Source: Myxococcales bacterium (lineage in GTDB: Bacteria > Myxococcota_A > UBA9042 > JABWCM01 > BTVJ01). From it: DNA of 64,000 nt. Location: contig BTVJ01000011.1 of NCBI GenBank assembly GCA_045863395.1, positions 32,001-96,000 of the forward strand. The letters are read 5' to 3'. Below, piece by piece: positions 1 to 64,000 of the stretch. Within the stretch, counting starts at the first letter, position 1; each line of letters opens with the position of its first letter. The position numbers and the translations under genes were made by a program. The notes under the pieces were generated by a model. That model did not search any database. It was given only the letters and a program-made list of their open reading frames with translations, and was not told where the DNA came from.

Positions 1-2
1 GG

Positions 3-320
3 GCGATCACCCCGCTCAACAAGGCCGGCAACGTCGCGCTGACCGGTGTGGTCAACGCCTTGTTCGGGGCCGCCCTGACCGACACCCAGGCCGGCTTTCG
101 GCTCGTGCGCCGGGAGGCCGCTGCGCGCTGCCGCCTGAGCGCCTCCCGCTACAACATCGAGGTGGACCTCCTGCTCGGGGTGCTTCGGTCCGGCGGGCGG
201 GTCGTCGAGGTGCCCGTCACGCGGCGGGCTCGCTCCCACGGTCGGAGCGGGCTCCACAGCTTCCGGGACGGGGCGCTGATCCTGGCCCACATCCTGCGCC
301 GCCGCCTCGGGCCGCGCTGA
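3..320 (+). CDS. Glycosyltransferase family 2 (DPM1/ArnC-like polyprenol-phosphate sugar transferase), 5' part outside window
   Basis: Open frame from the window edge; TDTQAGFR, YNIEVD and EVPVT..R..GRS motifs typical of the DPM1-like GT2 C-terminus. Confidence 0.85.
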   Translation, partial: AITPLNKAGNVALTGVVNALFGAALTDTQAGFRLVRREAAARCRLSASRYNIEVDLLLGVLRSGGRVVEVPVTRRARSHGRSGLHSFRDGALILAHILRRRLGPR

Positions 321-327
321 GGGGCGC

Positions 328-1863
328 GTGGCCGTCGTCACCTTGCTGCGGCCGCCGAGCGTCATCGGGCGCTGGGCCCTGACGCTCAACGTCACGCCGC
401 CTCTGTCCCTGGCCTACGTGGCGGGGGCGCTGGCGGCGGCCGGCCACGAGCCGCGCATCGTGGACGGGGTGGGGGAGGCGGTTGCCCAGGTCCGGGCAGG
501 CTACCACCCGGACGTGCTCGTCAATGGGCTGACCGTCCCTCAGCTCGTCGAGCGGGTGGACCCGCGGTCCGGGCTCATCGGCATCTCCTGCATGTTCTCC
601 ACCGAGTGGCCCGTGGTGCGGGAGCTGATCGCCGCCCTCGGGCGCCGCTTTCCGGGCGTCCCCATCGTGTGCGGCGGCGAGCACCCCACGGCCGCGGCCG
701 AGTTCTCGCTGGAGGAGGCGCCCGCGCTGACGGCGTGCGTGTTGGGGGAGGGGGAGGAGACCGCAGTCGCGCTCGCCGCGGCCGTCGATGAGGGCTCCCC
801 ATGGGTCGACATTGCCGGGCTCGCGCTGCGGACCGTACATGGGATTGTTCGCACCGGGCCTCGCCCCAGGATCCGCGCGGTCGACGACATCCCGCTGCCC
901 CGCTGGGACCTCACCCCCATCGAGACCTACCTGGCCGGGGGCCACAGCTTCGGCGTGGACCGGGGCCGCACCATGCCCATCCTGGCGAGCCGCGGCTGCC
1001 CGTATTCGTGCACCTTCTGCTCCAGCCCCGCCATGTGGACCACGCGGTGGGTGGCGCGGAGCCCATCCCTCGTCGCCGACGAGATCGAGGGCTACGTGCG
1101 CGCGCTGGGCGCCGAGGCCGTCGACTTCTATGACCTGACCGCCATCGTGCGGCGCGACTGGATCATCGCGTTCTGCAACGAGCTGCTGCGCCGGGAGCTG
1201 CCCATCACGTGGCAGCTCCCGAGTGGCACCCGCAGCGAGGCCATCGACGGAGAGGTCGCCACGCTGCTCGCCCGCTCCGGGTGCCGCAACGTCTCCTACG
1301 CGCCCGAGAGCGGCTCGCCGCGCATCCTGCGTGCCATCGACAAGCGCGTGGACCTCCCCCGCATGGAGGCGTCCATGGCCGCCGCCGTCGAGGCAGGCCT
1401 CAACGTGAAGGCCAACGTGATGGTGGGCTTCCCGGGGGAGGATCTGGGCCACGCCCGCGAGACCCTCGACTTCATCGTCCGCATGGCGCTCCTCGGGGTC
1501 CACGACGTGTCGGTCTGGACCTTCTCCCCGTACCCCGGCTCCCGCCTGTTCGACGAGCTGCGTGCCGCGGGGCGCCTCGGACCCCTGGACGACGCCTACT
1601 TCGCCGCGCTCCTGTCCTACTCGGACCTGGCGGGCGCCGTCTCGTGGAGCGAGCACATGAGCTCACGGACCCTGCGCGCGCTCCGGCTGTTCGGGATGGC
1701 CAGCTTCTACGCGGTGAGCTTCGCCCGCCGCCCGGGTCGCCTCGCCGCCCTGGTCAGGAACGCGCGGAGCGGACGCCTGGAGTCGCGCCTGGAGATGTCC
1801 GTCGCCAACCTGCTGCGCAAGGTGGCCCCCACGGCCGTCGCGAGGCGCCCTGGGCGGCCGTGA
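328..1863 (+). CDS. Cobalamin-binding radical SAM protein
   Basis: PPLSLAYVA and GGEHPT B12-binding motifs, GEGEET, SRGCPYSCTFC (CxxxCxxC), ESGS, VGFPGE, PYPGS. Confidence 0.92.
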   Translation: MAVVTLLRPPSVIGRWALTLNVTPPLSLAYVAGALAAAGHEPRIVDGVGEAVAQVRAGYHPDVLVNGLTVPQLVERVDPRSGLIGISCMFSTEWPVVRELIAALGRRFPGVPIVCGGEHPTAAAEFSLEEAPALTACVLGEGEETAVALAAAVDEGSPWVDIAGLALRTVHGIVRTGPRPRIRAVDDIPLPRWDLTPIETYLAGGHSFGVDRGRTMPILASRGCPYSCTFCSSPAMWTTRWVARSPSLVADEIEGYVRALGAEAVDFYDLTAIVRRDWIIAFCNELLRRELPITWQLPSGTRSEAIDGEVATLLARSGCRNVSYAPESGSPRILRAIDKRVDLPRMEASMAAAVEAGLNVKANVMVGFPGEDLGHARETLDFIVRMALLGVHDVSVWTFSPYPGSRLFDELRAAGRLGPLDDAYFAALLSYSDLAGAVSWSEHMSSRTLRALRLFGMASFYAVSFARRPGRLAALVRNARSGRLESRLEMSVANLLRKVAPTAVARRPGRP

Positions 1864-1980
1864 GCCTGGCTACGGAGGTCGCGCCGGAGCGCCTTGGCCG
1901 TGCCCGCAGCGCGAACCAGTCGGGCAGAGGTGCCCGGCGTGCTCGCGAGGGCAGCGCGGGGCGCCTTCGCTTCGCCCGGT

Positions 1981-3627
1981 TCACGGCCCGCCCTTCCTGA
2001 GGAGCGCCAGGCGCCCGTGACCTGATACGGGGTCGAGGTGCCGGTCCCAGGTGCCCGGGTCGAGGAGCTGGGGGGTCCGCCGATCCTTGCTCAGCGCGAA
2101 CAGCGCCCCACCCGGGATGGCGTCGGGGCGCAGCTCGTCGGGGCCGATCAGGGCCCCGTAGGCCGCGGCGTCCAGGTGGGGGAGCAGCGCCGCGGTCTGG
2201 CCGACGCGCGGGTTGGTGAGCACCACCAGCTCGTGGTGGTGGTCGACGGGCAGCAGGTAGCGGACCCGCACGCCCGGGAGGCGGCCCGTGCGGTCGAGCC
2301 ACGTGGGGAGGACGTGGTTGTTCGTGTAGATCGCCGGGGCGGGGGCGACGGCGAGCTGGGCCTCCAAGAGCCAGGTCAGCTCCTCCGACGTCGTGTCTGG
2401 ACCGAAGCCCTCGACGGCCATGGGCCTCGCGGCCAGCGCCGGCCCCGCCAGGGCCAGCGCGGCCAGGGCGGCGCTGCCCGTCATGCGACGCCTGGTCGCC
2501 GCGCCGAGGTACACGAGGAGCCCAGCCCCCGCCACCACCAGCAGCGTCACCTCGCCGGTGGCCAGGTACACGCTCATGGCGGCGACCAGGAGGGCGCCGA
2601 GCGCGAGCGGGTCGCGAGCGGGGCCCCCGGGGGCGCCCTCGACGGCCTCCACCGCGCGCCCCAGCAGCAGCGCCCCCGCCGCGACGGGCATCAGGGCGTA
2701 TCGGACCGAGAAGCCGAGCACGAACAGCGGGGACTCTGGCAGGAGCCACAGGTGAGTCACGGCGAACACCGCTGCATAGACCAACACGAAGACGCCGAGA
2801 GTCTTCTCGAGGGACGTCGTCCCCCGCACGCGGGCCCACACGAGGAGCGCCAGGGCCGGCGAGGTGATGAAGAGGCCCCGGAGCAGCGAGTGGACGTCGT
2901 GGCGCTCGTACTCGGCGACCCACTCGGGGTTGGTCGTGTCCATGGCTGGCACGTTGGGGGGGAAGTGGATGAACCACAGCACGTCGCCGTGGTAGAGGGC
3001 GCCGAGGGTGCCATAGGCCAGGGGCCAGCAGAGCAGGCCGGCGAGCAGGCGGGGGCTCCGGTCCCGCAGGAGGGCGGCGGCGGCGATGATCGCGCAGAAC
3101 AGGGCGGCCTCGAAGCGCACCCAGGGCAGCGCGCCGAGGACGAGGCCCGCGAGGAGCGGGCGCCTCGTCACGAGCAGCCACAGGGCGAGCACGGTGCCGG
3201 CGACGCCGTCGGAGTTGGACACCCCGGCGGCCGCGCTCCAGAGGTACATGGGGGACGCGGCGAGGATCAGCGCGGGCAGCCACGGGCGTCGCAGGCCGAT
3301 GGCCACGGCCACCCGGTGCAGGAGCACCACGCCCACGGCGGCCACCAGCACGTGCGCCACCTGGTAGGCCAGCGGACCGAGGCGGGCCGGGAGGGCGTAG
3401 AGGAGGGCGAGGACCGGCTTCGACTTCTGGAGGAAGATCAGGGGCAGGGGAGCCTCTCCCGCCATGCGCGCGAAGCCGTAGCTCAGGAGCCCTTCGTCGT
3501 GGAGGTTTGCCGGGTCGAGGGCGAGCCAGACGCCGGCGATGCACGTGAGGGCCCCGAGGGTCGCCGCGGCGCTCCACCCTTCACCCAGGGAGGCACGGAG
3601 GACGCGCGCCATGACGGGCGCCGTCAT
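1981..3627 (-). CDS. Polytopic membrane protein, probable GT-C fold glycosyltransferase
   Basis: About 12 hydrophobic segments, HDE motif after the first TM helix, conserved R-x-E (VRFEA), RY in a late loop; translationally coupled to the deacetylase gene. Confidence 0.6.
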   Translation of the reverse strand: MTAPVMARVLRASLGEGWSAAATLGALTCIAGVWLALDPANLHDEGLLSYGFARMAGEAPLPLIFLQKSKPVLALLYALPARLGPLAYQVAHVLVAAVGVVLLHRVAVAIGLRRPWLPALILAASPMYLWSAAAGVSNSDGVAGTVLALWLLVTRRPLLAGLVLGALPWVRFEAALFCAIIAAAALLRDRSPRLLAGLLCWPLAYGTLGALYHGDVLWFIHFPPNVPAMDTTNPEWVAEYERHDVHSLLRGLFITSPALALLVWARVRGTTSLEKTLGVFVLVYAAVFAVTHLWLLPESPLFVLGFSVRYALMPVAAGALLLGRAVEAVEGAPGGPARDPLALGALLVAAMSVYLATGEVTLLVVAGAGLLVYLGAATRRRMTGSAALAALALAGPALAARPMAVEGFGPDTTSEELTWLLEAQLAVAPAPAIYTNNHVLPTWLDRTGRLPGVRVRYLLPVDHHHELVVLTNPRVGQTAALLPHLDAAAYGALIGPDELRPDAIPGGALFALSKDRRTPQLLDPGTWDRHLDPVSGHGRLALLRKGGP

Positions 3628-4301
3628 CCGCGAGGGGTCCCGCCGACGATGAGGCGCGCCCCGACCCCGAAGGCCTCGGCGGCACGGGCGCGAATCTGGG
3701 AGCCGCGGAGCCGCGCGAGGGCGCGGATCACGTCCGCGTCCAGGTAGGGTCGCCCCCCGATGCGCTGGGAGGCGTAGGCGCCCACCATGCGGACCTTGGC
3801 CTCCAGGTCGCGCTCCTCCAGAGGTACCCAGACCGAGAGCCGGCCGTCGCCCAGGTCGTTGTTTGGGAACTCGCCGTAGAGCACCGTGGCGTGGGCTTTG
3901 AAGACGCGGGTGGCCTCCAGGGAGACCTGGCGGTGGTCCTGGTTGGTGTCGCGCTCCGGGTGGGTGACGACCAGGTCATAGCGGCCGCGCAGCGCCTCCA
4001 GCGCCGCGTAGAGGTCCCCGCGGCGCGCCTCGAAGGCGCCCTGGCAGGCGGGGAGCAGGTCCGCGTGATCGGTGTGGTCGGTGAGCTGGGCGCCTTGCTC
4101 ACGGAGCCACCCCAGGTTGCCGCGCAGCTCCTCCCGCGCCTGGGTGGCTCCGGCGTCGTCCAAGACTCCTCGATGGTCGCTGAAGACCAGGACGCCGACG
4201 GTCGCTCCGTCGCGGCACGCGCGAGCGAGGAGGCCGCCGGCGAGCAGCTCCACGTCGTCGCAGTGCGCCCCCACGAAGAGGATGCGCTCGGGGAGCCTCA
4301 C
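3624..4301 (-). CDS. PIG-L/LmbE family deacetylase
   Basis: GAHCDD and NQDH metal-binding motifs, YASQ, AEAF; GTG start at 4301 overlaps the epimerase stop (the listed ORF start at 4904 is too long). Confidence 0.88.
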   Translation of the reverse strand: MRLPERILFVGAHCDDVELLAGGLLARACRDGATVGVLVFSDHRGVLDDAGATQAREELRGNLGWLREQGAQLTDHTDHADLLPACQGAFEARRGDLYAALEALRGRYDLVVTHPERDTNQDHRQVSLEATRVFKAHATVLYGEFPNNDLGDGRLSVWVPLEERDLEAKVRMVGAYASQRIGGRPYLDADVIRALARLRGSQIRARAAEAFGVGARLIVGGTPRG

Positions 4302-5239
4302 AGCGGCCCCCGCGGCAGGTAGCCGGCCTCGTGGAGCCAACGGGCGGCGCGGGGGAGGCCCTCGGCGATGGGCGTCGAGCAGGCGCCTGGAAGGTGCGCC
4401 TGGAGGCGCTCGACGGCTGCCAGGCGGCGGACGACCCGGTCCCAGGGGCGACGGGGCCCTACGGTGAGACGATCTGCCGGGGCGTCGAACAGGGCGAGGA
4501 TGCGCTCGGCGAGCTCCAGGATGGGCGTCTCGACGCCCGTCCCGACGTTGACCACGTTCCCGGCGGTGGTCTCGGCCCGGACCAGGACGTCCACTACGTC
4601 GTCCACGAAGGTGAAGTCGCGGGTCGCGCCGGCGCCCGTGATGTCGATGCGTCGCCCGGGCCCGTGGAGCGCCGCGATCATGTTCGGGATGGCGTTGCGG
4701 TAGGGCCCCGGCGGGTCCCCGGGGCCGTAGACGTTGAACAGGCGCAGCACCGCGTGGGGGAGGCCGGACGCCTGCACGTACTGCTCCCCCAGGTGCTTGC
4801 TGGTCGCGTACGGGGTGGTCGGAGCGAGGGGGCCGTCCTCCCTGTGAGGCACCGGGGCGTCCCCATAGGACGATGACGAGCCCGTGTAGACGAACAGGCC
4901 GCACCCCGCCGCCCGGGCGTGGGCCAGCACGTGGAGGGTGCCCTCGGCGTTGGTGCGCAGATCGAGCTCCGGGTCCTCGATGGATCGCGCGTTGGCGAAG
5001 GACGCGGCCAGGTGATAGACGCGGTCCCAGGGGCCCGCGGGCAGGCGCGCCAGGTCCTCGGGGCAGCGGATGTCACACCAGCAGAAGCGTGCGCCTGCGC
5101 TCAGCGCATCGGCGATCAGGGCCGTCGACCCGTGCATGGACAGGTTGTCGGCGACCACCACGGCGTGGCCGTCCCTCGCGAGCCGGCGCACCAGGTTGGA
5201 GCCGATGAAGCCTGCGCCGCCTGTGACAAGGATCCGCAC
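4298..5239 (-). CDS. NAD-dependent epimerase/dehydratase (extended SDR)
   Basis: TGGAGFIG, SSSSYG, YATSK (YxxxK), LRLFNVYGP, RDFTFVDD. Confidence 0.93.
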   Translation of the reverse strand: MRILVTGGAGFIGSNLVRRLARDGHAVVVADNLSMHGSTALIADALSAGARFCWCDIRCPEDLARLPAGPWDRVYHLAASFANARSIEDPELDLRTNAEGTLHVLAHARAAGCGLFVYTGSSSSYGDAPVPHREDGPLAPTTPYATSKHLGEQYVQASGLPHAVLRLFNVYGPGDPPGPYRNAIPNMIAALHGPGRRIDITGAGATRDFTFVDDVVDVLVRAETTAGNVVNVGTGVETPILELAERILALFDAPADRLTVGPRRPWDRVVRRLAAVERLQAHLPGACSTPIAEGLPRAARWLHEAGYLPRGPL

Positions 5240-5373
5240 GTTCGGTTTCGCCTCGCCGAGGGGGCGCCCGCCGCAGCGGGGAGCCCGGAGGATGAACCGA
5301 GACTATACGAGACGTTCGCGAGGTGCCGCAACCGCTCCCGGAGCTGGTGACGGGGAGCGCGGCGGTTGCCGGA

Positions 5374-6501
5374 TCAGGGGGCCGCCGGCTTCGCCTGGGG
5401 CGGGTCCCACGTGCACGTCGTGAAGACCGTCATGAGGGGCGGGCGCCCCACGCCCTCGAGGCCCCAGGTGTACTCGCGGATCTCCTGACCCGGGGCCAAG
5501 GTGCCCAGGTCCTTGACGATGCTCTTCTCGTCGCTGCCCACTCGGAGGTCCAGGCGCGCCTCGCACCGCGCCGCCTCGGCGTAGACGTTGGTGGCGCGGA
5601 GGCGGGCGACGTACCGCGCGCCCTCGGGAGCGTTGACCTCCTCCACGTTGGACTCGATGACGACCTCGCGGCAGGAGCCCGGGATCGTCTCCCTCGCCGC
5701 GCACTGAGAGGCGTCGCCCGTGGCGATGGCGCGGCAGTGATCGCGCGCGGTCGGCTCCGGGATGCGCCCGCACTGGACCGGGTCCTGCTTCATGAGGGCG
5801 GTCAGCGTCCAGTAGGTCTGGCAGGGGGCTGCGCTCGTGCCGCACTCCGGTGCCTTCCGATCCCGCATGGCCCGGCACACGACGGCCTCCTCCGAGCCGT
5901 CGGGCGGGCAGGTGAGCTCGCCGCCCGCGCCGCCCTCGCACATGGCGCGGAGGCCGCCGTCGGGGATTCCCCCGCACAGGGCGGGGTTCCTGCCGACCAC
6001 CGCCTGGCGCAGCAGGGCCATCAGCTTGCACGCGGCGCCCGAGTCCTGGAGGTTCTCACCACGGCACTGGGAGGGGTCCCCGGACGCGGCGCCCACGCAG
6101 GAGGCGTCCAGGGTCCGCTCGGCGCACTTCCCGGCGTGGCGGTGCAGGGCCGCGACCAGGAGGGCGTCGGCCTTTCTGCGCGCCTCGCTGGCGGCTGCGG
6201 TTGCCTTGTCTGCCTCGACGCGGGCGATGGCGGCCTGCTGCGTGGCGATGGCGACCTCGTCGAACTGCTGCCCACCCTCACAGGCGTCAGGGGCGTTGGC
6301 TGGGACAACCGGCGCGGGCTCCGGCGTGGCCACTGTCGTCTCCGGAGCCGCCGGGGGCGCGCTCTCGGCGGTCGCCTGCGCCGGCCTCGATGCTGGCGCC
6401 GTGGGCTGAGCAGGCGCCGGGGGTTCGCTCTTCTTGCAGCCGCCCCAGGCCGCGAGCGTCAGCGCTGCGGCGCCAGCGATCCACCCGATCTTTCGTGACA
6501 T
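5374..6501 (-). CDS. Cysteine-rich lipoprotein, hypothetical
   Basis: MSRKIGWIAG...AWGGC lipobox-like signal, Pro/Ala linker, repeated DPxxC...C motifs; GGAGG RBS upstream. Confidence 0.65.
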   Translation of the reverse strand: MSRKIGWIAGAAALTLAAWGGCKKSEPPAPAQPTAPASRPAQATAESAPPAAPETTVATPEPAPVVPANAPDACEGGQQFDEVAIATQQAAIARVEADKATAAASEARRKADALLVAALHRHAGKCAERTLDASCVGAASGDPSQCRGENLQDSGAACKLMALLRQAVVGRNPALCGGIPDGGLRAMCEGGAGGELTCPPDGSEEAVVCRAMRDRKAPECGTSAAPCQTYWTLTALMKQDPVQCGRIPEPTARDHCRAIATGDASQCAARETIPGSCREVVIESNVEEVNAPEGARYVARLRATNVYAEAARCEARLDLRVGSDEKSIVKDLGTLAPGQEIREYTWGLEGVGRPPLMTVFTTCTWDPPQAKPAAP

Positions 6502-6636
6502 GCACGCACCTCCTCGTGGGGGCAGACCCTGCATGGTCTCAGATTCCCGATGTGCCGTCGAGGCGCGCGGGAGCGCCCGCGCGGAGGACCACCCTTTGTG
6601 GTTGATCGGTGCCCCGGTCCCGGTACGATGCGCGCC

Positions 6637-8343
6637 ATGCTTCGACCCCGCTGGACCCTGCTCGACGTGGCCCCGGATCGCGTCCACGCCCTGGCGCGCG
6701 TCGCCTCCTGCTCCGTGATCGTCGCGCGGCTCCTGGTGCAGCGCGGCATCGAGGATCCCGCCGAGGCCGCGCGCTTCCTCGACCCCCGCCTCTCCGATCT
6801 GGAGCCGCCCGCGCGCATGGCAGGCATGGGCGCGGCGGTGGAGCGCATCCTGGAGGCCGACGCTCGGGGGCAGAAGATCACCATATGGGGTGATTATGAT
6901 GTCGACGGGGTCACATCAGCAAGCCTGCTGCTGTTGTTTCTTCGAGATGTCGGTATTTCGGCTGATTTCTTCGTTCCAGACCGATTCGTGGATGGTTATG
7001 GGCTGAGCGCGCCCCGCATCGAGGAGCTGGCCGCTCGGGGGACGCGGCTCCTGATCACCGTGGACTGCGGTGTGACGGCCCGGGCCGAGATCGCGCTTGC
7101 CGGCTCTCTGGGTATGGACGTGGTCGTCGTGGACCACCACCACCCCCCTCCTGAGCTGCCGGCGTGCATCCTGGTCAACCCGCTCCAGCCGGGGTGCGGC
7201 TACTCCTATAAGAAGATGGCGGCCGTCGGGCTGACCTTCCACCTGCTGGTGGCGCTGCGGGCGGCGCTCCGGGAGCGCGGGCGGTTCGCCGGGCGCCCCG
7301 AGCCGGACCTGCGGGATCTGCTGGATCTCGTCGCCATCGGGACCGTCGCCGACGTGGTCCCGCTGACGGGGACCAACCGGATCCTGACGTGGCACGGTCT
7401 CAGGCGGGTCGCGCAGAGCCGCCACCCGGGGGTGAAGGCGCTGTGCCGGGTCAGCGGCATCGACGGGCCCGTGGGCGCCGGGCAGGTGGGCTTCCAGCTC
7501 GGGCCGCGCATCAACGCGGCGGGGCGGCTCAGCTCTGCGACCAAGGGGGTGGAGCTGCTGACCTCCCGGAGCCTGGAGGCGGCCATGGGCATCGCCGAGG
7601 AGGTGGACCGGGAGAACCGCGAGCGGCGCGCCATCGAGCAGACCATGCTGGACGAGGCGCTCGCGCAGGCGACGCGCCTGGGGAATCCGGCGGGGCGCAG
7701 GGCCCTCGTGCTGTCCAGCGCCTCGTGGCACGCGGGGGTGGTCGGCATCGTGGCGTCCAAGGTGGTCGAGCGCTTCCACCGGCCCACGTTCGTCATCGCC
7801 GTGGAGGGTGACGTCGGCAAGGGGTCCGGGCGCAGCGTGGAGGGCTTCCATCTGGTGGAGGGGCTCGACCGGGTGGCGAGCGACCTCGTCGGCTACGGGG
7901 GGCACGCCCACGCGGCCGGGGTGACCGTCGCTGCGGACCGCATCCCGCGCTTCGCAGAGCGCCTCGACGCCGTTGCGCGGGAGCGCCTGTCGGAGGCGCA
8001 GCTCACCCCGACCCTGCGGCTCGACGCGGAGGTTCCCCTTGGCGCGGTGACCTGGGACCTGGTCGCGGACCTGGAGCGGCTCGCCCCCTTCGGGCCCGGG
8101 AACCCGCGGCCGACGTTCCTCGGGCGCGCGGTGCGCGTGCAGGACGTGCGGGTCGTGGGGAGCGGGCATCTGAAGATGACCGTGGAGCAGGGCGGCACTA
8201 CCTGCGACTGCATCGGCTTCCGGCTCGCCGACCGGGCCCCGCGCCCGGGAGAGCGGGTCGATCTGGCGTTTCGGCCTCAGATCGACACGTTCAATGGGCG
8301 GCAGCGCCTCCAACTCGACCTGCGGGACCTGCGCCCGGCGTGA
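6637..8343 (+). CDS. recJ: Single-stranded-DNA-specific exonuclease RecJ
   Basis: GDYDVDG, TVDCG, DHH, GTVADVV, GPRINAAGRL, GSGRS, GGHAHAAG, PFGPGNP motifs; start could be 6628 or 6637. Confidence 0.97.
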   Translation: MLRPRWTLLDVAPDRVHALARVASCSVIVARLLVQRGIEDPAEAARFLDPRLSDLEPPARMAGMGAAVERILEADARGQKITIWGDYDVDGVTSASLLLLFLRDVGISADFFVPDRFVDGYGLSAPRIEELAARGTRLLITVDCGVTARAEIALAGSLGMDVVVVDHHHPPPELPACILVNPLQPGCGYSYKKMAAVGLTFHLLVALRAALRERGRFAGRPEPDLRDLLDLVAIGTVADVVPLTGTNRILTWHGLRRVAQSRHPGVKALCRVSGIDGPVGAGQVGFQLGPRINAAGRLSSATKGVELLTSRSLEAAMGIAEEVDRENRERRAIEQTMLDEALAQATRLGNPAGRRALVLSSASWHAGVVGIVASKVVERFHRPTFVIAVEGDVGKGSGRSVEGFHLVEGLDRVASDLVGYGGHAHAAGVTVAADRIPRFAERLDAVARERLSEAQLTPTLRLDAEVPLGAVTWDLVADLERLAPFGPGNPRPTFLGRAVRVQDVRVVGSGHLKMTVEQGGTTCDCIGFRLADRAPRPGERVDLAFRPQIDTFNGRQRLQLDLRDLRPA

Positions 8344-9691
8344 GGTAGGTCGTGGCCCGCGCCCCGACGAGCTCTGTGGTCTCCAGCGGGCGCCACCGGG
8401 CCGCGAAGGTGGCCTCGTGCTCCCCGTGCGGAGGGTGGGCCTGGAGGTAGAGCACGCGGCCGCCGCGTGCCTGCGCCTGCTGCTCGGCGCGGTCCACGTC
8501 CGCGGGGCCGTCGAGCCAGACCACCGGCGCTCGCAGATACCAGCCCAGGTACGTCCGGTTGTAGGGCTCGGCCACGAGCACTGCGTCTGCGGTCGTCGCG
8601 AGCGCGGAGAGCTCTCGCCACTGCTCCTTGGAGCGGGTGAGGTACACGTCCCGCAGCAGGTGGAAGGCGAGCAGCGCCGCCGTGGCGGCTGCGACCACCC
8701 GGCGCGGCCACGGGGGGAGCAGCACGAGGCCCCGCGCGGCCAGCAGCGAGAGGGCGCCCAGGATGGCGATGGGGTATTTGTGGTAGAAGATCGGCTCTCC
8801 GATGAGGGACAGGGTCACGGGGATGGCCAGGGGGACGGCGATCCACAGGGCGAGGAGGGCGCGGCGGGAGGTCCGGGGGGCGCTGTCTCCTGCGCCGCCG
8901 GGGGCCTCCGCGGCAGCCCGCAGGGACACGAGCGGGAGGAGCACGGCGAGGGGGATGGAGTAGCCGTACCAGCGCCGCATCCAGTCGAGGGGGTCGGTCC
9001 AGGTGATGGGGTCGATCCAGAAGCCCTGCTGGACACGGCCGGCCTGCCCGAGCAGCGACGGAACCCAGGGGAGGAGCAGCGCGGCCACGGTGGCGGCGCC
9101 GGCGAGGAACGGGCGGCGCAGGGCAGGCACGAACACGAGCGCCCAGAGGCCCTGGGCCACGAGCACGAAGCTCCCGTAGACGTGGGTGTAGGCAAGGAGG
9201 GTGGCGGCTGCGATCCACACCAGGGCGCGGCCCCGTGAGGGCTGCGAGGCCCACCGGACCAGCGCCCACGTCGCCCACAGGGCCAGGGCGAGCATCAGGG
9301 AGTAGGATCGTGCCTCGCGCCCGTAGAACACCGCGTAGGGGTTGAGAGCGAGCAAGGTGGCAGCCATGAGGCCGGTCCGGCGGTCCCACAGTTCACGGCC
9401 GAGGCCGTAGAGGGGGACGACGGCGGCCGCACCGACGAGCGCCGAGAGGAGCCGCGAGGCGACCTCGGACTCCCCGACCAAGCGCGTCCACACCCACAGG
9501 AGGACGGAGTAGAGGGGCGGGTGGACGTCCTCCCGGGCCAGGGCAGCGAGCATGTCGCCAAAGGGCTTGCGCACCTGGTCGAGGGACCAGATCTCGTCGT
9601 ACCAGTAGGATTCGTCGCCAATTCCGACGACGCGGGCGAGCAGGGCCGCCGCGACGATGACGAGCAGGGGCTGGTTCCGGGGTGGGCTCAT
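8291..9691 (-). CDS. GT-C (GT39/PMT/ArnT-like) membrane glycosyltransferase
   Basis: WYDE, DVHPPLY, EARSYSL, YTH motifs and multiple TM helices; 3' end overlaps recJ by 53 bp. Confidence 0.85.
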   Translation of the reverse strand: MSPPRNQPLLVIVAAALLARVVGIGDESYWYDEIWSLDQVRKPFGDMLAALAREDVHPPLYSVLLWVWTRLVGESEVASRLLSALVGAAAVVPLYGLGRELWDRRTGLMAATLLALNPYAVFYGREARSYSLMLALALWATWALVRWASQPSRGRALVWIAAATLLAYTHVYGSFVLVAQGLWALVFVPALRRPFLAGAATVAALLLPWVPSLLGQAGRVQQGFWIDPITWTDPLDWMRRWYGYSIPLAVLLPLVSLRAAAEAPGGAGDSAPRTSRRALLALWIAVPLAIPVTLSLIGEPIFYHKYPIAILGALSLLAARGLVLLPPWPRRVVAAATAALLAFHLLRDVYLTRSKEQWRELSALATTADAVLVAEPYNRTYLGWYLRAPVVWLDGPADVDRAEQQAQARGGRVLYLQAHPPHGEHEATFAARWRPLETTELVGARATTYLTPGAGPAGRVGGAAAH

Positions 9692-9810
9692 GGGGCGCGG
9701 AGGGTAGCCGATCACCGAGGGCCTGTCACATGGGCGGCGGCTTGCTGGCGCGCCGCCGTTTCGGATACGGTCTGAGCGAGATGTACCTCTCCCGCTCCAC
9801 GAGGGCCCCC

Positions 9811-12800
9811 ATGAAGGTCCGCTTCGCCTGCGCCATCGCGGCGCTGTTCCTCTTGGGTCTTGCTGCGTGCTCCGGCGAGGATGGGCCTGCCCCGCCCCCG
9901 GGGACCGATGTGGTGGATGGGGCGGGGGGCGTCGATGCAGAGCCGCAGGATGCGCAGCCCGACGCCACGGGTGAGCCGGACGCCCCGGATGCAGGTGGTG
10001 ACACCGCGGATGCGGGCACCGACGCCCCCGACCCCGCGGACGTGCCCGACACCACCGTCGCGGACGTGGACGCGACGGGCCCCGCCGAGCGGCTGCTCGT
10101 CACGGAGGTCATGAGGAACCCGAAGGCGGTGCCCGACGGGGACGGCGAGTGGATCGAGCTCACCAACGTGGGGGAGGTGCCGGTTGCTCTGGACGGCCTC
10201 CGGCTCCGCGACGACGGGACCGACGACCATGTGATCACCGGGTCCGGCGTGGTGCTCAAGCCGGGCGAGCTGGTCGTCGTCGGCTCGAACGGGGATCAGG
10301 GCCAGAACGGAGGCGCCCCGGTCGGCTACGTCTACAGCGGGTTCGTGCTCGGCAACGACGCGGACGCCGTGATCGTGGAGCGGGACGGCGTTGTGCTGGA
10401 CAGGGTGGCCTACGGGGCGGGGTGGCCAGACGTGGAGGGCTCCTCCTTCATGCTGGCCCCAAGCGCGATGGATGAGGCCGCCAACGACGCGCCCGGCGCC
10501 TGGTGCGCCTCCGTGACCCCCATGAGCGGCGGCGACCGCGGCACGCCGGGGGAGCCGAACCCTCCTTGTGTCGACCCGGTGGAGGCCGACTGCACGAACG
10601 GCACCGACGACGACGGCGACGGGGTCACGGACTGCGACGACTCGGACTGCTACGCCGCGCCCGCCTGCGCTCCCATCCCTCCCGGCGCGCTGGTGATCAC
10701 CGAGATCATGCAGAACCCGGACGCGGTGCAGGACACCGTCGGGGAGTGGATCGAGATCGCCAACACCACGGACATGCCCCTGGACCTGGACGGCCTCGTG
10801 CTAGCCAAGGCGTCGGGCACGAAGCACGTGATCTCCAACGGGGGGCCGCTGCTGGTGGCGCCCGGGGGGCTCATCGTGCTCGGCGCGAGCGCCGACACCG
10901 CCGCCAACGGCGGGGCGCCCGTCGCCTACACCTGGAGCGGGTACTCTCTCGGCAATGGCGCGGACGACGTGATCCTGCGCTCTGGCGACCTCGTCGTCGA
11001 TCAGGTCGCGTGGGACGATGGCGCGACGTTCCCTGACCCCACCGGAGCGTCCATGGCGCTGTCCCCTGATGCTCTGGACGCGGACGCCAACGACGCCGGG
11101 GCCGCGTGGTGCGCCTCGACGGCGCCGTTTGGGGCAGGCGACCTGGGCACACCGGGGCTTCCCAACCCGCCGTGCGAGCCCCCGCTCTGCGGCAATGGGG
11201 AGCCCGATCCCGGCGAGGTGTGCGACGACGGCAACCAGGTCCCGGGGGACGGCTGCGAGCCCAACTGCAAGGTGACCCCCGGCGGGTGTGGCGACGGCAA
11301 GATGAACCCGGGCGAGGAGTGCGACGACGGCAACCTGAAGGCCGGCGACGGGTGCTCCCCCTCCTGCGAGCTGGAGCAGGCCCTGCCCCCCGGGGCCCTG
11401 CTGATCACCGAGATCATGGTCAACCCCAAGGCCGTGGACGACCCCAAGGGCGAGTGGTTCGAGGTGCTGAACACGACCGTGCTGCCCGTCGACCTGGCGG
11501 GCTTCACCATCGGCGACGGCCAGACCGACCTGCACGTCATCACGCCGAAGAAGCCGCTGCTGCTGGCCCCGGGCAAGCGCTTCGTCCTCGGGCCCAACGA
11601 CGACGTCAACACGAACGGCGGGCTGATCGTCGACTATGCCTACGGCGCCGACCTGGTCCTGGGCAACGGGGGCGACACCTTGTTCATCGCGTACGGCAAG
11701 GTAGTCGACTCCGTGACGTGGACCTTCCCCGCGTTCCCGGGCTTCGAGGGGCGCGCCATGCAGCTCGCCCCGGAGCACCACTCGGCCGTGGCCAACGACC
11801 TGGCGTCGAGCTGGTGCGGGGCGACCGCGGTCTATGGGGCCGGCGACTTCGGGACCCCGGGGGCACCCAACACGCCCTGCGTCCCGTGCGGCAACGGGAC
11901 CAAGGAGCCGGAGGAGCAGTGCGACGACGGCAACTTCGTGTCCGGCGACGGGTGCGAGCCCGACTGCACACTGACGCCCCCGCCGTGCGGGAACGGGAAG
12001 CCTGACGCTGGGGAGCAGTGCGACGACGGGAACGACGTGCCCGGGGACGGGTGCGAGCCGGACTGCACCCTGACGCCGCCGCTGTGCGGGAACGGGGCGC
12101 TGGACGACGGGGAGGAGTGCGACGACGGGAACGCAGACGGCCTGGATGGCTGCGACGCAGACTGCAAGGTGGAGGTGGCGCCCGGGGACGTGGTGATCAC
12201 CGAGATCATGCAGAACCCCGCGGCGGTGGCGGACGCGGACGGGGAGTGGTTCGAGGTGCGGAACCTGCGGGATCACGACATCCCGCTCGGGGGCTGGACC
12301 ATCGCCGACATGGGGACGGACCTGCACGTCATCGGCGACCTCGTGCTGCCCGCGGGTGGGGTCCTGGTGCTCGGCAACAACGCCGAGATGGGCACCAACG
12401 GCGGCGCTCCCGTGGACTACCAGTACGCGGGGGTCGTCCTCGGCAACGGCGCCGACTCCATCGTGCTCTCGCGCGCGGGGGTCGTCATCGACCAGGTGGC
12501 GTGGGACGACGGGCTCACCTTCCCCGACCCGGACGGCGCCTCCATGCAGCTCGACGCGACGAAGCTCGATGCCGGCATCAACGATCTCGGCGGCGCCTGG
12601 TGCGTCGGGCAGGTCCCCTATGGGGCGGGCGACCGGGGAACGCCCGGCGGCGCCAACCTGCCGTGTACGGGGCTCGTGAAGTGCGGCGACGGCGCCTGTG
12701 ACCCGGATGCCGGCGAGGACTGCCGGACCTGCACCGGCGACTGCGGCCCGTGCGACGGCTGTCTGCCCGCGGCTGCGGCCGGCTGCGGCGGCTGCGCCTG

Positions 12801-15800
12801 CGAGGCCTGCGTGTGTGGCGACGACGCGTTCTGCTGTGACGTGGCGTGGGATCTGGCGTGCGCCCTCGGCTGCTCCGCCTGCGGCGCCGCGTGCCAGAGC
12901 GACGGGTGCAGCCCATCCGTGTTGCCTGGATGCGGCCAGTGTGCCTGCGAGGCCGCGGTGTGTGCCGCGGACCCCTCCTGCTGCGACGTCGCGTGGGACG
13001 ATGGGTGCGTGGCGGCGTGCGTTGCGGCCGGGGGCGACTGCGGCTCGGACGGGTGCTCCGTGAGCGCTCTGCCCGGGTGCGACGGCTGCGGCTGCGAGGC
13101 CTGCGTCTGCGCCCAGGACCCGAGCTGCTGTGACGTCGCGTGGGACATCCAATGCGTGCAGCGCTGCTTCGAGTGCTCCGGGGGGTGCCTGTCCGACGGG
13201 TGTGCGGCGAGCGCGCTGCCCGGGTGCAACGGCTGCGCCTGCGAGGCCGCCGTGTGCGGCGACGACGCCTGGTGCTGCGAGGTCGCCTGGGATGTGAGCT
13301 GCGCCGCCGCGTGCGGGGCGACGCAGGACTGCGGCTCTGACGGGTGCGCGGTGAGCCAGCTCGCTGGCTGCGGAAGCTGCGCGTGCGAGGCGGACGTCTG
13401 CGCCGGGGACCCGATCTGCTGTGAGGTCGCCTGGGACGCGAGCTGCGCCGCGGCCTGTGCGGCCACCCAGGACTGCGGCTCCGACGGGTGCTCGCCGAGC
13501 GTGCGGCCCGGGTGCGGAGGGTGCGCGTGCGAGGCGGCGGTCTGTGCGGCAGACCCGGCGTGCTGCGACGTGGCGTGGGACCTGCGCTGCGCGCTGGCCT
13601 GCAGCGCCACCCAGGACTGCGGGACCGATGGGTGCTCCCCGTCGGTGGCCGGCGGGTGCGGTGGGTGTGCGTGCGAAGCCGCGGTGTGCGCGGCGGATCC
13701 GGCGTGCTGTGACGTGGCCTGGGACGCGGCGTGCGTCGTTGCGTGCCTGGCGCACCAGGACTGCGGCTTCTCTTGCGGAGACGGCACGCTGGAGCCCGGT
13801 GAGCAGTGCGACCAGGGCGCCTCCAACAGCGACACGGAGCCCGGGGCGTGCCGGACGAGCTGCGAGCCCGCCTGGTGCGGGGACGGCGTGACGGACCCCG
13901 GTGAGAGCTGCGACGACGGCAACGATGCGCCTGGTGACGGCTGCGCCTCGTGCCTGGTGGAGACCCCCGCCGTGGGTCCGGGCGATCTCGTCATCACGGA
14001 GATCATGCAGAACCCGGCCGCGGTGTCGGATGCGCTCGGAGAGTGGTTCGAGGTGAAGAACACGACCTCGGCGACCCTGGATCTGAGCGGGCTCGTCATC
14101 CGCGACAACGGCACCGACTCCCACGTGATCGAAGGGGGGCCGCAGGTGCTCCTGGGACCGGGCGCGGTCCTGGCGCTGGGCAACAACGGGAACCCGGCGA
14201 CCAACGGCGGCGCCCCGGTGGGCTACCAATACAGCGGCGTCACCCTCGGCAACACCAGCGATGCGATCATCGTGATGGCCGGCGCGGTGGTCATCGACCA
14301 GGTGGCGTGGGACGACGGCGCCACCTTCCCAAAGCCCAACGGGGCCTCCATGAGCCTGGACCCGAGCGCCACGGACGCGGCGGCCAACGACCTTGGGGCC
14401 GCGTGGTGCCTGGGAACGACCGGCTACGGCGCTGGCGACATGGGGACGCCCGGCGCTCCCAACCCCGTCTGCCCGGCCTGCGGCGACGGGGTCTGCGGCG
14501 ACTTGGAGATCTGCGCGACCTGCCCGGGGGACTGCGGCGCATGCAGCGACGGGTGCACCGAGAGCCCGTGGCCTGGTTGCAGTGGGTGTGCTTGCGAGGC
14601 GTGCGTCTGCGCCGCCGACTCCTTCTGCTGCGACACCGCGTGGGACGCCGCGTGCGTCACCCTCTGCGCCCTCGACTGCCAGGGCTGCTCCACCTGCGGC
14701 AACGGCCAGGTGGAGCCCGGCGAGGAGTGCGACGACGGTGGTGAGGAGGACGGCGACGGGTGCTCGGCGGAGTGCGCCGTCGAGGTGACTTCGCCCTACC
14801 CCGGCTCCTTGGTGATCACCGAGATCATGGCGGATCCCGTGGCGGTGAGCGACCTGACCGGAGAGTGGGTCGAGGTCCTGAACGTGACCTCGACGCCCCT
14901 CACGCTGGATGGCCTCCAGCTCGCGGACGCCAGCGGCGCGACGTTCACGGTGGCGCCTGCGGTGCCGCTGGTGGTGGCTCCCGGCGCGCGGGTCGTCTTC
15001 GGGCTGAGCGGGACCGAGGGCGACAACGGCGGCGTGGCCGTGGACGTGGTGTACGGCGGCTTCGCGCTCGGCGACGCGGGGGACACCGTCACCCTGCTGC
15101 ATGGGGGGAAGGTGGTGGATCAGGTGGCCTACGGGCCGCCGTTCCCCCTGGTGCCGGGGCGCTCCATGAGCCTCGACCCCGGGCTGACCACGGCGGCAGA
15201 CAACGACGACGCGGAGAGCTGGTGCGCGGGCAACCAGCCCTTCGGTGACGGTGACCTGGGGACGCCCGGCGCGCCGAACCCGCCGTGCGGGAGCGGCTTC
15301 TGCGGCAATGGCCTCGTTGAGAGCGGTGAAGAGTGCGACCACGGTGGTGCCAACAGCGACACGGAGCCCGACGCCTGCCGCACCGACTGCCGCGCTCCCT
15401 CGTGCGGCGACGGGGTGACCGACACCGGCGAGAGCTGCGACGACGGCAACGACGAGCCGGGGGATGGGTGCGAGGTGGACTGCAAGGCCACCGGCGAGCA
15501 GGACTGCGGGAACGGGACGGTGGAGCTCCCCGAGGAGTGCGACGACGGCAACGACGACCCGACGGATGGGTGTACGGAGTGCGAGTGGTCTGCGCTCCCG
15601 GTCCAGGCTGGGGCCCTCGTGATCACGGAGATCCTGGCGGTCTCCAAGGCGACCCCCTCGCCGGCCGGTGCCTGGATCGAGATCTACAACCCGGGAGTCT
15701 CGCCCGTTGACGTGCGCCTCCTCGTGGTGAGCGACGGTGCAGGGGGCCTCCACACCATCGCCGGTGGACCCGATCCCCGTCTGGTCCCGCCCGGCGAGTT

Positions 15801-18800
15801 TGCGGTGCTCGGCGCGGCAGGCCCCGCCGTCAATGGTGGCGTAGCCGTACTGGACACCTGGGGTGGCGCCATCGCCCTGGGCCCCGCGGGGGGCAACCTC
15901 GTGCGGCTGATCTCGCCCGCCGGGGTCGTCGATGAGGTGTACTACGGCGAGGCCGCCTTCCCGCCCCTGGTGGCGGGCGTGAGCATCGAGCTGGACCAGG
16001 GCTACCTCGACGAGCTGTCCAATGACGAGGGCGGGCGGTGGTGCCCGTCTCAGAAGGTGTTCGGCGCAGGGGATCAGGGGTCGCCCGGGGCAGGTGGCCA
16101 CGACTGCTCGGCGATCCCCGCGTGTGGCAACGGCATCGTGGAGCTCGGGGAGTCCTGCGACGACGGCAACGACGTGGGCGGTGATGGGTGCTCCGAGGGC
16201 TGCGTCACCGAGGAGTGGCCCCAGCCGGGGCCCGGCGAGCTCGTGATCACGGAGATCATGCAGAACCCGGCCGCCGTGGATGATGCGGGCGGGGAGTGGT
16301 TCGAGGTGCGCAACGTGACCGGCGACACGCTGGACCTGAGCGGCGTGGTCATGAAGGACCTGGGCTCGGACGTGCACGTGATCTCGCCGGAGCACCCCCT
16401 GCTCGTGGCGGCCGGCGCTCACCTCGTGCTCGGCCGGTCCTCGGACGTCGGCGGGGGGCTCGCCCCGGGCTATGTCTACGCGGGCTTCACGCTGGGCAAC
16501 GCGTCGGACGCCATCGTCCTGGAGGGGGCCGCGGGGCTCATCGACGCGGTGGCTTACGACAACGGCCTCACGTTCCCCGACCCGGACGGCGCCTCGATGA
16601 GCCTGGACCCGGAGGCGACCACCGCGGCGGCCAACGACCTGGGCGCCAACTGGTGCGCAGGCAAGACCCCCTACGGCGCCGGTGATCTGGGGAGCCCGGG
16701 GGCAGCCAACCCGCCCTGCTCGTCGTGCGGCGACGGCGTGGAGGATCCGGGCGAGGACTGCGACGACGGCAATGACGAGGGCGGGGACGGCTGTGAGCCG
16801 GACTGCACGCTCACGCCGGACTGCGGCAACGGCGTGGTGGAGGCGGGGGAGCAGTGCGACGACGGCAACGAGGCCAGCGGGGACGGCTGCTCCGGATGCC
16901 TGGTGGACTCATTCCCGGCGCCTGGCCTGGGAGACGTCGTGATCACGGAGATCATGGTGGACCCGGTGGCGCTCCCCGACGCCCTCGGCGAGTGGATCGA
17001 GGTGTACAACAACACGGCCGGGATCCTGGACCTGAGCGGCGTCGTCCTGCGGGACAACGGCGGCGAGGCGGTCGTGCTGTCTCCCGCGAAGGCGCTGTGG
17101 ATCAAGCCGGGCCAGCACCTGGTCCTCGCGCGCACGGACGCGGCGGGGGTGGACCCCGCGGCCGTCTACGGCGACGCCTTCACCCTGGACGACGACGCCG
17201 ACGAGGTGATCCTCGAGGGGCCGGCCGGCTTCATCGACCAGGTCCAGTACAGCGTCGAGGGGGGGTTCCCGCTGGCGCAGGGCGCGTCCATGAGCCTCGG
17301 GTCGGAGACGACCACGGCCTTCCTCAACGACCTGGCGCTGGCCTGGTGCGTGGCGACGACGCCCTTCGCCAGCGGCGATCTCGGGACCCCCGGCGCGCCC
17401 AACCCCGCCTGCCCGTACTGCGGCAACGGTGTGTCCGAGGGCGGCGAGGCCTGCGACGACGGCAACCAGGACACGGGCGACGGGTGCGAGCCCGACTGCA
17501 CGCTGACCCCGGACTGCGGCAACGGCGTCGTCGAGGCCGGTGAGGCCTGCGACGACGGCAACGAGGTCAGCGGGGACGGCTGCTCCGCGGACTGCGCGGT
17601 GGAGATCATCGGCCACCCGCCCGCCGGTGCCGTCGTGATCACCGAGATCATGCAGAACCCGGAGGCGGTCCCTGATGCGGCCGGGGAGTGGGTCGAGCTC
17701 ACCAGTGTCGGGACGGTCGCCTACGACCTGTCCGGCGTCGTGCTGCGGGACGACGACGGCGAGGCGGTGACCCTGTCGCCCACGGCGCCGCTCCTGCTCC
17801 CGCCCGGTGGGGTGCTGCTCCTTGGGCGCAGCGGGGACCTGGGCGGCGGTCTGGCGCCGGACTGGGTGTACGGCGGAGGCTTCTCGCTACTGAACGGGGC
17901 GGACGGCGTCATCTTGGAGGGGGAGCTCGGCATCATCGACGTGGTGCGCTACGACGACGGCGTGACCTTCCCGGATCCCATCGGGCGCTCCATGAGCCTC
18001 TCGCCGGACATGACCGACGCCGTGGCCAATGACGACGGCGCCGCGTGGTGTGAGGGGTTCGTCGCCTATGGGGCCGGCGACTTCGGGACCCCCGGCGCGC
18101 CCAACCCGCCGTGCCCGGTGTGCGGAGACGGCGCCGTCGAGGGGTGGGAGGAGTGCGACGACGGCAACGACGAGGGCGGCGACGGCTGTGAGGTGGACTG
18201 CACCGTCACGCCGGCTGCCTGCGGCAACGGCCTGCTGGACGCGGGGGAGGAGTGCGACGACGGCAACGAGGACGACGGCGACGGCTGCGACTCGGCGTGC
18301 TTCTTCGAGTTCAAGCCGCCGGCGCCGGGGCAGCTCGTGATCACCGAGATCATGCGCGACCCGGTGGGCGCGGGGACGTGGTGGGTGGAGGTGACCAACG
18401 TGGCTGGCGTGGCGTTGGACCTCGATGGCCTGGCCCTCGCCGACGACGGGACGGACCTGTACCTGGTCGCGTCCGCGGCTCCGGTGCCCCTGTTGCCTGG
18501 AGAGGCGTTCGTGTTCGCCGCCGACGGAGACCTGGAGACCAACGGCGGTGTGCCCGTGGACCACGTCGTCGCCGGGTTCTCGCTGGATGCCGACCAGGAC
18601 CAGGTCATCTTGCTGGGCGAGCTGGGCGTCCTGGACCGGGTGGCCTACGACGACGGCTTCCCGTCGCTGCCCGGGGCGTCCATGGCGCTCGACCCGGGGC
18701 TGTACGATGCGGTGGACAACGACCTGCCCGAGGCGTGGTGCCTGGGGGCACTGCCGTATGGAGCCGGCGGCCTCGGCACGCCAGGCGCAGTCAACCCGCC

Positions 18801-21696
18801 GTGCCCCATCTGCGGCGATGGGGTGGTCGTCGCTCCCGAGGAGTGCGACGACGGTCCCGGCAACAGCGACTCGCTGCCCGACGCCTGCCGCACAGACTGC
18901 CGGGAGGCGCGCTGCGGCGACGGCGTGGTCGATAACGGTGAGGAGTGCGACGGGAGCCTCGGGGCCGGCTGCACCCCGGAGTGCTTGCTGCTGTCGAGCC
19001 CCATCGTGCCCGGCGACCTGGTGATCACGGAGATCATGGTGGACTCGGTCGCGGTCGACGACGCCGTTGGTGAGTGGTTCGAGGTGTTCAACCGCACGGG
19101 GGAGATTCTGTCCATCGGCGGGCTGCACGTCGCCGACGGGCAGGGCTCGGCCCTCGTGCTCTCCGTGCTGATTCCCCCGTATGGAACGGTGGTGCTCGGC
19201 CGCTCCGCGGACCCGGCGCTCAACGGCGGAGTCCCCGTCGACTACGTCTACGAGGGCGTGACCTTGGGGGACTCGGAGGGGACGCTGGCCCTGAGCGTCG
19301 GCGGTGTGCTCATCGACCAGGTGGAGTGGTGGGCGGGTTGGCCTCTGGCGAGCGGCGCGGCCCTGTCCCTGGACGTCGCGAGCTACGACGCGGTGGCCAA
19401 CGACGACCCGGCGAGCTGGTGCCTGGCCACGCAGGTCTACGGCACCGGAGACCGGGGCACGCCAGGGCTCGCAAACGACCAGTGCGGTGGGTGCGGCAAC
19501 GGGGTGAAGGAGCCCGGTGAGGGGTGCGACGCCGGGCCGCTGAACAGCGACACCGTGAAGGACGCGTGCCGGCTGACCTGCGAGCTCCCCTGGTGTGGCG
19601 ACGGCGTCGTGGACACGGGCGAGGAGTGCGACGAGGGCGTCGGCAACAGCGATGTGTTGGCCGGGGTCTGCCGGACGAGCTGCGAGCTGCCAGGGTGCGG
19701 CGACGGCGTGACGGATCCGGCGGAGTTCTGTGACGACGGCAACCTGAGCCCCGGCGACGGGTGCGAGCCGGACTGCACCGTCGGGCCCGTGCTGTGCGGC
19801 AACGGTGCGCTCGACGCCCACGAGCAGTGCGACGACGGCAATCTGGATCCTGGGGACGGCTGCGAGCCGGACTGCTCATATACGAATTACTGCGGCAATG
19901 GCGACCTGGACCCAGGGGAGCAGTGCGACGACGGCGAGAATGAGCCCGGCGATGGCTGCGACCCGTCGTGTCTGCTGGACGAGGGGCCGCCGGTCCCTGG
20001 CGAGCTGGTGATCACCGAGATCATGAAGTCGCCCCTGGCGGTCTCCGACCCGCAGGGCGAGTGGTTCGAGGTGCGCAGCGTGGCCTCTCGGACTCTGGTC
20101 CTCGACGGGTGGGGGCTGATGGACGACACCAGCGATCTGCACGTGATCGGGTCCCTGCAGGTGCCCCCCGGCGGCGTCGTGGTCTTCGGGACAAATGGAG
20201 ATGTGGGAACGAACGGCGGCGTGGTGGTCGACTACGTGTACCCCTCGGTGGATCTGGTGCTCGACGTGGCCGACTCGCTGGTCATCGGTGACGGTCTCGT
20301 GGAGATAGACCGGGTGGACTGGGACGGCGGCTGGCCGAGCACCCCCGGAGTGGCGATGAACCTGGACCCGGGCCGCACGACGGCCGTGCTCAACGACAAG
20401 CAGGTGAGCTGGTGCGACGCCTCGGGGCAGATCGCGCAGGTCGGGCCGGACTTCGGCTCGCCGGGCGAGACCAACCCCATCTGCTGGTCCCTGCTCTGCG
20501 GAAACGCCAAGCTGGACGGGACGGAGCAGTGCGACGACGGGGCCTCCAACAGCGACACGGAGCCCGACGCCTGCCGGAGTGACTGCACGGTGGCCCGGTG
20601 CGGAGACTTCGTGACCGACGGCGGCGAGGAGTGCGATGACGGCGGCCTGATCGGTGGCGGCTGCGAGCCCGACTGCACGTGGACCCGCGTCTGTGGAAAC
20701 GGCGTGGTCGAGCCCGGGGAGGAGTGCGACGACTTCAACGACCAGGGTGGGGACGGCTGCACCGAGGAGTGCCAGATCGAGGTCGTCTGCGGCGACGGGG
20801 TCGTGGCGGGCGACGAGGAGTGCGACGACGGCACCGGGAACAGCGATGAGGTGCCCGGGGCGTGTCGGCTGAACTGTGTCTTCGCGTTCTGCGGCGACGG
20901 CGTCCTCGACCCCGGGGAGGGCTGCGACGACGGCAACCAGGATGCGGGCGACGGGTGCGAGCCGGGGTGTCCCATCCCCGTCGCGTGCGGCAACGGCGTC
21001 GTCGAGCCCGGTGAGGAGTGCGACCACGGCATGCAGAACAGCGACACCCTGGCCAACGCGTGCCGGACCTCGTGCAAGGCGGCGCACTGCGGCGACGGCA
21101 CCATTGACGCGGGCGAGGTGTGCGACGACGGCAACGACGTGGACGGCGACGCGTGTCCCTCGTCCTGCGCTGCGATTCCGCCGTCTCCGGGGGCGGTGAT
21201 CGTCAACGAGCTGATGATTCACCCGAGCGCGGTGGTGGACTCGGACGGAGAGTGGATCGAGCTGGCCAACACCACGAGCGACTGGATCGACCTGCGCGGC
21301 ATGGTGGTCAGCGACATCCAGGGTCAGTCTCACACCATCGCGGACCTGCTCCCGGTGCTGCTGCCCGCCCACGGGTACATCGTGCTGACCAACAACGGCA
21401 ACCCGGGCGCGAACGGGGGCGTGTTCCCGGGCTACGTGTATCCGAGCGCCGATTTGGGGTTGGAGGACGTGGAGGACGGCGTGATCCTCACGTTCGACGA
21501 GGTGGAGATCGACCGGGTGGTCTACACGGTGGGCTGGCCGGCGGGCAGCGGCGCGAGCATGTCCCTGGCGCCGTGGGCCATGTCCGCGGTCGCAAACGAC
21601 GTCCCCGCGGCCTGGTGCAACGCGACCAGCGAGATTGGCGCCATGCCCGGCGCAGACCTGGGGACGCCAGGCGGCCCCAACGACCCCTGCCCCTGA
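9811..21696 (+). CDS. Giant (~3960 aa) surface lipoprotein with 14 lamin-tail domains, myxobacterial Cys-rich (DUF4215-type) repeats and CCxVAWD repeats
   Basis: Lipobox LAAC after MKVRFAC...; 14 copies of LVITEIM.NP....D..GEW.E...GTPG.PN; many CGNG..E.GE.CDDGN...DGC repeats. Confidence 0.9.
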   Translation: MKVRFACAIAALFLLGLAACSGEDGPAPPPGTDVVDGAGGVDAEPQDAQPDATGEPDAPDAGGDTADAGTDAPDPADVPDTTVADVDATGPAERLLVTEVMRNPKAVPDGDGEWIELTNVGEVPVALDGLRLRDDGTDDHVITGSGVVLKPGELVVVGSNGDQGQNGGAPVGYVYSGFVLGNDADAVIVERDGVVLDRVAYGAGWPDVEGSSFMLAPSAMDEAANDAPGAWCASVTPMSGGDRGTPGEPNPPCVDPVEADCTNGTDDDGDGVTDCDDSDCYAAPACAPIPPGALVITEIMQNPDAVQDTVGEWIEIANTTDMPLDLDGLVLAKASGTKHVISNGGPLLVAPGGLIVLGASADTAANGGAPVAYTWSGYSLGNGADDVILRSGDLVVDQVAWDDGATFPDPTGASMALSPDALDADANDAGAAWCASTAPFGAGDLGTPGLPNPPCEPPLCGNGEPDPGEVCDDGNQVPGDGCEPNCKVTPGGCGDGKMNPGEECDDGNLKAGDGCSPSCELEQALPPGALLITEIMVNPKAVDDPKGEWFEVLNTTVLPVDLAGFTIGDGQTDLHVITPKKPLLLAPGKRFVLGPNDDVNTNGGLIVDYAYGADLVLGNGGDTLFIAYGKVVDSVTWTFPAFPGFEGRAMQLAPEHHSAVANDLASSWCGATAVYGAGDFGTPGAPNTPCVPCGNGTKEPEEQCDDGNFVSGDGCEPDCTLTPPPCGNGKPDAGEQCDDGNDVPGDGCEPDCTLTPPLCGNGALDDGEECDDGNADGLDGCDADCKVEVAPGDVVITEIMQNPAAVADADGEWFEVRNLRDHDIPLGGWTIADMGTDLHVIGDLVLPAGGVLVLGNNAEMGTNGGAPVDYQYAGVVLGNGADSIVLSRAGVVIDQVAWDDGLTFPDPDGASMQLDATKLDAGINDLGGAWCVGQVPYGAGDRGTPGGANLPCTGLVKCGDGACDPDAGEDCRTCTGDCGPCDGCLPAAAAGCGGCACEACVCGDDAFCCDVAWDLACALGCSACGAACQSDGCSPSVLPGCGQCACEAAVCAADPSCCDVAWDDGCVAACVAAGGDCGSDGCSVSALPGCDGCGCEACVCAQDPSCCDVAWDIQCVQRCFECSGGCLSDGCAASALPGCNGCACEAAVCGDDAWCCEVAWDVSCAAACGATQDCGSDGCAVSQLAGCGSCACEADVCAGDPICCEVAWDASCAAACAATQDCGSDGCSPSVRPGCGGCACEAAVCAADPACCDVAWDLRCALACSATQDCGTDGCSPSVAGGCGGCACEAAVCAADPACCDVAWDAACVVACLAHQDCGFSCGDGTLEPGEQCDQGASNSDTEPGACRTSCEPAWCGDGVTDPGESCDDGNDAPGDGCASCLVETPAVGPGDLVITEIMQNPAAVSDALGEWFEVKNTTSATLDLSGLVIRDNGTDSHVIEGGPQVLLGPGAVLALGNNGNPATNGGAPVGYQYSGVTLGNTSDAIIVMAGAVVIDQVAWDDGATFPKPNGASMSLDPSATDAAANDLGAAWCLGTTGYGAGDMGTPGAPNPVCPACGDGVCGDLEICATCPGDCGACSDGCTESPWPGCSGCACEACVCAADSFCCDTAWDAACVTLCALDCQGCSTCGNGQVEPGEECDDGGEEDGDGCSAECAVEVTSPYPGSLVITEIMADPVAVSDLTGEWVEVLNVTSTPLTLDGLQLADASGATFTVAPAVPLVVAPGARVVFGLSGTEGDNGGVAVDVVYGGFALGDAGDTVTLLHGGKVVDQVAYGPPFPLVPGRSMSLDPGLTTAADNDDAESWCAGNQPFGDGDLGTPGAPNPPCGSGFCGNGLVESGEECDHGGANSDTEPDACRTDCRAPSCGDGVTDTGESCDDGNDEPGDGCEVDCKATGEQDCGNGTVELPEECDDGNDDPTDGCTECEWSALPVQAGALVITEILAVSKATPSPAGAWIEIYNPGVSPVDVRLLVVSDGAGGLHTIAGGPDPRLVPPGEFAVLGAAGPAVNGGVAVLDTWGGAIALGPAGGNLVRLISPAGVVDEVYYGEAAFPPLVAGVSIELDQGYLDELSNDEGGRWCPSQKVFGAGDQGSPGAGGHDCSAIPACGNGIVELGESCDDGNDVGGDGCSEGCVTEEWPQPGPGELVITEIMQNPAAVDDAGGEWFEVRNVTGDTLDLSGVVMKDLGSDVHVISPEHPLLVAAGAHLVLGRSSDVGGGLAPGYVYAGFTLGNASDAIVLEGAAGLIDAVAYDNGLTFPDPDGASMSLDPEATTAAANDLGANWCAGKTPYGAGDLGSPGAANPPCSSCGDGVEDPGEDCDDGNDEGGDGCEPDCTLTPDCGNGVVEAGEQCDDGNEASGDGCSGCLVDSFPAPGLGDVVITEIMVDPVALPDALGEWIEVYNNTAGILDLSGVVLRDNGGEAVVLSPAKALWIKPGQHLVLARTDAAGVDPAAVYGDAFTLDDDADEVILEGPAGFIDQVQYSVEGGFPLAQGASMSLGSETTTAFLNDLALAWCVATTPFASGDLGTPGAPNPACPYCGNGVSEGGEACDDGNQDTGDGCEPDCTLTPDCGNGVVEAGEACDDGNEVSGDGCSADCAVEIIGHPPAGAVVITEIMQNPEAVPDAAGEWVELTSVGTVAYDLSGVVLRDDDGEAVTLSPTAPLLLPPGGVLLLGRSGDLGGGLAPDWVYGGGFSLLNGADGVILEGELGIIDVVRYDDGVTFPDPIGRSMSLSPDMTDAVANDDGAAWCEGFVAYGAGDFGTPGAPNPPCPVCGDGAVEGWEECDDGNDEGGDGCEVDCTVTPAACGNGLLDAGEECDDGNEDDGDGCDSACFFEFKPPAPGQLVITEIMRDPVGAGTWWVEVTNVAGVALDLDGLALADDGTDLYLVASAAPVPLLPGEAFVFAADGDLETNGGVPVDHVVAGFSLDADQDQVILLGELGVLDRVAYDDGFPSLPGASMALDPGLYDAVDNDLPEAWCLGALPYGAGGLGTPGAVNPPCPICGDGVVVAPEECDDGPGNSDSLPDACRTDCREARCGDGVVDNGEECDGSLGAGCTPECLLLSSPIVPGDLVITEIMVDSVAVDDAVGEWFEVFNRTGEILSIGGLHVADGQGSALVLSVLIPPYGTVVLGRSADPALNGGVPVDYVYEGVTLGDSEGTLALSVGGVLIDQVEWWAGWPLASGAALSLDVASYDAVANDDPASWCLATQVYGTGDRGTPGLANDQCGGCGNGVKEPGEGCDAGPLNSDTVKDACRLTCELPWCGDGVVDTGEECDEGVGNSDVLAGVCRTSCELPGCGDGVTDPAEFCDDGNLSPGDGCEPDCTVGPVLCGNGALDAHEQCDDGNLDPGDGCEPDCSYTNYCGNGDLDPGEQCDDGENEPGDGCDPSCLLDEGPPVPGELVITEIMKSPLAVSDPQGEWFEVRSVASRTLVLDGWGLMDDTSDLHVIGSLQVPPGGVVVFGTNGDVGTNGGVVVDYVYPSVDLVLDVADSLVIGDGLVEIDRVDWDGGWPSTPGVAMNLDPGRTTAVLNDKQVSWCDASGQIAQVGPDFGSPGETNPICWSLLCGNAKLDGTEQCDDGASNSDTEPDACRSDCTVARCGDFVTDGGEECDDGGLIGGGCEPDCTWTRVCGNGVVEPGEECDDFNDQGGDGCTEECQIEVVCGDGVVAGDEECDDGTGNSDEVPGACRLNCVFAFCGDGVLDPGEGCDDGNQDAGDGCEPGCPIPVACGNGVVEPGEECDHGMQNSDTLANACRTSCKAAHCGDGTIDAGEVCDDGNDVDGDACPSSCAAIPPSPGAVIVNELMIHPSAVVDSDGEWIELANTTSDWIDLRGMVVSDIQGQSHTIADLLPVLLPAHGYIVLTNNGNPGANGGVFPGYVYPSADLGLEDVEDGVILTFDEVEIDRVVYTVGWPAGSGASMSLAPWAMSAVANDVPAAWCNATSEIGAMPGADLGTPGGPNDPCP
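12750..13770 (+). repeat. Seven tandem ~47-48 aa Cys-rich repeats (DGC....GC.GC.CEA.VC..D..CC[DE]VAWD..C) inside the giant protein; an eighth copy lies near 14545-14690
   Basis: Direct inspection of the translation; boundaries approximate. Confidence 0.85.
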
Positions 21697-21714
21697 CGCT
21701 CGAGAGAGACTGAG

Positions 21715-22197
21715 ATGGCACGTGCCCTCTTGCCCCTGACGACGACGGTCGAGCAGCGCGCCGAGCTGCTCGACGGCACCCAGCTCGGGAAGGACCTGGC
21801 GTGGCCGGAGCTCGTCGGCGTGGCGACGTTCATGCGCTCCCTCCGGGCCGAGCCGGGGGCGACGCTCTTCGCGGAGGGCGACCGCCAGGGGCGCCTCTGG
21901 GTCGTCGCGGCCGGGACGGTGAGCATCCAGAAGGCGGACTCGGACGGCAATCGCAAGGAGATCGCGACGGTCGGGGCGGGCCGCATGCTCGGCGAGATGG
22001 GGCTCGTCGACGGGGCGCCCGCCTCGGCGAGCGCCGTGGCCGCGACGGACGTGACCGCGCTCGTGCTCACCCGCGACGACTTCGACGCGATGACCGAGCG
22101 GCCGCCGTTCACGGGCGTGAAGCTCCTGCGGCACATCGCGCGGCTCTTGAGTCAGCGCCTGCGCCAGACCAGCGGCGCGCTGGTCGATAGATTGTGA
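21715..22197 (+). CDS. Stand-alone cyclic nucleotide-binding (CAP_ED) domain protein
   Basis: LFAEGD, G..LGEMGLVDG.P.SASA..; no HTH; starts 18 bp after the giant gene. Confidence 0.85.
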   Translation: MARALLPLTTTVEQRAELLDGTQLGKDLAWPELVGVATFMRSLRAEPGATLFAEGDRQGRLWVVAAGTVSIQKADSDGNRKEIATVGAGRMLGEMGLVDGAPASASAVAATDVTALVLTRDDFDAMTERPPFTGVKLLRHIARLLSQRLRQTSGALVDRL

Positions 22198-22375
22198 CGC
22201 ACGGCCGTGACCGGCCGTGACGCTGTGGCAGACCCTGGCAGGGGCCTCACCGTGCGGGTATGAGGGGCTGCAGGGTGACGGCTCGTTCCAACAACCACGC
22301 CACCATCGCCCTGCGGAGCGGCTGCCCTGAGCTCCTCGGGCTCCCCGTCTCAGAACAGGTTGGCGCAGACGGAGC

Positions 22376-24313
22376 TCAGGCGGCCTCGGGCACTCGGCCG
22401 CAGTGGTGGCAGCTCAGAGTGCCGCTCGCGACGCCGAGGAGCCCTCCGCAGCTCCGGCAGGCCCGCTCCCGCGCCAGCGTCCGGTAGAGGTCGCGGGCCA
22501 CGATGCGGGCGCAGGATCGGTCATATACCGCGTCTATCTGGTCGGCTCCCGTGAGGAAGACCGCCAACCCCGCCGCCTCGTCATGCGTGCAGCGCAAGAA
22601 CGCGCCAAGCTGCACGAGCGACATCTCTCCGCGCGCCGCGAGCTCGCGGTCAAGCTCGCTCGCGCTCCAGCGGCCGAAGTGCAGCAGATTGCGGCGTGAC
22701 CGCAGCGCCACGAGCGCGGCGAGCGGGACGAGCAGCGGCGTGAGCACCAGGAGCGCGACGAGCAGCGGCCCATAGCCACGCCCATCCGTGAGCGCCTTGC
22801 CCGCCCGTCGCGCGAGCCACCCCAGGAGCCCTCCGATGGCCGCGACACCGGCGCTCCAGCCCACCGCCGCGCCGAAGCCGGCGTGCACCAGCTCGTCGAA
22901 GAAGGCCACGACCACCATCAGAGCGGTCCACACGAGGATCGCCACGCCGAACGCGTCGAGCAGGGAGGCGAGGGCCGCCACCAGGTTCGGGACGGGTCGC
23001 AGGGGCACGGCTGCTCGCATCCCGGCATATTCGCGGTCGCAGTGGCGGCACGTGACGAGCCCGGCCCCGGTCACGTGCGTCGCGCCTCCGCAGCCCGGGC
23101 ACAGCGCCAGGTCGTCCCGCAGCGCGGCGGCGTCGGGAGACAGCGCCTGCCCGGCCTCCCAATCCACGACCAGCGGGAGCTCGGGGTGGCCCCGCACGAT
23201 GGACTCGAGCCGCGAGCGGGACAAGCGGAACCGCCGCGCCAGCGCGCCGAGCTCGACCACGCCCTCGGCGCGGACCACCTCGGCGATGCGGTAGCGCGCT
23301 GCGCCGATCCACGTGCGCACGCCGGGCGTCCACCAGGCGAGCAGCGGGGCAGCGGGGATGAGCGGCACGAGCCAGAAGGCGGGCTCCACCTGAGCCGCAG
23401 GCCACAGGAGCACCGCGTACAGGACGGGGACTCCGAAGGCCAGGTGCCACGCCTCCGCGTGTGTGCGCCGCAGGAGTCGCAGCAGCCGAAGCGCCACCCA
23501 CGCGAGCGCGCCGAGCAGCCCCGCGTAGGCCAGCGCCGCGGTCGCCCCCGCCGTGAGCCGCTCCACGCCCGTGTATTGGGGCGAGAGCACGTCGAAGGCC
23601 ACGAGGGGCACCATCAAGGAAATGGTGGCGCCGAGCGCCGCTGCCTGACCGAGCGCCATGACCGCGACGCTCGCCACCGGCGGAAGCACCAGGGCGATGA
23701 GCGCCAGGGCGAGCAGCAGCGCGACGGCCACGGCCGGCACACCGAGCTGCCGCAACGCTTCGGACCAATATGCGGGCGCCGGTGGCAGGTCCGGCACCTC
23801 GACGCGGATGTGCAGCACGGAGTCTGCGGGGAGCGGCCCGCCCCGCGTGGTGAGACTGCCGTCGGCGCGCTCCGCCTCCGGGAGCTCGGCGACCGAGAGC
23901 CTGGCGTCCGTCCCCGCCTCGAGCCGCACCGAGACCGCGCTGAGTGGCGGCGCGTCGTACAAGCGCAGCACGAGCTCGCCGCGTGGCTCCGTCGGGTGCA
24001 GCGCGCCGTGCAGCGTGTAGCTCACCGTGGGCGCGGTGGTCGCGGAGAGCTGCACGCGGACCCGATCACTGCCGTAGCGCATCACCTCGGAGGTCGCGCC
24101 TGCGACCTGGAGCCCGGTGACCCGCTGCGCCAGCGGCGGGCGGCCCGACCAGGGTCCGAGGAACACGCTGCGGGCGAGCCCGGACGGCTCTCCTTCGAGG
24201 GCCCAGCGCTCGGTGACGGCGAGCCCGCGGTCCCCGGTCGGCGTGAGCACGATCTCGAGCTCAGCGGAGGGCGCGAGCCCGAACAGCGCGATGGTGAATA
24301 GGAGCCACGTCAC
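22376..24313 (-). CDS. Membrane protein with an N-terminal beta-rich extracytoplasmic domain and two TM + winged-helix + Zn-ribbon modules
   Basis: GTG start with signal peptide, TM clusters, CPGCGG..CRHC and CRSCGG..CHHC ribbons each preceded by a wH/PCI-like segment. Confidence 0.6.
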   Translation of the reverse strand: MTWLLFTIALFGLAPSAELEIVLTPTGDRGLAVTERWALEGEPSGLARSVFLGPWSGRPPLAQRVTGLQVAGATSEVMRYGSDRVRVQLSATTAPTVSYTLHGALHPTEPRGELVLRLYDAPPLSAVSVRLEAGTDARLSVAELPEAERADGSLTTRGGPLPADSVLHIRVEVPDLPPAPAYWSEALRQLGVPAVAVALLLALALIALVLPPVASVAVMALGQAAALGATISLMVPLVAFDVLSPQYTGVERLTAGATAALAYAGLLGALAWVALRLLRLLRRTHAEAWHLAFGVPVLYAVLLWPAAQVEPAFWLVPLIPAAPLLAWWTPGVRTWIGAARYRIAEVVRAEGVVELGALARRFRLSRSRLESIVRGHPELPLVVDWEAGQALSPDAAALRDDLALCPGCGGATHVTGAGLVTCRHCDREYAGMRAAVPLRPVPNLVAALASLLDAFGVAILVWTALMVVVAFFDELVHAGFGAAVGWSAGVAAIGGLLGWLARRAGKALTDGRGYGPLLVALLVLTPLLVPLAALVALRSRRNLLHFGRWSASELDRELAARGEMSLVQLGAFLRCTHDEAAGLAVFLTGADQIDAVYDRSCARIVARDLYRTLARERACRSCGGLLGVASGTLSCHHCGRVPEAA

Positions 24314-24613
24314 GTGTCGTTGCCGCTGGTCAGGGTGGGCCGCCCGCGCGTGTCGTCGAGACCGCCACGGGAACCCCAGTGTCGCTGCGGGCCTTCTACC
24401 ATGGATGACGGCCCGAGGCCACGCACGGGTGGGCGCCACACAGGGGCCGCGCCGCTCTCGCCGCGGTGCTCGGCCGCTTCGTGCCCCCGGGGGGGCTCCC
24501 TGTAGACGCGACCAGCAGCGGCGCTGCCCTCGGGGGCTCTCTGGAGTGGTTGAGCGCCCCGACCGGGATACTCCGGCAGTCCCACACTCCGGCAGCAGGG
24601 CCACGCCGGACGC

Positions 24614-25024
24614 TCAGGCGGTGCGCTCCTGCTTGCGGATCACGAGCTTCAGGCCGGACCAGACTTCGCTCACGGCGCAGACCTTGACGTCGACGAACCC
24701 GAGCGGCAGGGCGACGTCCCGAATCACGTCCTCCGTGATGTCCGTGGGCACCTTGGACGCCTTCTTGGGCCAGGACACCCACACGAAGCCGTCCTGCCGG
24801 AGCTGTCTGCGCAGCTCGGGGAGCAGACTCTCCAACGCGGCGCGCTCCACGACGAAGGCATGCACTGCCTGTAGCGGGTCGGGCGGAGTGGTTGCGAGTG
24901 ACACACCGGCCGGCACGTCTCCCAGCCAGACCGGATAGTCAGGCGGGGCACCGACGACCAGCAGCTCCATCGGAGGCACGAGGCCGAGCTTCGCGAAGAG
25001 TGGCTTGCCCGAGTATCCTGCCAT
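24614..25024 (-). CDS. DUF3052 family protein
   Basis: MAGYSGKPL..KLG, WVSWPKK, GFVDVKVCAV...WSGLKLV; GGAGG RBS. Confidence 0.88.
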   Translation of the reverse strand: MAGYSGKPLFAKLGLVPPMELLVVGAPPDYPVWLGDVPAGVSLATTPPDPLQAVHAFVVERAALESLLPELRRQLRQDGFVWVSWPKKASKVPTDITEDVIRDVALPLGFVDVKVCAVSEVWSGLKLVIRKQERTA

Positions 25025-25223
25025 CGTGTCCTCCTCCCTGCGTCGCGGGCGCCCTCTCGCACCATGCACGGAGCGGCCACCCGGCTCGCGGAGCATAGCG
25101 CGTGCGGCGCCCTCCGTCGACGGATACGGGCTGGCGCGCCTCCGTCCAGCGACCCCCTCCTCCGCCAGCTCTCGACGTGGTAGTCTCCCGTGTCGGCGGA
25201 TCACGGCGAGACGGAGGAAGGCG

Positions 25224-26732
25224 ATGCGCATCGGGCGTTCGGTGGGTCTGTGGGCGCTCGTCGCGTGTGCGTGCGACGAGCTGGTGCTCGTGCCGGGCGA
25301 GGGGGTGGATGCCCCGGGCCGTGGTGCCTCCTACGACGCCCTCGTGCGCGGCGGGGACGCCTCACCGGGAACGGACACGGGGTCCTGGGGCCGCGGTGGC
25401 ACGGACGGCGCCTCGCCAGGGTGGAGCGGTGACGCGGGCCTCCCGTGGGACGTCGGCGCTCCTCCGGGGGACGCCAGCGCCTGGGACGCCACCCCCTGGG
25501 ACGCCAGCGCCTGGGACGCGGGTACGCCCCCGGAGGACGCGGGCTCCCCGCTGTATGACGACTCCTCAACCGACGCCGGCCCTGGCGGTGCGGAGGACAT
25601 CCCCACCCCGCCGTTCCCCGACGCAGGCTCCCCCGACGCCGGCGAGCCGGATCCCCCCGACCCGTGCGCGACCGCGAGCTGCGAAGACGGCCTCTGGTGT
25701 ACCGCCGACTGGTGTACCGGCGGCGCCTGCCAGCACGCCCACGACGTGGGCTGCCTCATCGCCGGCGTGTGCTGGCAGGACGGTGACGGGAACCCAGCCA
25801 ACGGCTGCGAGCGGTGCTCCTCACTCGCCTCCCCCGGCGGGTGGACCTGGGACCCGGGCATCCCCATGGCCCCCTCCGCTCCGCCGGGCAGCGCCTCGAA
25901 CCGCATCGACGTGGCGACCCTCTCGTGCTCGGCCTGCGGCAAATCCTGCCCCGCGACGTCAGAGAAGTGCCTGTGTCTCGACGACTTCCAGGCGCTGAAC
26001 GCTCCCGGCTACCCCCACTTCCTCGCCCTCGGCACCGACACGTGGCGCCCCGCCGCCTGGGCGAAGGGCAACTTCGCCGCCGTCTACATCGACGACCTGA
26101 ACGGCCCGTACTTCGCCGGCAAGTCCGGGAAGCAGGCGGTGGACGAGCTGCTCGCCGCCGAGGCCGCGCAGTGGCCCGGGGGCCTCGCGTCCTGGTTCGT
26201 CGTCAACGAGATCTCCGCCGGAACGTGGCCGGCCAACAGCGCGTATCGCCAGTACGTCGTGGACTACGCAAAGGCGCTGAAGGCGGCTGGCAAGAAGCCT
26301 GTGATCCTGTCTCCTTTCGCGACCCCGGGGAATGCCTGGCCCGAGTGGAAGGAGCTGGCCGCGACGGCGTTCGTCGGCGCCGAGAGCTACAAGGAGACGA
26401 CCGGTGAGAAGGTCAACGCGAGCGGCAACTCGGTCGCCTACTGCAAGGCGGCCTACATGGAGACCGTCAACGCCTATGCCAGCGTGGGCGTGCCCCTCTC
26501 CAAGCTCTTCCTGGTCGAGCACTTCGGTCAGACGCCGAAGGGAGAAGCCTGGGGGCGCGCGGGCGTGTCGGCCGCCGGCTGGAAGAACGCGATCATCGCG
26601 CGGGGAAACGCTGCGAAGCAGATTGGCTTCGCGGGCTTCATCTCCTACGGGTGGGGCACGAACAAGCTCGGCGTCTCGGCCGCGGAGCGTCTGACCTTCG
26701 TCGAGGCCTACAACTCGGTGCCATTGCCCTGA
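25224..26732 (+). CDS. Exported/lipoprotein with DAG linker, Cys-rich module and C-terminal alpha/beta-barrel-like domain
   Basis: Signal ending ...ACAC, DAG repeats, CEDGLWCT.D.C module; C-terminal domain with VNE and VEH motifs. Confidence 0.6.
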   Translation: MRIGRSVGLWALVACACDELVLVPGEGVDAPGRGASYDALVRGGDASPGTDTGSWGRGGTDGASPGWSGDAGLPWDVGAPPGDASAWDATPWDASAWDAGTPPEDAGSPLYDDSSTDAGPGGAEDIPTPPFPDAGSPDAGEPDPPDPCATASCEDGLWCTADWCTGGACQHAHDVGCLIAGVCWQDGDGNPANGCERCSSLASPGGWTWDPGIPMAPSAPPGSASNRIDVATLSCSACGKSCPATSEKCLCLDDFQALNAPGYPHFLALGTDTWRPAAWAKGNFAAVYIDDLNGPYFAGKSGKQAVDELLAAEAAQWPGGLASWFVVNEISAGTWPANSAYRQYVVDYAKALKAAGKKPVILSPFATPGNAWPEWKELAATAFVGAESYKETTGEKVNASGNSVAYCKAAYMETVNAYASVGVPLSKLFLVEHFGQTPKGEAWGRAGVSAAGWKNAIIARGNAAKQIGFAGFISYGWGTNKLGVSAAERLTFVEAYNSVPLP

Positions 26733-26855
26733 GACCGTGGCTACAGACGAGATCCGTGATCCCGACATCGGGCCCTGCGCGGTGGAACGTGGAAACTCGA
26801 GTCTCGTCCGCGAGCGCTCTACACGGGGGGCCTCCCGCCGAGGGAGTGCGCCAGC

Positions 26856-27401
26856 TCAGCGAATCTCGTGCAACACCGTGGGGCGGACGGCCTCCGTGAT
26901 GGTCTCCATGAGGTGCTCCGCGTCGGGCAGCCCATAGAGGAGCTTGTAGGGGGTCGTGCGGTCGGCGGACGTGACCAGCAGGTTGCCGTGGCCGAACAAG
27001 CGCAGGATGAGGGGCTTGTCGAGCTGCACGTCCGTCACGCGCACCAGCTCCAGGTTGTCTTTGCTGCGCGACAGGATCCCGCGCTCCTCCTGGATGCGCA
27101 GGGTCGTGATGCGGTAGCGGGTCGTCAGCAGGCGGAGGGACCCTATCACCAAGCTCCAGGCGGCCAAGAACGCGATGAACAGGAGCAGCCCGTGGACGGC
27201 CCACCAGAGGGCGCGGCTTACCTCCTCCGGCGCAGCCTCCGGCAGCGCGGCCAGCGCCTGCGCGAGCCAGCGGTCGGTGTGGTTGAAGTGCAGGAACAGC
27301 GCCCCGCCGCCCCAGAGTGTGCATCGCACGACCTTCCCGACGAGCAGCAGAGGGGACGGCCGCCCGTCGAATAGCACACGCTCATCGCCACTGCCCCGCA
27401 T
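26856..27401 (-). CDS. Bacterial PH domain (bPH_2) membrane protein
   Basis: Two TM helices followed by RYRITT.RI...RGILSR....L.RV.DV......RLFG.G. Confidence 0.85.
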   Translation of the reverse strand: MRGSGDERVLFDGRPSPLLLVGKVVRCTLWGGGALFLHFNHTDRWLAQALAALPEAAPEEVSRALWWAVHGLLLFIAFLAAWSLVIGSLRLLTTRYRITTLRIQEERGILSRSKDNLELVRVTDVQLDKPLILRLFGHGNLLVTSADRTTPYKLLYGLPDAEHLMETITEAVRPTVLHEIR

Positions 27402-27661
27402 CGATCACCTCCTCGTGTTCCACCGTTCTACACCCCCCGCTACCGAGAGGTCCAGCCGCTCTCGGTCCACGGCCCCCTCGCGCCCCCTCCGGCCTGCACC
27501 GGCGCCCGCCGCGGCGCGTCAGGCTCCCAGCAACCATGCCGGCGAAGCCCCGGCCGCACGTCCCGCGGCCCCCGAGCCGGCGCCCGAGCAGCGGCGCGCG
27601 GGTCGACCGGCCAGCACGCGCTGTGCTAGGGTAGCGCCGGACGGCACACGAGGAGGAACGC

Positions 27662-28495
27662 ATGTCGCTCAAAGGCAAGGTGGCGATCATCACGGGGGCG
27701 AGCCGGGGCATCGGCAAGGTCATCGCGCTGGCGCTGGCGCGCGAGGGGGCGGACATCGTCGTCGCGGCGAAGTCCGTGGAGGAGGACGAGCGCCTCCCCG
27801 GCACCATCCACGAGACGGTGGCCGAGGCGCAGGCGCTGGGGGTGCGCGGCCTGGCCGTGCAGACCGACGTGCGCGACGAGCAGGCCCTGGACCGGCTCGC
27901 CAAGACCACGGCGGACACCTTCGGGCGCATCGACATGGTGATCAACAACGCGGGCGCCCTGTGGTGGCGCAAGGCGCTGGAGACGCCGGCCAAGCGCTTC
28001 GATCTGGTGATGGACGTCAACGTCCGCGCCTCCTTCCTGCTCGCCTGCGCCTGCGCGCCGGTGATGATCGCGCAGGGCGGGGGGCACGTGCTCAACATGA
28101 GCCCGCCACTGGACACCAACCCCCACCCGGGCATGATCGCCTACACGATCAGCAAGTTCGGCATGACGATGGTGGCCCAGGGGCTGGCGGTGGAGTGGAA
28201 GCCCCACGGCATCTCCGTCAACGCGCTCTGGCCCGCGACCATGGTCGAGAGCCAGGCGACCATCAACTGGGGCATGGGGGAGCGCCGGGTCTGGCGCAAG
28301 CCCGAGATCATCTCCGACGCGACCGTGGCCCTCATGCACACGGAGCCGGGCAAGGTCACCGGCCGGGCGCTCATCGACGAGGACTTCCTGCGGGAGCAGG
28401 GGGTCACGGACTTCTCGTCCTATCGCTGCGACCCCGACCACGAGCCGCCCCGCATCGACTACTCCCAGATCGCGCAGCTCATGAGCATGATCTGA
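27662..28495 (+). CDS. SDR family oxidoreductase (HSDL2-like)
   Basis: TGASRGIG, AAKS....RLPGTIHE, NNAG, SPPL, YTISK, NALWP; GAGGAGG RBS. Confidence 0.92.
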   Translation: MSLKGKVAIITGASRGIGKVIALALAREGADIVVAAKSVEEDERLPGTIHETVAEAQALGVRGLAVQTDVRDEQALDRLAKTTADTFGRIDMVINNAGALWWRKALETPAKRFDLVMDVNVRASFLLACACAPVMIAQGGGHVLNMSPPLDTNPHPGMIAYTISKFGMTMVAQGLAVEWKPHGISVNALWPATMVESQATINWGMGERRVWRKPEIISDATVALMHTEPGKVTGRALIDEDFLREQGVTDFSSYRCDPDHEPPRIDYSQIAQLMSMI

Positions 28496-28556
28496 CGCCC
28501 GCCCTGGGGCCCTCCTTCTGGGGTGTCGGCCCCTTGGGGGGGCGCCCCCCTGCGGG

Positions 28557-30059
28557 TCAGGGCGCCCCGAAGACGGTCGCCGCGGTCGTGGCCCAGTTGA
28601 GGCTCGGGACGGCGATCACCACCGGCGCGTCACCGGCGGCGGCGACGGGGTTGTAGAAGGTGCCGAGCCACGGGGGCTCCAGATTCACGGTCTTGGGCGG
28701 GCCCGCGGGGTGCCCGAGGCCGTCCAACTCCTGAACGAAGGCGTCCGTCGTCTCCCAGGCGTGGTAGCCGAGCGCGAAGCCGCCGGTCGCCGGAACGGAG
28801 ACGACTCGGGGCACTCCGGCTCCGTCCGCCGGAGAAAGTGTCACCACCCCAGTCTCGAGGACCGTCCCGTCCAGCGCGACCCAGGATGTGCGCAGGGTCT
28901 TCGGGTGGCCCCACACCACGAGCCAGGCCAGGCGCGCCTGCGACCACGCCAGGGTGGGGCGCTCGTAGGCAGTGTTGCCGATGCGCGCGAGCTCGATGGG
29001 CCCCCCGATGGGCTCCCCGGTGGTCGCGTCCAAGAGGCGGGCCCGGTAGCCGCAGTCGAGGGTCCCACCGACAAGATCGTAGTCACCGTAGGCGACCAGG
29101 AAGCGTCCACTCCCCTCCGAGCCCGCGACGGAGGCGGGCATCTGCCAGTATGACTCGCCGCCGACTCGCACCTCGGGCCCGAGCGTCCCATCGGGCGCGA
29201 CGGTCTTCCCGAACAGGTGGCGCGCCTCCGGCCCGACGGCGGGCACGTCCCGGTCATCGGAGTACGTGACGAAGAAGGTCCCCCCGCTGCGCTCCCAGGC
29301 CACGGCCGGCGCGTACTCCTCCCGGTCGGGCGTGTCCGTGATGCGGAAGCTGGGTCCCGCCTGGGCGACGCTCGGCGCCCCGCCGGCGGTCAGTGGCTGC
29401 CCCCAGATCTCCCGGGGGCTGGCGTTGCCGTTGCGGTCGTCCTCGAGCACCAGGAGCAGGGACGACGGGCCGTCGTCGCGGGCGGCGATCTCGCGCTCCA
29501 GGGAGTACTGCCCGGTCTCGGTCACGCCCTCCACGTCCAAGGAGGGGCTCGCGACCAGCGCTCCATCCCACCGCAGGGCCACCACGCGCGTGCGGAATGA
29601 GTCCGGGACGACGTAGCCGTAGGCGACGACGAAGACGGAGGACGCCGGGTCCCAGGTGACGACCGGGGTCCGCACGCCCTCCGGGCCCGAGATGGTCTGG
29701 CCCGTGACCTTCGCCACGAGGGAGCCTGGCGCGACCCCGGGCGGCCCCGTGTCGACCGGGTGGGCGGCGTCCTCGGGGCCCGCGGGCCCCGAGTCTGTCA
29801 TCACCACGTCGGCGACAGCCGCATCGGGCCCTGCGCTGGCGTCGGCGGGGCGACGCGGTGTGTCCGCACGCGGCTCGAAGGTGTCCACGGGGAGGCTGTC
29901 TGCGACGTGAGGCACATCGGCCGCGCCCCACCGCAGCGGCACGTCGGGCGCCGGTCCCGCGTCGGTGCCTGGAGCGTCACCGCCGCACGCCGTCCCGAAC
30001 GCGACGCTGAGACCGAGGAGGGCCAGCCGCGGGCGGCGCCATGGCGAGTCGTGGTTCAT
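28557..30059 (-). CDS. Lipoprotein with beta-propeller-like repeats, hypothetical
   Basis: GTAC lipobox, DAG linker, repeated P.VAW.....F.V.[WY] blade-like motifs. Confidence 0.6.
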   Translation of the reverse strand: MNHDSPWRRPRLALLGLSVAFGTACGGDAPGTDAGPAPDVPLRWGAADVPHVADSLPVDTFEPRADTPRRPADASAGPDAAVADVVMTDSGPAGPEDAAHPVDTGPPGVAPGSLVAKVTGQTISGPEGVRTPVVTWDPASSVFVVAYGYVVPDSFRTRVVALRWDGALVASPSLDVEGVTETGQYSLEREIAARDDGPSSLLLVLEDDRNGNASPREIWGQPLTAGGAPSVAQAGPSFRITDTPDREEYAPAVAWERSGGTFFVTYSDDRDVPAVGPEARHLFGKTVAPDGTLGPEVRVGGESYWQMPASVAGSEGSGRFLVAYGDYDLVGGTLDCGYRARLLDATTGEPIGGPIELARIGNTAYERPTLAWSQARLAWLVVWGHPKTLRTSWVALDGTVLETGVVTLSPADGAGVPRVVSVPATGGFALGYHAWETTDAFVQELDGLGHPAGPPKTVNLEPPWLGTFYNPVAAAGDAPVVIAVPSLNWATTAATVFGAP

Positions 30060-30348
30060 GTTCCCTGACCTCCAGGGTGGGCGAGGCCGCGCAGGGTCGC
30101 GTCGCGCGTCCCCTCTGGGGGGCCGACAGCGCCACCCTCCCGCCTCTGCTCATGGGGATCAGCGTAGTCGTTTGGGGGCGCTCCAGGCAACCAGGGAGGC
30201 GGACGCCGCGCGCGCGTCTGTGATTGGCCAGAGCGCCCGCGGCCGGCCCCGCCCCGCGGCGTTCGTGCACCACAGGAGGCATGCTGGGCGGGGCCGGCGC
30301 GGACGTGGGGCGGGGCCGCGTGGGCAGCCCCGGCGAGGTTGTCGCGGC

Positions 30349-31875
30349 TTACTTGGCTGGCAGGATCTTTGCGGTGGAGCCGTCGGGGAGCTGGGCGAGG
30401 AGGAAGACCGCGCCTCCGTCGTTGACGGCAAAGACGTTGACCACCACGCCGGCGGGCAGGGCGGGGGTCTCGAAGACGAGGTCCGGGCTGGCGTCGTCGT
30501 CCACGTCGACGCCGAGGGTGTAGGCGCCGGCCGGCAGGTCGAGCCAGCCGCTGGCGGCGCCGAAGTCGAAGTCGGGGACCAGCGGGGCGGGGTCGCCAGC
30601 GGCCGGGATGTTCCAGATGTCCACCTGCCCGACGCCAGCGGCGGCGTGGATGGCGCGGACGCGGATGTTGCCCGCCGCCAGGCCCTCGTAGTCGTCGACG
30701 AGGGCCATGGCCTTGATGGAGGCGAGGGTGTCGTAGGCGACGGCGGTGTAGGAGACCCCCGCATCGAGGGGCAGGTCTACGGCGAGGACGGAGTCGGCCG
30801 CGGTCGCGCCCGCGGGCGCCACGTCGAACCCATAGGTGCCCGCGGGCAGGTCCAGGTAGCCGGTCCCGTCGGGGAAGGCGAGGCCGCTGACTGCTGGTGC
30901 GGGGCCGTCGTTGGCGAACACGTCGACCGCCGGGGCGTCGGGCGACAGGTGGAGCACCCGGATGCGCGCCGGCTCGGGCTGCGCACCCTTCGCGTCAATG
31001 CGGGCCGTGGAGCCGTCGGGGAGCTGGGCGAGGAGGAAGACCGCGTCCCCATCGTGGACGGCGAAGACGTTGACCACCACGCCGGCGGGCAGGGCGGGGG
31101 TCTCGAAGACCAGGTCCGGGCTGGCGTCGTCGTCCACGTCGACGCCGAGGGTGTAGGCGCCGGCCGGCAGGTCGAGCCAGCCGCTGGCGGCGCCGAAGTC
31201 GAAGTCGGGGACCAGCGGGGCGGGGTCGCCAGCGGCCGGGATGTTCCAGATGTCCACCTGCCCGACGCCAGCGGCGGCGTGGATGGCGCGGACGCGGATG
31301 TTGCCCGCCGCCAGGCCCTCGTAGTCGTCGACGAGGGCCATGGCCTTGATGGAGGCGAGGGTGTCGTAGGCGACGGCGGTGTAGGAGACCCCCGCATCGA
31401 GGGGCAGGTCTACGGCGAGGACGGAGTCGGCCGCGGTCGCGCCCGCGGGCGCCACGTCGAACCCATAGGTGCCCGCGGGCAGGTCCAGGTAGCCGGTCCC
31501 GTCGGGGAAGGCGAGGCCGCTGACTGCTGGTGCGGGGCCGTCGTTGGCGAACACGTCGACCGCCGGGGCGTCGGGCGACAGGTGGAGCACCCGGATGCGC
31601 GCCACCCCCTCACCCGAGCCCGTGTCACTCTCTGTCGCGTCACCACCCCCTGCGCCACCACCCCCAGCGTCGCCTGATCCGGTGTCGCCCGTGGCGCTGT
31701 CTCCCGTTGCGGCGTCGTCCGTGGTCGTGTCCGTCGTGCCGGGGCCTCCCGTGCCCGCGTCGGATGACACCGACACGTCTGCCATTCCTCCCGAGGCGTC
31801 GTCGTCGGCGCAGGCCGCCGCACCAATCATCACGAAGGCTCCCATCGCGAGCCAGGTGGCTGCTCGATCTCTCAT
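30349..31875 (-). CDS. DUF4397 domain lipoprotein
   Basis: AAAC lipobox; RIRVLHLSPDAPAVDV and RVRAIHAA...VDI motifs, each present twice. Confidence 0.88.
   Translation of the reverse strand: MRDRAATWLAMGAFVMIGAAACADDDASGGMADVSVSSDAGTGGPGTTDTTTDDAATGDSATGDTGSGDAGGGGAGGGDATESDTGSGEGVARIRVLHLSPDAPAVDVFANDGPAPAVSGLAFPDGTGYLDLPAGTYGFDVAPAGATAADSVLAVDLPLDAGVSYTAVAYDTLASIKAMALVDDYEGLAAGNIRVRAIHAAAGVGQVDIWNIPAAGDPAPLVPDFDFGAASGWLDLPAGAYTLGVDVDDDASPDLVFETPALPAGVVVNVFAVHDGDAVFLLAQLPDGSTARIDAKGAQPEPARIRVLHLSPDAPAVDVFANDGPAPAVSGLAFPDGTGYLDLPAGTYGFDVAPAGATAADSVLAVDLPLDAGVSYTAVAYDTLASIKAMALVDDYEGLAAGNIRVRAIHAAAGVGQVDIWNIPAAGDPAPLVPDFDFGAASGWLDLPAGAYTLGVDVDDDASPDLVFETPALPAGVVVNVFAVNDGGAVFLLAQLPDGSTAKILPAK
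30374..31603. repeat. Near-identical intragenic direct repeat: 30374-30970 and 31007-31603 (597 bp each, 633-bp period)
   Basis: Alignment by eye shows only about six mismatches, all near one end. Confidence 0.92.
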
Positions 31876-31934
31876 GTCGACCTCACTGCGAGTTGTAGCT
31901 GAGTCCATCCATGCGTGCACATGGTTCGTTCATT

Positions 31935-31963
31935 GTTTTATCCACGCGTCCACTGTTTGTCAA
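31935..31963 (-). promoter_or_regulatory. Candidate sigma70 promoter for the DUF4397 gene (TTGACA-N17-TAAAAC)
   Basis: Plus-strand tgtcaa at 31958-31963 and gtttta at 31935-31940, in an AT-rich patch 60 bp upstream of the start. Confidence 0.55.
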
Positions 31964-32269
31964 ATGTTGTTCGATCATGCTCGCGCTTTTCCAGCGGGCC
32001 CGGCCCAGCGACGACGGCTGGAGGCTGAGCCAGAGCGCGGTTCAGGGCTCCGGCCCCCGGGGCTGGTGTGCTGCACATGGTTTGTTCAAGGATGTGCGGG
32101 TCGGGGCCAGCGAGGGTCCTGCGGTCTTCGTGCGCCGGGGGGAGGCGCGGGCCTCACGGAGCCAGGCGTCGGGGTGAGGCGACCGGCACGCGTACCTCCC
32201 GAGGGTGGCCGGGGCCGAGCCGCCCGAAGGCGGCCATGAGGGGCGTGCAGCTATTTGTTGCTGACCCTG

Positions 32270-33664
32270 TCAGCCCAGCAGCCGCTCCCTGGGCGTGGGC
32301 CCTCGCCCCACCAGGGCCTCCACGGCCTCCACCGCCTTGGGGATGTCGGCGGTCAGCACCTCCGGCTCCCCGTCCGTGACCAGCACGTCGTCCTCGATGC
32401 GGATGCCGCCGAAGGGGAGCCACTCCTCGGCGCGGCTCCAGCGAACCGCGTCCCCCAGCGTCGCCCGCAGCTTCTCGTCATGGAGGATCGCGGGAGCAAA
32501 GTAAAGACCGGGTTCGATGGTGACGGCCATCCCTGGCTCCAGGTCCCGGTCCAGGCGTAACCAGCACAGGCCGAATTGGGGGTCGCGGGACCGCCCGCTC
32601 CCGTAGCCCGCCAGATCTCCGAAGAGTTCCAGGTCGTGGACGTCGAGGCCAATCAGGTGGCCGATGCCGTGGGGGAAGAAGACGGCGTGCGCCCCCTGCT
32701 CCACGAGGCCGTCCACGGAGCCCGCCAGGAGCCCCCAGTCCAGGAGCGCCCGGGCCAGCACCCGCGCCGCCGCCAGGTGGATGTCGCGGTAGCGCACGCC
32801 GGGGCGACAGAGCGCGATGGCGGTCTCTTGTGCCTCGAGCACCGCCTCGTAGACCTCCCGCTGCCGCGGCGTGAACGTGCCCGACACCGGCCAGGTGCGG
32901 GTGACGTCGCTGGCGTAGCCGGTGGCCGACTCTGCGCCCGCGTCCAGGAGCAGGAGCTGCGTCGGCCCCATGGGCGCCCCCGACGCCGAGCCGTGCAGCA
33001 CCTCGCCCCGCACCGTCACGATGGGCGGGTAGGCGGGCGCCATGCCCGCGGCAGAGAACGCCCCCTCGATGAGGCCCTGGACCTCGCGGTCCGTCACCCC
33101 CGGCCGCGTCGCGCCCATGGCGGCCCGCATGGCGTCGCGGGTGACCGCCCCGGCCTTGCGCATCTCCCCTGCCTCCCAGGGGTCCCGCCGGAGCCGCAGC
33201 GCGACGACCGCCGCGGCCAGCGCGGGGGACGTGGCCTCCGGGTGACGCGGATCCACGGTGACGCCGAGCCACCGCGACAGGCGCGCGTTGGCCTGCGGGT
33301 CTGCCACGGGCAGGGCGTGAACCCCCTCGGGCAGCAGCGCTGCCAGCTCCTCGTGGGTCGCGACCGCGTCGGCCCCCACCCGCTCCGCCTCGTGCTCGGG
33401 GGAGGGCACCTCGCCGTGCCACAGCGCGTCGTGGGGCGCTACGGGCGGCAGGACCAAGGTCGCTCGCCCGTCCGCCACCAGGAGCCCCGCATCCGGCCGC
33501 CGGCACCCCGTGAAGTACAGGAACGTCGAGTCCTGCCGGAAGGGCAGTGGGTTTGCCAGGTAGTTCCGTGGCAGCTCGCTGTGGCCCATCAGCAGGAAGG
33601 GCTCGCCTCCCATCGCGGCCGACAGGGCACGGCGGCGGGCTCGGTAGCGCTCTCGTTGGCTCAT
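32270..33664 (-). CDS. pepP: Xaa-Pro aminopeptidase (aminopeptidase P)
   Basis: FRQDSTFLYFTG, LLDAGAE..GYASDVTRTWP, HGIGHLIGLDVHD, TIEPGLY, GIRIEDD. Confidence 0.93.
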   Translation of the reverse strand: MSQRERYRARRRALSAAMGGEPFLLMGHSELPRNYLANPLPFRQDSTFLYFTGCRRPDAGLLVADGRATLVLPPVAPHDALWHGEVPSPEHEAERVGADAVATHEELAALLPEGVHALPVADPQANARLSRWLGVTVDPRHPEATSPALAAAVVALRLRRDPWEAGEMRKAGAVTRDAMRAAMGATRPGVTDREVQGLIEGAFSAAGMAPAYPPIVTVRGEVLHGSASGAPMGPTQLLLLDAGAESATGYASDVTRTWPVSGTFTPRQREVYEAVLEAQETAIALCRPGVRYRDIHLAAARVLARALLDWGLLAGSVDGLVEQGAHAVFFPHGIGHLIGLDVHDLELFGDLAGYGSGRSRDPQFGLCWLRLDRDLEPGMAVTIEPGLYFAPAILHDEKLRATLGDAVRWSRAEEWLPFGGIRIEDDVLVTDGEPEVLTADIPKAVEAVEALVGRGPTPRERLLG

Positions 33665-33833
33665 TGGTGTCTCTCCTGACCCCTGGAGACTTTGTCCTCA
33701 GCTCGTGCGGCGCCCATGCCGATGGGGGACCACGCGGCCCTCGGGAAGGGTGGCGACCGCGCCGCGCAGATCGTGCCCGAAGGCCCCCCAACGGGCAAGG
33801 GGACAGAGACGCACAGGACGGCAAGGAGGAGAT

Positions 33834-34613
33834 GTGAGCACGCACAGGAAGGCGACCAGTGCCAGGGTGATCCCGCTGTCGCGGGAGCCAAGCCAGACCC
33901 CCGCCCCCGACACGCTGATCGAGGCGCTGCGCTCAGAGAACCACGAGCTGCGCCATCGTCTGGAAGAGGCCGAGAAGGAGCTGGCCGAGATCGACCAGGA
34001 GCGGCAGATGCTCGTCATCGAGCTGGGCGCCGTCAACCAGGAGCTGGACCGCCTGGTGCGGACCCTGGAGAAGCAGGCGATCACCGATCCGCTGACCGGT
34101 CTCTACAACAAGCGGCACCTGTGGGAGCAGCTCGGGCGAGAGGTGGCCCGGGCGGCCCGGACGGCCCGACCGCTCGCGGCGATGTTCATCGACATCGACC
34201 ACTTCAAGCGCTGCAACGACGACCACGGTCACGCCACCGGCGACGAGGTGCTCCGGCAGGTAGCGGAGCTGGTGGCGCGAGCGGTGCGGCGCTGCGACCT
34301 CGTGTGCGGCGTCGATCTGGGGAGCACGCTCGCCCGCTTCGGCGGCGAGGAGTTCGTCCTCGTGCTGCCGGAGACCGACGCGGCCGGGGCGGCGGCCGTC
34401 GCCGAGCGCATCCGGCGCACCGTGGCCGAGGCGACCTTCCTGGGGCCCGGCGGGACGCCGAAGCTCCAGGTGACCGTGAGCCTCGGGGTGTCCGAGTACA
34501 CCAAGGTCGACGGCGGGAACTTCCGCGGGCTCCTCGACCGGGCGGACCGGGCGCTCTACGACGCAAAGCGGGGCGGCCGCAACCGCGTAGCGAGCTGCCT
34601 CCCCGAAGCCTGA
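33834..34613 (+). CDS. Coiled-coil diguanylate cyclase (GGDEF)
   Basis: TDPLTGLYN, DIDHFK..ND..GH..GD, RFGGEEF, AD.ALY.AK..GRNRV; AGGAGG RBS before the GTG. Confidence 0.92.
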   Translation: MSTHRKATSARVIPLSREPSQTPAPDTLIEALRSENHELRHRLEEAEKELAEIDQERQMLVIELGAVNQELDRLVRTLEKQAITDPLTGLYNKRHLWEQLGREVARAARTARPLAAMFIDIDHFKRCNDDHGHATGDEVLRQVAELVARAVRRCDLVCGVDLGSTLARFGGEEFVLVLPETDAAGAAAVAERIRRTVAEATFLGPGGTPKLQVTVSLGVSEYTKVDGGNFRGLLDRADRALYDAKRGGRNRVASCLPEA

Positions 34614-34816
34614 CCCCGCCGACACCTCCCTCTCGCCGATTCCAGGTATACTCGCGCGTCGGGCCGGCCCCACCCCCGGCCCGGAGGCGCGCCATCACGG
34701 ACGAGAGACCAGAGGCGCCCCGCCGGCGCAGCTCCATCGGCGGCATCCTGCTCCGGCTCCTCGGGACGCTGGTCTGGGCCGCCCTGCGCCTGGTGTACCT
34801 GGTCTACCTGGTCATC

Positions 34817-37800
34817 ATGCGCTCCTTCCTCTGGGTGACCACCGCCTTCATCGTCGTCTACTTCGCCGGCAACACGTCGTGGGTGCGCGAGCTGGTGGTG
34901 GAGGTCGTCGCCGCCGAGATCCCGGGGCGCATCGACATGGACGGCATCCAGTGGGGCCCGCTGCCCTGGCAGGCTCGGGTGGTGGGCGTGCGGATCACCG
35001 AGCCGGGCGGCCAGGCCGTGATCACGGCCGACGCCGTCTATGGCGAGATCGAGCTGCTGCCATTCCTCCGTTGGGTGACGCGCTCCGTGGCGGCGGGTGG
35101 CCTCCCCTTCGAGCTGAGCATCACCGGCGCGGACGTGCGGGACTACACCGTGGTCCTCGACATGCGGGAGCAGGCGGACCCGCTGCTGGTCTACGCCTTC
35201 GACGACATGAAGCCGTCGGAGGGCCCGAGCCGCCCGGCCCGGGTGGTCATCCGCGGCGGTCACGGGTCCCGAGGCGTCGTGACCATCCTGCTGCCGGGCT
35301 TGGAGCAGCGCTACGAGGGGGTCGACTTCCGCGGCGCCGAGCTGGACATCGGCCCTCCCGAGGGGCTGCGGATCCACAGCCCTGCGCTGGTGCTGCAGGG
35401 CGGCACTGCGCGCTTCGACGCGGAGCTCAACCCCGTGGCGGACCGCCCGTGGGAGGTGCGCGTGGGCCGGGGGGTGGTCGACGAGTGGGTGTGGGACAAG
35501 GCAGACGAGGGTTTTCGCGTGCGGAGCGTGGACCTGGAGCTGGATCGGGGCCACCTCGTCGTGCAGGGCGCCATGGGCTTCCCGGGGGGGGCGGTCCGCT
35601 ACGACGCGACGGCCCGCCTGGATCTGGAGGACCCGGAGGGGCGCCACCCAATGCTCACAGCCCTGCTCGACGGCGCCCTCCGTGGCCCCCTCTCGGTCTG
35701 GGCCCGGGGTGCGGGGACCTTCGACGAGGTGTGGGCCGAGGTGCAGCTCGCGTCTCCGGCGCTCGACATCGCGGGGCTCGCCACCACGGGGGTCCGCGTC
35801 GACGGGAGCATCACCCCGGGCGCTCGGGGCCCCGTCGTGCAGGTGGGCTCCGCGGAGGCGAGCGTCGCTGGGGGGCACGTCCTGCTGGACGACGCGCGCC
35901 TGGACACGGGGGCCCTCCTGGCCGAGGGGACGGTCCGCCTCGCGGGCGTCTCCCCCTGGGAGCTGGTCACGTCGGCGCCCCTCGCCCTCGACCCGGACGG
36001 CCTCGACCTGCTGCGCGCGCGCCTCAGCGGTGGGCTGCGGGTGCGCGCGGCCTTCGGGGGGCCGCTGGACGTGACCGCAGAGATCCTCGACCGCCCCATG
36101 ACGGTGGCGTTCGAGGCGCTCCCGGAGGGGCTGCCGCTCGGGGAGCGGCCGACCATCGAGGGGGAGCTGGGCGTGGGTGTCGGTCACGGGGTGACGCTGC
36201 GTGCGACCCGCGTGGTCGTGCGCTCCGGTGACGACGTCGCCCGCATCGACGGGTCGCTGGCGATCCCCGGGCTGGTCGCAGACGGCACCGTGGACCTGTC
36301 CATCCCGGATCTCCAGGCGTTTCTGCGCCCCTTCGACGTAGAGGGGGTGCGCGGTGACCTCACCATCGCAGGCGCCCGGGTGAGCGGCCCCCTCGTGGCG
36401 CCCGAGGTGACCGGCGCCGATGTGGTCGCGCGCAACGTGCGCATCGGAGAGCTGGCCTTCGGGCGCCTGCAGGGCCAGGCAGCGCTGCGAGGTGGCGTCG
36501 TGAGCGTGATCGGGCTCAAGGCGGCGACGGACCTGGGGGGCGTCTCCCTGGACGGTACCGTACGCATCCATGACGGGGATCTGACCCGGCCGAACTCGAC
36601 CCTCCCCTTCACGGTGGAGCGGCTTCGGGCAGAGAAGATCCCGCTTGGCCGCCTGCTGGAGGGCCGCTCGGGGGCCGTGACCCTGACCGGAGTGAAGGCG
36701 AGCGGTGTGTTGAGCGACCCGTTGGGTTCGCTGACGGCGTCGGGGAGGGTGCTCGCGACGGACGTCGGCTCCGCCGTGCAGCCAGTGGAGCGCCTGGAGG
36801 GTCAGGTGCGCGTCGACAAGGGGCGGGTATCCGCCAGCGACGTGACCGTGGTGCTCCCTGGCGGCGAGCGTGTCCTGGGGGACGACCTGGCGTGGGACCC
36901 TGCGACGGGGGCGCTGCGGGCGTCGGTGCGCACGGATCGCGTCACCCTGGAGCGACTGGCGGCGCTGCGGGGCATCCCCTTGGGTGGGGTGGTCAGCGGT
37001 CACCTGCGCGTGGAAGGCCGATCCGGGGCATTCCAGGTAGGGGGAGACGTCGATGTCCGGGGCTTCCGCTACGACACCCTCGACCTGGGAGACGCCAGCC
37101 TCACCCTGTCGACGGACGCCGCGGGGGCCGTGCGCCTCGCCGCGTCGCGCTTCTTCCACGGGTGGACGCTCGAGGGCGACTCCTCCGTGACCCTGCGGCG
37201 CGACGGGGTGCCGACGTTCCTGGTGGCTTCCGTGCGGTTCGCCGACCAGGATCTGTTCGACCTGTTCCCCTCGGCGCGCCTGCCCTGGCTGCGGAACCGC
37301 CTCAGCGGGAAGGCCCAACTGGCGCTCGACCTGCGCGAGGGCGGCTTCGGCCTGGACTTCTCCTTTGGGGACGGAGGCATCCGGGCCGCGGTGGACACGC
37401 TCGGCCAGACCCTGTCAGTGAGCAACAAGGGCGACGCCTACGCCATGCTCACCGAGTCCGGGGACGTGTGGATCCAGGAGCTCCAGCTCGACACGCCGCA
37501 CGGCCCCCTCGAAGCGTGCGGGACGTTCTCGGCGGAGGGCGGGCAGGACCTGTGGGTGCGGGGCGCCGCCCGCCTGGAGGTCCTGGAGGCGTGGAAGGAT
37601 GCGTTCTCCGTGCTGGAGGGGCGGGTCGTGACGGCCGGCGATCCCGAGGTGGTGGCGCGCTGGGGGCGAGGCTGCCTGCCAGCGGAGGCGACCCATCCTG
37701 GCCTGGGGGGGATCGCCGACCTGGGTTCCATACACCTCATGGGCCCCCTGGACCGCCTCGCCATGGAGGGGACCCTCCGGCTCGACGAGGGGCGCGCGCG

Positions 37801-39139
37801 GCTGCGCTCGTTGGCGTCGGAGGTGGTGCTCGACCCGGGGGTCCGCGTGGAGCTGCGCACGGCGCGCGAGCGCGAGGAGCGGGTGGGAGAGCGGAGCGTG
37901 ACCGTGGCAGACCAGGTGCTGCGTACGCCGGCAGATGGCCCCATCGGGGCGACCTACGACGAGGGTCGCATCGACGTGGGCGGGCGGATGCGGCTGCTCG
38001 GGTGGGCGCCGGACTCCCTGGACCTGACGATCCGCGGGGTCGATATCGACTACGCCTCCCCCCAGGAGTACCGCGTCAAGGTGACGCCGCAGGTGACCTT
38101 CGAGGGGCGCGCCCTCAGCGGTGAAAAACCCCGCATGAAGCTCGGCGGCGACGTGGCCATCGTCGAGGGCAGCTATCACGCCGGGAGCACGCTCGGGGCA
38201 GCGCTGATCCGCGGGGCGACCGGGGCGCGCAAGCTGGTCGCCTACTCGAAGTCGCTGGTGGAGTCCGCGCCGTGGCTCGGGCCCATGGGCCTCGGGATCC
38301 GGCTCCAAGGGGAGAGCTTTGCGCTGCGCATGAAGCTCCCCTTTGGCGAGACGGACATGGAGCTGCGACTGGACGTGGTCGTGCGCGGTACGCTGGCCGA
38401 GCCGGAGGTGTTCGGCCACATCGACGTGCTGCCCGGCGGGCGCATCGGGAAGACCATCTTCGGGCGCGACTTCGAGGTGACCAAGGCGGGCTTCGACCTG
38501 GCGGGGCGGCCGTCGCGCTTCCAGGTGGACGCGGAGCTGCGGACGGAGGTGACGTTCCGGGAGGAGCGGGGCAGCGACAGCCTGCGGGGAAAGGCGGAGC
38601 TGGCGAGCGTGTCGAGCGGGTCGCTGCCGGAGGAGAAGACCGTCGTCGTGCGCACGCGGGTCAAGGGCGTCGTCGACATGGAGGACAAGGGCCGCGAGCT
38701 GGCCGGCGTGGAGCTGACGCTGGACAGCGACAGCGGCGGGTACGACCGCGCCGAGCTGATGTTCCTGCTGGTGACGGGGGCGCCATCGCGGTCCAAGCTC
38801 GACGAGTCGGAGAGCACGGCGACCATCAACGTGCTGACGGGGGAGCTGGCCGACGTGCTGGCGAAGACCTTGCTGGGGGCGTTCGTGGACGCGGTGAGCC
38901 TTGGCGTGACGGTGACCGGCGGCTTCGACTGGAGCCTGGAGAAGTCGCTCGGGCGCAACCTCAAGTTCTCGGTGCGCGGCGTGCAGGACGACACGGTCCA
39001 GCGGGTGCAGCCCAACTTCCGGTTCCAGATCACCGACGAGCTGTCGCTGGAGGGCTCGCTGCGCTTCGAGCAGGGCACGGCGGCCCGCGCGGGGCAGGCC
39101 TACGAGACGAAGCTCCGCTACCGGATCCCGCTGGACTGA
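34817..39139 (+). CDS. TamB/AsmA-like translocation-assembly module protein
   Basis: N-terminal TM anchor, ~1400 aa of beta-taco-like repeats, C-terminal GTLAEPEVFG motif; directly upstream of an Omp85 gene. Start uncertain (34694 ATC, 34793 GTG or 34817 ATG). Confidence 0.78.
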   Translation: MRSFLWVTTAFIVVYFAGNTSWVRELVVEVVAAEIPGRIDMDGIQWGPLPWQARVVGVRITEPGGQAVITADAVYGEIELLPFLRWVTRSVAAGGLPFELSITGADVRDYTVVLDMREQADPLLVYAFDDMKPSEGPSRPARVVIRGGHGSRGVVTILLPGLEQRYEGVDFRGAELDIGPPEGLRIHSPALVLQGGTARFDAELNPVADRPWEVRVGRGVVDEWVWDKADEGFRVRSVDLELDRGHLVVQGAMGFPGGAVRYDATARLDLEDPEGRHPMLTALLDGALRGPLSVWARGAGTFDEVWAEVQLASPALDIAGLATTGVRVDGSITPGARGPVVQVGSAEASVAGGHVLLDDARLDTGALLAEGTVRLAGVSPWELVTSAPLALDPDGLDLLRARLSGGLRVRAAFGGPLDVTAEILDRPMTVAFEALPEGLPLGERPTIEGELGVGVGHGVTLRATRVVVRSGDDVARIDGSLAIPGLVADGTVDLSIPDLQAFLRPFDVEGVRGDLTIAGARVSGPLVAPEVTGADVVARNVRIGELAFGRLQGQAALRGGVVSVIGLKAATDLGGVSLDGTVRIHDGDLTRPNSTLPFTVERLRAEKIPLGRLLEGRSGAVTLTGVKASGVLSDPLGSLTASGRVLATDVGSAVQPVERLEGQVRVDKGRVSASDVTVVLPGGERVLGDDLAWDPATGALRASVRTDRVTLERLAALRGIPLGGVVSGHLRVEGRSGAFQVGGDVDVRGFRYDTLDLGDASLTLSTDAAGAVRLAASRFFHGWTLEGDSSVTLRRDGVPTFLVASVRFADQDLFDLFPSARLPWLRNRLSGKAQLALDLREGGFGLDFSFGDGGIRAAVDTLGQTLSVSNKGDAYAMLTESGDVWIQELQLDTPHGPLEACGTFSAEGGQDLWVRGAARLEVLEAWKDAFSVLEGRVVTAGDPEVVARWGRGCLPAEATHPGLGGIADLGSIHLMGPLDRLAMEGTLRLDEGRARLRSLASEVVLDPGVRVELRTAREREERVGERSVTVADQVLRTPADGPIGATYDEGRIDVGGRMRLLGWAPDSLDLTIRGVDIDYASPQEYRVKVTPQVTFEGRALSGEKPRMKLGGDVAIVEGSYHAGSTLGAALIRGATGARKLVAYSKSLVESAPWLGPMGLGIRLQGESFALRMKLPFGETDMELRLDVVVRGTLAEPEVFGHIDVLPGGRIGKTIFGRDFEVTKAGFDLAGRPSRFQVDAELRTEVTFREERGSDSLRGKAELASVSSGSLPEEKTVVVRTRVKGVVDMEDKGRELAGVELTLDSDSGGYDRAELMFLLVTGAPSRSKLDESESTATINVLTGELADVLAKTLLGAFVDAVSLGVTVTGGFDWSLEKSLGRNLKFSVRGVQDDTVQRVQPNFRFQITDELSLEGSLRFEQGTAARAGQAYETKLRYRIPLD

Positions 39140-39140
39140 G

Positions 39141-42100
39141 ATGGCGCGCACCGTCCTCGCACTGCTGCTCTTCGCGCTGCCCGCCCATGCCCAGGAGGCG
39201 CCGGAGCTGCCGTCCCCCTGCGAGGGGAGCCCCGTCGCGAGCGTGCGGCTGGCGGGGTGCGAGGAGTCGCGCTGCGCCGATCCCGAGGAGCAGGCGCGGC
39301 TCCTGGCGCTCACGGGGCTGGTCGTTGGCGAGCCGGTCGGGGAGGGCGCCCTGGAGCGGGCGGCCGAGCGGCTCCGGCGGGTCGCCGCGTTCGACACCGT
39401 GCGCCAGGACTGCCGCCTGGACGGGGGGGCGCACGTCGTGCTGCACGGGACTCCGCTGCCGATCATCCGGCGGCTGCGCATCGAGGGCAACTCGTTCGTG
39501 CTGCAGGAGGAGCTGCGCAAGCGCGTGTTCCTGCGGCCCGGCTCGACGCTGGCGCCGGCCCAGGCGGAGGAGGTGCTCACCCGGCAGCAGGAGACGCTGC
39601 GCAAGTACTACGAGCGCGAGGGCTTCGTGGACACGGCGGTGCGGGCGGTGGCGCACCCGCTTGAGGGGCAGGAGCTGGAGGTGGTCATCGCCATCGACGA
39701 GGGCCGCAAGAACCGCATCGACCGGCGGGAGGTGCGCTTCGCGCGGCGGGCGGAGCGGCCCGAGGCGGGGCGCGCGGCGGTGGAGGGCGCTCTGGGGGAC
39801 AGCGAGGGTGAGCAGGCCGAGACGCCGCTGCGCTGCCTGCCCGTGAGCGAGGGCGACCTGGCGGCGGCGGCACAGCTCGGCGAGCTGGAGGTGTTCACGG
39901 AGCGGGCGGCGCGGGACGTGCGGAACCGGCTGCGGGCGTGGCTCCAGGCGCGGGGCTACGTTGAGCCGAAGGTGGACGTGCGCTACGAGCCGGAGCGGGC
40001 GTTGTTGCGGGTGGAGGCCACCTGGGAGGCGTGCTGGGCGGTGCGCTTCTTCGAGCGGCCGCTGCCGGCGGTCGGGGACGAAGGCTACAAGCTGGTGACG
40101 GAGGTGGACGACCTGCTGGAGGTGCTGCCGTTTTCGAGCTCGGGCACCTTCGACTTCGACGAGGCGGATCTCGGGCGCCGGACGCTGCAGGAGGACCTGG
40201 AGCGGCAGGGGCTCCTGTTCGCGGAGGTGGCGCTCGACTGGCGGCGCTTCGACCGGCGGCGCCCGGCGGCCGGGGAGCGGGTGCCGGTGAGCGACACGGT
40301 GCGCGGGGCGATCACGTACTTCATCACCCGGGGCAGCGTGACGGAGATCCGCGCCATCCAGTTCCCCGGCATGACTGCCCTCGACGAGGACGACGTGCGT
40401 GACACCCTGGCGACCAAGGTCTACGACTTCTTTGGCCCCGGCGGCTACTTGGGAGTAGAGCAGATGTTCGCGGATCTGCGGGCGCTGCGGGCGTCCTACC
40501 ACGCGCTGGGGTACTACCGCATGCGCTTTCGCGGGTTCTCGCGCGTGGATGCTCCGGTACGGCGCGTGGAGCGCCGGGACCGCGCGACCCTCTACGTGTG
40601 GCAGGTCGAGGACATGGGCTTCACGGCGCGCAAGCCCGACCGCGGCAACGTGCTCTACCTGGAGGTGCCCATCGAGGAGGGGACGCGGAGCGTCTTGAGC
40701 GGGGTCGACGTGAGCGGGACGGACAAGGTGTTGCGGGAGGACGCGCTTGGGGCGTTGGGGCTGAGGGCAGGGCAGCCGTTCAGCCAGACGGTGCTCAAGC
40801 AGGCCTTCCAGCGGTTGCGGGGCCTGTACCTGGACCGGGGCCACCCGGACGCGAGCGTCACGGTGCGGTGCTCCACGCCGGAAGGCGGGTGCGACCCGGC
40901 GGAGGTGACCGCAGAGCAGGTGAGCCTGGTGTTCGAGGTCGAGGAGGGGCCCGAGGTGCGCATCGGGGAGGTGTTCCTGCTCGGCAACTTCGAGACGGAG
41001 CCGTCGGTGATCCTGCGGGACGTGCCCGAGAGCGGTGACCTCTACCGCCCCGCGGCCATCGGGGACGCCGAGCGGCGGCTGCGGGCGCTCGGGGTGTTCA
41101 GCACGGTGCGCATCGACGCGGTGGGGCTGGAGGAGGAGCCGATGCCGGACCGGGTCGCCCTGCTGGTGCGCCTGGAGGAGTCCCGCGCGCGGTTCTTGGA
41201 CCTGGCGGTGGGCTTCGAGTCCATCAACCGGGAGGGCGAGGACGTGCCGGCGGTGGCGACCAGCGTGCTGGCGACCAGCGTCTCGACGACGGACCGGCTC
41301 CAGGGCTTCCAGGGGCGGACCCTGGCGCTGGGGCTCCCGGATCTGCTCGTGACCATCCAGGCGGAGTACATCGATCAGAACGTGGCCGGGCTGGCCAAGG
41401 AGCTGCGCATTCCCCTCAAGTACGGCCTCAGCGCGGCGGGGCTGCTGGAGGCGGACCTGTTTCGGCTGCTGGTGTTTGCCCCGACGTGGCTCGACCGGCG
41501 GCTGTTTGGATCGGAGCTGGTGTTCCGCGCGACGCCGTTCTTCACCTACGACGAGGTGAGCGACGTCTTCGACCAGATCGAGGGGGGCCTCCAATTGGAG
41601 CTGTCGCGGCGCTTCTTCGACCACCTGATCACGTCGCTCTCCTTCGAGGTGAGCGGCATCAGCACGCGGGACCCGAGCGGCGTCGCCGGGGCGGCGACCG
41701 CGGACTTCAGCACGCCGAGCCTCCAGAACAAGCTGGAGCCGCGGGTCGCCTGGGACGCGCTGGACAACCCGCTCCACCCCATGGAGGGCTGGTACCTGGG
41801 CGGGACCTTGAGCTACATCAACGCCCTCGACCTCGGCACCCGCACCTTCGCGAACTTCCTCAAGGCGGACATCGAGGCCAAGGGCGTGCTCAACATCGGC
41901 CGCTTCCTGGTGCTGGCCTCCTTCGCGCGCTTCGGCGCGAGCGCGACCTTCGACGCAGACACGCTGCCGCTGACGGAGCGCTTCCGCCTCGGCGGCAACA
42001 AGGGAGTGCGCGGCTACGGCGACGGCGAGATCCGCCAGTACGAGGCGGACGGCACGCTCAGAGAGACGCCCATCGGCGGCGACTTCGTATTGAACGGCAC

Positions 42101-42392
42101 CGGGGAGCTGCGCCTCCCCATCGTGCGGGATCTGGGTAGTCTGTCTCTGTGGGGCGCCGGCTTCTTCGACTGGGGCGCGTTGGCAGACGACATCGACGGC
42201 TTCAACGCCAGGAGCTTCCGCATGGCGGCGGGAGTGGGCCTGCGGCTTCTGTTGTATGACCAGCTCCCCCTCCGCCTCGACTACGGCATCAAGCTCGACC
42301 GCCGCTGCCTCGTCGCGAGCAGCGAGACGGGAGCCTGCGAGCAGGAGGAGCCGCTCGGGGAGCTGAGCTTTGGGATTCTGTATACGTTCTGA
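39141..42392 (+). CDS. Omp85 (BamA/TamA) family outer-membrane protein with POTRA domains
   Basis: Signal peptide, POTRA repeats (YxxxG[YF], IEEG/VEEG), ERFRLGG...VRGY, PLRLDYG, C-terminal Phe. Confidence 0.9.
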   Translation: MARTVLALLLFALPAHAQEAPELPSPCEGSPVASVRLAGCEESRCADPEEQARLLALTGLVVGEPVGEGALERAAERLRRVAAFDTVRQDCRLDGGAHVVLHGTPLPIIRRLRIEGNSFVLQEELRKRVFLRPGSTLAPAQAEEVLTRQQETLRKYYEREGFVDTAVRAVAHPLEGQELEVVIAIDEGRKNRIDRREVRFARRAERPEAGRAAVEGALGDSEGEQAETPLRCLPVSEGDLAAAAQLGELEVFTERAARDVRNRLRAWLQARGYVEPKVDVRYEPERALLRVEATWEACWAVRFFERPLPAVGDEGYKLVTEVDDLLEVLPFSSSGTFDFDEADLGRRTLQEDLERQGLLFAEVALDWRRFDRRRPAAGERVPVSDTVRGAITYFITRGSVTEIRAIQFPGMTALDEDDVRDTLATKVYDFFGPGGYLGVEQMFADLRALRASYHALGYYRMRFRGFSRVDAPVRRVERRDRATLYVWQVEDMGFTARKPDRGNVLYLEVPIEEGTRSVLSGVDVSGTDKVLREDALGALGLRAGQPFSQTVLKQAFQRLRGLYLDRGHPDASVTVRCSTPEGGCDPAEVTAEQVSLVFEVEEGPEVRIGEVFLLGNFETEPSVILRDVPESGDLYRPAAIGDAERRLRALGVFSTVRIDAVGLEEEPMPDRVALLVRLEESRARFLDLAVGFESINREGEDVPAVATSVLATSVSTTDRLQGFQGRTLALGLPDLLVTIQAEYIDQNVAGLAKELRIPLKYGLSAAGLLEADLFRLLVFAPTWLDRRLFGSELVFRATPFFTYDEVSDVFDQIEGGLQLELSRRFFDHLITSLSFEVSGISTRDPSGVAGAATADFSTPSLQNKLEPRVAWDALDNPLHPMEGWYLGGTLSYINALDLGTRTFANFLKADIEAKGVLNIGRFLVLASFARFGASATFDADTLPLTERFRLGGNKGVRGYGDGEIRQYEADGTLRETPIGGDFVLNGTGELRLPIVRDLGSLSLWGAGFFDWGALADDIDGFNARSFRMAAGVGLRLLLYDQLPLRLDYGIKLDRRCLVASSETGACEQEEPLGELSFGILYTF

Positions 42393-42706
42393 GGGCGCTG
42401 GTCGTCGTTTCGGCCACCCGGGTCTGTGCACCGAGCGGGCCGGCCTCCAGCGGACCGCAAGGCGCCGGTGCATAATAACCTGATCCATCGAGGGCCCCGA
42501 TGCGCCCCGCTGGCAGTGTGGCGCGGCCGCAGGCAGGGCCTTGTCCTTCCAAGGCATCGCCAGGCTGCCAGCGGGGATGCACCGGGGGCCGAATGGCACA
42601 GGTTATTGTGCACCGGCGCCCAAGGTCGACCGCCGGCCGGCAGAACGGCTCGTGCGCCCCCCGATTCCGGCCAGACTTTGGCCGAAACGATGACCGAGGC
42701 CCTCAG
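42389..42706. mobile_element. MITE-like nested palindromic element (~318 bp)
   Basis: 28-bp imperfect terminal inverted repeats (CTGAGGGC...TCGTTTCGGCCA) plus an internal 22-bp inverted repeat (GGCGCCGGTGCATAATAACCTG / CAGGTTATTGTGCACCGGCGCC) and further stems; non-coding. Confidence 0.55.
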
Positions 42707-42754
42707 GCGTGAAGCGCCAAGCACCAGCGAGGATGGCCGCATGACCTGGATTCG

Positions 42755-43378
42755 TCATGGCGGATTGGCACCCTTGCCGCATTGCGGACTCATTGCCGTA
42801 ACGCTGAACGAACGGCAAAGCGGTTCGCAGACGTCGCCGTTTGGGCGGGTTGTGGAGGGGTCTGTCACAACACCGGAGACAGAGCCGTCGATTCCTGCTG
42901 CACTCCACTGCCATGTCACCTGATAAACGTCGCCACTTGTGACGGCAGCATCCTTCCACCAAAGCTCCAGGGTACCCTGACAAGTGCCCTCAACGGTCGA
43001 AGTCTCGACCGCGACAATGACCTGACACGCGGGACTCCTCGGGAGGACCATGCCAGCCGGATGGGTCCCATTCGAGTCCCTCCACTCGGTATCGCAGCAC
43101 CGATCCGCCAGACACGTGGTGACGTGAAGCGAGTCTCCGGCGACATGGGGGATCCTGAGGGTCAAGTGGAACTGTGGCCCACATCCCACGTTTCCGCAGT
43201 TGACCTCCGTTGCGCATCCGGTACTCACGACTAAAAGGGCCACGATGACAAGAAGGCTGTTGGCACGCCTGGGAATGTGCCACTGTCGAACTCGTTGATT
43301 GACCAGGCGTCCAATCAGGGCCACTGAACGCACTTGTGGTCCTGTGAGGAACCCATGGGCAGCCTCCGTAATCATCAT
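42755..43378 (-). CDS. Small Cys-rich putative lipoprotein (low GC)
   Basis: LLVIVALLVVSTGC lipobox; ATGA overlap with the protease stop; the true start may be further downstream. Confidence 0.5.
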   Translation of the reverse strand: MMITEAAHGFLTGPQVRSVALIGRLVNQRVRQWHIPRRANSLLVIVALLVVSTGCATEVNCGNVGCGPQFHLTLRIPHVAGDSLHVTTCLADRCCDTEWRDSNGTHPAGMVLPRSPACQVIVAVETSTVEGTCQGTLELWWKDAAVTSGDVYQVTWQWSAAGIDGSVSGVVTDPSTTRPNGDVCEPLCRSFSVTAMSPQCGKGANPP

Positions 43379-44592
43379 GGAATTGACTTGCGGACGGTCG
43401 CAACGAGAGACGTCAGGGCTGTGCCACCTACTGCCGAATTGAACTTCTTGATAGCGCCAAATACCGGAACAATGGAATGCTCGCCGGAGTGAACTGCCCC
43501 GATGACGGGACCGAGGAAACTGCTTGCCGGCCAATACATCGATGGAATGTCCTTGTCCGGGATGGACGGTGGGCGATGCGGTTTCGTGCTGCTTCCGAGG
43601 GCCGGGAAGTTGGGAAGCCAAAGGGGCGACCCTGAACTCTGAGCCGTGGTATCCATCCAGTGTTTGTATCGCGTACCCGTATAGGTGCCGCCCTTTGAAT
43701 TTGGCAAGGACTTGCTGTCCCAGTAGGATATGGACCCCTTCTGAAGAACCGGCGAGGTGCCGAGGACCGCAGGATAGCTCAGCATTGTGAACTTTAGACT
43801 CTGAAAGTCCAATAGATTTGAGGTGACATTGAACGTTCCCGCCCAGCCGACCCCTGGCTCGGAATCGAGGACTCCGACAGCCAGGTCCCAGTGGCCCATT
43901 GGGGAAGTCAGCGTGCCCTTGTCGATCGTGATCGCGTACCAGCTCTTGACGGTGAATGGATACACAACGGCCCCGGGTGCCATGCCAGGCCAGAAGACGA
44001 CACCAGAGGGGGTCTTGGAGATGCAGTGAAGTGATGTCACGATATGCCTTGGACCAACCAGGCAAGCCGTGCATCCAACGGGAGTAAGGAGACCGACCAA
44101 TTTGAAAGGCCACTTCGCCGGGTTCGCGAGCGTCCACTGTTCAGCGCCCGGATTCATGACGCTTGTGGGAACCGAGAACTCAAGCCCGCCGGGGACGGGA
44201 GCGAGCGGCGACGTCGTGCCCGCAGTATCAACGTCAACTTGGACGGAGAGCAGGTCCTCGTGACTAAGGAACTCGACGGCACGGCTGAAACGCGGAGAGG
44301 CTCCTATTTTGAGCGGAGCCGACGGCGGTTGTGCGTGTGTCGGGCTAGGGTGCGCCCGCGGTTGCAGGGCGTCTATGGAAGCCATGCTGTATGCAGAGTC
44401 GGCGGATATTTTCGGAGCTTCCGGGGCCGGGCCTCGTTGAACCACCCGCGGCGAAGGGTCCGGGTCCAGGAGAATGCCGGTCGCCGAGTACAGCGGGGGC
44501 CGGCGCCCGAACACACGCGGCGGCTGCACAGGCTGTGGCCCCGTCACCTCGGGGTCGTCGGCTGGATTGTATGGCGGCGGCACGATGGGCAT
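43375..44592 (-). CDS. Trypsin-like (V8/glutamyl endopeptidase-type) serine protease, low GC
   Basis: GCTACLVGPRHIVTSLHC (His), WDLAV (Asp), SYP, DTTAQSSGSP (Ser), IGAVHSG. Confidence 0.8.
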   Translation of the reverse strand: MPIVPPPYNPADDPEVTGPQPVQPPRVFGRRPPLYSATGILLDPDPSPRVVQRGPAPEAPKISADSAYSMASIDALQPRAHPSPTHAQPPSAPLKIGASPRFSRAVEFLSHEDLLSVQVDVDTAGTTSPLAPVPGGLEFSVPTSVMNPGAEQWTLANPAKWPFKLVGLLTPVGCTACLVGPRHIVTSLHCISKTPSGVVFWPGMAPGAVVYPFTVKSWYAITIDKGTLTSPMGHWDLAVGVLDSEPGVGWAGTFNVTSNLLDFQSLKFTMLSYPAVLGTSPVLQKGSISYWDSKSLPNSKGGTYTGTRYKHWMDTTAQSSGSPLWLPNFPALGSSTKPHRPPSIPDKDIPSMYWPASSFLGPVIGAVHSGEHSIVPVFGAIKKFNSAVGGTALTSLVATVRKSIP

Positions 44593-44726
44593 CTTCGGCT
44601 CCGCTTCGCCCGCCGGGCGGGCGCACAAGTCACAGGTTGCTCCCCGTAGCCATTCTGATCAAGCGATGTCCCCACCGTGGCCGCACCGGCGGCCCCCCAA
44701 GGCCCGCATCCGCTGCGGCCAGCGTC

Positions 44727-45043
44727 TCAGTTGGGCATCCGCTGCGTCAGGCGCACGACCACCGTGGCGTCGCCGCTCAGCTCCAGCCGCAGCGCGGCGT
44801 AGTTCGTGGGGACATGGACGATGGCGCTCGACCCGGCCTGCGCCGTACCCGTGGCGATGGGCTCGCTCCAGGGCGTGTCATCGTCGGCGACCCGGGCCCG
44901 CAGGGTCCAGGTAACCTCGGTCTCGGGAGCGAGATCTGGAGCTTCGCGTCCAGGGTGTTCTCCATGGCGACGGTGCAGGTGTAGACCTCCCCGTCGTGCT
45001 CCAGGGCTGGCGCTTGTCGTCCACGCCCCCCGGCGAGTACCAT
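44727..45043 (-). pseudogene. Possible frameshifted gene remnant
   Basis: Two overlapping frames each carry plausible protein segments (EHDGEVYTCTVAMEN..., then EVTWTLRARVADDDTPWSEPIATG...) with host-like codons. Confidence 0.3.
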
Positions 45044-45063
45044 GGCCGGTCGGAGGTGTTCGG

Positions 45064-45489
45064 ATGCCGTTGGATTTGGAGAGCTTGAGGAAGGCCGTCG
45101 CAGCGCTGACCGCCGTCCAGGGGATGAGCGAGGATCCTGCGTTCATGGGGGCCCTCGACGAGGTCACCCAGACTGCGATCCGTTCGGGGGTCATCCAGCA
45201 CTTCGAGTTCACCTACGAGCTGTGCTGGAAGTTCGTTCAGCGCTGGGTCAATCTGAACGTCCCCGGAGAGGGGGGCGGCCTCCCCCGGAGTCGAAAGGAC
45301 CTGTTTCGGCTCGCCGCGCGGCACGGGCTCATCGACGACCGCATCGCCTGGTTCGGCTTCGGTGACGCCAGAAACCAGACCTCGCACACCTACGACGTAT
45401 CAAAGGCGCTGGAGGTGTATGAGGCGGCGGTGCGCTTCCTGCCCGAGGCGAGGAGCCTGCTTCTGCGGCTGGAGCAGCGCAGTGATTGA
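45064..45489 (+). CDS. HEPN protein (HI0074 family nucleotidyltransferase substrate-binding), putative toxin
   Basis: GVIQHFEFTYELCWK and RNQTSHTY (Rx4H motif). Confidence 0.9.
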   Translation: MPLDLESLRKAVAALTAVQGMSEDPAFMGALDEVTQTAIRSGVIQHFEFTYELCWKFVQRWVNLNVPGEGGGLPRSRKDLFRLAARHGLIDDRIAWFGFGDARNQTSHTYDVSKALEVYEAAVRFLPEARSLLLRLEQRSD

Positions 45490-45784
45490 CCTTGCCGCTG
45501 AACACCTCGCCGAGGTCCGCCGGATCTTGTCCTTCCACGTGCCGGACTGCGAGGTGTGGGCTTTCGGATCTCGCGTGCACGGACGTTCACAGCGGTACTC
45601 CGACCTGGACCTTGCGCTGGTCGGGCCCGGGTCCCTGGGCCGCCGAGAGCTGGAGCGCCTTCGGGACGCCTTCTCCGCCTCGGACCTGCCCTTCCTCGTG
45701 GACGTGGTCGATTGGCACGATCTCTCGCCTGCGTTTCGCGAGGTCATCGAGCGGGGGTATGAGGTCATCCAGTCCGCACGATGA
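45482..45784 (+). CDS. Minimal nucleotidyltransferase (MNT), putative antitoxin
   Basis: AFGSRVHG...YSDLDL, LPFLVDVVD; GTG start overlaps the HEPN gene end. Confidence 0.9.
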   Translation: MIDLAAEHLAEVRRILSFHVPDCEVWAFGSRVHGRSQRYSDLDLALVGPGSLGRRELERLRDAFSASDLPFLVDVVDWHDLSPAFREVIERGYEVIQSAR

Positions 45785-45832
45785 GCTTTCGATGCCCCTG
45801 GCACTCCCCAAGGTGGCGTCAGACCGGGAGTC

Positions 45833-46699
45833 TCAGCGCTTCAGCAGCTCGATGGCGGCCGTCTTCTGCGTCTTCTCTCGCGCCGAGACTCCCCGCATGA
45901 AGGAGGGGTCGCCGACCAGGACGCCAGAGTCTGTCTGGGAGACGAAGACCAGCGCCCAGCGGCCGGTCTTCGTGCGGCCAAAGCAGACCTCGTCGTTGGT
46001 GGACCACTCCATGCACCCCTGGCGTTCGAAACACACGAGCCCAGCGTCTCGCGGCGCGACCAGCACCTTGTCAGCCACCCCGCTGCAGCCGTCCTCGTCG
46101 CTCGCCACCTTGCCTGCCTCGCAGAGCTCCCCGTCCTCGAAGAGCTTTGCTGCCGCCGCTCGCGCCCTGCCGCCCGTCAGCGTGCGCGCCTGTGTGACGC
46201 CCGGTGCATCGCTCGCGACGTCCTGGACGTCCCTCCACGTGATGAGCCCGAGCTTCGGGTCCACCACGTCGACGAGCCGCGCCGGGTCGGCGCAGAGCTG
46301 GGCCAGAACAGGCTTCTTCAAATCCACATCGAATGATTGCTGGAGCTTCAGGAATCGTGGGTCCTTGGAGATGGGGGCGAAGTCGCTGTCGTGCCGCGCC
46401 ACCGCGGCGAACCGCCGGGCGTCCGGAGTGCCCATCGCCACGAGGGCGTCGAGCTGCGCCATGGCGCCGTCAGCGTCCCCCGCCCGGGCGAGCTCGCACG
46501 CCAGGTTGTAGCGCGCCGGGGCGTATCGTGGGTCGGCCCCGATGGCCTCGCGATACAGGGCGGTCGCCTTGACCGCATCGCCGCCCTTGCGCGCGGCCAG
46601 CCCCTGGCGGTTCAGCGCCGAGGCGTCGGGCTTCGGTGATTGGGCCAACGCTCCCCCAGCAAAGAGGGCGATGAACACGACCGCAGCGATCCTGCACAT
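45833..46699 (-). CDS. Secreted TPR-containing protein
   Basis: Signal peptide ending ALA-Q; ALN..G, YNLAC..A..G, A..DSDF..I..DPRF TPR-end motifs. Confidence 0.75.
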   Translation of the reverse strand: MCRIAAVVFIALFAGGALAQSPKPDASALNRQGLAARKGGDAVKATALYREAIGADPRYAPARYNLACELARAGDADGAMAQLDALVAMGTPDARRFAAVARHDSDFAPISKDPRFLKLQQSFDVDLKKPVLAQLCADPARLVDVVDPKLGLITWRDVQDVASDAPGVTQARTLTGGRARAAAAKLFEDGELCEAGKVASDEDGCSGVADKVLVAPRDAGLVCFERQGCMEWSTNDEVCFGRTKTGRWALVFVSQTDSGVLVGDPSFMRGVSAREKTQKTAAIELLKR

Positions 46700-46858
46700 T
46701 GTGGAGCCTCTCTCCGCCTCTGGCGGGTCTCGTAGTGGCAGACACGGCGCCCGAATTCGGGCAGGCCCCCACGATAGCACCGCCACCGCGCTCCCTCCAT
46801 CACGCCGTACCGCGAAGGTCTCCCTGGAACGTGGACCCCCAGAGCGACCGCCTCGTCC

Positions 46859-48277
46859 CTACTCGCAATAGCCGTACTCCCAGTCGAGGGCGAGGCGCCC
46901 CTCGGTCGCCTCGTCTGCGCGGGCGCGGAGCCAGAGCGGGCCCTGGAAGCAGTCGCCGAAGGAGAAGGCGGTCACCGGGGGGGGGAGCGCAACCTCATAC
47001 GACCCGCCGGCGCGCGTGACGGTGACCTGGGCCGGGGGGAGCGCGAAGGCCAGCTCCGCGAAGCCGAGCGTGAGGCGGCACCCGGCGGACACGGTCACCC
47101 GTTCGAAGCCGACCATGTCGTAGACGCCTTCAGTGGTCTCCCGCCAACCCGTCGTCTCGGGGGCGGCGAGGTCGCACTGCACGGGCGCCTTGTCTCCGGG
47201 TTGGAGCGGCAGGGCAAGCTCCGCGCGGACCAGGCACCGGGGCGGTGCCACGGGGACAGCCCAGGTGGTGGCCCCGTCCACGGCGAGGCCCGGTCTCATG
47301 TTCGAGCGCGGGAGCGGTGGGCCCTGATCCGCCGGAAGCGGCTCTTCACTGAGGTCCTCTTCGGGGCATGGGCGTGGCGCCTCTCCCGCCCAGGCGGCCA
47401 GCGGGCCGGGCCTGGGGAAGAGGCACCCGGCGGTCCGCAGCTCCGACGCGCTTCGATCCTCCAGGGCGATGGGGGACCCCGGCGCGTGCGAGAACCGGAA
47501 CCTGGCGCCCCTGAACGACGGCGCCACCGGGACCTCCTCGACGTCGATCTGGTCACCGTCCACGCGGGCTGCGCAGAGGTAGCCGCCGCGGCACGGCAGG
47601 AGGACGGTCCTGGCGTCCAGCCAGCCGGAGCGCTCCGGGCCGCCGTCCACCACGTCGAAGCGGCTGGACAGGCAGTGACGCTCGTCGAGGGCGAGCTCCT
47701 CCGTGCGCAGCTCGATGGGGTTCGAATCGACGACGCCCTTCGTCGCCAGATCGAAGGTCGTCACGCGGGCATCCGGGAAGTCCCACGTCAGCATCGCCAC
47801 GCGGCTCCCTGTGCGCCCGAGGAGCAGGATCCGTCGCTCCGGCGACCACAGGGCCCGGGTCTCCAGCGTCGCGCCGTCGATCACCACCAGCTCGTCACGG
47901 CACTGCTCGGTGTCACTCGTGCTCCGCACGGCGACGGCCTGCCCGGGAGCCGTGTGTGGGAGAAGCGTGGAGAGGTGCTGGTCTGGCGCCATGGGCAACA
48001 GCACGGGCGTGATCGCGGGCGCGGCCTCCCCCCGTCCGTCAGCATCTTCAGTGGCGGGCGGCGGGATGCTCTCCTCCACGGCCGGCCAGAACACGAGGTG
48101 CCCCCCGCGGTAGCCCCACCCCCCGGTGAGCCAGCCACTCGTGGTCCCGCTGCACGGGTCTGCCGGGACGCCCTGTGAATCCTCACGGTTCGGCACCTGC
48201 TGGCGGGCTGCGCACGCGGAGAGCCCGGCGAAGAGCAGCATGGCGAGGGAGAGCGGGGTTCGGGGGCTGGTGTTCAT
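46859..48277 (-). CDS. Hypothetical lipoprotein
   Basis: LSAC lipobox, AGGAGG RBS, host-like codon use. Confidence 0.6.
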   Translation of the reverse strand: MNTSPRTPLSLAMLLFAGLSACAARQQVPNREDSQGVPADPCSGTTSGWLTGGWGYRGGHLVFWPAVEESIPPPATEDADGRGEAAPAITPVLLPMAPDQHLSTLLPHTAPGQAVAVRSTSDTEQCRDELVVIDGATLETRALWSPERRILLLGRTGSRVAMLTWDFPDARVTTFDLATKGVVDSNPIELRTEELALDERHCLSSRFDVVDGGPERSGWLDARTVLLPCRGGYLCAARVDGDQIDVEEVPVAPSFRGARFRFSHAPGSPIALEDRSASELRTAGCLFPRPGPLAAWAGEAPRPCPEEDLSEEPLPADQGPPLPRSNMRPGLAVDGATTWAVPVAPPRCLVRAELALPLQPGDKAPVQCDLAAPETTGWRETTEGVYDMVGFERVTVSAGCRLTLGFAELAFALPPAQVTVTRAGGSYEVALPPPVTAFSFGDCFQGPLWLRARADEATEGRLALDWEYGYCE

Positions 48278-48447
48278 GGGAGCTCCTCCTGGGTGACGGA
48301 GAGCGGGGGTCAGCGGGGACCTCGGCCGCTCCGGTGCTGACCCCGCAAAGCAGGTAACGACAGGTACTTAGGGCAACGGACGTAGCGTTGACGGTGCCAC
48401 CCTCGGGGCGTCGGGTCTCGCAGGGTGCCCCGCGCGGCCCACTGCTC

Positions 48448-49296
48448 TCAGTCCAGCGCCGCCGCCTCGCGCCGCCGCTCCTGCTCCTCCGCGACAGCCT
48501 GGTTGATCTCCTGGACCACCGCGGTCACGTTCACCTTGTGCCGGCTCTCCTGGAAGCGGCCCGTCAGCTTCGTGTCGACCAGGAGCTCGCCCTTCTCGTA
48601 GAGGGCCCAGATCTCCTTGCCGTGACGGGTGCCGCGCAGCTCGGGGGCGAACTGGGCGTAGTAGCGGGTCATGTTGTCCACGTCCCGCAGGAGCATGGCG
48701 CGGGCGTTGTTGTTCGCCGCCGCGTCCACCGCCTGGGGGAGGTCGATGATCACCGGGCCGTGGGCGTCGAGGAGCACGTTGAACTCCGACAGGTCACCGT
48801 GCACCATGCCGGCGCAGAGCATGCGGACCACGTTGCGCATGAGCACCGCGTGGTCCCGCCGCGCCTCGTCCGCGGTCAGCGTGACGTCGACGAGTCGGGG
48901 GGCCACGTCGCCGTCCTTGTCGGTGATCAGCTCCATGAGCAGGACGCCGTCGAGGCAGGCGTAGGGCTGCGGGACGCGCACTCCGGCCCGGGCCAGTCGA
49001 TACAGCGCGTCGACCTCCGCGGTCTGCCAGGTCTCCTCCTGCTGCTTGCGCCCGAAGCTGGAGCCCTTCTCCATGGCGCGGGCGCGGCGGCTGTTGCGCA
49101 CCTTGCGGCCCTCCTGGTACTGCACGGCCTGCTTGAAGCTGCGCGTGGCAGACTCCTTGTAGACCTTGGCGCAGCGGAGCTCGGACCCGCACTGGACCAC
49201 GTAGACGTCGGCCTCCTTGCCGCTCATCAGGCGGCGGACGACCTCGTCCACGAGCCCGTGCTCGACCAGGGGCTGGATACGCGCTGGTGTCTTCAT
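48448..49296 (-). CDS. RIO1-like protein kinase (PA4780 family)
   Basis: LMSGKEADVY, CAKVYK, VHGDLSEFN, IIDLPQ, RDV.N. Confidence 0.93.
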   Translation of the reverse strand: MKTPARIQPLVEHGLVDEVVRRLMSGKEADVYVVQCGSELRCAKVYKESATRSFKQAVQYQEGRKVRNSRRARAMEKGSSFGRKQQEETWQTAEVDALYRLARAGVRVPQPYACLDGVLLMELITDKDGDVAPRLVDVTLTADEARRDHAVLMRNVVRMLCAGMVHGDLSEFNVLLDAHGPVIIDLPQAVDAAANNNARAMLLRDVDNMTRYYAQFAPELRGTRHGKEIWALYEKGELLVDTKLTGRFQESRHKVNVTAVVQEINQAVAEEQERRREAAALD

Positions 49297-49423
49297 GAGC
49301 GGATTTCTACCTGAATCGGGGACACAAAGACAACGGCGACGGGTGCTGTGGCTCGTTCGCCCGCAAGGGTGTGGTTGGATCGAACCGTCCCAGTCACGCG
49401 TTGGAGGTCGCCGGAGGTGCACC

Positions 49424-50587
49424 ATGAGGGTCGCGACTCTGCTCCTGCTTCTGCTCCCACTGGCGCATGCCCACGCAGCGGACCTGCGCATCGACTCCAT
49501 ACACCTGGTGGGGCGCGCCGGCGTGGACGCCCCCTGGACGGCGGGGCCCACCGAGGCGCTGCTAGCGGACGCGCCCGAGCTGGCCGTGGTCGCGTTGGGG
49601 AGGCTCGATGGGCGCCGGGTGCTGGTCGCAGATGCTGTCGAGCCCCTTGCGGCCCCGAAGCCCCGTGGTCCGGTGGTGCCCTGGCCCGACGGCGTGAGCG
49701 TCCGCTGGGCGACCGTGGAGCCCCACGCGTGGCGCGAGCCCGAGGCCGTCGCCCCCAACGGCGTCACCACCCGCTACCACTCCAACGTGCACATGGACCG
49801 GGACCGCTTCGGCAAGTGGGCCGGCTACGACGAGGTGACGTACTTCGAGTCGCCGCTGCCGGACCTGGACGACCTGCGCCGCATCCCCGCCGTCGTCCGG
49901 CCGACGGACCCCACCGCGCCGTCCTTCGGGGGCCTCGGCACCATCCGCTACAGGGTCGAGGTGACGCTTCCCGACGGGACCACTCGCGCGACCCCCGGCG
50001 CCAGCGACCGGGACCACTACGGCATCCGCGAGTCCGTCCACCGGGTGTCCGTCCGCCGCGACGACACCTTCACCGGCTGGCTGTCGTCGTACTTCCTCGT
50101 GCCCGAGGTCTTCGGCTCGTCGGGCCCCGGCAAGAACCACCAGACGGACCGCTACGTCGGGGCCGACTGCGCCGACGTGCTGACGGGCGCGCTGCGGGCG
50201 GCCGGCTACCGCATCGAGCACAGCCACGTGGCGGGCCTCACGAAGCTCGCGGCCGTGGTGGCGGGCCCGGTCGACCTGGACGACGAAGGCAACCCGCCCA
50301 CCGCGATCACCGGCGTTCAGGTCGGCGACGTGATCCGCATCGACTACGGTGGCGCCCTGTCTGGCCACACGCCGCGCTCCTGGGACCACGTCGCGGTGCT
50401 CTGGGAGGACCGCTCCGACCCCGAGAGTCCAGCCAAGGGCGCGCCCGACGGCCACCTGGACGGCTACGACCTGGTGGTGCACATGGGCCACCCCCGCCTG
50501 GTCATCGAGCCGCTTGCCAACCAGTGCCCCGCGCGCGTCGACGTCCTCCGGTGGAGCCCGAAGCGCCTCGGCAAGGCGCGGCGGTAG
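49424..50587 (+). CDS. Secreted protein with a C-terminal NlpC/P60-like (Cys-His) domain
   Basis: Signal peptide ending AHA-A; GADCADV, GD.IRI, WDHVAV. Confidence 0.55.
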   Translation: MRVATLLLLLLPLAHAHAADLRIDSIHLVGRAGVDAPWTAGPTEALLADAPELAVVALGRLDGRRVLVADAVEPLAAPKPRGPVVPWPDGVSVRWATVEPHAWREPEAVAPNGVTTRYHSNVHMDRDRFGKWAGYDEVTYFESPLPDLDDLRRIPAVVRPTDPTAPSFGGLGTIRYRVEVTLPDGTTRATPGASDRDHYGIRESVHRVSVRRDDTFTGWLSSYFLVPEVFGSSGPGKNHQTDRYVGADCADVLTGALRAAGYRIEHSHVAGLTKLAAVVAGPVDLDDEGNPPTAITGVQVGDVIRIDYGGALSGHTPRSWDHVAVLWEDRSDPESPAKGAPDGHLDGYDLVVHMGHPRLVIEPLANQCPARVDVLRWSPKRLGKARR

Positions 50588-50679
50588 GCGCGTGGGTCCT
50601 CGGCCGCAACCGGCGGCCCCTTGCACGCCACCACCACCGCAGTCTGTACGCCCACCCCCACTCGCGGTACAGTCGCCCC

Positions 50680-51489
50680 ATGCACATCGACCGAGACGGC
50701 GCCCGCATCTCGTACACCGTCGAGGGCAGCGGCCCTCCGATCCTCCTCGGACACAGCCTGCTGTGCGACGGCTCCATGTGGCGAGAGGTCGCCCCGGCCC
50801 TCGCTGGTCGCTACCGCCTGATCACCATCGACGCGCGGGGGCACGGCGCCTCGACCGCAGAGCGCCCGTTTACCCTCGACGATCTCGCGGACGACTGGCT
50901 CGCGGTGCTCGACCGCGAAGGCATCGACCGCGCCGCGCTGGTCGGGTTGTCCATGGGCGGCATGACCGCCATGCGGGTCGCCCTGCGCGCGCCGGCTCGT
51001 GTGGCCGCCCTCGCGCTCCTCGACACCAGCGCCGACCGGGAGCCCCTCAAGCCACGCCTGCGCAACCGCCTGCTGGCCGAGGTGGTGCGGCGGGTCGGGT
51101 TTCCGCACGTCGCCGTCCCCATCGCGCTGCGTGCCCTGCTCGGCGAGACCACCCTCCGCGAGCGCCCGGAGCTCGTCCGCTCCTTGCGCGCCCAGCTCCT
51201 CTCCCTCGACCGCCGGGTCTACCACGCGGCCCGCGCCGTCTTCGACCGCCCGCCCATCGCCGACCGCATCGCCGCCATTCGGTGCCCCACCCTGGTTCTG
51301 GTCGGCGAAGAGGACGTCGCGACCTCGCTGTCGCGCTCCCGCCGTATCGCGGAGCGCATCCCAGGGGCGCGCCTCGTGACCGTCCCCCGGGTCGGCCACC
51401 TGACGGCGCTGGAGGCGCCGGCCGCCGTCGTCTCCGCCCTGGAGGAGCTCCTCGCCCCCCTCGCCGCCGATCACACCTGGTGGCGCTGA
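50680..51489 (+). CDS. Alpha/beta hydrolase (3-oxoadipate enol-lactonase-like)
   Basis: DARGHG, GLSMGG nucleophile elbow, GEED, GHL. Confidence 0.9.
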   Translation: MHIDRDGARISYTVEGSGPPILLGHSLLCDGSMWREVAPALAGRYRLITIDARGHGASTAERPFTLDDLADDWLAVLDREGIDRAALVGLSMGGMTAMRVALRAPARVAALALLDTSADREPLKPRLRNRLLAEVVRRVGFPHVAVPIALRALLGETTLRERPELVRSLRAQLLSLDRRVYHAARAVFDRPPIADRIAAIRCPTLVLVGEEDVATSLSRSRRIAERIPGARLVTVPRVGHLTALEAPAAVVSALEELLAPLAADHTWWR

Positions 51490-51596
51490 GCGCGCGTTAC
51501 TCCCTGTGAAGTCCGCGCATTGCACGGATCGCTGATCCCCACCGCGGCGACCTCGTGTAGGCTCTGCGCTCCTGACCCCCACCAAGGAGCCGCCCT

Positions 51597-53864
51597 GTGG
51601 ATACCAGCTTCTGGACGACCGCGAAGCGCACGGAGGTCGTCGCCTACTACCGGACCAAGATGGGGTACGACCTGGACCTCATCCTGCCGACCAACACCGA
51701 CATCAACGCCGCCGGGCCGCCGCCCCCGCTGAACACGAGCCGGGCCGCCATCGACGGGCTCGCGGTTGCGTCGGTGACGTTCCAGACCTCGCCGACCAAC
51801 CCCCTCAAGCCGTACATTCGGGTCGGCCAGCGCATCTACATCAGGGACTACCAGGGCACGGACGTGGGCCCCGAAGACGGCAAGTGCCCCTACCCGCAGT
51901 TCGTGGACTGCGTGCTGCGCGACCTGCGGACCCTGGCGACCACCGTCGTCGGGCGGCGCCTGCTGCACTCCATCGACGAGAACGGCGGCGCGAGCCGGCT
52001 GACCATCGTCTTCGGGCACGGCATGCCGCCCATGTCCAGCCAGTGCAATCCCGTGGCGGGCACCGCGCTGCCGCTCACCGGCGCCGTCCCGAGCGCTCCG
52101 GTGAGCTGCGAGGTGATGTACAACCCGCTCTACTTCGGGCTGCCCATCATCCGGGCGTTCAACGACACATCTCCCGAGATCCGGCCGGGCGCGTGGGGCC
52201 ACCCGGCGCAGAAGCCCGCGGACGTGACGCTGTTTCACGAGCTGATCCACGCCGATGACATGCTGCGCGGCATCTTCAACGACGTGCTCATCGATCGGGG
52301 GCGCCAGAAGGTCAAGCTGAGCGAGATGCGGGCCGTGGGCCTCGACCGCTTCGACAACGAGAGCATCGCCACCGAGAACGGCTACCGCGAGGAGCGAGGC
52401 GTGGCGAAGCGCCTCTACTACACCTACGAGAACGAGATCACGAAGGGCGGGCCGGCGCTGACGACCCCGTACTCGGAGCTGCTCACGTTCCTCGACCGCA
52501 CCCTGATGAAGCAGACCGAGTTCGTCCAGGCGACGAGGCGCACCTTCGGCAAGCGCGACAAGATCCTGAGCGTCGAGGACGCGCTGTGGGAGTTCAACCG
52601 CCGCTACGCCTGGATGGACGACGCCGAGGCCCAGCTCCCGGGGCTCATGGAGCTGCTGGACTCCGTCGTCGAGTACAAGGAGAAGAACAAGGCCAAGCGC
52701 GACGTGTCGTCGATCATCAACGCCATCGCGGGCCGCATGAAGACCGCCATGGAGGCGCTGCTCGCCCTGCCCGTGTCCCCGGCGACCTTCGAGAAGGTGC
52801 GGCGGATGGCGCTGGTCCTGGAGCGGGCGCGGCACTCCACGCTCGGCAAGAAGGTCGATCTCGGCGACGTCACGTCAGCGAGAATCACCTACACGAACAA
52901 GAACGGCGGGCAGTCCACGGACTTCTCGCCCCGCGGCATCGTGGAGGGCTACCAGGCACGCCTGCTCGGGCCGCACGTGGCGACCCTCCAGACGGCGGAC
53001 AGGACGGCGCTCCAGAACCTGGCGGGCGACATGAGCGCCCCCGACATCACCCGCGACGTGGTCACCGAGGTGCTGGCGCTGGCCACCTCCGGCGAGGTCA
53101 CCTTCACCGACACCCAGGCGGGCTCCAGCGCCGGCCGGACCCCCAATGCCCCCGGCTACACGGTGGTCTACGGGCAGTGGAACTTCGAGGACGTGCGCCT
53201 CTCGACCCTGGTCCACGAGCTGACCCACGTGTCGAACATCAAGGCGTACAACGCGACGCCGCTGATGCTCAGCTACCCGGTGACCCTGGACGAGACGGCC
53301 ATCGGGACGCTCGTCACGCAGCGCAAGCGCAACATGCAGGAGCTGATCGACCTGGCCAAGGACGAGACGAACGGGCTCACGCCCTACCAGCGCTACTGGC
53401 TCGTGAACCCCCAGGACGGCAAGCTGCCCTACGCCATCGCGGCACCGAACGCGCTCTCCTTGGGCAACCTCAAGTCGGCGCCCGGCGGCAGCGACGGGCT
53501 GTACAACGCCCACGTCAACCTGGCCGTGACCGGCGTGCTCACCCAGGTGGCCTACGAGTACGAGACGGTCCTCAACCAGACCCTGATCTTCCTGCACATG
53601 TGGGGCATCCCCGCCACGCACCCGCTGCATGCGCGGGTGATCACCTTCGCCCGCGCCGCCTACGCCGACCGACAGCTTGCCCGGGCGCAGCAGCTCCTTG
53701 CCCAGCAGCCTCAGGTGCCTCCGCAGCGCCCGGTCCTGCCGCCCCCGCGGCGCCTGGAGCGGAGCGAGTCGGTCAGCGGCCTCCCGCCGCTCTCGGGCGG
53801 GATCGGGTCCGGCAGGCAGCGGAGCAACTCGACCACCACCACCAAGGGGAATCGCCTGCTGTAG
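51597..53864 (+). CDS. M91/NleD-like zinc metalloprotease with a second HExxH domain; candidate effector
   Basis: LFHELIHA...EMRAVGL...ATENGYREERG...RLYY (M91 signature), second LVHELTHV; AAGGAG RBS before the GTG; no signal peptide. Confidence 0.72.
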   Translation: MDTSFWTTAKRTEVVAYYRTKMGYDLDLILPTNTDINAAGPPPPLNTSRAAIDGLAVASVTFQTSPTNPLKPYIRVGQRIYIRDYQGTDVGPEDGKCPYPQFVDCVLRDLRTLATTVVGRRLLHSIDENGGASRLTIVFGHGMPPMSSQCNPVAGTALPLTGAVPSAPVSCEVMYNPLYFGLPIIRAFNDTSPEIRPGAWGHPAQKPADVTLFHELIHADDMLRGIFNDVLIDRGRQKVKLSEMRAVGLDRFDNESIATENGYREERGVAKRLYYTYENEITKGGPALTTPYSELLTFLDRTLMKQTEFVQATRRTFGKRDKILSVEDALWEFNRRYAWMDDAEAQLPGLMELLDSVVEYKEKNKAKRDVSSIINAIAGRMKTAMEALLALPVSPATFEKVRRMALVLERARHSTLGKKVDLGDVTSARITYTNKNGGQSTDFSPRGIVEGYQARLLGPHVATLQTADRTALQNLAGDMSAPDITRDVVTEVLALATSGEVTFTDTQAGSSAGRTPNAPGYTVVYGQWNFEDVRLSTLVHELTHVSNIKAYNATPLMLSYPVTLDETAIGTLVTQRKRNMQELIDLAKDETNGLTPYQRYWLVNPQDGKLPYAIAAPNALSLGNLKSAPGGSDGLYNAHVNLAVTGVLTQVAYEYETVLNQTLIFLHMWGIPATHPLHARVITFARAAYADRQLARAQQLLAQQPQVPPQRPVLPPPRRLERSESVSGLPPLSGGIGSGRQRSNSTTTTKGNRLL

Positions 53865-54100
53865 TGGCTTCCTGCCGACACCATGGGAGCGGCGCCTGAC
53901 AGCTCGATGTGGGGTTCCCTGCTTGCCTGGATCCCGGACGGTGCATCGACGCCCTCCCTGCGCAGGTCGGCGTCGTGCTCTCTGCCCCCGCTTGGTCGTA
54001 TGAGGATGGGCGCGCCCCTCCCGTGGCGGCATCTGGATGGCGGTAGTGTCACTCCACGTAGGTCTGGGCCTTCTGCCCTGGGAGGCGAGGAGCCTCGCCG

Positions 54101-54580
54101 CTACCGCTGCCACAGGCTCCGGGGCTTCGTTCGGTTGTGCAACACAATCCCGGCGAGAGCGGCCACCGCCGCGATGACAACGCTGCCGAGCCACGTCCAC
54201 ATCGTCCTGTCGGCGCACTTCACCTCCTTGCACGCCGTGATTGCCCGCTCCACGGCGCGGGCCTTCTCGCGCGGGCGGAGGTCGCTGGCGAGCAACACCT
54301 GGAGGACCTGCTCCAGGTGCTGGGAGTGCTTCTCGTCGCCTCGGCGGATGTTCTCTCCCACGACCTCGAACAGGCGCACGGCGACGCTCAGCGGAATCTC
54401 GGCCACGGTTGCTGCGCCCTGGGTCGCGTGGGCGAGCGCCTCCCCATCGAGGACGATCCGATCTCGACGGATGGTGAGCAGGACCTCGCGGAGGTCGGCC
54501 ATGGAGCCGAACAGGGCTGCTGCCCCGAGCAGTGAGGAGAGCTGGGGAACGCTTGAGACGACCGTCGTTGTGTCGACCAT
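54101..54580 (-). CDS. Small protein with a C-terminal transmembrane helix, hypothetical
   Basis: GGAGG RBS and C-terminal WTWLGSVVIAAVAALAGIVL. Confidence 0.5.
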   Translation of the reverse strand: MVDTTTVVSSVPQLSSLLGAAALFGSMADLREVLLTIRRDRIVLDGEALAHATQGAATVAEIPLSVAVRLFEVVGENIRRGDEKHSQHLEQVLQVLLASDLRPREKARAVERAITACKEVKCADRTMWTWLGSVVIAAVAALAGIVLHNRTKPRSLWQR

Positions 54581-54916
54581 GAGACCCTCCCGGCGCTGCG
54601 GCCTGGATGCGAGTGGATGTCGAGCCTTGGACTTGACTACTTGGAGGCATCTGGCGCCAGCTTCTGACACGAACCGCGGGCGTCGAGGCGGGCAGCCGAC
54701 ACTCCCACCGGGCCGAGCGAGACGGCAAGGGGCCCCATCCCCGCCAAAACCGGGCTCAAGTCCGAGCTGGCCGACGTCACCATCCGAGGCGTGTGCCGCT
54801 GCTTCGACCTGGACCAGGACGCCTCTCTCCGCGACCTGCGAGGCGAGTAGGCTCCTAGAGATCCGGCAGCCCAGGTTCCCCGCGGCGCCCCGCGCTCCCG
54901 TCGCCCTCCCGAGCGC

Positions 54917-57484
54917 CTACAGCTTGAACAGCCGCTTGCCGACGGGCCCCCGCGCCCGTGGCGGGACCTTGCCCCCCTCGTCGTCCTCCTCGTAGGCGTG
55001 AGCCGTCCGCGCCTTCTCCTTGTCCGTGTAGCGGAAGATGCCGTCTTGGGCGTCCCGGGCCGCGCACACCTCGAAGTCGAAGAGGTTGTCGGGGAGGCCG
55101 CCGTTCAGCGCCAGGACGCCGATGGGGATGCGGAAGTGGGCCGTGGCCCGCGGGTTCTGCATCACCGCCTCGTCGACGTGGTAGACCAGCGCGTAGGAGT
55201 TCGCGGGCCAGTAGCCCTCGTCGGTGAGCGCCCAGCAGGCGTCGATGAGGTTCTGCGCCGTCGGCTGGTAGTGGCCGCTCAGGTTGCTGATCTCGATGAT
55301 GTGTCCGTCGCGCACCTTCAGGGTGCCGGCGCACAGGGCGTCCTCCCCCGACAGGAACGACGAGTGCTGGAACACGCCGCGCTGCTCCCGCGAGGGGAAG
55401 CACCGGGCGTAGAGGTCGCCGTCCGCGCTCATGGCGTAGAGCGCGGTGTTCGGCGGGTCTCCGGCCGCCGTGGTCATGGTGTCGACGGGCGCCTTGGTCT
55501 TCGTCCACAGGAGCTTGTCGGCGGTCACCGTGACGGCGTACTCCGCCTGCTTCTGGCGGTCCGAGTACTCGAGCTTCTTCAGCGGCTCCGGGGTGCCGCG
55601 CCGGCCCTGCTGCGGCTTCGTCATGCGCTCGTTGATCGAGTCGATGTCCTCCTCCCGCAGGCCTGACAAGAGCTTGCGCAGCGCATAGAGGTCGTGGGCG
55701 TCGTCGCTCTCGTTGGGCGACAGCTCGATGGAGCCGAGCCAGCCCTCCTTGGCCCGCTGGTAGAGGTCCGCGCCCGTGATGGCGACGCCGCCGGGCTTCG
55801 CCGCCCGCTCGAAGCGCAGGCCCCGGTGGACGCGCGCCATGCCGAGGCCCTGCTTGGGGGCCACCTTCTGCGCCAGCTCCTGCGCGGCGGCCTTCTCGCG
55901 CGCGATGCGCTCCTTCGCGTTCTCCACCAGGTCCAGGACCGCCTGCACCTTGGCGCTGCGCACGAGCGTCGCCTCGACGCCCTCCTTCAGGTTCTGCTTG
56001 CGCTCCTTCTTGGTCACCTTGGTCGACTTCTTGCCCGCGTACTCCTCGCCCACGTCGATGATGGTCTGGAGCAGCTCGTAGCGCTGCCGCAGCATCTGCT
56101 TCTGGGTCTTGTGGTATGTGTCGAGCGCCTCGTGGATGCGCACCAGCGGGTGCTTCTTCGTCGGGTGGCGCAAGGCCCAGCCGACGCGCGCCTTGTCCAC
56201 CTTGCAGATCGCCGCGAACTTCGCCGCCGGCATCAGCGCCACGTTGAAGGGGTTGTCCTGGCTGCCGACGGACGGCGCCTTCTTCTGGCGGACGTAGATC
56301 TCTGCCAGCTCCCAGAACATGGCCACCCGCTCCCTGCACGCCGCGACCGCCCCCTGGCGCCACAGGTTGGCGAGCGGCTCGTTCTGCACCATCTCGGTGT
56401 CGAACTCCGAGGTCCCCCACCGCTCCTTCTTGCGGAGCTCCCGCGTCTTGATCAGCTCGTACTCGGTGTTGGCCTCGAGCTGGCGCTCGGCCCGCAGCCG
56501 CGCCACGTCGTCGAGCGTGTTGAACAGGAACATGGCCACCCGGAGCGACATGTGGTCGGCCTCGACCAGCCCCAGGATCTGCTCCCGCGTCGTCAGGCCC
56601 GGCAGCTCGTAGTACTGCGCCAGGGCCGCCACGATCATGTGGACCGGGCGGTAGAGCTGGGCCTTGACGTTGACGATGGGGTCGTCGCTGTCCGGCAGGG
56701 CCCACCCTTCTTCGAGGAAGTGCTTGTCCCTCTTCGCGAGGTGGCGCTCCAGCTCGGCGAGGGCCGCGTCACGGCTCTGGCGCTTGCCCATGGACATGAA
56801 GCCGTGGCAGGACTCCTCGTACTCCTGGGCCAGCTCCTGGTCCCCGGCGAGGAAGCGGCTCTGCAGCGCCGCCAGCATGTGGTGGTCGCCCGCGCTGCTC
56901 TTGGTGCGCACCTTGTCCAGGATGTGCGCCGGCGTGCCCAGGATCATCATGGGCGACAGGCCGCCCGGGCAGAACTTGAACTGGCTCGAGTCGCCGCCGG
57001 ACTCCCAGAGCACCTGCTGCATGCGGATCGCCAGGTCCTGGAACCACTTGATGGTCGCCGGGTCGTCGTTCTCCAGGACCCACAGGGCGTCGATGTCGGA
57101 GAACGTCACCGCCTCGCGCCGCGCGATGGACCCGCACACCAGGAAGGCCCAGCGCGCCGGAGGCTTGCCGGCGCCGGCCATCACGCGCTTGACCATGCGC
57201 TTGATGGTCTCCTCCGCCTTCTCCGTGATCTCCCGCTGGAGCTGCCCGCCGGTCTTGCCCCGGGTGCCGATGAGGGTCCGCACGGTGTTGAGCCGGCGCT
57301 CGTTGTCCTTCATCTGCTTCTGGACGAGCACGGCCTTCTCGGGGTCGTGCTTCTGCAGCTCGGAGACCTGCCACCGGAGCTGCTTGCAGGTGTCGCAGAG
57401 CGTGCCCGTGACCTTGTCGTCCGCGAGGTCGGGCTGCGGCCCGTGGCACGCGCCGTCGGGGTGGATGCCGAAGCAGATGGCCAT
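54917..57484 (-). CDS. Multidomain protein: Cys/His Zn-ribbon, DUF294-type nucleotidyltransferase with substrate-binding domain, and C-terminal HSSF..SGHYxP toxin-like domain
   Basis: C.GIH...C...CDTC; GSIARRE....SDID, FCPGG, VNVK...YRP; HSSFLSG...CAG.LKV..G.I..ISNLSGHYQP; GGAGGTGAGG RBS. Confidence 0.75.
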   Translation of the reverse strand: MAICFGIHPDGACHGPQPDLADDKVTGTLCDTCKQLRWQVSELQKHDPEKAVLVQKQMKDNERRLNTVRTLIGTRGKTGGQLQREITEKAEETIKRMVKRVMAGAGKPPARWAFLVCGSIARREAVTFSDIDALWVLENDDPATIKWFQDLAIRMQQVLWESGGDSSQFKFCPGGLSPMMILGTPAHILDKVRTKSSAGDHHMLAALQSRFLAGDQELAQEYEESCHGFMSMGKRQSRDAALAELERHLAKRDKHFLEEGWALPDSDDPIVNVKAQLYRPVHMIVAALAQYYELPGLTTREQILGLVEADHMSLRVAMFLFNTLDDVARLRAERQLEANTEYELIKTRELRKKERWGTSEFDTEMVQNEPLANLWRQGAVAACRERVAMFWELAEIYVRQKKAPSVGSQDNPFNVALMPAAKFAAICKVDKARVGWALRHPTKKHPLVRIHEALDTYHKTQKQMLRQRYELLQTIIDVGEEYAGKKSTKVTKKERKQNLKEGVEATLVRSAKVQAVLDLVENAKERIAREKAAAQELAQKVAPKQGLGMARVHRGLRFERAAKPGGVAITGADLYQRAKEGWLGSIELSPNESDDAHDLYALRKLLSGLREEDIDSINERMTKPQQGRRGTPEPLKKLEYSDRQKQAEYAVTVTADKLLWTKTKAPVDTMTTAAGDPPNTALYAMSADGDLYARCFPSREQRGVFQHSSFLSGEDALCAGTLKVRDGHIIEISNLSGHYQPTAQNLIDACWALTDEGYWPANSYALVYHVDEAVMQNPRATAHFRIPIGVLALNGGLPDNLFDFEVCAARDAQDGIFRYTDKEKARTAHAYEEDDEGGKVPPRARGPVGKRLFKL

Positions 57485-57720
57485 GACCTCACCTCCGGTC
57501 GTGGTTCGTGGGGCGCCGCCGCCCGGTCGCGGTGGATGTGGAGGCACGCTAGGCGAAGAAGCGCGGGGCCGTCAATCCCCGTGAGCGCACGGGGCGGTCC
57601 GCCGTGGTGGTGTGCGGCGCGGCCGACCGAGGACGCTGATCGGGGTCCGCAGGGACGCGGTCCGGCGCGCACTGCGCAGGGTCATGTGCCTGAATTTTCG
57701 GGATGAATCGCGCGAGCGCG

Positions 57721-57750
57721 TTGACAGCTTTTCGGGCGTGGCGGTATCGT
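57721..57750 (+). promoter_or_regulatory. Candidate sigma70 promoter of the T6SS operon (TTGACA-N18-TATCGT)
   Basis: Perfect -35 hexamer in the 400-bp divergent intergenic region, about 140 bp before the sheath small-subunit gene. Confidence 0.5.
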
Positions 57751-57886
57751 CGCGCCGCTTCTTCACCAGCTCTGATGGCCAATGGACCGGGCGCGACCCG
57801 GTCGACCCGCGAAGATGGTCGCGGCGGAGCTGCGAGGCGCCCGAGGAAGCCGAGGCCATTCTTCACCAACGCACGGGAGACCCCCC

Positions 57887-58402
57887 ATGGCGATTCAGGA
57901 CGAAGTACCCAAGTCCCGACTGACCCTCCGCTACAAGACCGAGATCAACGGCCAGCCCGAGGACGTCCAGCTCCCGCTGCGCCTCTCCGTCCTCGGCGAC
58001 TTCTCGGGCGGGACGTCCAAGGACCGCAAGGTCGACCTGGAGGAGCGCCGCATGCGCAGCATGGACGGGCGCAACACCGACGCCGTGATGAAGGACATGG
58101 GGATCTCCATGTCCTTCGCCGTCCCGAACCGCATCGACCCGGACACGGCGGAGGAGGTCCAGGTGGATCTCGCCATCGACGGCATGAAGTCGTTCTCCCC
58201 CGACCAGGTGGCCCACCACGTCCCCAAGCTGAACGGGCTCCTGACGCTCAAGAAGCTGCTGGAGGAGGTGGTCTCCAACGTGGACAACCGCAAGGAGTTC
58301 CGGCGCCTCCTCGGCGACCTCATGTCCGACCAGGCGGCGCTGGCGAACCTGATCGGCGAGCTCAAGGGCTTCGAGGGCTTCAAGCTGCCTCCGAAGGCCT
58401 GA
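57887..58402 (+). CDS. tssB: T6SS contractile sheath small subunit, IglA-like
   Basis: PKSRL.L.Y.T, LP.R..VLGDFS.G.SKDRK, VPN, F.PD.VA..VP.L..LL. Confidence 0.95.
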   Translation: MAIQDEVPKSRLTLRYKTEINGQPEDVQLPLRLSVLGDFSGGTSKDRKVDLEERRMRSMDGRNTDAVMKDMGISMSFAVPNRIDPDTAEEVQVDLAIDGMKSFSPDQVAHHVPKLNGLLTLKKLLEEVVSNVDNRKEFRRLLGDLMSDQAALANLIGELKGFEGFKLPPKA

Positions 58403-58523
58403 TGTCCTGGATTTCTGGCGGTCTCGGCGCCCTGTGGTTTGTCCAGGGCGGCGGCGCCGTCCGCAGAACGTCTGAATGAACGCATGAGGGCCCGCGCGGC
58501 CCCTGGCAGGCTTGGAGGAAGCA

Positions 58524-60023
58524 ATGAGCGGCGAGACGACGACGGACACCAGGACAGAGCAGGCCATCGACCTCAAGCGGTTCCTGTCCAGCATGCGGCT
58601 GGAGGGGGAGGTCGGCACCCCGACGCCCATGGTGGCGGGCGGGTTCGAGACCGTGCGCGAGGACGTGAGCGAGAAGGACCGGTTCATCTCCGGCCTCGCC
58701 GCGTTCCTGATGAACGTGGACACCTCGGTGGGGCGCCTGGACAAGGCGAACATCCTGGACCTGCTGGGCCGCATCGACTCCATGGTCAATGCCCAGGTCA
58801 ACGAGATCATCCACCACCCGAAGTTCAAGGCGCTGGAGTCGAGCTGGCGGTCGCTCAACGACCTGATCCAGAACACGAACTTCAAGGCCAACATCATGAT
58901 CGACGTGCTGGACGTCGGAAAGGACGAGCTCCTCGAGGACTTCGAGGCCAACGCCGTCGACATCACCGGCAGCGCCCTGTTCAAGAAGGTCTACATCAGC
59001 GAGTACGACCAGTACGGCGGCAAGCCCTACGGCACCATGGTGGGCCTGTACGAGTTCGAGCACACGCCGCGGGACGAGTTCTGGCTCAAGACCATGGGCA
59101 AGGTGGCCGCCGCGAGCCACGCGCCCTTCGTCGGCGCCGTGTCGCCCAAGTTCTTCGGCTGCGAGTCGGCGGAGGAGCTGACGGCCATCAAGGACCTGGA
59201 GGGCCTGCTCAACCACCCGAAGTACGGCTCCTGGAACAAGCTGCGCGACTCGGAGGAGGCGGCCTACCTGGCGCTCACGCTGCCGCGGTACGTGGCGCGC
59301 CTGCCCTACGACCCGGAGCGCAACCCGGCCGGCGACTTCCCGTTCAAGGAGGAGGTCCGCGGCAACAACAACGACGACTTCCTCTGGGGGAGCGCCGCCA
59401 TCCTCTTCGCCCAGAACCTGGTCCGCTCCTTCGAGCAGTCCGGGTGGTGCCAGTACATCCGCGGGCCGAAGGGCGGCGGGCTCGTCAGCGGCCTGCCGGT
59501 GCACACCTTCAACCTGCGCGGCGAGGAGGAGATGAAGATCCCGGTGGAGATCGCGATCCCCGACTACCGGGAGCTCGAGTTCGCCAACGCCGGGTTCATC
59601 CCGCTGGTCTACCGCAAGGGCACCGCGGACGCCTGCTTCTTCAGCGCCCAGTCCATCAAGCGCGCCAAGAAGTTCAAGGACCCGAAGGACTCTCAGAACG
59701 CCCAGCTCGTCACGAACCTGTCCTACACGCTGTCCATCACGCGCATCGCCCACTACGTGAAGTCCATCATGCGGGACAACATCGGCAGCTCGGCGGACGC
59801 GGCCTACATCAAGAACTCGCTGGAGAGCTGGATCTACCAGTACGTGACGACCGTCGTGAACCCGGACGACCTCACCTTGCGCTTCTACCCGTTCAAGGCC
59901 GCCAGCGTGGAGGTCACGGAGCGCGAGGGGATGATCGGCTGGTACGACTGCAACCTGTCGGTGCTCCCGCACATCCAGTTCGAGGGGATGGACGTGGAGC
60001 TGCGCATGGACACCCGGCTGTAG
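58524..60023 (+). CDS. tssC: T6SS contractile sheath large subunit, IglB-like
   Basis: F.ALE.SWR, FKKVY..EYDQYGG.PYG, SHAPF, YIRG..GGG, ACFFSAQS, RIAHY.K...RD.IG, YPF, PHIQFEGM. Confidence 0.96.
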   Translation: MSGETTTDTRTEQAIDLKRFLSSMRLEGEVGTPTPMVAGGFETVREDVSEKDRFISGLAAFLMNVDTSVGRLDKANILDLLGRIDSMVNAQVNEIIHHPKFKALESSWRSLNDLIQNTNFKANIMIDVLDVGKDELLEDFEANAVDITGSALFKKVYISEYDQYGGKPYGTMVGLYEFEHTPRDEFWLKTMGKVAAASHAPFVGAVSPKFFGCESAEELTAIKDLEGLLNHPKYGSWNKLRDSEEAAYLALTLPRYVARLPYDPERNPAGDFPFKEEVRGNNNDDFLWGSAAILFAQNLVRSFEQSGWCQYIRGPKGGGLVSGLPVHTFNLRGEEEMKIPVEIAIPDYRELEFANAGFIPLVYRKGTADACFFSAQSIKRAKKFKDPKDSQNAQLVTNLSYTLSITRIAHYVKSIMRDNIGSSADAAYIKNSLESWIYQYVTTVVNPDDLTLRFYPFKAASVEVTEREGMIGWYDCNLSVLPHIQFEGMDVELRMDTRL

Positions 60024-60112
60024 TGCGGAGTGCGGCGGGGGCCCAGCTCCGGCTCCCCCGACCTCCATGGGTTCGGTGCCACGCAGGGGGGCAAGTCTCG
60101 GTCAACCATCCA

Positions 60113-60139
60113 GGGCGGCGGTCGGGTGGACCGCCGCCC
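60113..60139 (+). other. Perfect 11-bp GC-rich hairpin in the leader of the tube gene
   Basis: GGGCGGCGGTC-gggtg-GACCGCCGCCC. Confidence 0.6.
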
Positions 60140-60176
60140 GGAGGAATCCACCTTCCACCCAGCAGGAGACCACACC

Positions 60177-60746
60177 ATGGCAGTGTCCAGCTATAACGCC
60201 AGCGTCCGTCAGGGGTTCAACTTCGAGAAGGACTCGCAGGTCTGCGTCGGCTTCATCAACTCCCTGAAGATCGGCGACACCGCGATGACGTCCGACCTCA
60301 GCGTGACGGACCCGGAGAACGTCACCGCGACGATCAAGGTGTTCGGCGTCGTCTCCAGCATGTTCTGGCAGGGCGGCTACACGGACCCCGTCCAGACCGC
60401 CTGCCAGGTCAGCAACGACAGCAAGAACAAGATCGCGACGCTCGTCCACAGCACGCTGTCGAACACCGAGGTGGAGATCGAGTTCACGGTCTATGACTAC
60501 GACCCGAAGAACAAGAAGTACTTCAAGGCCTTCCACTGCAACGCAACCAAGCTGAAGGGTCTGGTCGCCAAGTCCGGTGGCGAGCTGCACATGGCCATCG
60601 ACAACGACGCCTCCTACGAGGTCGCGTCGCCCAAGAACTTCGCGTTCAACCTCGGCGTGATGCCGCAGGACTCTGCGCAGCAGATCCACGTCGCGGTGTC
60701 TCTGACCGACAAGTTCGCCAAGGCCTGGGGCCTGCAGGTCGGCTGA
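60177..60746 (+). CDS. iglC: IglC-like T6SS inner tube protein (Hcp equivalent)
   Basis: 189 aa, beta-rich, directly after the sheath genes, AGGAG RBS; lacks canonical Hcp motifs; GFINSLKIG and C-terminal VAVS.TDK.AK.WG resemble Francisella IglC as I recall it. Confidence 0.7.
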   Translation: MAVSSYNASVRQGFNFEKDSQVCVGFINSLKIGDTAMTSDLSVTDPENVTATIKVFGVVSSMFWQGGYTDPVQTACQVSNDSKNKIATLVHSTLSNTEVEIEFTVYDYDPKNKKYFKAFHCNATKLKGLVAKSGGELHMAIDNDASYEVASPKNFAFNLGVMPQDSAQQIHVAVSLTDKFAKAWGLQVG

Positions 60747-60885
60747 CCCAACGGGGGGCGGTCGCGCGCCCGCGCCGCCCCCGTCATCGCTGTGCCCCTC
60801 CTGCCGCGTCTCGCGGGAGGGGCCTCCCACGCGCCCAGGGTCGCCCTCGCGGTCCATGCGCGGCCCCATCACCAACCGGCGGCAC

Positions 60886-62124
60886 ATGACGGGCAAGCTC
60901 GCGCGCGTTCAGTGGAAGATGGGGCAGACGCTGCTGCCCGAGCACTTCATCGCGCAGGAGGACTCGCTCCTGGCGGACGTGTCTCTGCGGTATCGCATCC
61001 GGGGGCTGCCGTCCTATGGGGTGGCCGCGCTGAAGTGGAACCCGACGCTGATCGCGGAGGGGGTGCTCTCCGTGAGCGCCATGACCGCGGTCATGCCGTC
61101 GGGGCTGCTCATCGACGTGCCGGGCAACGCATCCATCTCGCCGCTGAACCTGAATGTGCCCGGAAAGCCCCAGATCGCAGCGTACCTCCACGTGCTGGAA
61201 GGAGGCGGCGACGCGGGCACCTCGGGCGGCTTCGACATGGACGCCTCTGTGCCCCGGGTGACCCACACCCTGACCCTGTCCTGCGACCCCACCTGCCCTG
61301 GCGCCATCGAGAGCCTGAAGCTGGCGGAGCTGCGCAAGGGCCCCGACGGGCTGTGGGGACCGTCCGACAAGTACGTGCCGCCGCTGCTCCAGGTGGGCAC
61401 CTCGCCGTTCTTGATGGCGGAGCTGGACGAGCTGGCCCCGGCGCTGGACGTGTTCCAGTACAAGCTGGCCATGGACTCGGCCAGCTACCTGAGCGGCGCG
61501 GCCCTCTACCTGCTGCGGGGGTCGTTGCGCAGCGTCTACCGCATGCAGCGGCTCATCGCGAACCTGAAGGGGCAGGTGCACCTGCACCCCTACCTGGTCT
61601 ACGAGGAGCTCAAGGACTTCTACATCGAGGTCTGCTTCTACCGGGGGGCGGCCCCGCGGGACGCGGCGGCGCCATACCAGCACGACAACCTGGCGTCCTG
61701 CTTCAAGAAGGTGCTGGACCCGCTGCGGGAGCAGATGCAGCTCGCCGAGGTCCAGTCGCCGTACCAGCCCTTCATGCTGCGCGACGGCATCCAGCGCATC
61801 GAGCTGCCGGGGGACGTGCAGCAGGCGCGGGAGGTCTACTTCCTGATCCAGAAGCGGGAGATGCAGCGGAGCGTGTCGCTCGGGGAGCTCAAGCTGGCGA
61901 GCCCCTCGCGCCTGTCCATGGTGCACAAGCTCGCGCTGGAGGGCATCCCGCTGCGCAAGACTGACCGCCCGGCCATCGCCCACTCCTTCGGGCCGGAGGT
62001 GGAGTTCTACCAGCTCGGACAGGGCGTGGAGTGGGACCACGCGGTGCGGGAGGACGCCGTGGCCTTCTACCACCGGCCCGACTATGACGGGCTCGAGTTC
62101 TACCTGTACTGGAACCGCGGCTGA
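60886..62124 (+). CDS. tssK: T6SS baseplate subunit TssK (IglD-like)
   Basis: VQWKMGQTLLPEHF..Q, YG...L, G.L........MPSG.LIDVPGN, YVPPLL, HP..VYE.L, YQHD.L..CF. Confidence 0.9.
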   Translation: MTGKLARVQWKMGQTLLPEHFIAQEDSLLADVSLRYRIRGLPSYGVAALKWNPTLIAEGVLSVSAMTAVMPSGLLIDVPGNASISPLNLNVPGKPQIAAYLHVLEGGGDAGTSGGFDMDASVPRVTHTLTLSCDPTCPGAIESLKLAELRKGPDGLWGPSDKYVPPLLQVGTSPFLMAELDELAPALDVFQYKLAMDSASYLSGAALYLLRGSLRSVYRMQRLIANLKGQVHLHPYLVYEELKDFYIEVCFYRGAAPRDAAAPYQHDNLASCFKKVLDPLREQMQLAEVQSPYQPFMLRDGIQRIELPGDVQQAREVYFLIQKREMQRSVSLGELKLASPSRLSMVHKLALEGIPLRKTDRPAIAHSFGPEVEFYQLGQGVEWDHAVREDAVAFYHRPDYDGLEFYLYWNRG

Positions 62125-62501
62125 TGGCGCTGTTCGACAAGTTCGCGCCCGCGGGCGGGCCCCTCGGGCGCGCCGCCGAGGTGGAGGGGATCCTCGAGAA
62201 CCTGGAGAACGTGCTCAACACGAAGCGCGGGTGGGGCTCGCCGCTGCCGGACTTCGGCATTCGGACGCTGACGGAGTACACCTCCCGCGAGGACATCGCG
62301 CGGGCGGTCATGGTGGAGATCCGGGAGTGCATCGAGCGGTACGAGCCGCGGCTGCGGCTGGAGGCGATCACCGTGGAGGAGCGGGAGCGCGCGCCCTTCC
62401 GCCTGTCGTTCACGCTGCGGTGCGCCCTGGTGGACGGCGCCCAGCTCGTGCGGGTGAGCGTCAACACGGTGTTCGGCAGCTTCGACGTCAGCCGGGACTG
62501 A
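62124..62501 (+). CDS. tssE: T6SS baseplate subunit TssE (gp25/GPW family)
   Basis: NLE.VLNTKRG, PDFGI, I...I.RYEPRL. Confidence 0.9.
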   Translation: MALFDKFAPAGGPLGRAAEVEGILENLENVLNTKRGWGSPLPDFGIRTLTEYTSREDIARAVMVEIRECIERYEPRLRLEAITVEERERAPFRLSFTLRCALVDGAQLVRVSVNTVFGSFDVSRD

Positions 62502-62519
62502 CGGCCTGAGGGGACCACC

Positions 62520-63107
62520 ATGGCGCTGATGTGCCGGGTCGAGCTGAACAAGACCACGGGGATCACCATCACGGTGGACAACCCCGACGGCAAGATCACG
62601 CAGACGGTGACCATGGACGGCACCACCATGACCCTGACGGTCAAGGGGGAGTCGGACACCAGCACCATCACCCAGAAGGCGGACAGCATCGCCATCGCGT
62701 GCAAGACCTTCACTCTTGACGCGGAGACCGTCACGGTGAACTCCACCAAGGACACGCTGCACGAGAGCCAGGCGAAGTTCACGGTGAAGAGCGCGCAGGA
62801 CATGAGCCTCAGCACCGACGCCAAGCTGACGGCGGCGGCGACGGGGGACCTCGCCGCGAGCGGGGCGAACCTGACGGCGTCGGCGCAGCAGACCGCAGAG
62901 CTCAAGGGGACGGACGTGAAGGTCACCGGCACCAGCTCGGCCAAGGTCAAGGCGGCGCAGACCGAAGTGGCGGGCGACGCGCAGACCGACGTGAAGGGCG
63001 CCATGGTCAAGGTGGCGGCGTCCGCGACGCTGGATCTCGAGGGCCAGATGACCACGCTCAAGGGGCAGATGACCAAGGTCGAGGGGGCGCTGGTCAAGCT
63101 GGGGTAG
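62520..63107 (+). CDS. vgrG: Short spike-only VgrG (gp5 C-terminal beta-helix), Francisella-type
   Basis: 195 aa of alternating Thr/Val/Lys beta-strand repeats ending in LKG..TKVEG.LVKLG; no gp27 hub domains. Confidence 0.7.
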   Translation: MALMCRVELNKTTGITITVDNPDGKITQTVTMDGTTMTLTVKGESDTSTITQKADSIAIACKTFTLDAETVTVNSTKDTLHESQAKFTVKSAQDMSLSTDAKLTAAATGDLAASGANLTASAQQTAELKGTDVKVTGTSSAKVKAAQTEVAGDAQTDVKGAMVKVAASATLDLEGQMTTLKGQMTKVEGALVKLG

Positions 63108-63119
63108 CGGGAGACGGAC

Positions 63120-64000
63120 GTGTACTCGGACGAGCGGCTCTACAAGGCGTTCCTGGCGGAGATGCAGGCCCTGGAGGGGTTCCGGATGGCCTACGCCTCG
63201 GAGCACCCGGCCGCTCCGCTGGGGCGCGAGGACCCGGACGTGCGCCGGATGGTCGAGGCGCTGGCCTTCTTCGCGGCGCGCTCCCGGCTGGCGGGGCAGG
63301 GCAGCATCGCCGCCGTGCGCCGCCGCCTGCTCCGCCAGGTCCTGCCGTACCTGCTCGCGCCGCTGCCGGCCATGGGGCTCGTCCAGGCCACGCCGACGGG
63401 GCGGTTCTCGGAGACCGCGGTGCTGCCGCGCGGGACGGAGATGGAGCTGCGGGGCTCTGGAGCGTCTGCGATCTTCCGCACGCTGCGGGAGCTGCGGGTG
63501 CTGCCCCTGACCCTCGGGCGGGTCGACGCCGTGCCCAGGGCGGACGGGGGCACACGGTACCTGCTGCCCTTCCAGGCGCCGTACCCCCGCAACGACGCCA
63601 TCGGGCGGCTGTCCCTGCGGGTCGACTTCCTCGACGACTACCCCGCGTCCCTGTCCATGGTCCACGCGCTGCGGCGCCACCTGCGCGGCGTCAGCGTCTC
63701 CTTCGAGGAGCGCGTCGATGGCGAGACGCGGGGGGCACCCTGCCAGGTGAGCTTCGGGCTCGGCGCGGAGGACCTGGAAGAGGCGTGGCCCCACCCCATC
63801 GAGCGCGAGCGGGGGTGGTTCCAGTTCCCCGCGGCCGACCTGTTCATGGACGTGGAGGTCGCCGAGCCCCCGCGCAACTGGCGCCGCTTCGTGCTGTGCG
63901 TGGACGTGGACGCCGGGTGGCCTCGCGGGCTGAGGCTGTCGCGCAACGTGCTCCAGCTCTTCTCCGTGCCGGTCGTCAACGTGCAGCGCTGCATGTGCCA
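63120..64000 (+). CDS. tssF: T6SS baseplate subunit TssF, truncated by the window end
   Basis: GTG start; LYKAFLAEM..L..F...Y, EDPDVRRMVEALAFF (DPxVERL-like), PYLLAPLPAM, IFRT; not in the ORF track because it has no stop in the window. Confidence 0.85.
   Translation, partial: MYSDERLYKAFLAEMQALEGFRMAYASEHPAAPLGREDPDVRRMVEALAFFAARSRLAGQGSIAAVRRRLLRQVLPYLLAPLPAMGLVQATPTGRFSETAVLPRGTEMELRGSGASAIFRTLRELRVLPLTLGRVDAVPRADGGTRYLLPFQAPYPRNDAIGRLSLRVDFLDDYPASLSMVHALRRHLRGVSVSFEERVDGETRGAPCQVSFGLGAEDLEEAWPHPIERERGWFQFPAADLFMDVEVAEPPRNWRRFVLCVDVDAGWPRGLRLSRNVLQLFSVPVVNVQRCMC

Follow-up and report, generated by a model that had tools for sequence, protein, structure and literature searches.

A probable sister lineage of the Francisella T6SSii encoded in a probable myxobacterium

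The contractile system of Francisella (T6SSii, encoded in the FPI) is the closest described counterpart of the genes reported here, with a sheath of IglA and IglB, a tube of IglC in place of Hcp, and a spike in which a short VgrG is combined with the hub PdpA and a DUF4280 tip. According to PMC9600919 TssE is not known in Francisella, which as described in PMC5481754 relies on its housekeeping ClpB. In a published TssC tree T6SSii is nested in the wider T6SSi radiation (PMC13098142) and therefore, as far as this tree goes, "ii versus i" is partly a matter of naming. We have analyzed a window of 64,000 nucleotides (the whole stretch of DNA studied) from an environmental bacterium that is probably a member of the Myxococcales. 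We consider it very likely that the window encodes, in one operon, the sheath, tube and baseplate of a complete contractile T6SS, whose lineage is sister to the T6SSii of Francisella.

The first-pass annotation of this DNA had listed TssB, TssC, a 189-aa tube-like gene, TssK, TssE, a 195-aa VgrG and TssF, and all seven genes could be confirmed on the plus strand between 57887 and 64000 at the positions claimed (Table 1), with TssF exceeding the window and ending at window-equivalent 64730. Each has a coding-type base composition (GC3 0.90–0.99). Their supposed host-like codon use holds roughly, as the genes around the cluster have an equally high GC3, but the overall GC of the cluster (0.65–0.69) is a little below that just upstream (0.67–0.73). 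The genes of the system are spread over four places on one contig, the first reaching from window position 57887 to window-equivalent 66989, and the same contig also carries TssG, an IglI-family protein, two PdpA-fold hubs, a ClpB paralog, a TssM-like protein, an IglE-type lipoprotein, DotU and a DUF4280 protein. Thus the PdpA-like hub, DUF4280, DotU, TssM-like and IglE-type genes for which an inspection of the downstream contig had been proposed were all found, and the ATPase is ClpB-like with ClpV below cut-off.

Table 1. Positions of the features in the window and, where marked C11, on the contig.
Feature	Position	Strand	Evidence
Peptidase_M91 (NleD/XopG-like) domain protein, 755 aa, candidate cargo	51597..53864	+	PF14891 47.7 bits
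189-aa protein between the two enzymes	54101..54670	-	hydrophobic stretch near C-terminus, by eye
DUF294/SidM_N-type nucleotidyltransferase, 876 aa, divergent from tssB, candidate cargo	54917..57547	-	PF03445 47 bits; PF20879 45 bits
Putative sigma-70-like promoter (TTGACA, 18-nt spacer, TATCGT) upstream of tssB	57721..57750	+	10/12 consensus matches
TssB / IglA-like small sheath subunit, 171 aa	57887..58402	+	PF05591 145 bits; TIGR03358 153.5 bits, cut-off 97
TssC / IglB-like large sheath subunit, 503 aa	58512..60023	+	TIGR03355 515 bits, cut-off 271
IglC-type inner tube protein (predicted), 189 aa	60177..60746	+	AF2 model fold
TssK baseplate subunit, 422 aa, at iglD position	60856..62124	+	TIGR03353 322 bits, cut-off 100
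TssE, gp25-like sheath initiator, 125 aa	62124..62501	+	PF04965 54.7 bits; TIGR03357 65.2 bits, cut-off 53.2
Short VgrG, 195 aa, spike beta-helix only, without gp27 hub	62520..63107	+	family profile A5
TssF 5' part, 536 aa in full	63120..64000	+	PF05947 95.9 bits (full protein)
First PdpA-like hub gene	C11:101125-103050
Second PdpA-like hub gene	C11:118046-119683
ClpB paralog, TssM-like protein, IglE-type lipoprotein, ANL-fold protein, DotU, DUF4280	C11:137590-147060

Both sheath subunits are closest to their Francisella counterparts, as the top PDB match of TssB is IglA (3j9o_A, 89 bits; VipA 69 bits) and that of TssC is IglB (3j9o_B, 427 bits), followed by VipB with 383 bits and the TssC of Myxococcus xanthus (5urw) with 348 bits. 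The IglA/IglB-type motifs quoted in the first-pass annotation are present in the sequence, and in an alignment those of TssC, such as DQYGG, N.SYT, VTT and PHIQFEGM, turned out to be common to IglB-type proteins and rare among the other 105 TssC. We reconstructed a FastTree phylogeny of 152 TssC (the query, 135 of 150 cluster representatives and 16 named loci), in which a 45-member clade including the query joins P0164 and P0165 (support 1.0, branch 0.40). P0164 is an IglB-type protein with 609 bits to 3j9o_B and only 261 bits to VipB, it matches the window TssC with 445 bits, and P0165 is a Cysteiniphilum protein called iglB by its source. The window TssC thus groups with IglB-type proteins and away from the 105 other cluster representatives, and IQ-TREE with 43 sequences gave the same split (SH-aLRT/UFBoot 94.8/93), both being midpoint-rooted trees drawn from the 150 best-scoring representatives and without named i1–i5, iii and iv references. 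A branching of TssBC inside T6SSi clades and away from IglAB, named beforehand as evidence against a T6SSii, was not observed.

The tube protein had been described as tube-like and different from Hcp, in a gene order like that of the FPI with its divergent tube IglC. Its 189-aa ORF reaches the cut-off of no Pfam family and is without an NCBIfam match, and a PDB sequence search returned nothing at E below 1. Its AF2 model (pLDDT 87.7) found IglC (2qwu_A) as the only Foldseek match at E ≤ 1e-3, and VIA-align superimposed model and IglC over 176 of 189 residues (Z 15.5, rmsd 2.8 Å), with Z values of 9.1 or less for Hcp, so that the protein is predicted to adopt the IglC fold. A search of the genome (97.4% complete) with the Hcp family PF05638 gave no match. 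A language-model feature search placed the tube protein nearest to phage tail-tube families (score 0.94).

According to the profile matches and the predicted folds, the spike is split between a short VgrG and a PdpA-fold hub. For the 195-aa ORF no Pfam family was found and the Francisella TssI model NF041249 matches weakly (E 2.3e-4, 21 bits, far under the cut-off of 100). The family profile A5 matches the C-terminus of T6SS VgrG (E 1e-6) and nearly the whole chain of Francisella VgrG (6u9e_B, E 5.9e-6), and homologues in related loci have 166–208 aa. No full-length VgrG scored over cut-off in the genome, and the canonical hcp and full-length vgrG named beforehand as evidence against a T6SSii are accordingly both missing from it. 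The top three Foldseek matches of the PdpA-like hub model (pLDDT only 74) are Francisella PdpA (E 6e-26 to 1.5e-24), eCIS spikes also being matched at E about 1e-20, and with its family profile PdpA is the sole PDB match at E ≤ 1, although the sequence signal is weak (E 7e-4). The DUF4280 protein (127 aa, 124 bits to DUF4280) covers only positions 58–171 of the 173-position IglG model (51.7 bits, cut-off 200) and therefore is without the N-terminal extension of IglG.

Among the remaining parts, TssF and TssG were identifiable by Pfam, the IglI-family protein matches NF041244 with 248.8 bits (cut-off 100), and the IglE-type lipoprotein matches IglE_N (PF22361) with 62–64 bits (cut-off 26) and has an LAGC lipobox. 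The TssM-like protein scores 60.8, far under the cut-off of 388. The cluster ATPase scores higher as ClpB (1082) than as ClpV (781), no ClpV was found over cut-off, and a separate housekeeping ClpB (1321 bits) is encoded elsewhere in the genome.

The main alternative is a divergent subtype of canonical T6SSi, in which the FPI-like tube and split spike would be convergent or old retained stock and a grouping with T6SSii would be unjustified. In its favour, TssB, TssC, TssK and TssE all score above the NCBIfam equivalog cut-offs, which were built on T6SSi, Pfam recognizes TssF and TssG, our TssC trees are without an outgroup root, and the published tree, as far as it goes, nests T6SSii in T6SSi (PMC13098142). 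We nevertheless regard it as unlikely, as at least seven FPI-specific traits occur together (IglB-type sheath affinity, IglC fold, short VgrG, PdpA fold, IglI family, IglE_N and DUF4280) and P0164 is far closer to the window TssC than to VipB. The gene orders tssB-tssC-tube-tssK and tssF-dotU-(tssG/iglI) also parallel what we take to be the FPI order. The T6SSii or FPI-like reading of the first-pass annotation is thus supported over a canonical T6SSi by the sheath, the IglC fold and the split spike as well as by the IglI, IglE_N, DUF4280, DotU, TssM-like and ClpB-like genes.

A scan for the IglI family yielded 42 loci with the same gene set in Myxococcota, Desulfobacterota, Methylococcaceae and Psychromonas (of these 42, 38 have the PdpA-like gene, 37 have TssC, and the tube and the short VgrG were each found in 36), and two Methylococcaceae (L016 and L048) have all parts in a single locus. 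The majority of related loci have the PdpA-like gene between tssE and vgrG, an arrangement seen neither here nor in the closest relative L007. Within the phylum, 401 genomes were sampled and the tube gene was found in only 15 of them. Of five other genomes with a tube match two showed a clade-type TssC (60–65% identity), two only a TssC of 35% identity and one showed none. In the trees the window TssC is joined first by one Myxococcales MAG, next by Methylococcaceae and only after these by the Myxococcaceae copies. With this patchy distribution and with Gammaproteobacteria among the closest sheath relatives, the proposed long residence in the phylum is not supported, while "undescribed" agrees with our literature search, which found no description of this lineage. 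A complete injection machine of an uncommon kind, until now associated with the tularemia bacterium Francisella, would thus exist outside this genus, in a less diverged form and in many other free-living bacteria.

That the parts lie at four places of the contig, together with the displaced PdpA-like gene, might also point to a decaying remnant, split by rearrangement and no longer able to fire. We find this improbable, even more so than a T6SSi subtype, as all components are intact ORFs with coding-type GC3, the conserved set is without a missing part and RNA-library contigs from three studies cover the operon. These contigs, which may include DNA, begin at 57777–57799, closely behind the promoter-like site (0.0 such sites expected from shuffles), and extend through the operon at a contig depth above the flanks, a single figure per contig that cannot rank genes or gene parts; a DNA run shows flat depth across this start point. 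Together this gives a hint that the operon is transcribed. An eCIS or prophage tail (T6SSiv/eCIS-like) without membrane anchoring, as the eCIS spike matches of the hub and the tail-tube resemblance could suggest, is hardly credible in view of the two-subunit TssB/TssC sheath, TssK, DotU, the TssM-like protein, the lipoprotein and the ClpB-type recycler, and none of the nearby genes scanned is a phage gene.

From the gene content, families, folds, phylogenetic position and conservation obtained here, and from homology to T6SS and the FPI, we infer how the Francisella-type machine works. DotU, the TssM/PdpB-like protein and the IglE-type outer-membrane lipoprotein would form a membrane complex that docks the TssE-F-G-K baseplate, and the IglI/TssA-like protein may aid the polymerization of the IglC-type tube within the TssB/TssC sheath. 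The tube would be tipped by a three-part spike, in which one of the two PdpA-fold hubs, standing in for the gp27 portion of an ordinary VgrG, would bear the short beta-helical VgrG and the DUF4280 (IglG-like) cone. Contraction of the sheath would eject tube, spike and cargo from the cell, and the ClpB paralog, encoded beside the TssM-like gene, would recycle the contracted sheath.

The two enzymes encoded upstream, proposed before as effectors, are candidate cargo, and a use of the system against protists or fungi is speculation. Their catalytic motifs are intact, with G-x11-D-x-D at residue 139 of the nucleotidyltransferase and two HExxH motifs (residues 214 and 540) in the Peptidase_M91 protein, which also matches XopG (NF041347) at E 1.5e-8, under cut-off. 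They have no domain in common, metagenome scans revealed no relatives of either, and neither adjoins the system in other genomes examined. For the 189-aa protein between them family searches found no family, and its gene is absent in a related strain (run X18), where the joint runs from 53867 to 54916.

Compared by TssC alone, the iglB-type system of Cysteiniphilum falls within the same IglB-type sister group, its representative P0165 scoring 362 bits against F. novicida IglB and thus less than the window TssC. With canonical T6SSi (V. cholerae VipA/B, M. xanthus TssB/C) the machine shares the contractile sheath, the TssE-F-G-K baseplate, DotU/TssL, a TssM-type membrane core and the firing principle. 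In contrast to T6SSi it has no Hcp and no full-length VgrG or ClpV over cut-off, an IglE-type lipoprotein replaces TssJ, an IglI-type protein replaces the standard TssA, and M. xanthus TssC is more distant from the window TssC than IglB is. With the Francisella FPI it has in common the IglA/IglB-like sheath, the predicted IglC-fold tube in place of Hcp, the short VgrG with a PdpA-fold hub, the DUF4280 PAAR-like tip, the IglI-family protein, the IglE_N lipoprotein, DotU, the TssM/PdpB-like protein, an ATPase of ClpB and not ClpV type, and the sheath-tube-TssK gene order. It differs from the FPI in that canonical models still identify its TssE, F, G and K, TssE being present at all, in the dedicated ClpB paralog within the cluster, in the shorter DUF4280 protein and in the PdpC, PdpD, PdpE and IglF families, which had no match among the neighbours scanned. 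A conserved ANL-fold protein adjoins the DUF4280 gene and there are two PdpA-like paralogs. The lineage stands as sister to the Francisellaceae sequences and is not nested within them, and its hosts are free-living environmental bacteria.

The operon in the window consists of seven co-oriented genes, all of which show the pattern of real genes (GC1 > GC2 and a GC3 of 0.90-0.99) in a genome with about 69% GC. Using Pfam and NCBIfam five of them could be named outright (see table), and the 189-aa and 195-aa open reading frames matched no family over its cut-off in these two collections; therefore the gene description of the first-pass annotation was accurate. The encoded TssC is the only one in the genome.

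Features discussed in the text (C11, contig carrying the window; L001, L002 and L005, handles for sites on C11; L008, L011 and L036, loci of other bacteria; G106 and G116, sampled genomes of the phylum)
Feature	Location	Strand	Length (aa)	Family match or remark
RIO-type kinase	window 48448-49773	minus		upstream of cluster
M91 protease-like protein	window 51597-53864	plus	755	
Region between the two upstream enzymes	window 53867-54916			
DUF294/SidM_N-type nucleotidyltransferase	window 54917-57547	minus	876	
Sigma-70-like site	window 57721-57750			
Operon, seven genes	window 57887-64000	plus		
TssB	in operon	plus		TIGR03358, 153.5 bits, above cut-off
TssC	in operon	plus		TIGR03355, 515.4 bits, above cut-off
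Tube protein	in operon	plus	189	
TssK	in operon	plus		TIGR03353, 322.1 bits, above cut-off
TssE	in operon	plus		TIGR03357, 65.2 bits, above cut-off
Short VgrG	in operon	plus	195	
TssF	in operon, end beyond window	plus	536	PF05947
Helical repeat protein	C11:99002-100897 (L001:11002-12897)	minus	631	apolipoprotein-like
First PdpA-like hub	C11:101125-103050 (L001:13125-15050)	minus		
Second PdpA-like paralog	C11:118046-119683 (L002:10046-11683)	minus		604 bits to family profile
DUF4280 protein		minus	127	DUF4280, 124 bits
DotU		minus		PF09850, 71.9 bits
ANL-fold protein	C11:138738-140423 (L005:10738-12423)	minus	~561	adenylate-forming fold
Lipoprotein with IglE_N domain		minus	166	62-64 bits, cut-off 26; LAGC lipobox
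TssM-like protein		minus	1169	IcmF-related_N, 32.8 bits; TIGR03348, 60.8 bits, below cut-off
ClpB-like ATPase		minus	866	adjoins TssM-like gene
Ser/Thr kinase, SpoIIE phosphatase, cNMP-binding protein	C11:147223-150536			just upstream of ClpB-like gene
TssB and TssC in one frame, Sorangium sp. So ce1099	L036:11577-15554		1325	
eCIS_core-domain protein, Sorangium	L036:5567-6790			
Peptidase_C58 (YopT-like), Desulfobacterales MAG	L008:11916-13088			26 bits
Cysteine-rich ORFs, Desulfobacterota	L008:9537-9974; L011:9242-9973			weak LIM-like zinc finger
Tube-family matches in large frames	G106:C2:265565-266128; G116:C19:9983-10516		508; 823	

When compared with all PDB sequences, TssC gave its best score with IglB from F. 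novicida (427 bits), followed by V. cholerae VipB (383 bits), the P. aeruginosa (353 bits) and M. xanthus (348 bits) proteins and the DUF877-named chain 9n4v (326 bits), and TssB was most similar to IglA (89 bits vs 69 bits for VipA). With TssC as query, 5900 relatives were retrieved from 1.84 billion cluster representatives, and for the phylogenetic analysis we combined the best 150 of these, after removal of 15 (fragments, or sequences with a query coverage below 75%), with the query itself and 16 TssC from named loci (152 sequences). Using FastTree the query was placed inside a clade of 45 members (support 0.94), which together with the representatives P0164 and P0165 is separated from the other 105 sequences with a support of 1.0 and a branch of 0.40, and IQ-TREE (LG+G4, 43 sequences) gave the same split (SH-aLRT/UFBoot 94.8/93). 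P0164 is of the IglB type (609 bits to 3j9o_B), P0165 is a Cysteiniphilum protein named iglB in its source and P0167, the next sequence outward, is T6SSi-like. In both trees, which were midpoint-rooted without an outgroup and cover a top-scoring sample without named i1-i5, iii and iv references, the query clade and the IglB-type group are sisters, the former not being located within the latter. As the scan for the IglI family, performed with a single peptide pattern, returned no Francisella locus, the tree contains no named Francisella sequences and the IglB-type representatives were assigned indirectly via PDB scores and source names. The sheath motifs named in the first-pass annotation are found in IglB-type proteins as well as in the query clade and are rare in the other 105 TssC sequences. 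Thus, the proposed IglA/IglB affinity of the sheath is borne out by PDB matches and both trees, as a sister relationship in midpoint-rooted trees. Many TssC representatives of the query clade (P0136-P0163) reach 600-1300 aa, their C-terminal part being TssC, and in Sorangium TssB and TssC share a single open frame; these long frames may reflect a true fusion of the sheath subunits or gene calls that were extended too far in DNA rich in GC.

With the 189-aa protein, a search at E<=0.001 retrieved a well conserved family of 263 proteins, of which the best 120 show 55-100% identity, carry no Pfam domain and, where named, are only called 'hypothetical protein'. Searches in Pfam, NCBIfam and the PDB sequences gave no sequence-level link to IglC or Hcp, and the link is made by the fold only. 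For an AlphaFold2 model (39 family members as input, pLDDT 87.7) the sole Foldseek match in the PDB at E<=0.001 was IglC from F. tularensis (2qwu_A, E 2.4e-6, TM 0.68/0.63), with Hcp reaching a TM of 0.37-0.42, and VIA-align gave a Z of 15.5 for IglC (rmsd 2.8 A over 176 residues) vs 9.1 for the best Hcp (134 residues), at a tube-IglC identity of just 13-14%. Across the genome (97.4% complete) PF05638 (Hcp) gave no match. Judged by its predicted structure the 189-aa protein is an IglC-type tube replacing Hcp, in agreement with the non-Hcp tube suggested before. Tube-family matches were also detected inside two large open frames in G106 and G116, two genomes in which no clade-type TssC was found, and therefore the IglC-like domain may occur in other contexts.

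The Francisella TssI model weakly matches the 195-aa protein (E 2.3e-4), whose family profile (20 sequences) matches the beta-helix at the C-terminus of a T6SS VgrG (E 1e-6) and nearly the whole chain of the Francisella VgrG 6u9e_B from the PdpA-VgrG complex (E 5.9e-6). It is a short VgrG that lacks the gp27/gp5-OB parts and goes together with a PdpA hub. The related loci mostly have a gene of about 550-600 aa between tssE and the short vgrG, and its homologue in our genome was found about 7 kb away on the opposite strand. The profile of this family has Francisella PdpA as its sole PDB match at E<=1 (E 7e-4), and the three top Foldseek matches of the hub model (pLDDT 74) are all PdpA (E 6e-26 to 1.5e-24), followed by hubs of the gp27 type from eCIS and VgrG. 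The second PdpA-like paralog is located among unrelated regulatory genes (STAS, anti-sigma kinase-like, TPR-S and TIR-domain), and the genome has one short VgrG gene and one DUF4280 gene. The IglG model NF041248 reached 51.7 bits on the DUF4280 protein (cut-off 200, model positions 58-171). Neither a canonical hcp nor a full-length vgrG was found as a structural gene in this genome, the only trace of the latter (gp27 and gp5) being a partial 41-bit match to TIGR03361 (cut-off 186) on another contig. The first hub carries, unlike its homologues, an additional helical tail (about 100 aa) at its C-terminus, which weakly resembles (E 0.014) the helical repeats of the 631-aa protein following it, and this repeat protein is a cargo candidate better placed than the two enzymes encoded upstream of the operon.

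Downstream of tssF we found a TssG-like gene and a 339-aa protein of the IglI family (NF041244, 248.8 bits, cut-off 100) that also matches TssA weakly, and after about 45 kb more a minus-strand set encoding in this order the ClpB-like ATPase, the TssM-like protein, the IglE_N lipoprotein, the ANL-fold protein, DotU and the DUF4280 protein. From its sequence matches, the membrane-complex set of DotU, a PdpB-like protein and an IglE lipoprotein appears to be present. No ClpV (TssH) was identified, as the ClpB-like paralog scores higher on the ClpB model (1082) than on the ClpV model TIGR03345 (781.5 bits, cut-off 885), both below cut-off. The housekeeping ClpB is encoded elsewhere in the genome (1321 bits), and the paralog would presumably recycle the sheath. 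Assembly and firing would follow the scheme that we infer from solved T6SS and FPI structures. The ANL family profile matches acetyl-CoA and NRPS adenylation enzymes (E 4e-15), its consensus shows no P-loop motif by eye, and the gene is kept beside the DUF4280 gene across the lineage with tblastn matches in 30 of the 42 related loci. An assignment of the ANL-fold protein as IglF was rejected, the position beside the DUF4280 gene being its sole basis, and we found no paper tying IglF to adenylate-forming enzymes. The RIO-type kinase as well as the kinase, the phosphatase with its cNMP-binding domain and the small cNMP-binding protein near the ClpB paralog are possible regulators.

The first-pass annotation had described the system as long-resident, which could not be supported because the distribution is patchy and the query TssC groups with that of a Myxococcales MAG and then with Methylococcaceae before the Myxococcaceae copies are joined. 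In a scan with the alignment of the IglI family, in which each species was represented by one genome, we identified 42 loci, from myxobacteria (the Myxococcales MAG, Corallococcus with many species, Myxococcus, Pyxidicoccus, Archangium, Cystobacter, Citreicoccus, Sorangium and Polyangiaceae) as well as from Desulfobacterales, Desulfoluna, Syntrophus, Psychromonas and Methylococcaceae. Many of them are interrupted by contig ends. Using tblastn with the proteins of our genome we detected TssC in 37, the tube and the short VgrG in 36 each and the PdpA-like hub in 38 of the 42, and all parts occur together in the two Methylococcaceae loci. IglE_N proteins follow the TssM-like gene in the loci L048 and L014. 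The tube family is present in 15 of 401 sampled genomes of the phylum including this one (11 of 255 genera), an upper bound for the system: among five tube-bearing genomes searched with a Corallococcus TssC two have a clade-type TssC, two only a TssC of 35% identity and one none, and a near-identical TssC was detected in none of the five. In other carriers effector-like neighbours were seen, namely a Peptidase_C58 gene after the DUF4280 gene in a Desulfobacterales MAG and an eCIS_core gene beside the Sorangium cluster, and two Desulfobacterota loci have a small cysteine-rich ORF between tssG and the IglI-like gene.

The two upstream enzymes had been suggested as effectors. The M91 protease-like protein has two HExxH motifs and the nucleotidyltransferase an intact G-x11-D-x-D motif, which is effector-like, yet a conserved link to the system was not found: the enzymes share no domain, are absent from all 42 related loci, have no relative in the metagenome scans and in the five other tube-bearing genomes one has no match and the other a single weak partial one. 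This lack of conservation speaks neither for nor against a role as strain-specific cargo. A related strain (RNA-library run X18, about 97.7% identity) lacks a 189-aa gene located between both enzymes, with 1048 bases skipped at the joint and 20 other letters instead.

A stretch of 5.2 kb of the operon is present in 20 public runs (8 studies), including 6 RNA libraries, and four of these runs were compared over window positions 48000-64000. RNA-library contigs from three studies start at 57777, 57789 and 57799, shortly behind the sigma-70-like site, and extend 0.8 to 5.6 kb into the operon with depths of 53, 72 and 5-11 vs 6-16, 7-23 and 2-3 for the upstream contigs, whereas a DNA run keeps an even depth of about 6-7 and spans this point. 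This is a hint and not a proof that the operon is transcribed, as RNA libraries can contain DNA, the depth is one figure per contig and loose ends of other contigs lie at 57816. It seems improbable to us that the lineage is a little-diverged environmental stock of the Francisella island, expressed in sludge and aquatic communities, with an anti-eukaryotic use older than Francisella and the NleD-like protease and DrrA-like nucleotidyltransferase encoded next to the operon injected into protists or fungi; if true, it would supply what is missing for the FPI, an orthologue of TssE as well as roles for IglF and IglI. Carriage by anaerobic Desulfobacterota would argue against an exclusively anti-eukaryotic role.

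With a sister lineage in bacteria that are harmless and can be cultivated (Corallococcus, Cystobacter and Archangium, for example), the Francisella island would be placed in an evolutionary context, less diverged sequences would bridge canonical and FPI components, and IglC tubes, the spike split into PdpA and VgrG as well as recycling by ClpB could be studied in safe models. Detection of T6SS by the usual markers (Hcp, VgrG and ClpV) probably yields too low a count in Myxococcota and Desulfobacterota. In reviews and surveys up to 2026 (10.1101/031039, PMC13584744 and PMC12955703) T6SSii is described as restricted to Francisella, and the survey PMC13098142 adds Dongshaea to its carriers. According to PMC9600919 BLAST finds IglH and IglJ in Francisella only, and no TssE is known there. 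The literature covered, to which subscription journals do not belong, contained no paper on FPI-type parts in Myxococcota or Desulfobacterota, in agreement with the description as an undescribed lineage, and the NCBI IglI 'subfamily' model and the Pfam IglE_N model show that curators had already met homologues.

Among the neighbouring proteins no family of PdpC, PdpD, PdpE or IglF was found with Pfam and NCBIfam, where some of these models are perhaps absent. The system shares with the FPI the IglA/IglB-like sheath, the IglC-type tube, the short VgrG with its PdpA hub, IglI and the DotU/PdpB-like/IglE lipoprotein set. It is unlike the FPI in its recognisable canonical TssE, TssF, TssG and TssK, its own ClpB paralog and the conserved ANL-fold protein, and its DUF4280 protein lacks the IglF-binding N-terminal extension of the PAAR-like tip IglG. 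Compared to canonical T6SSi, the TssB, TssC, TssK and TssE equivalog models are all passed, but there is no Hcp match and no full-length VgrG or ClpV over the cut-off. Based on sequence and predicted structure, we therefore regard it as a probable sister of the FPI T6SSii that combines derived FPI traits with canonical-looking TssE, TssF, TssG and TssK.
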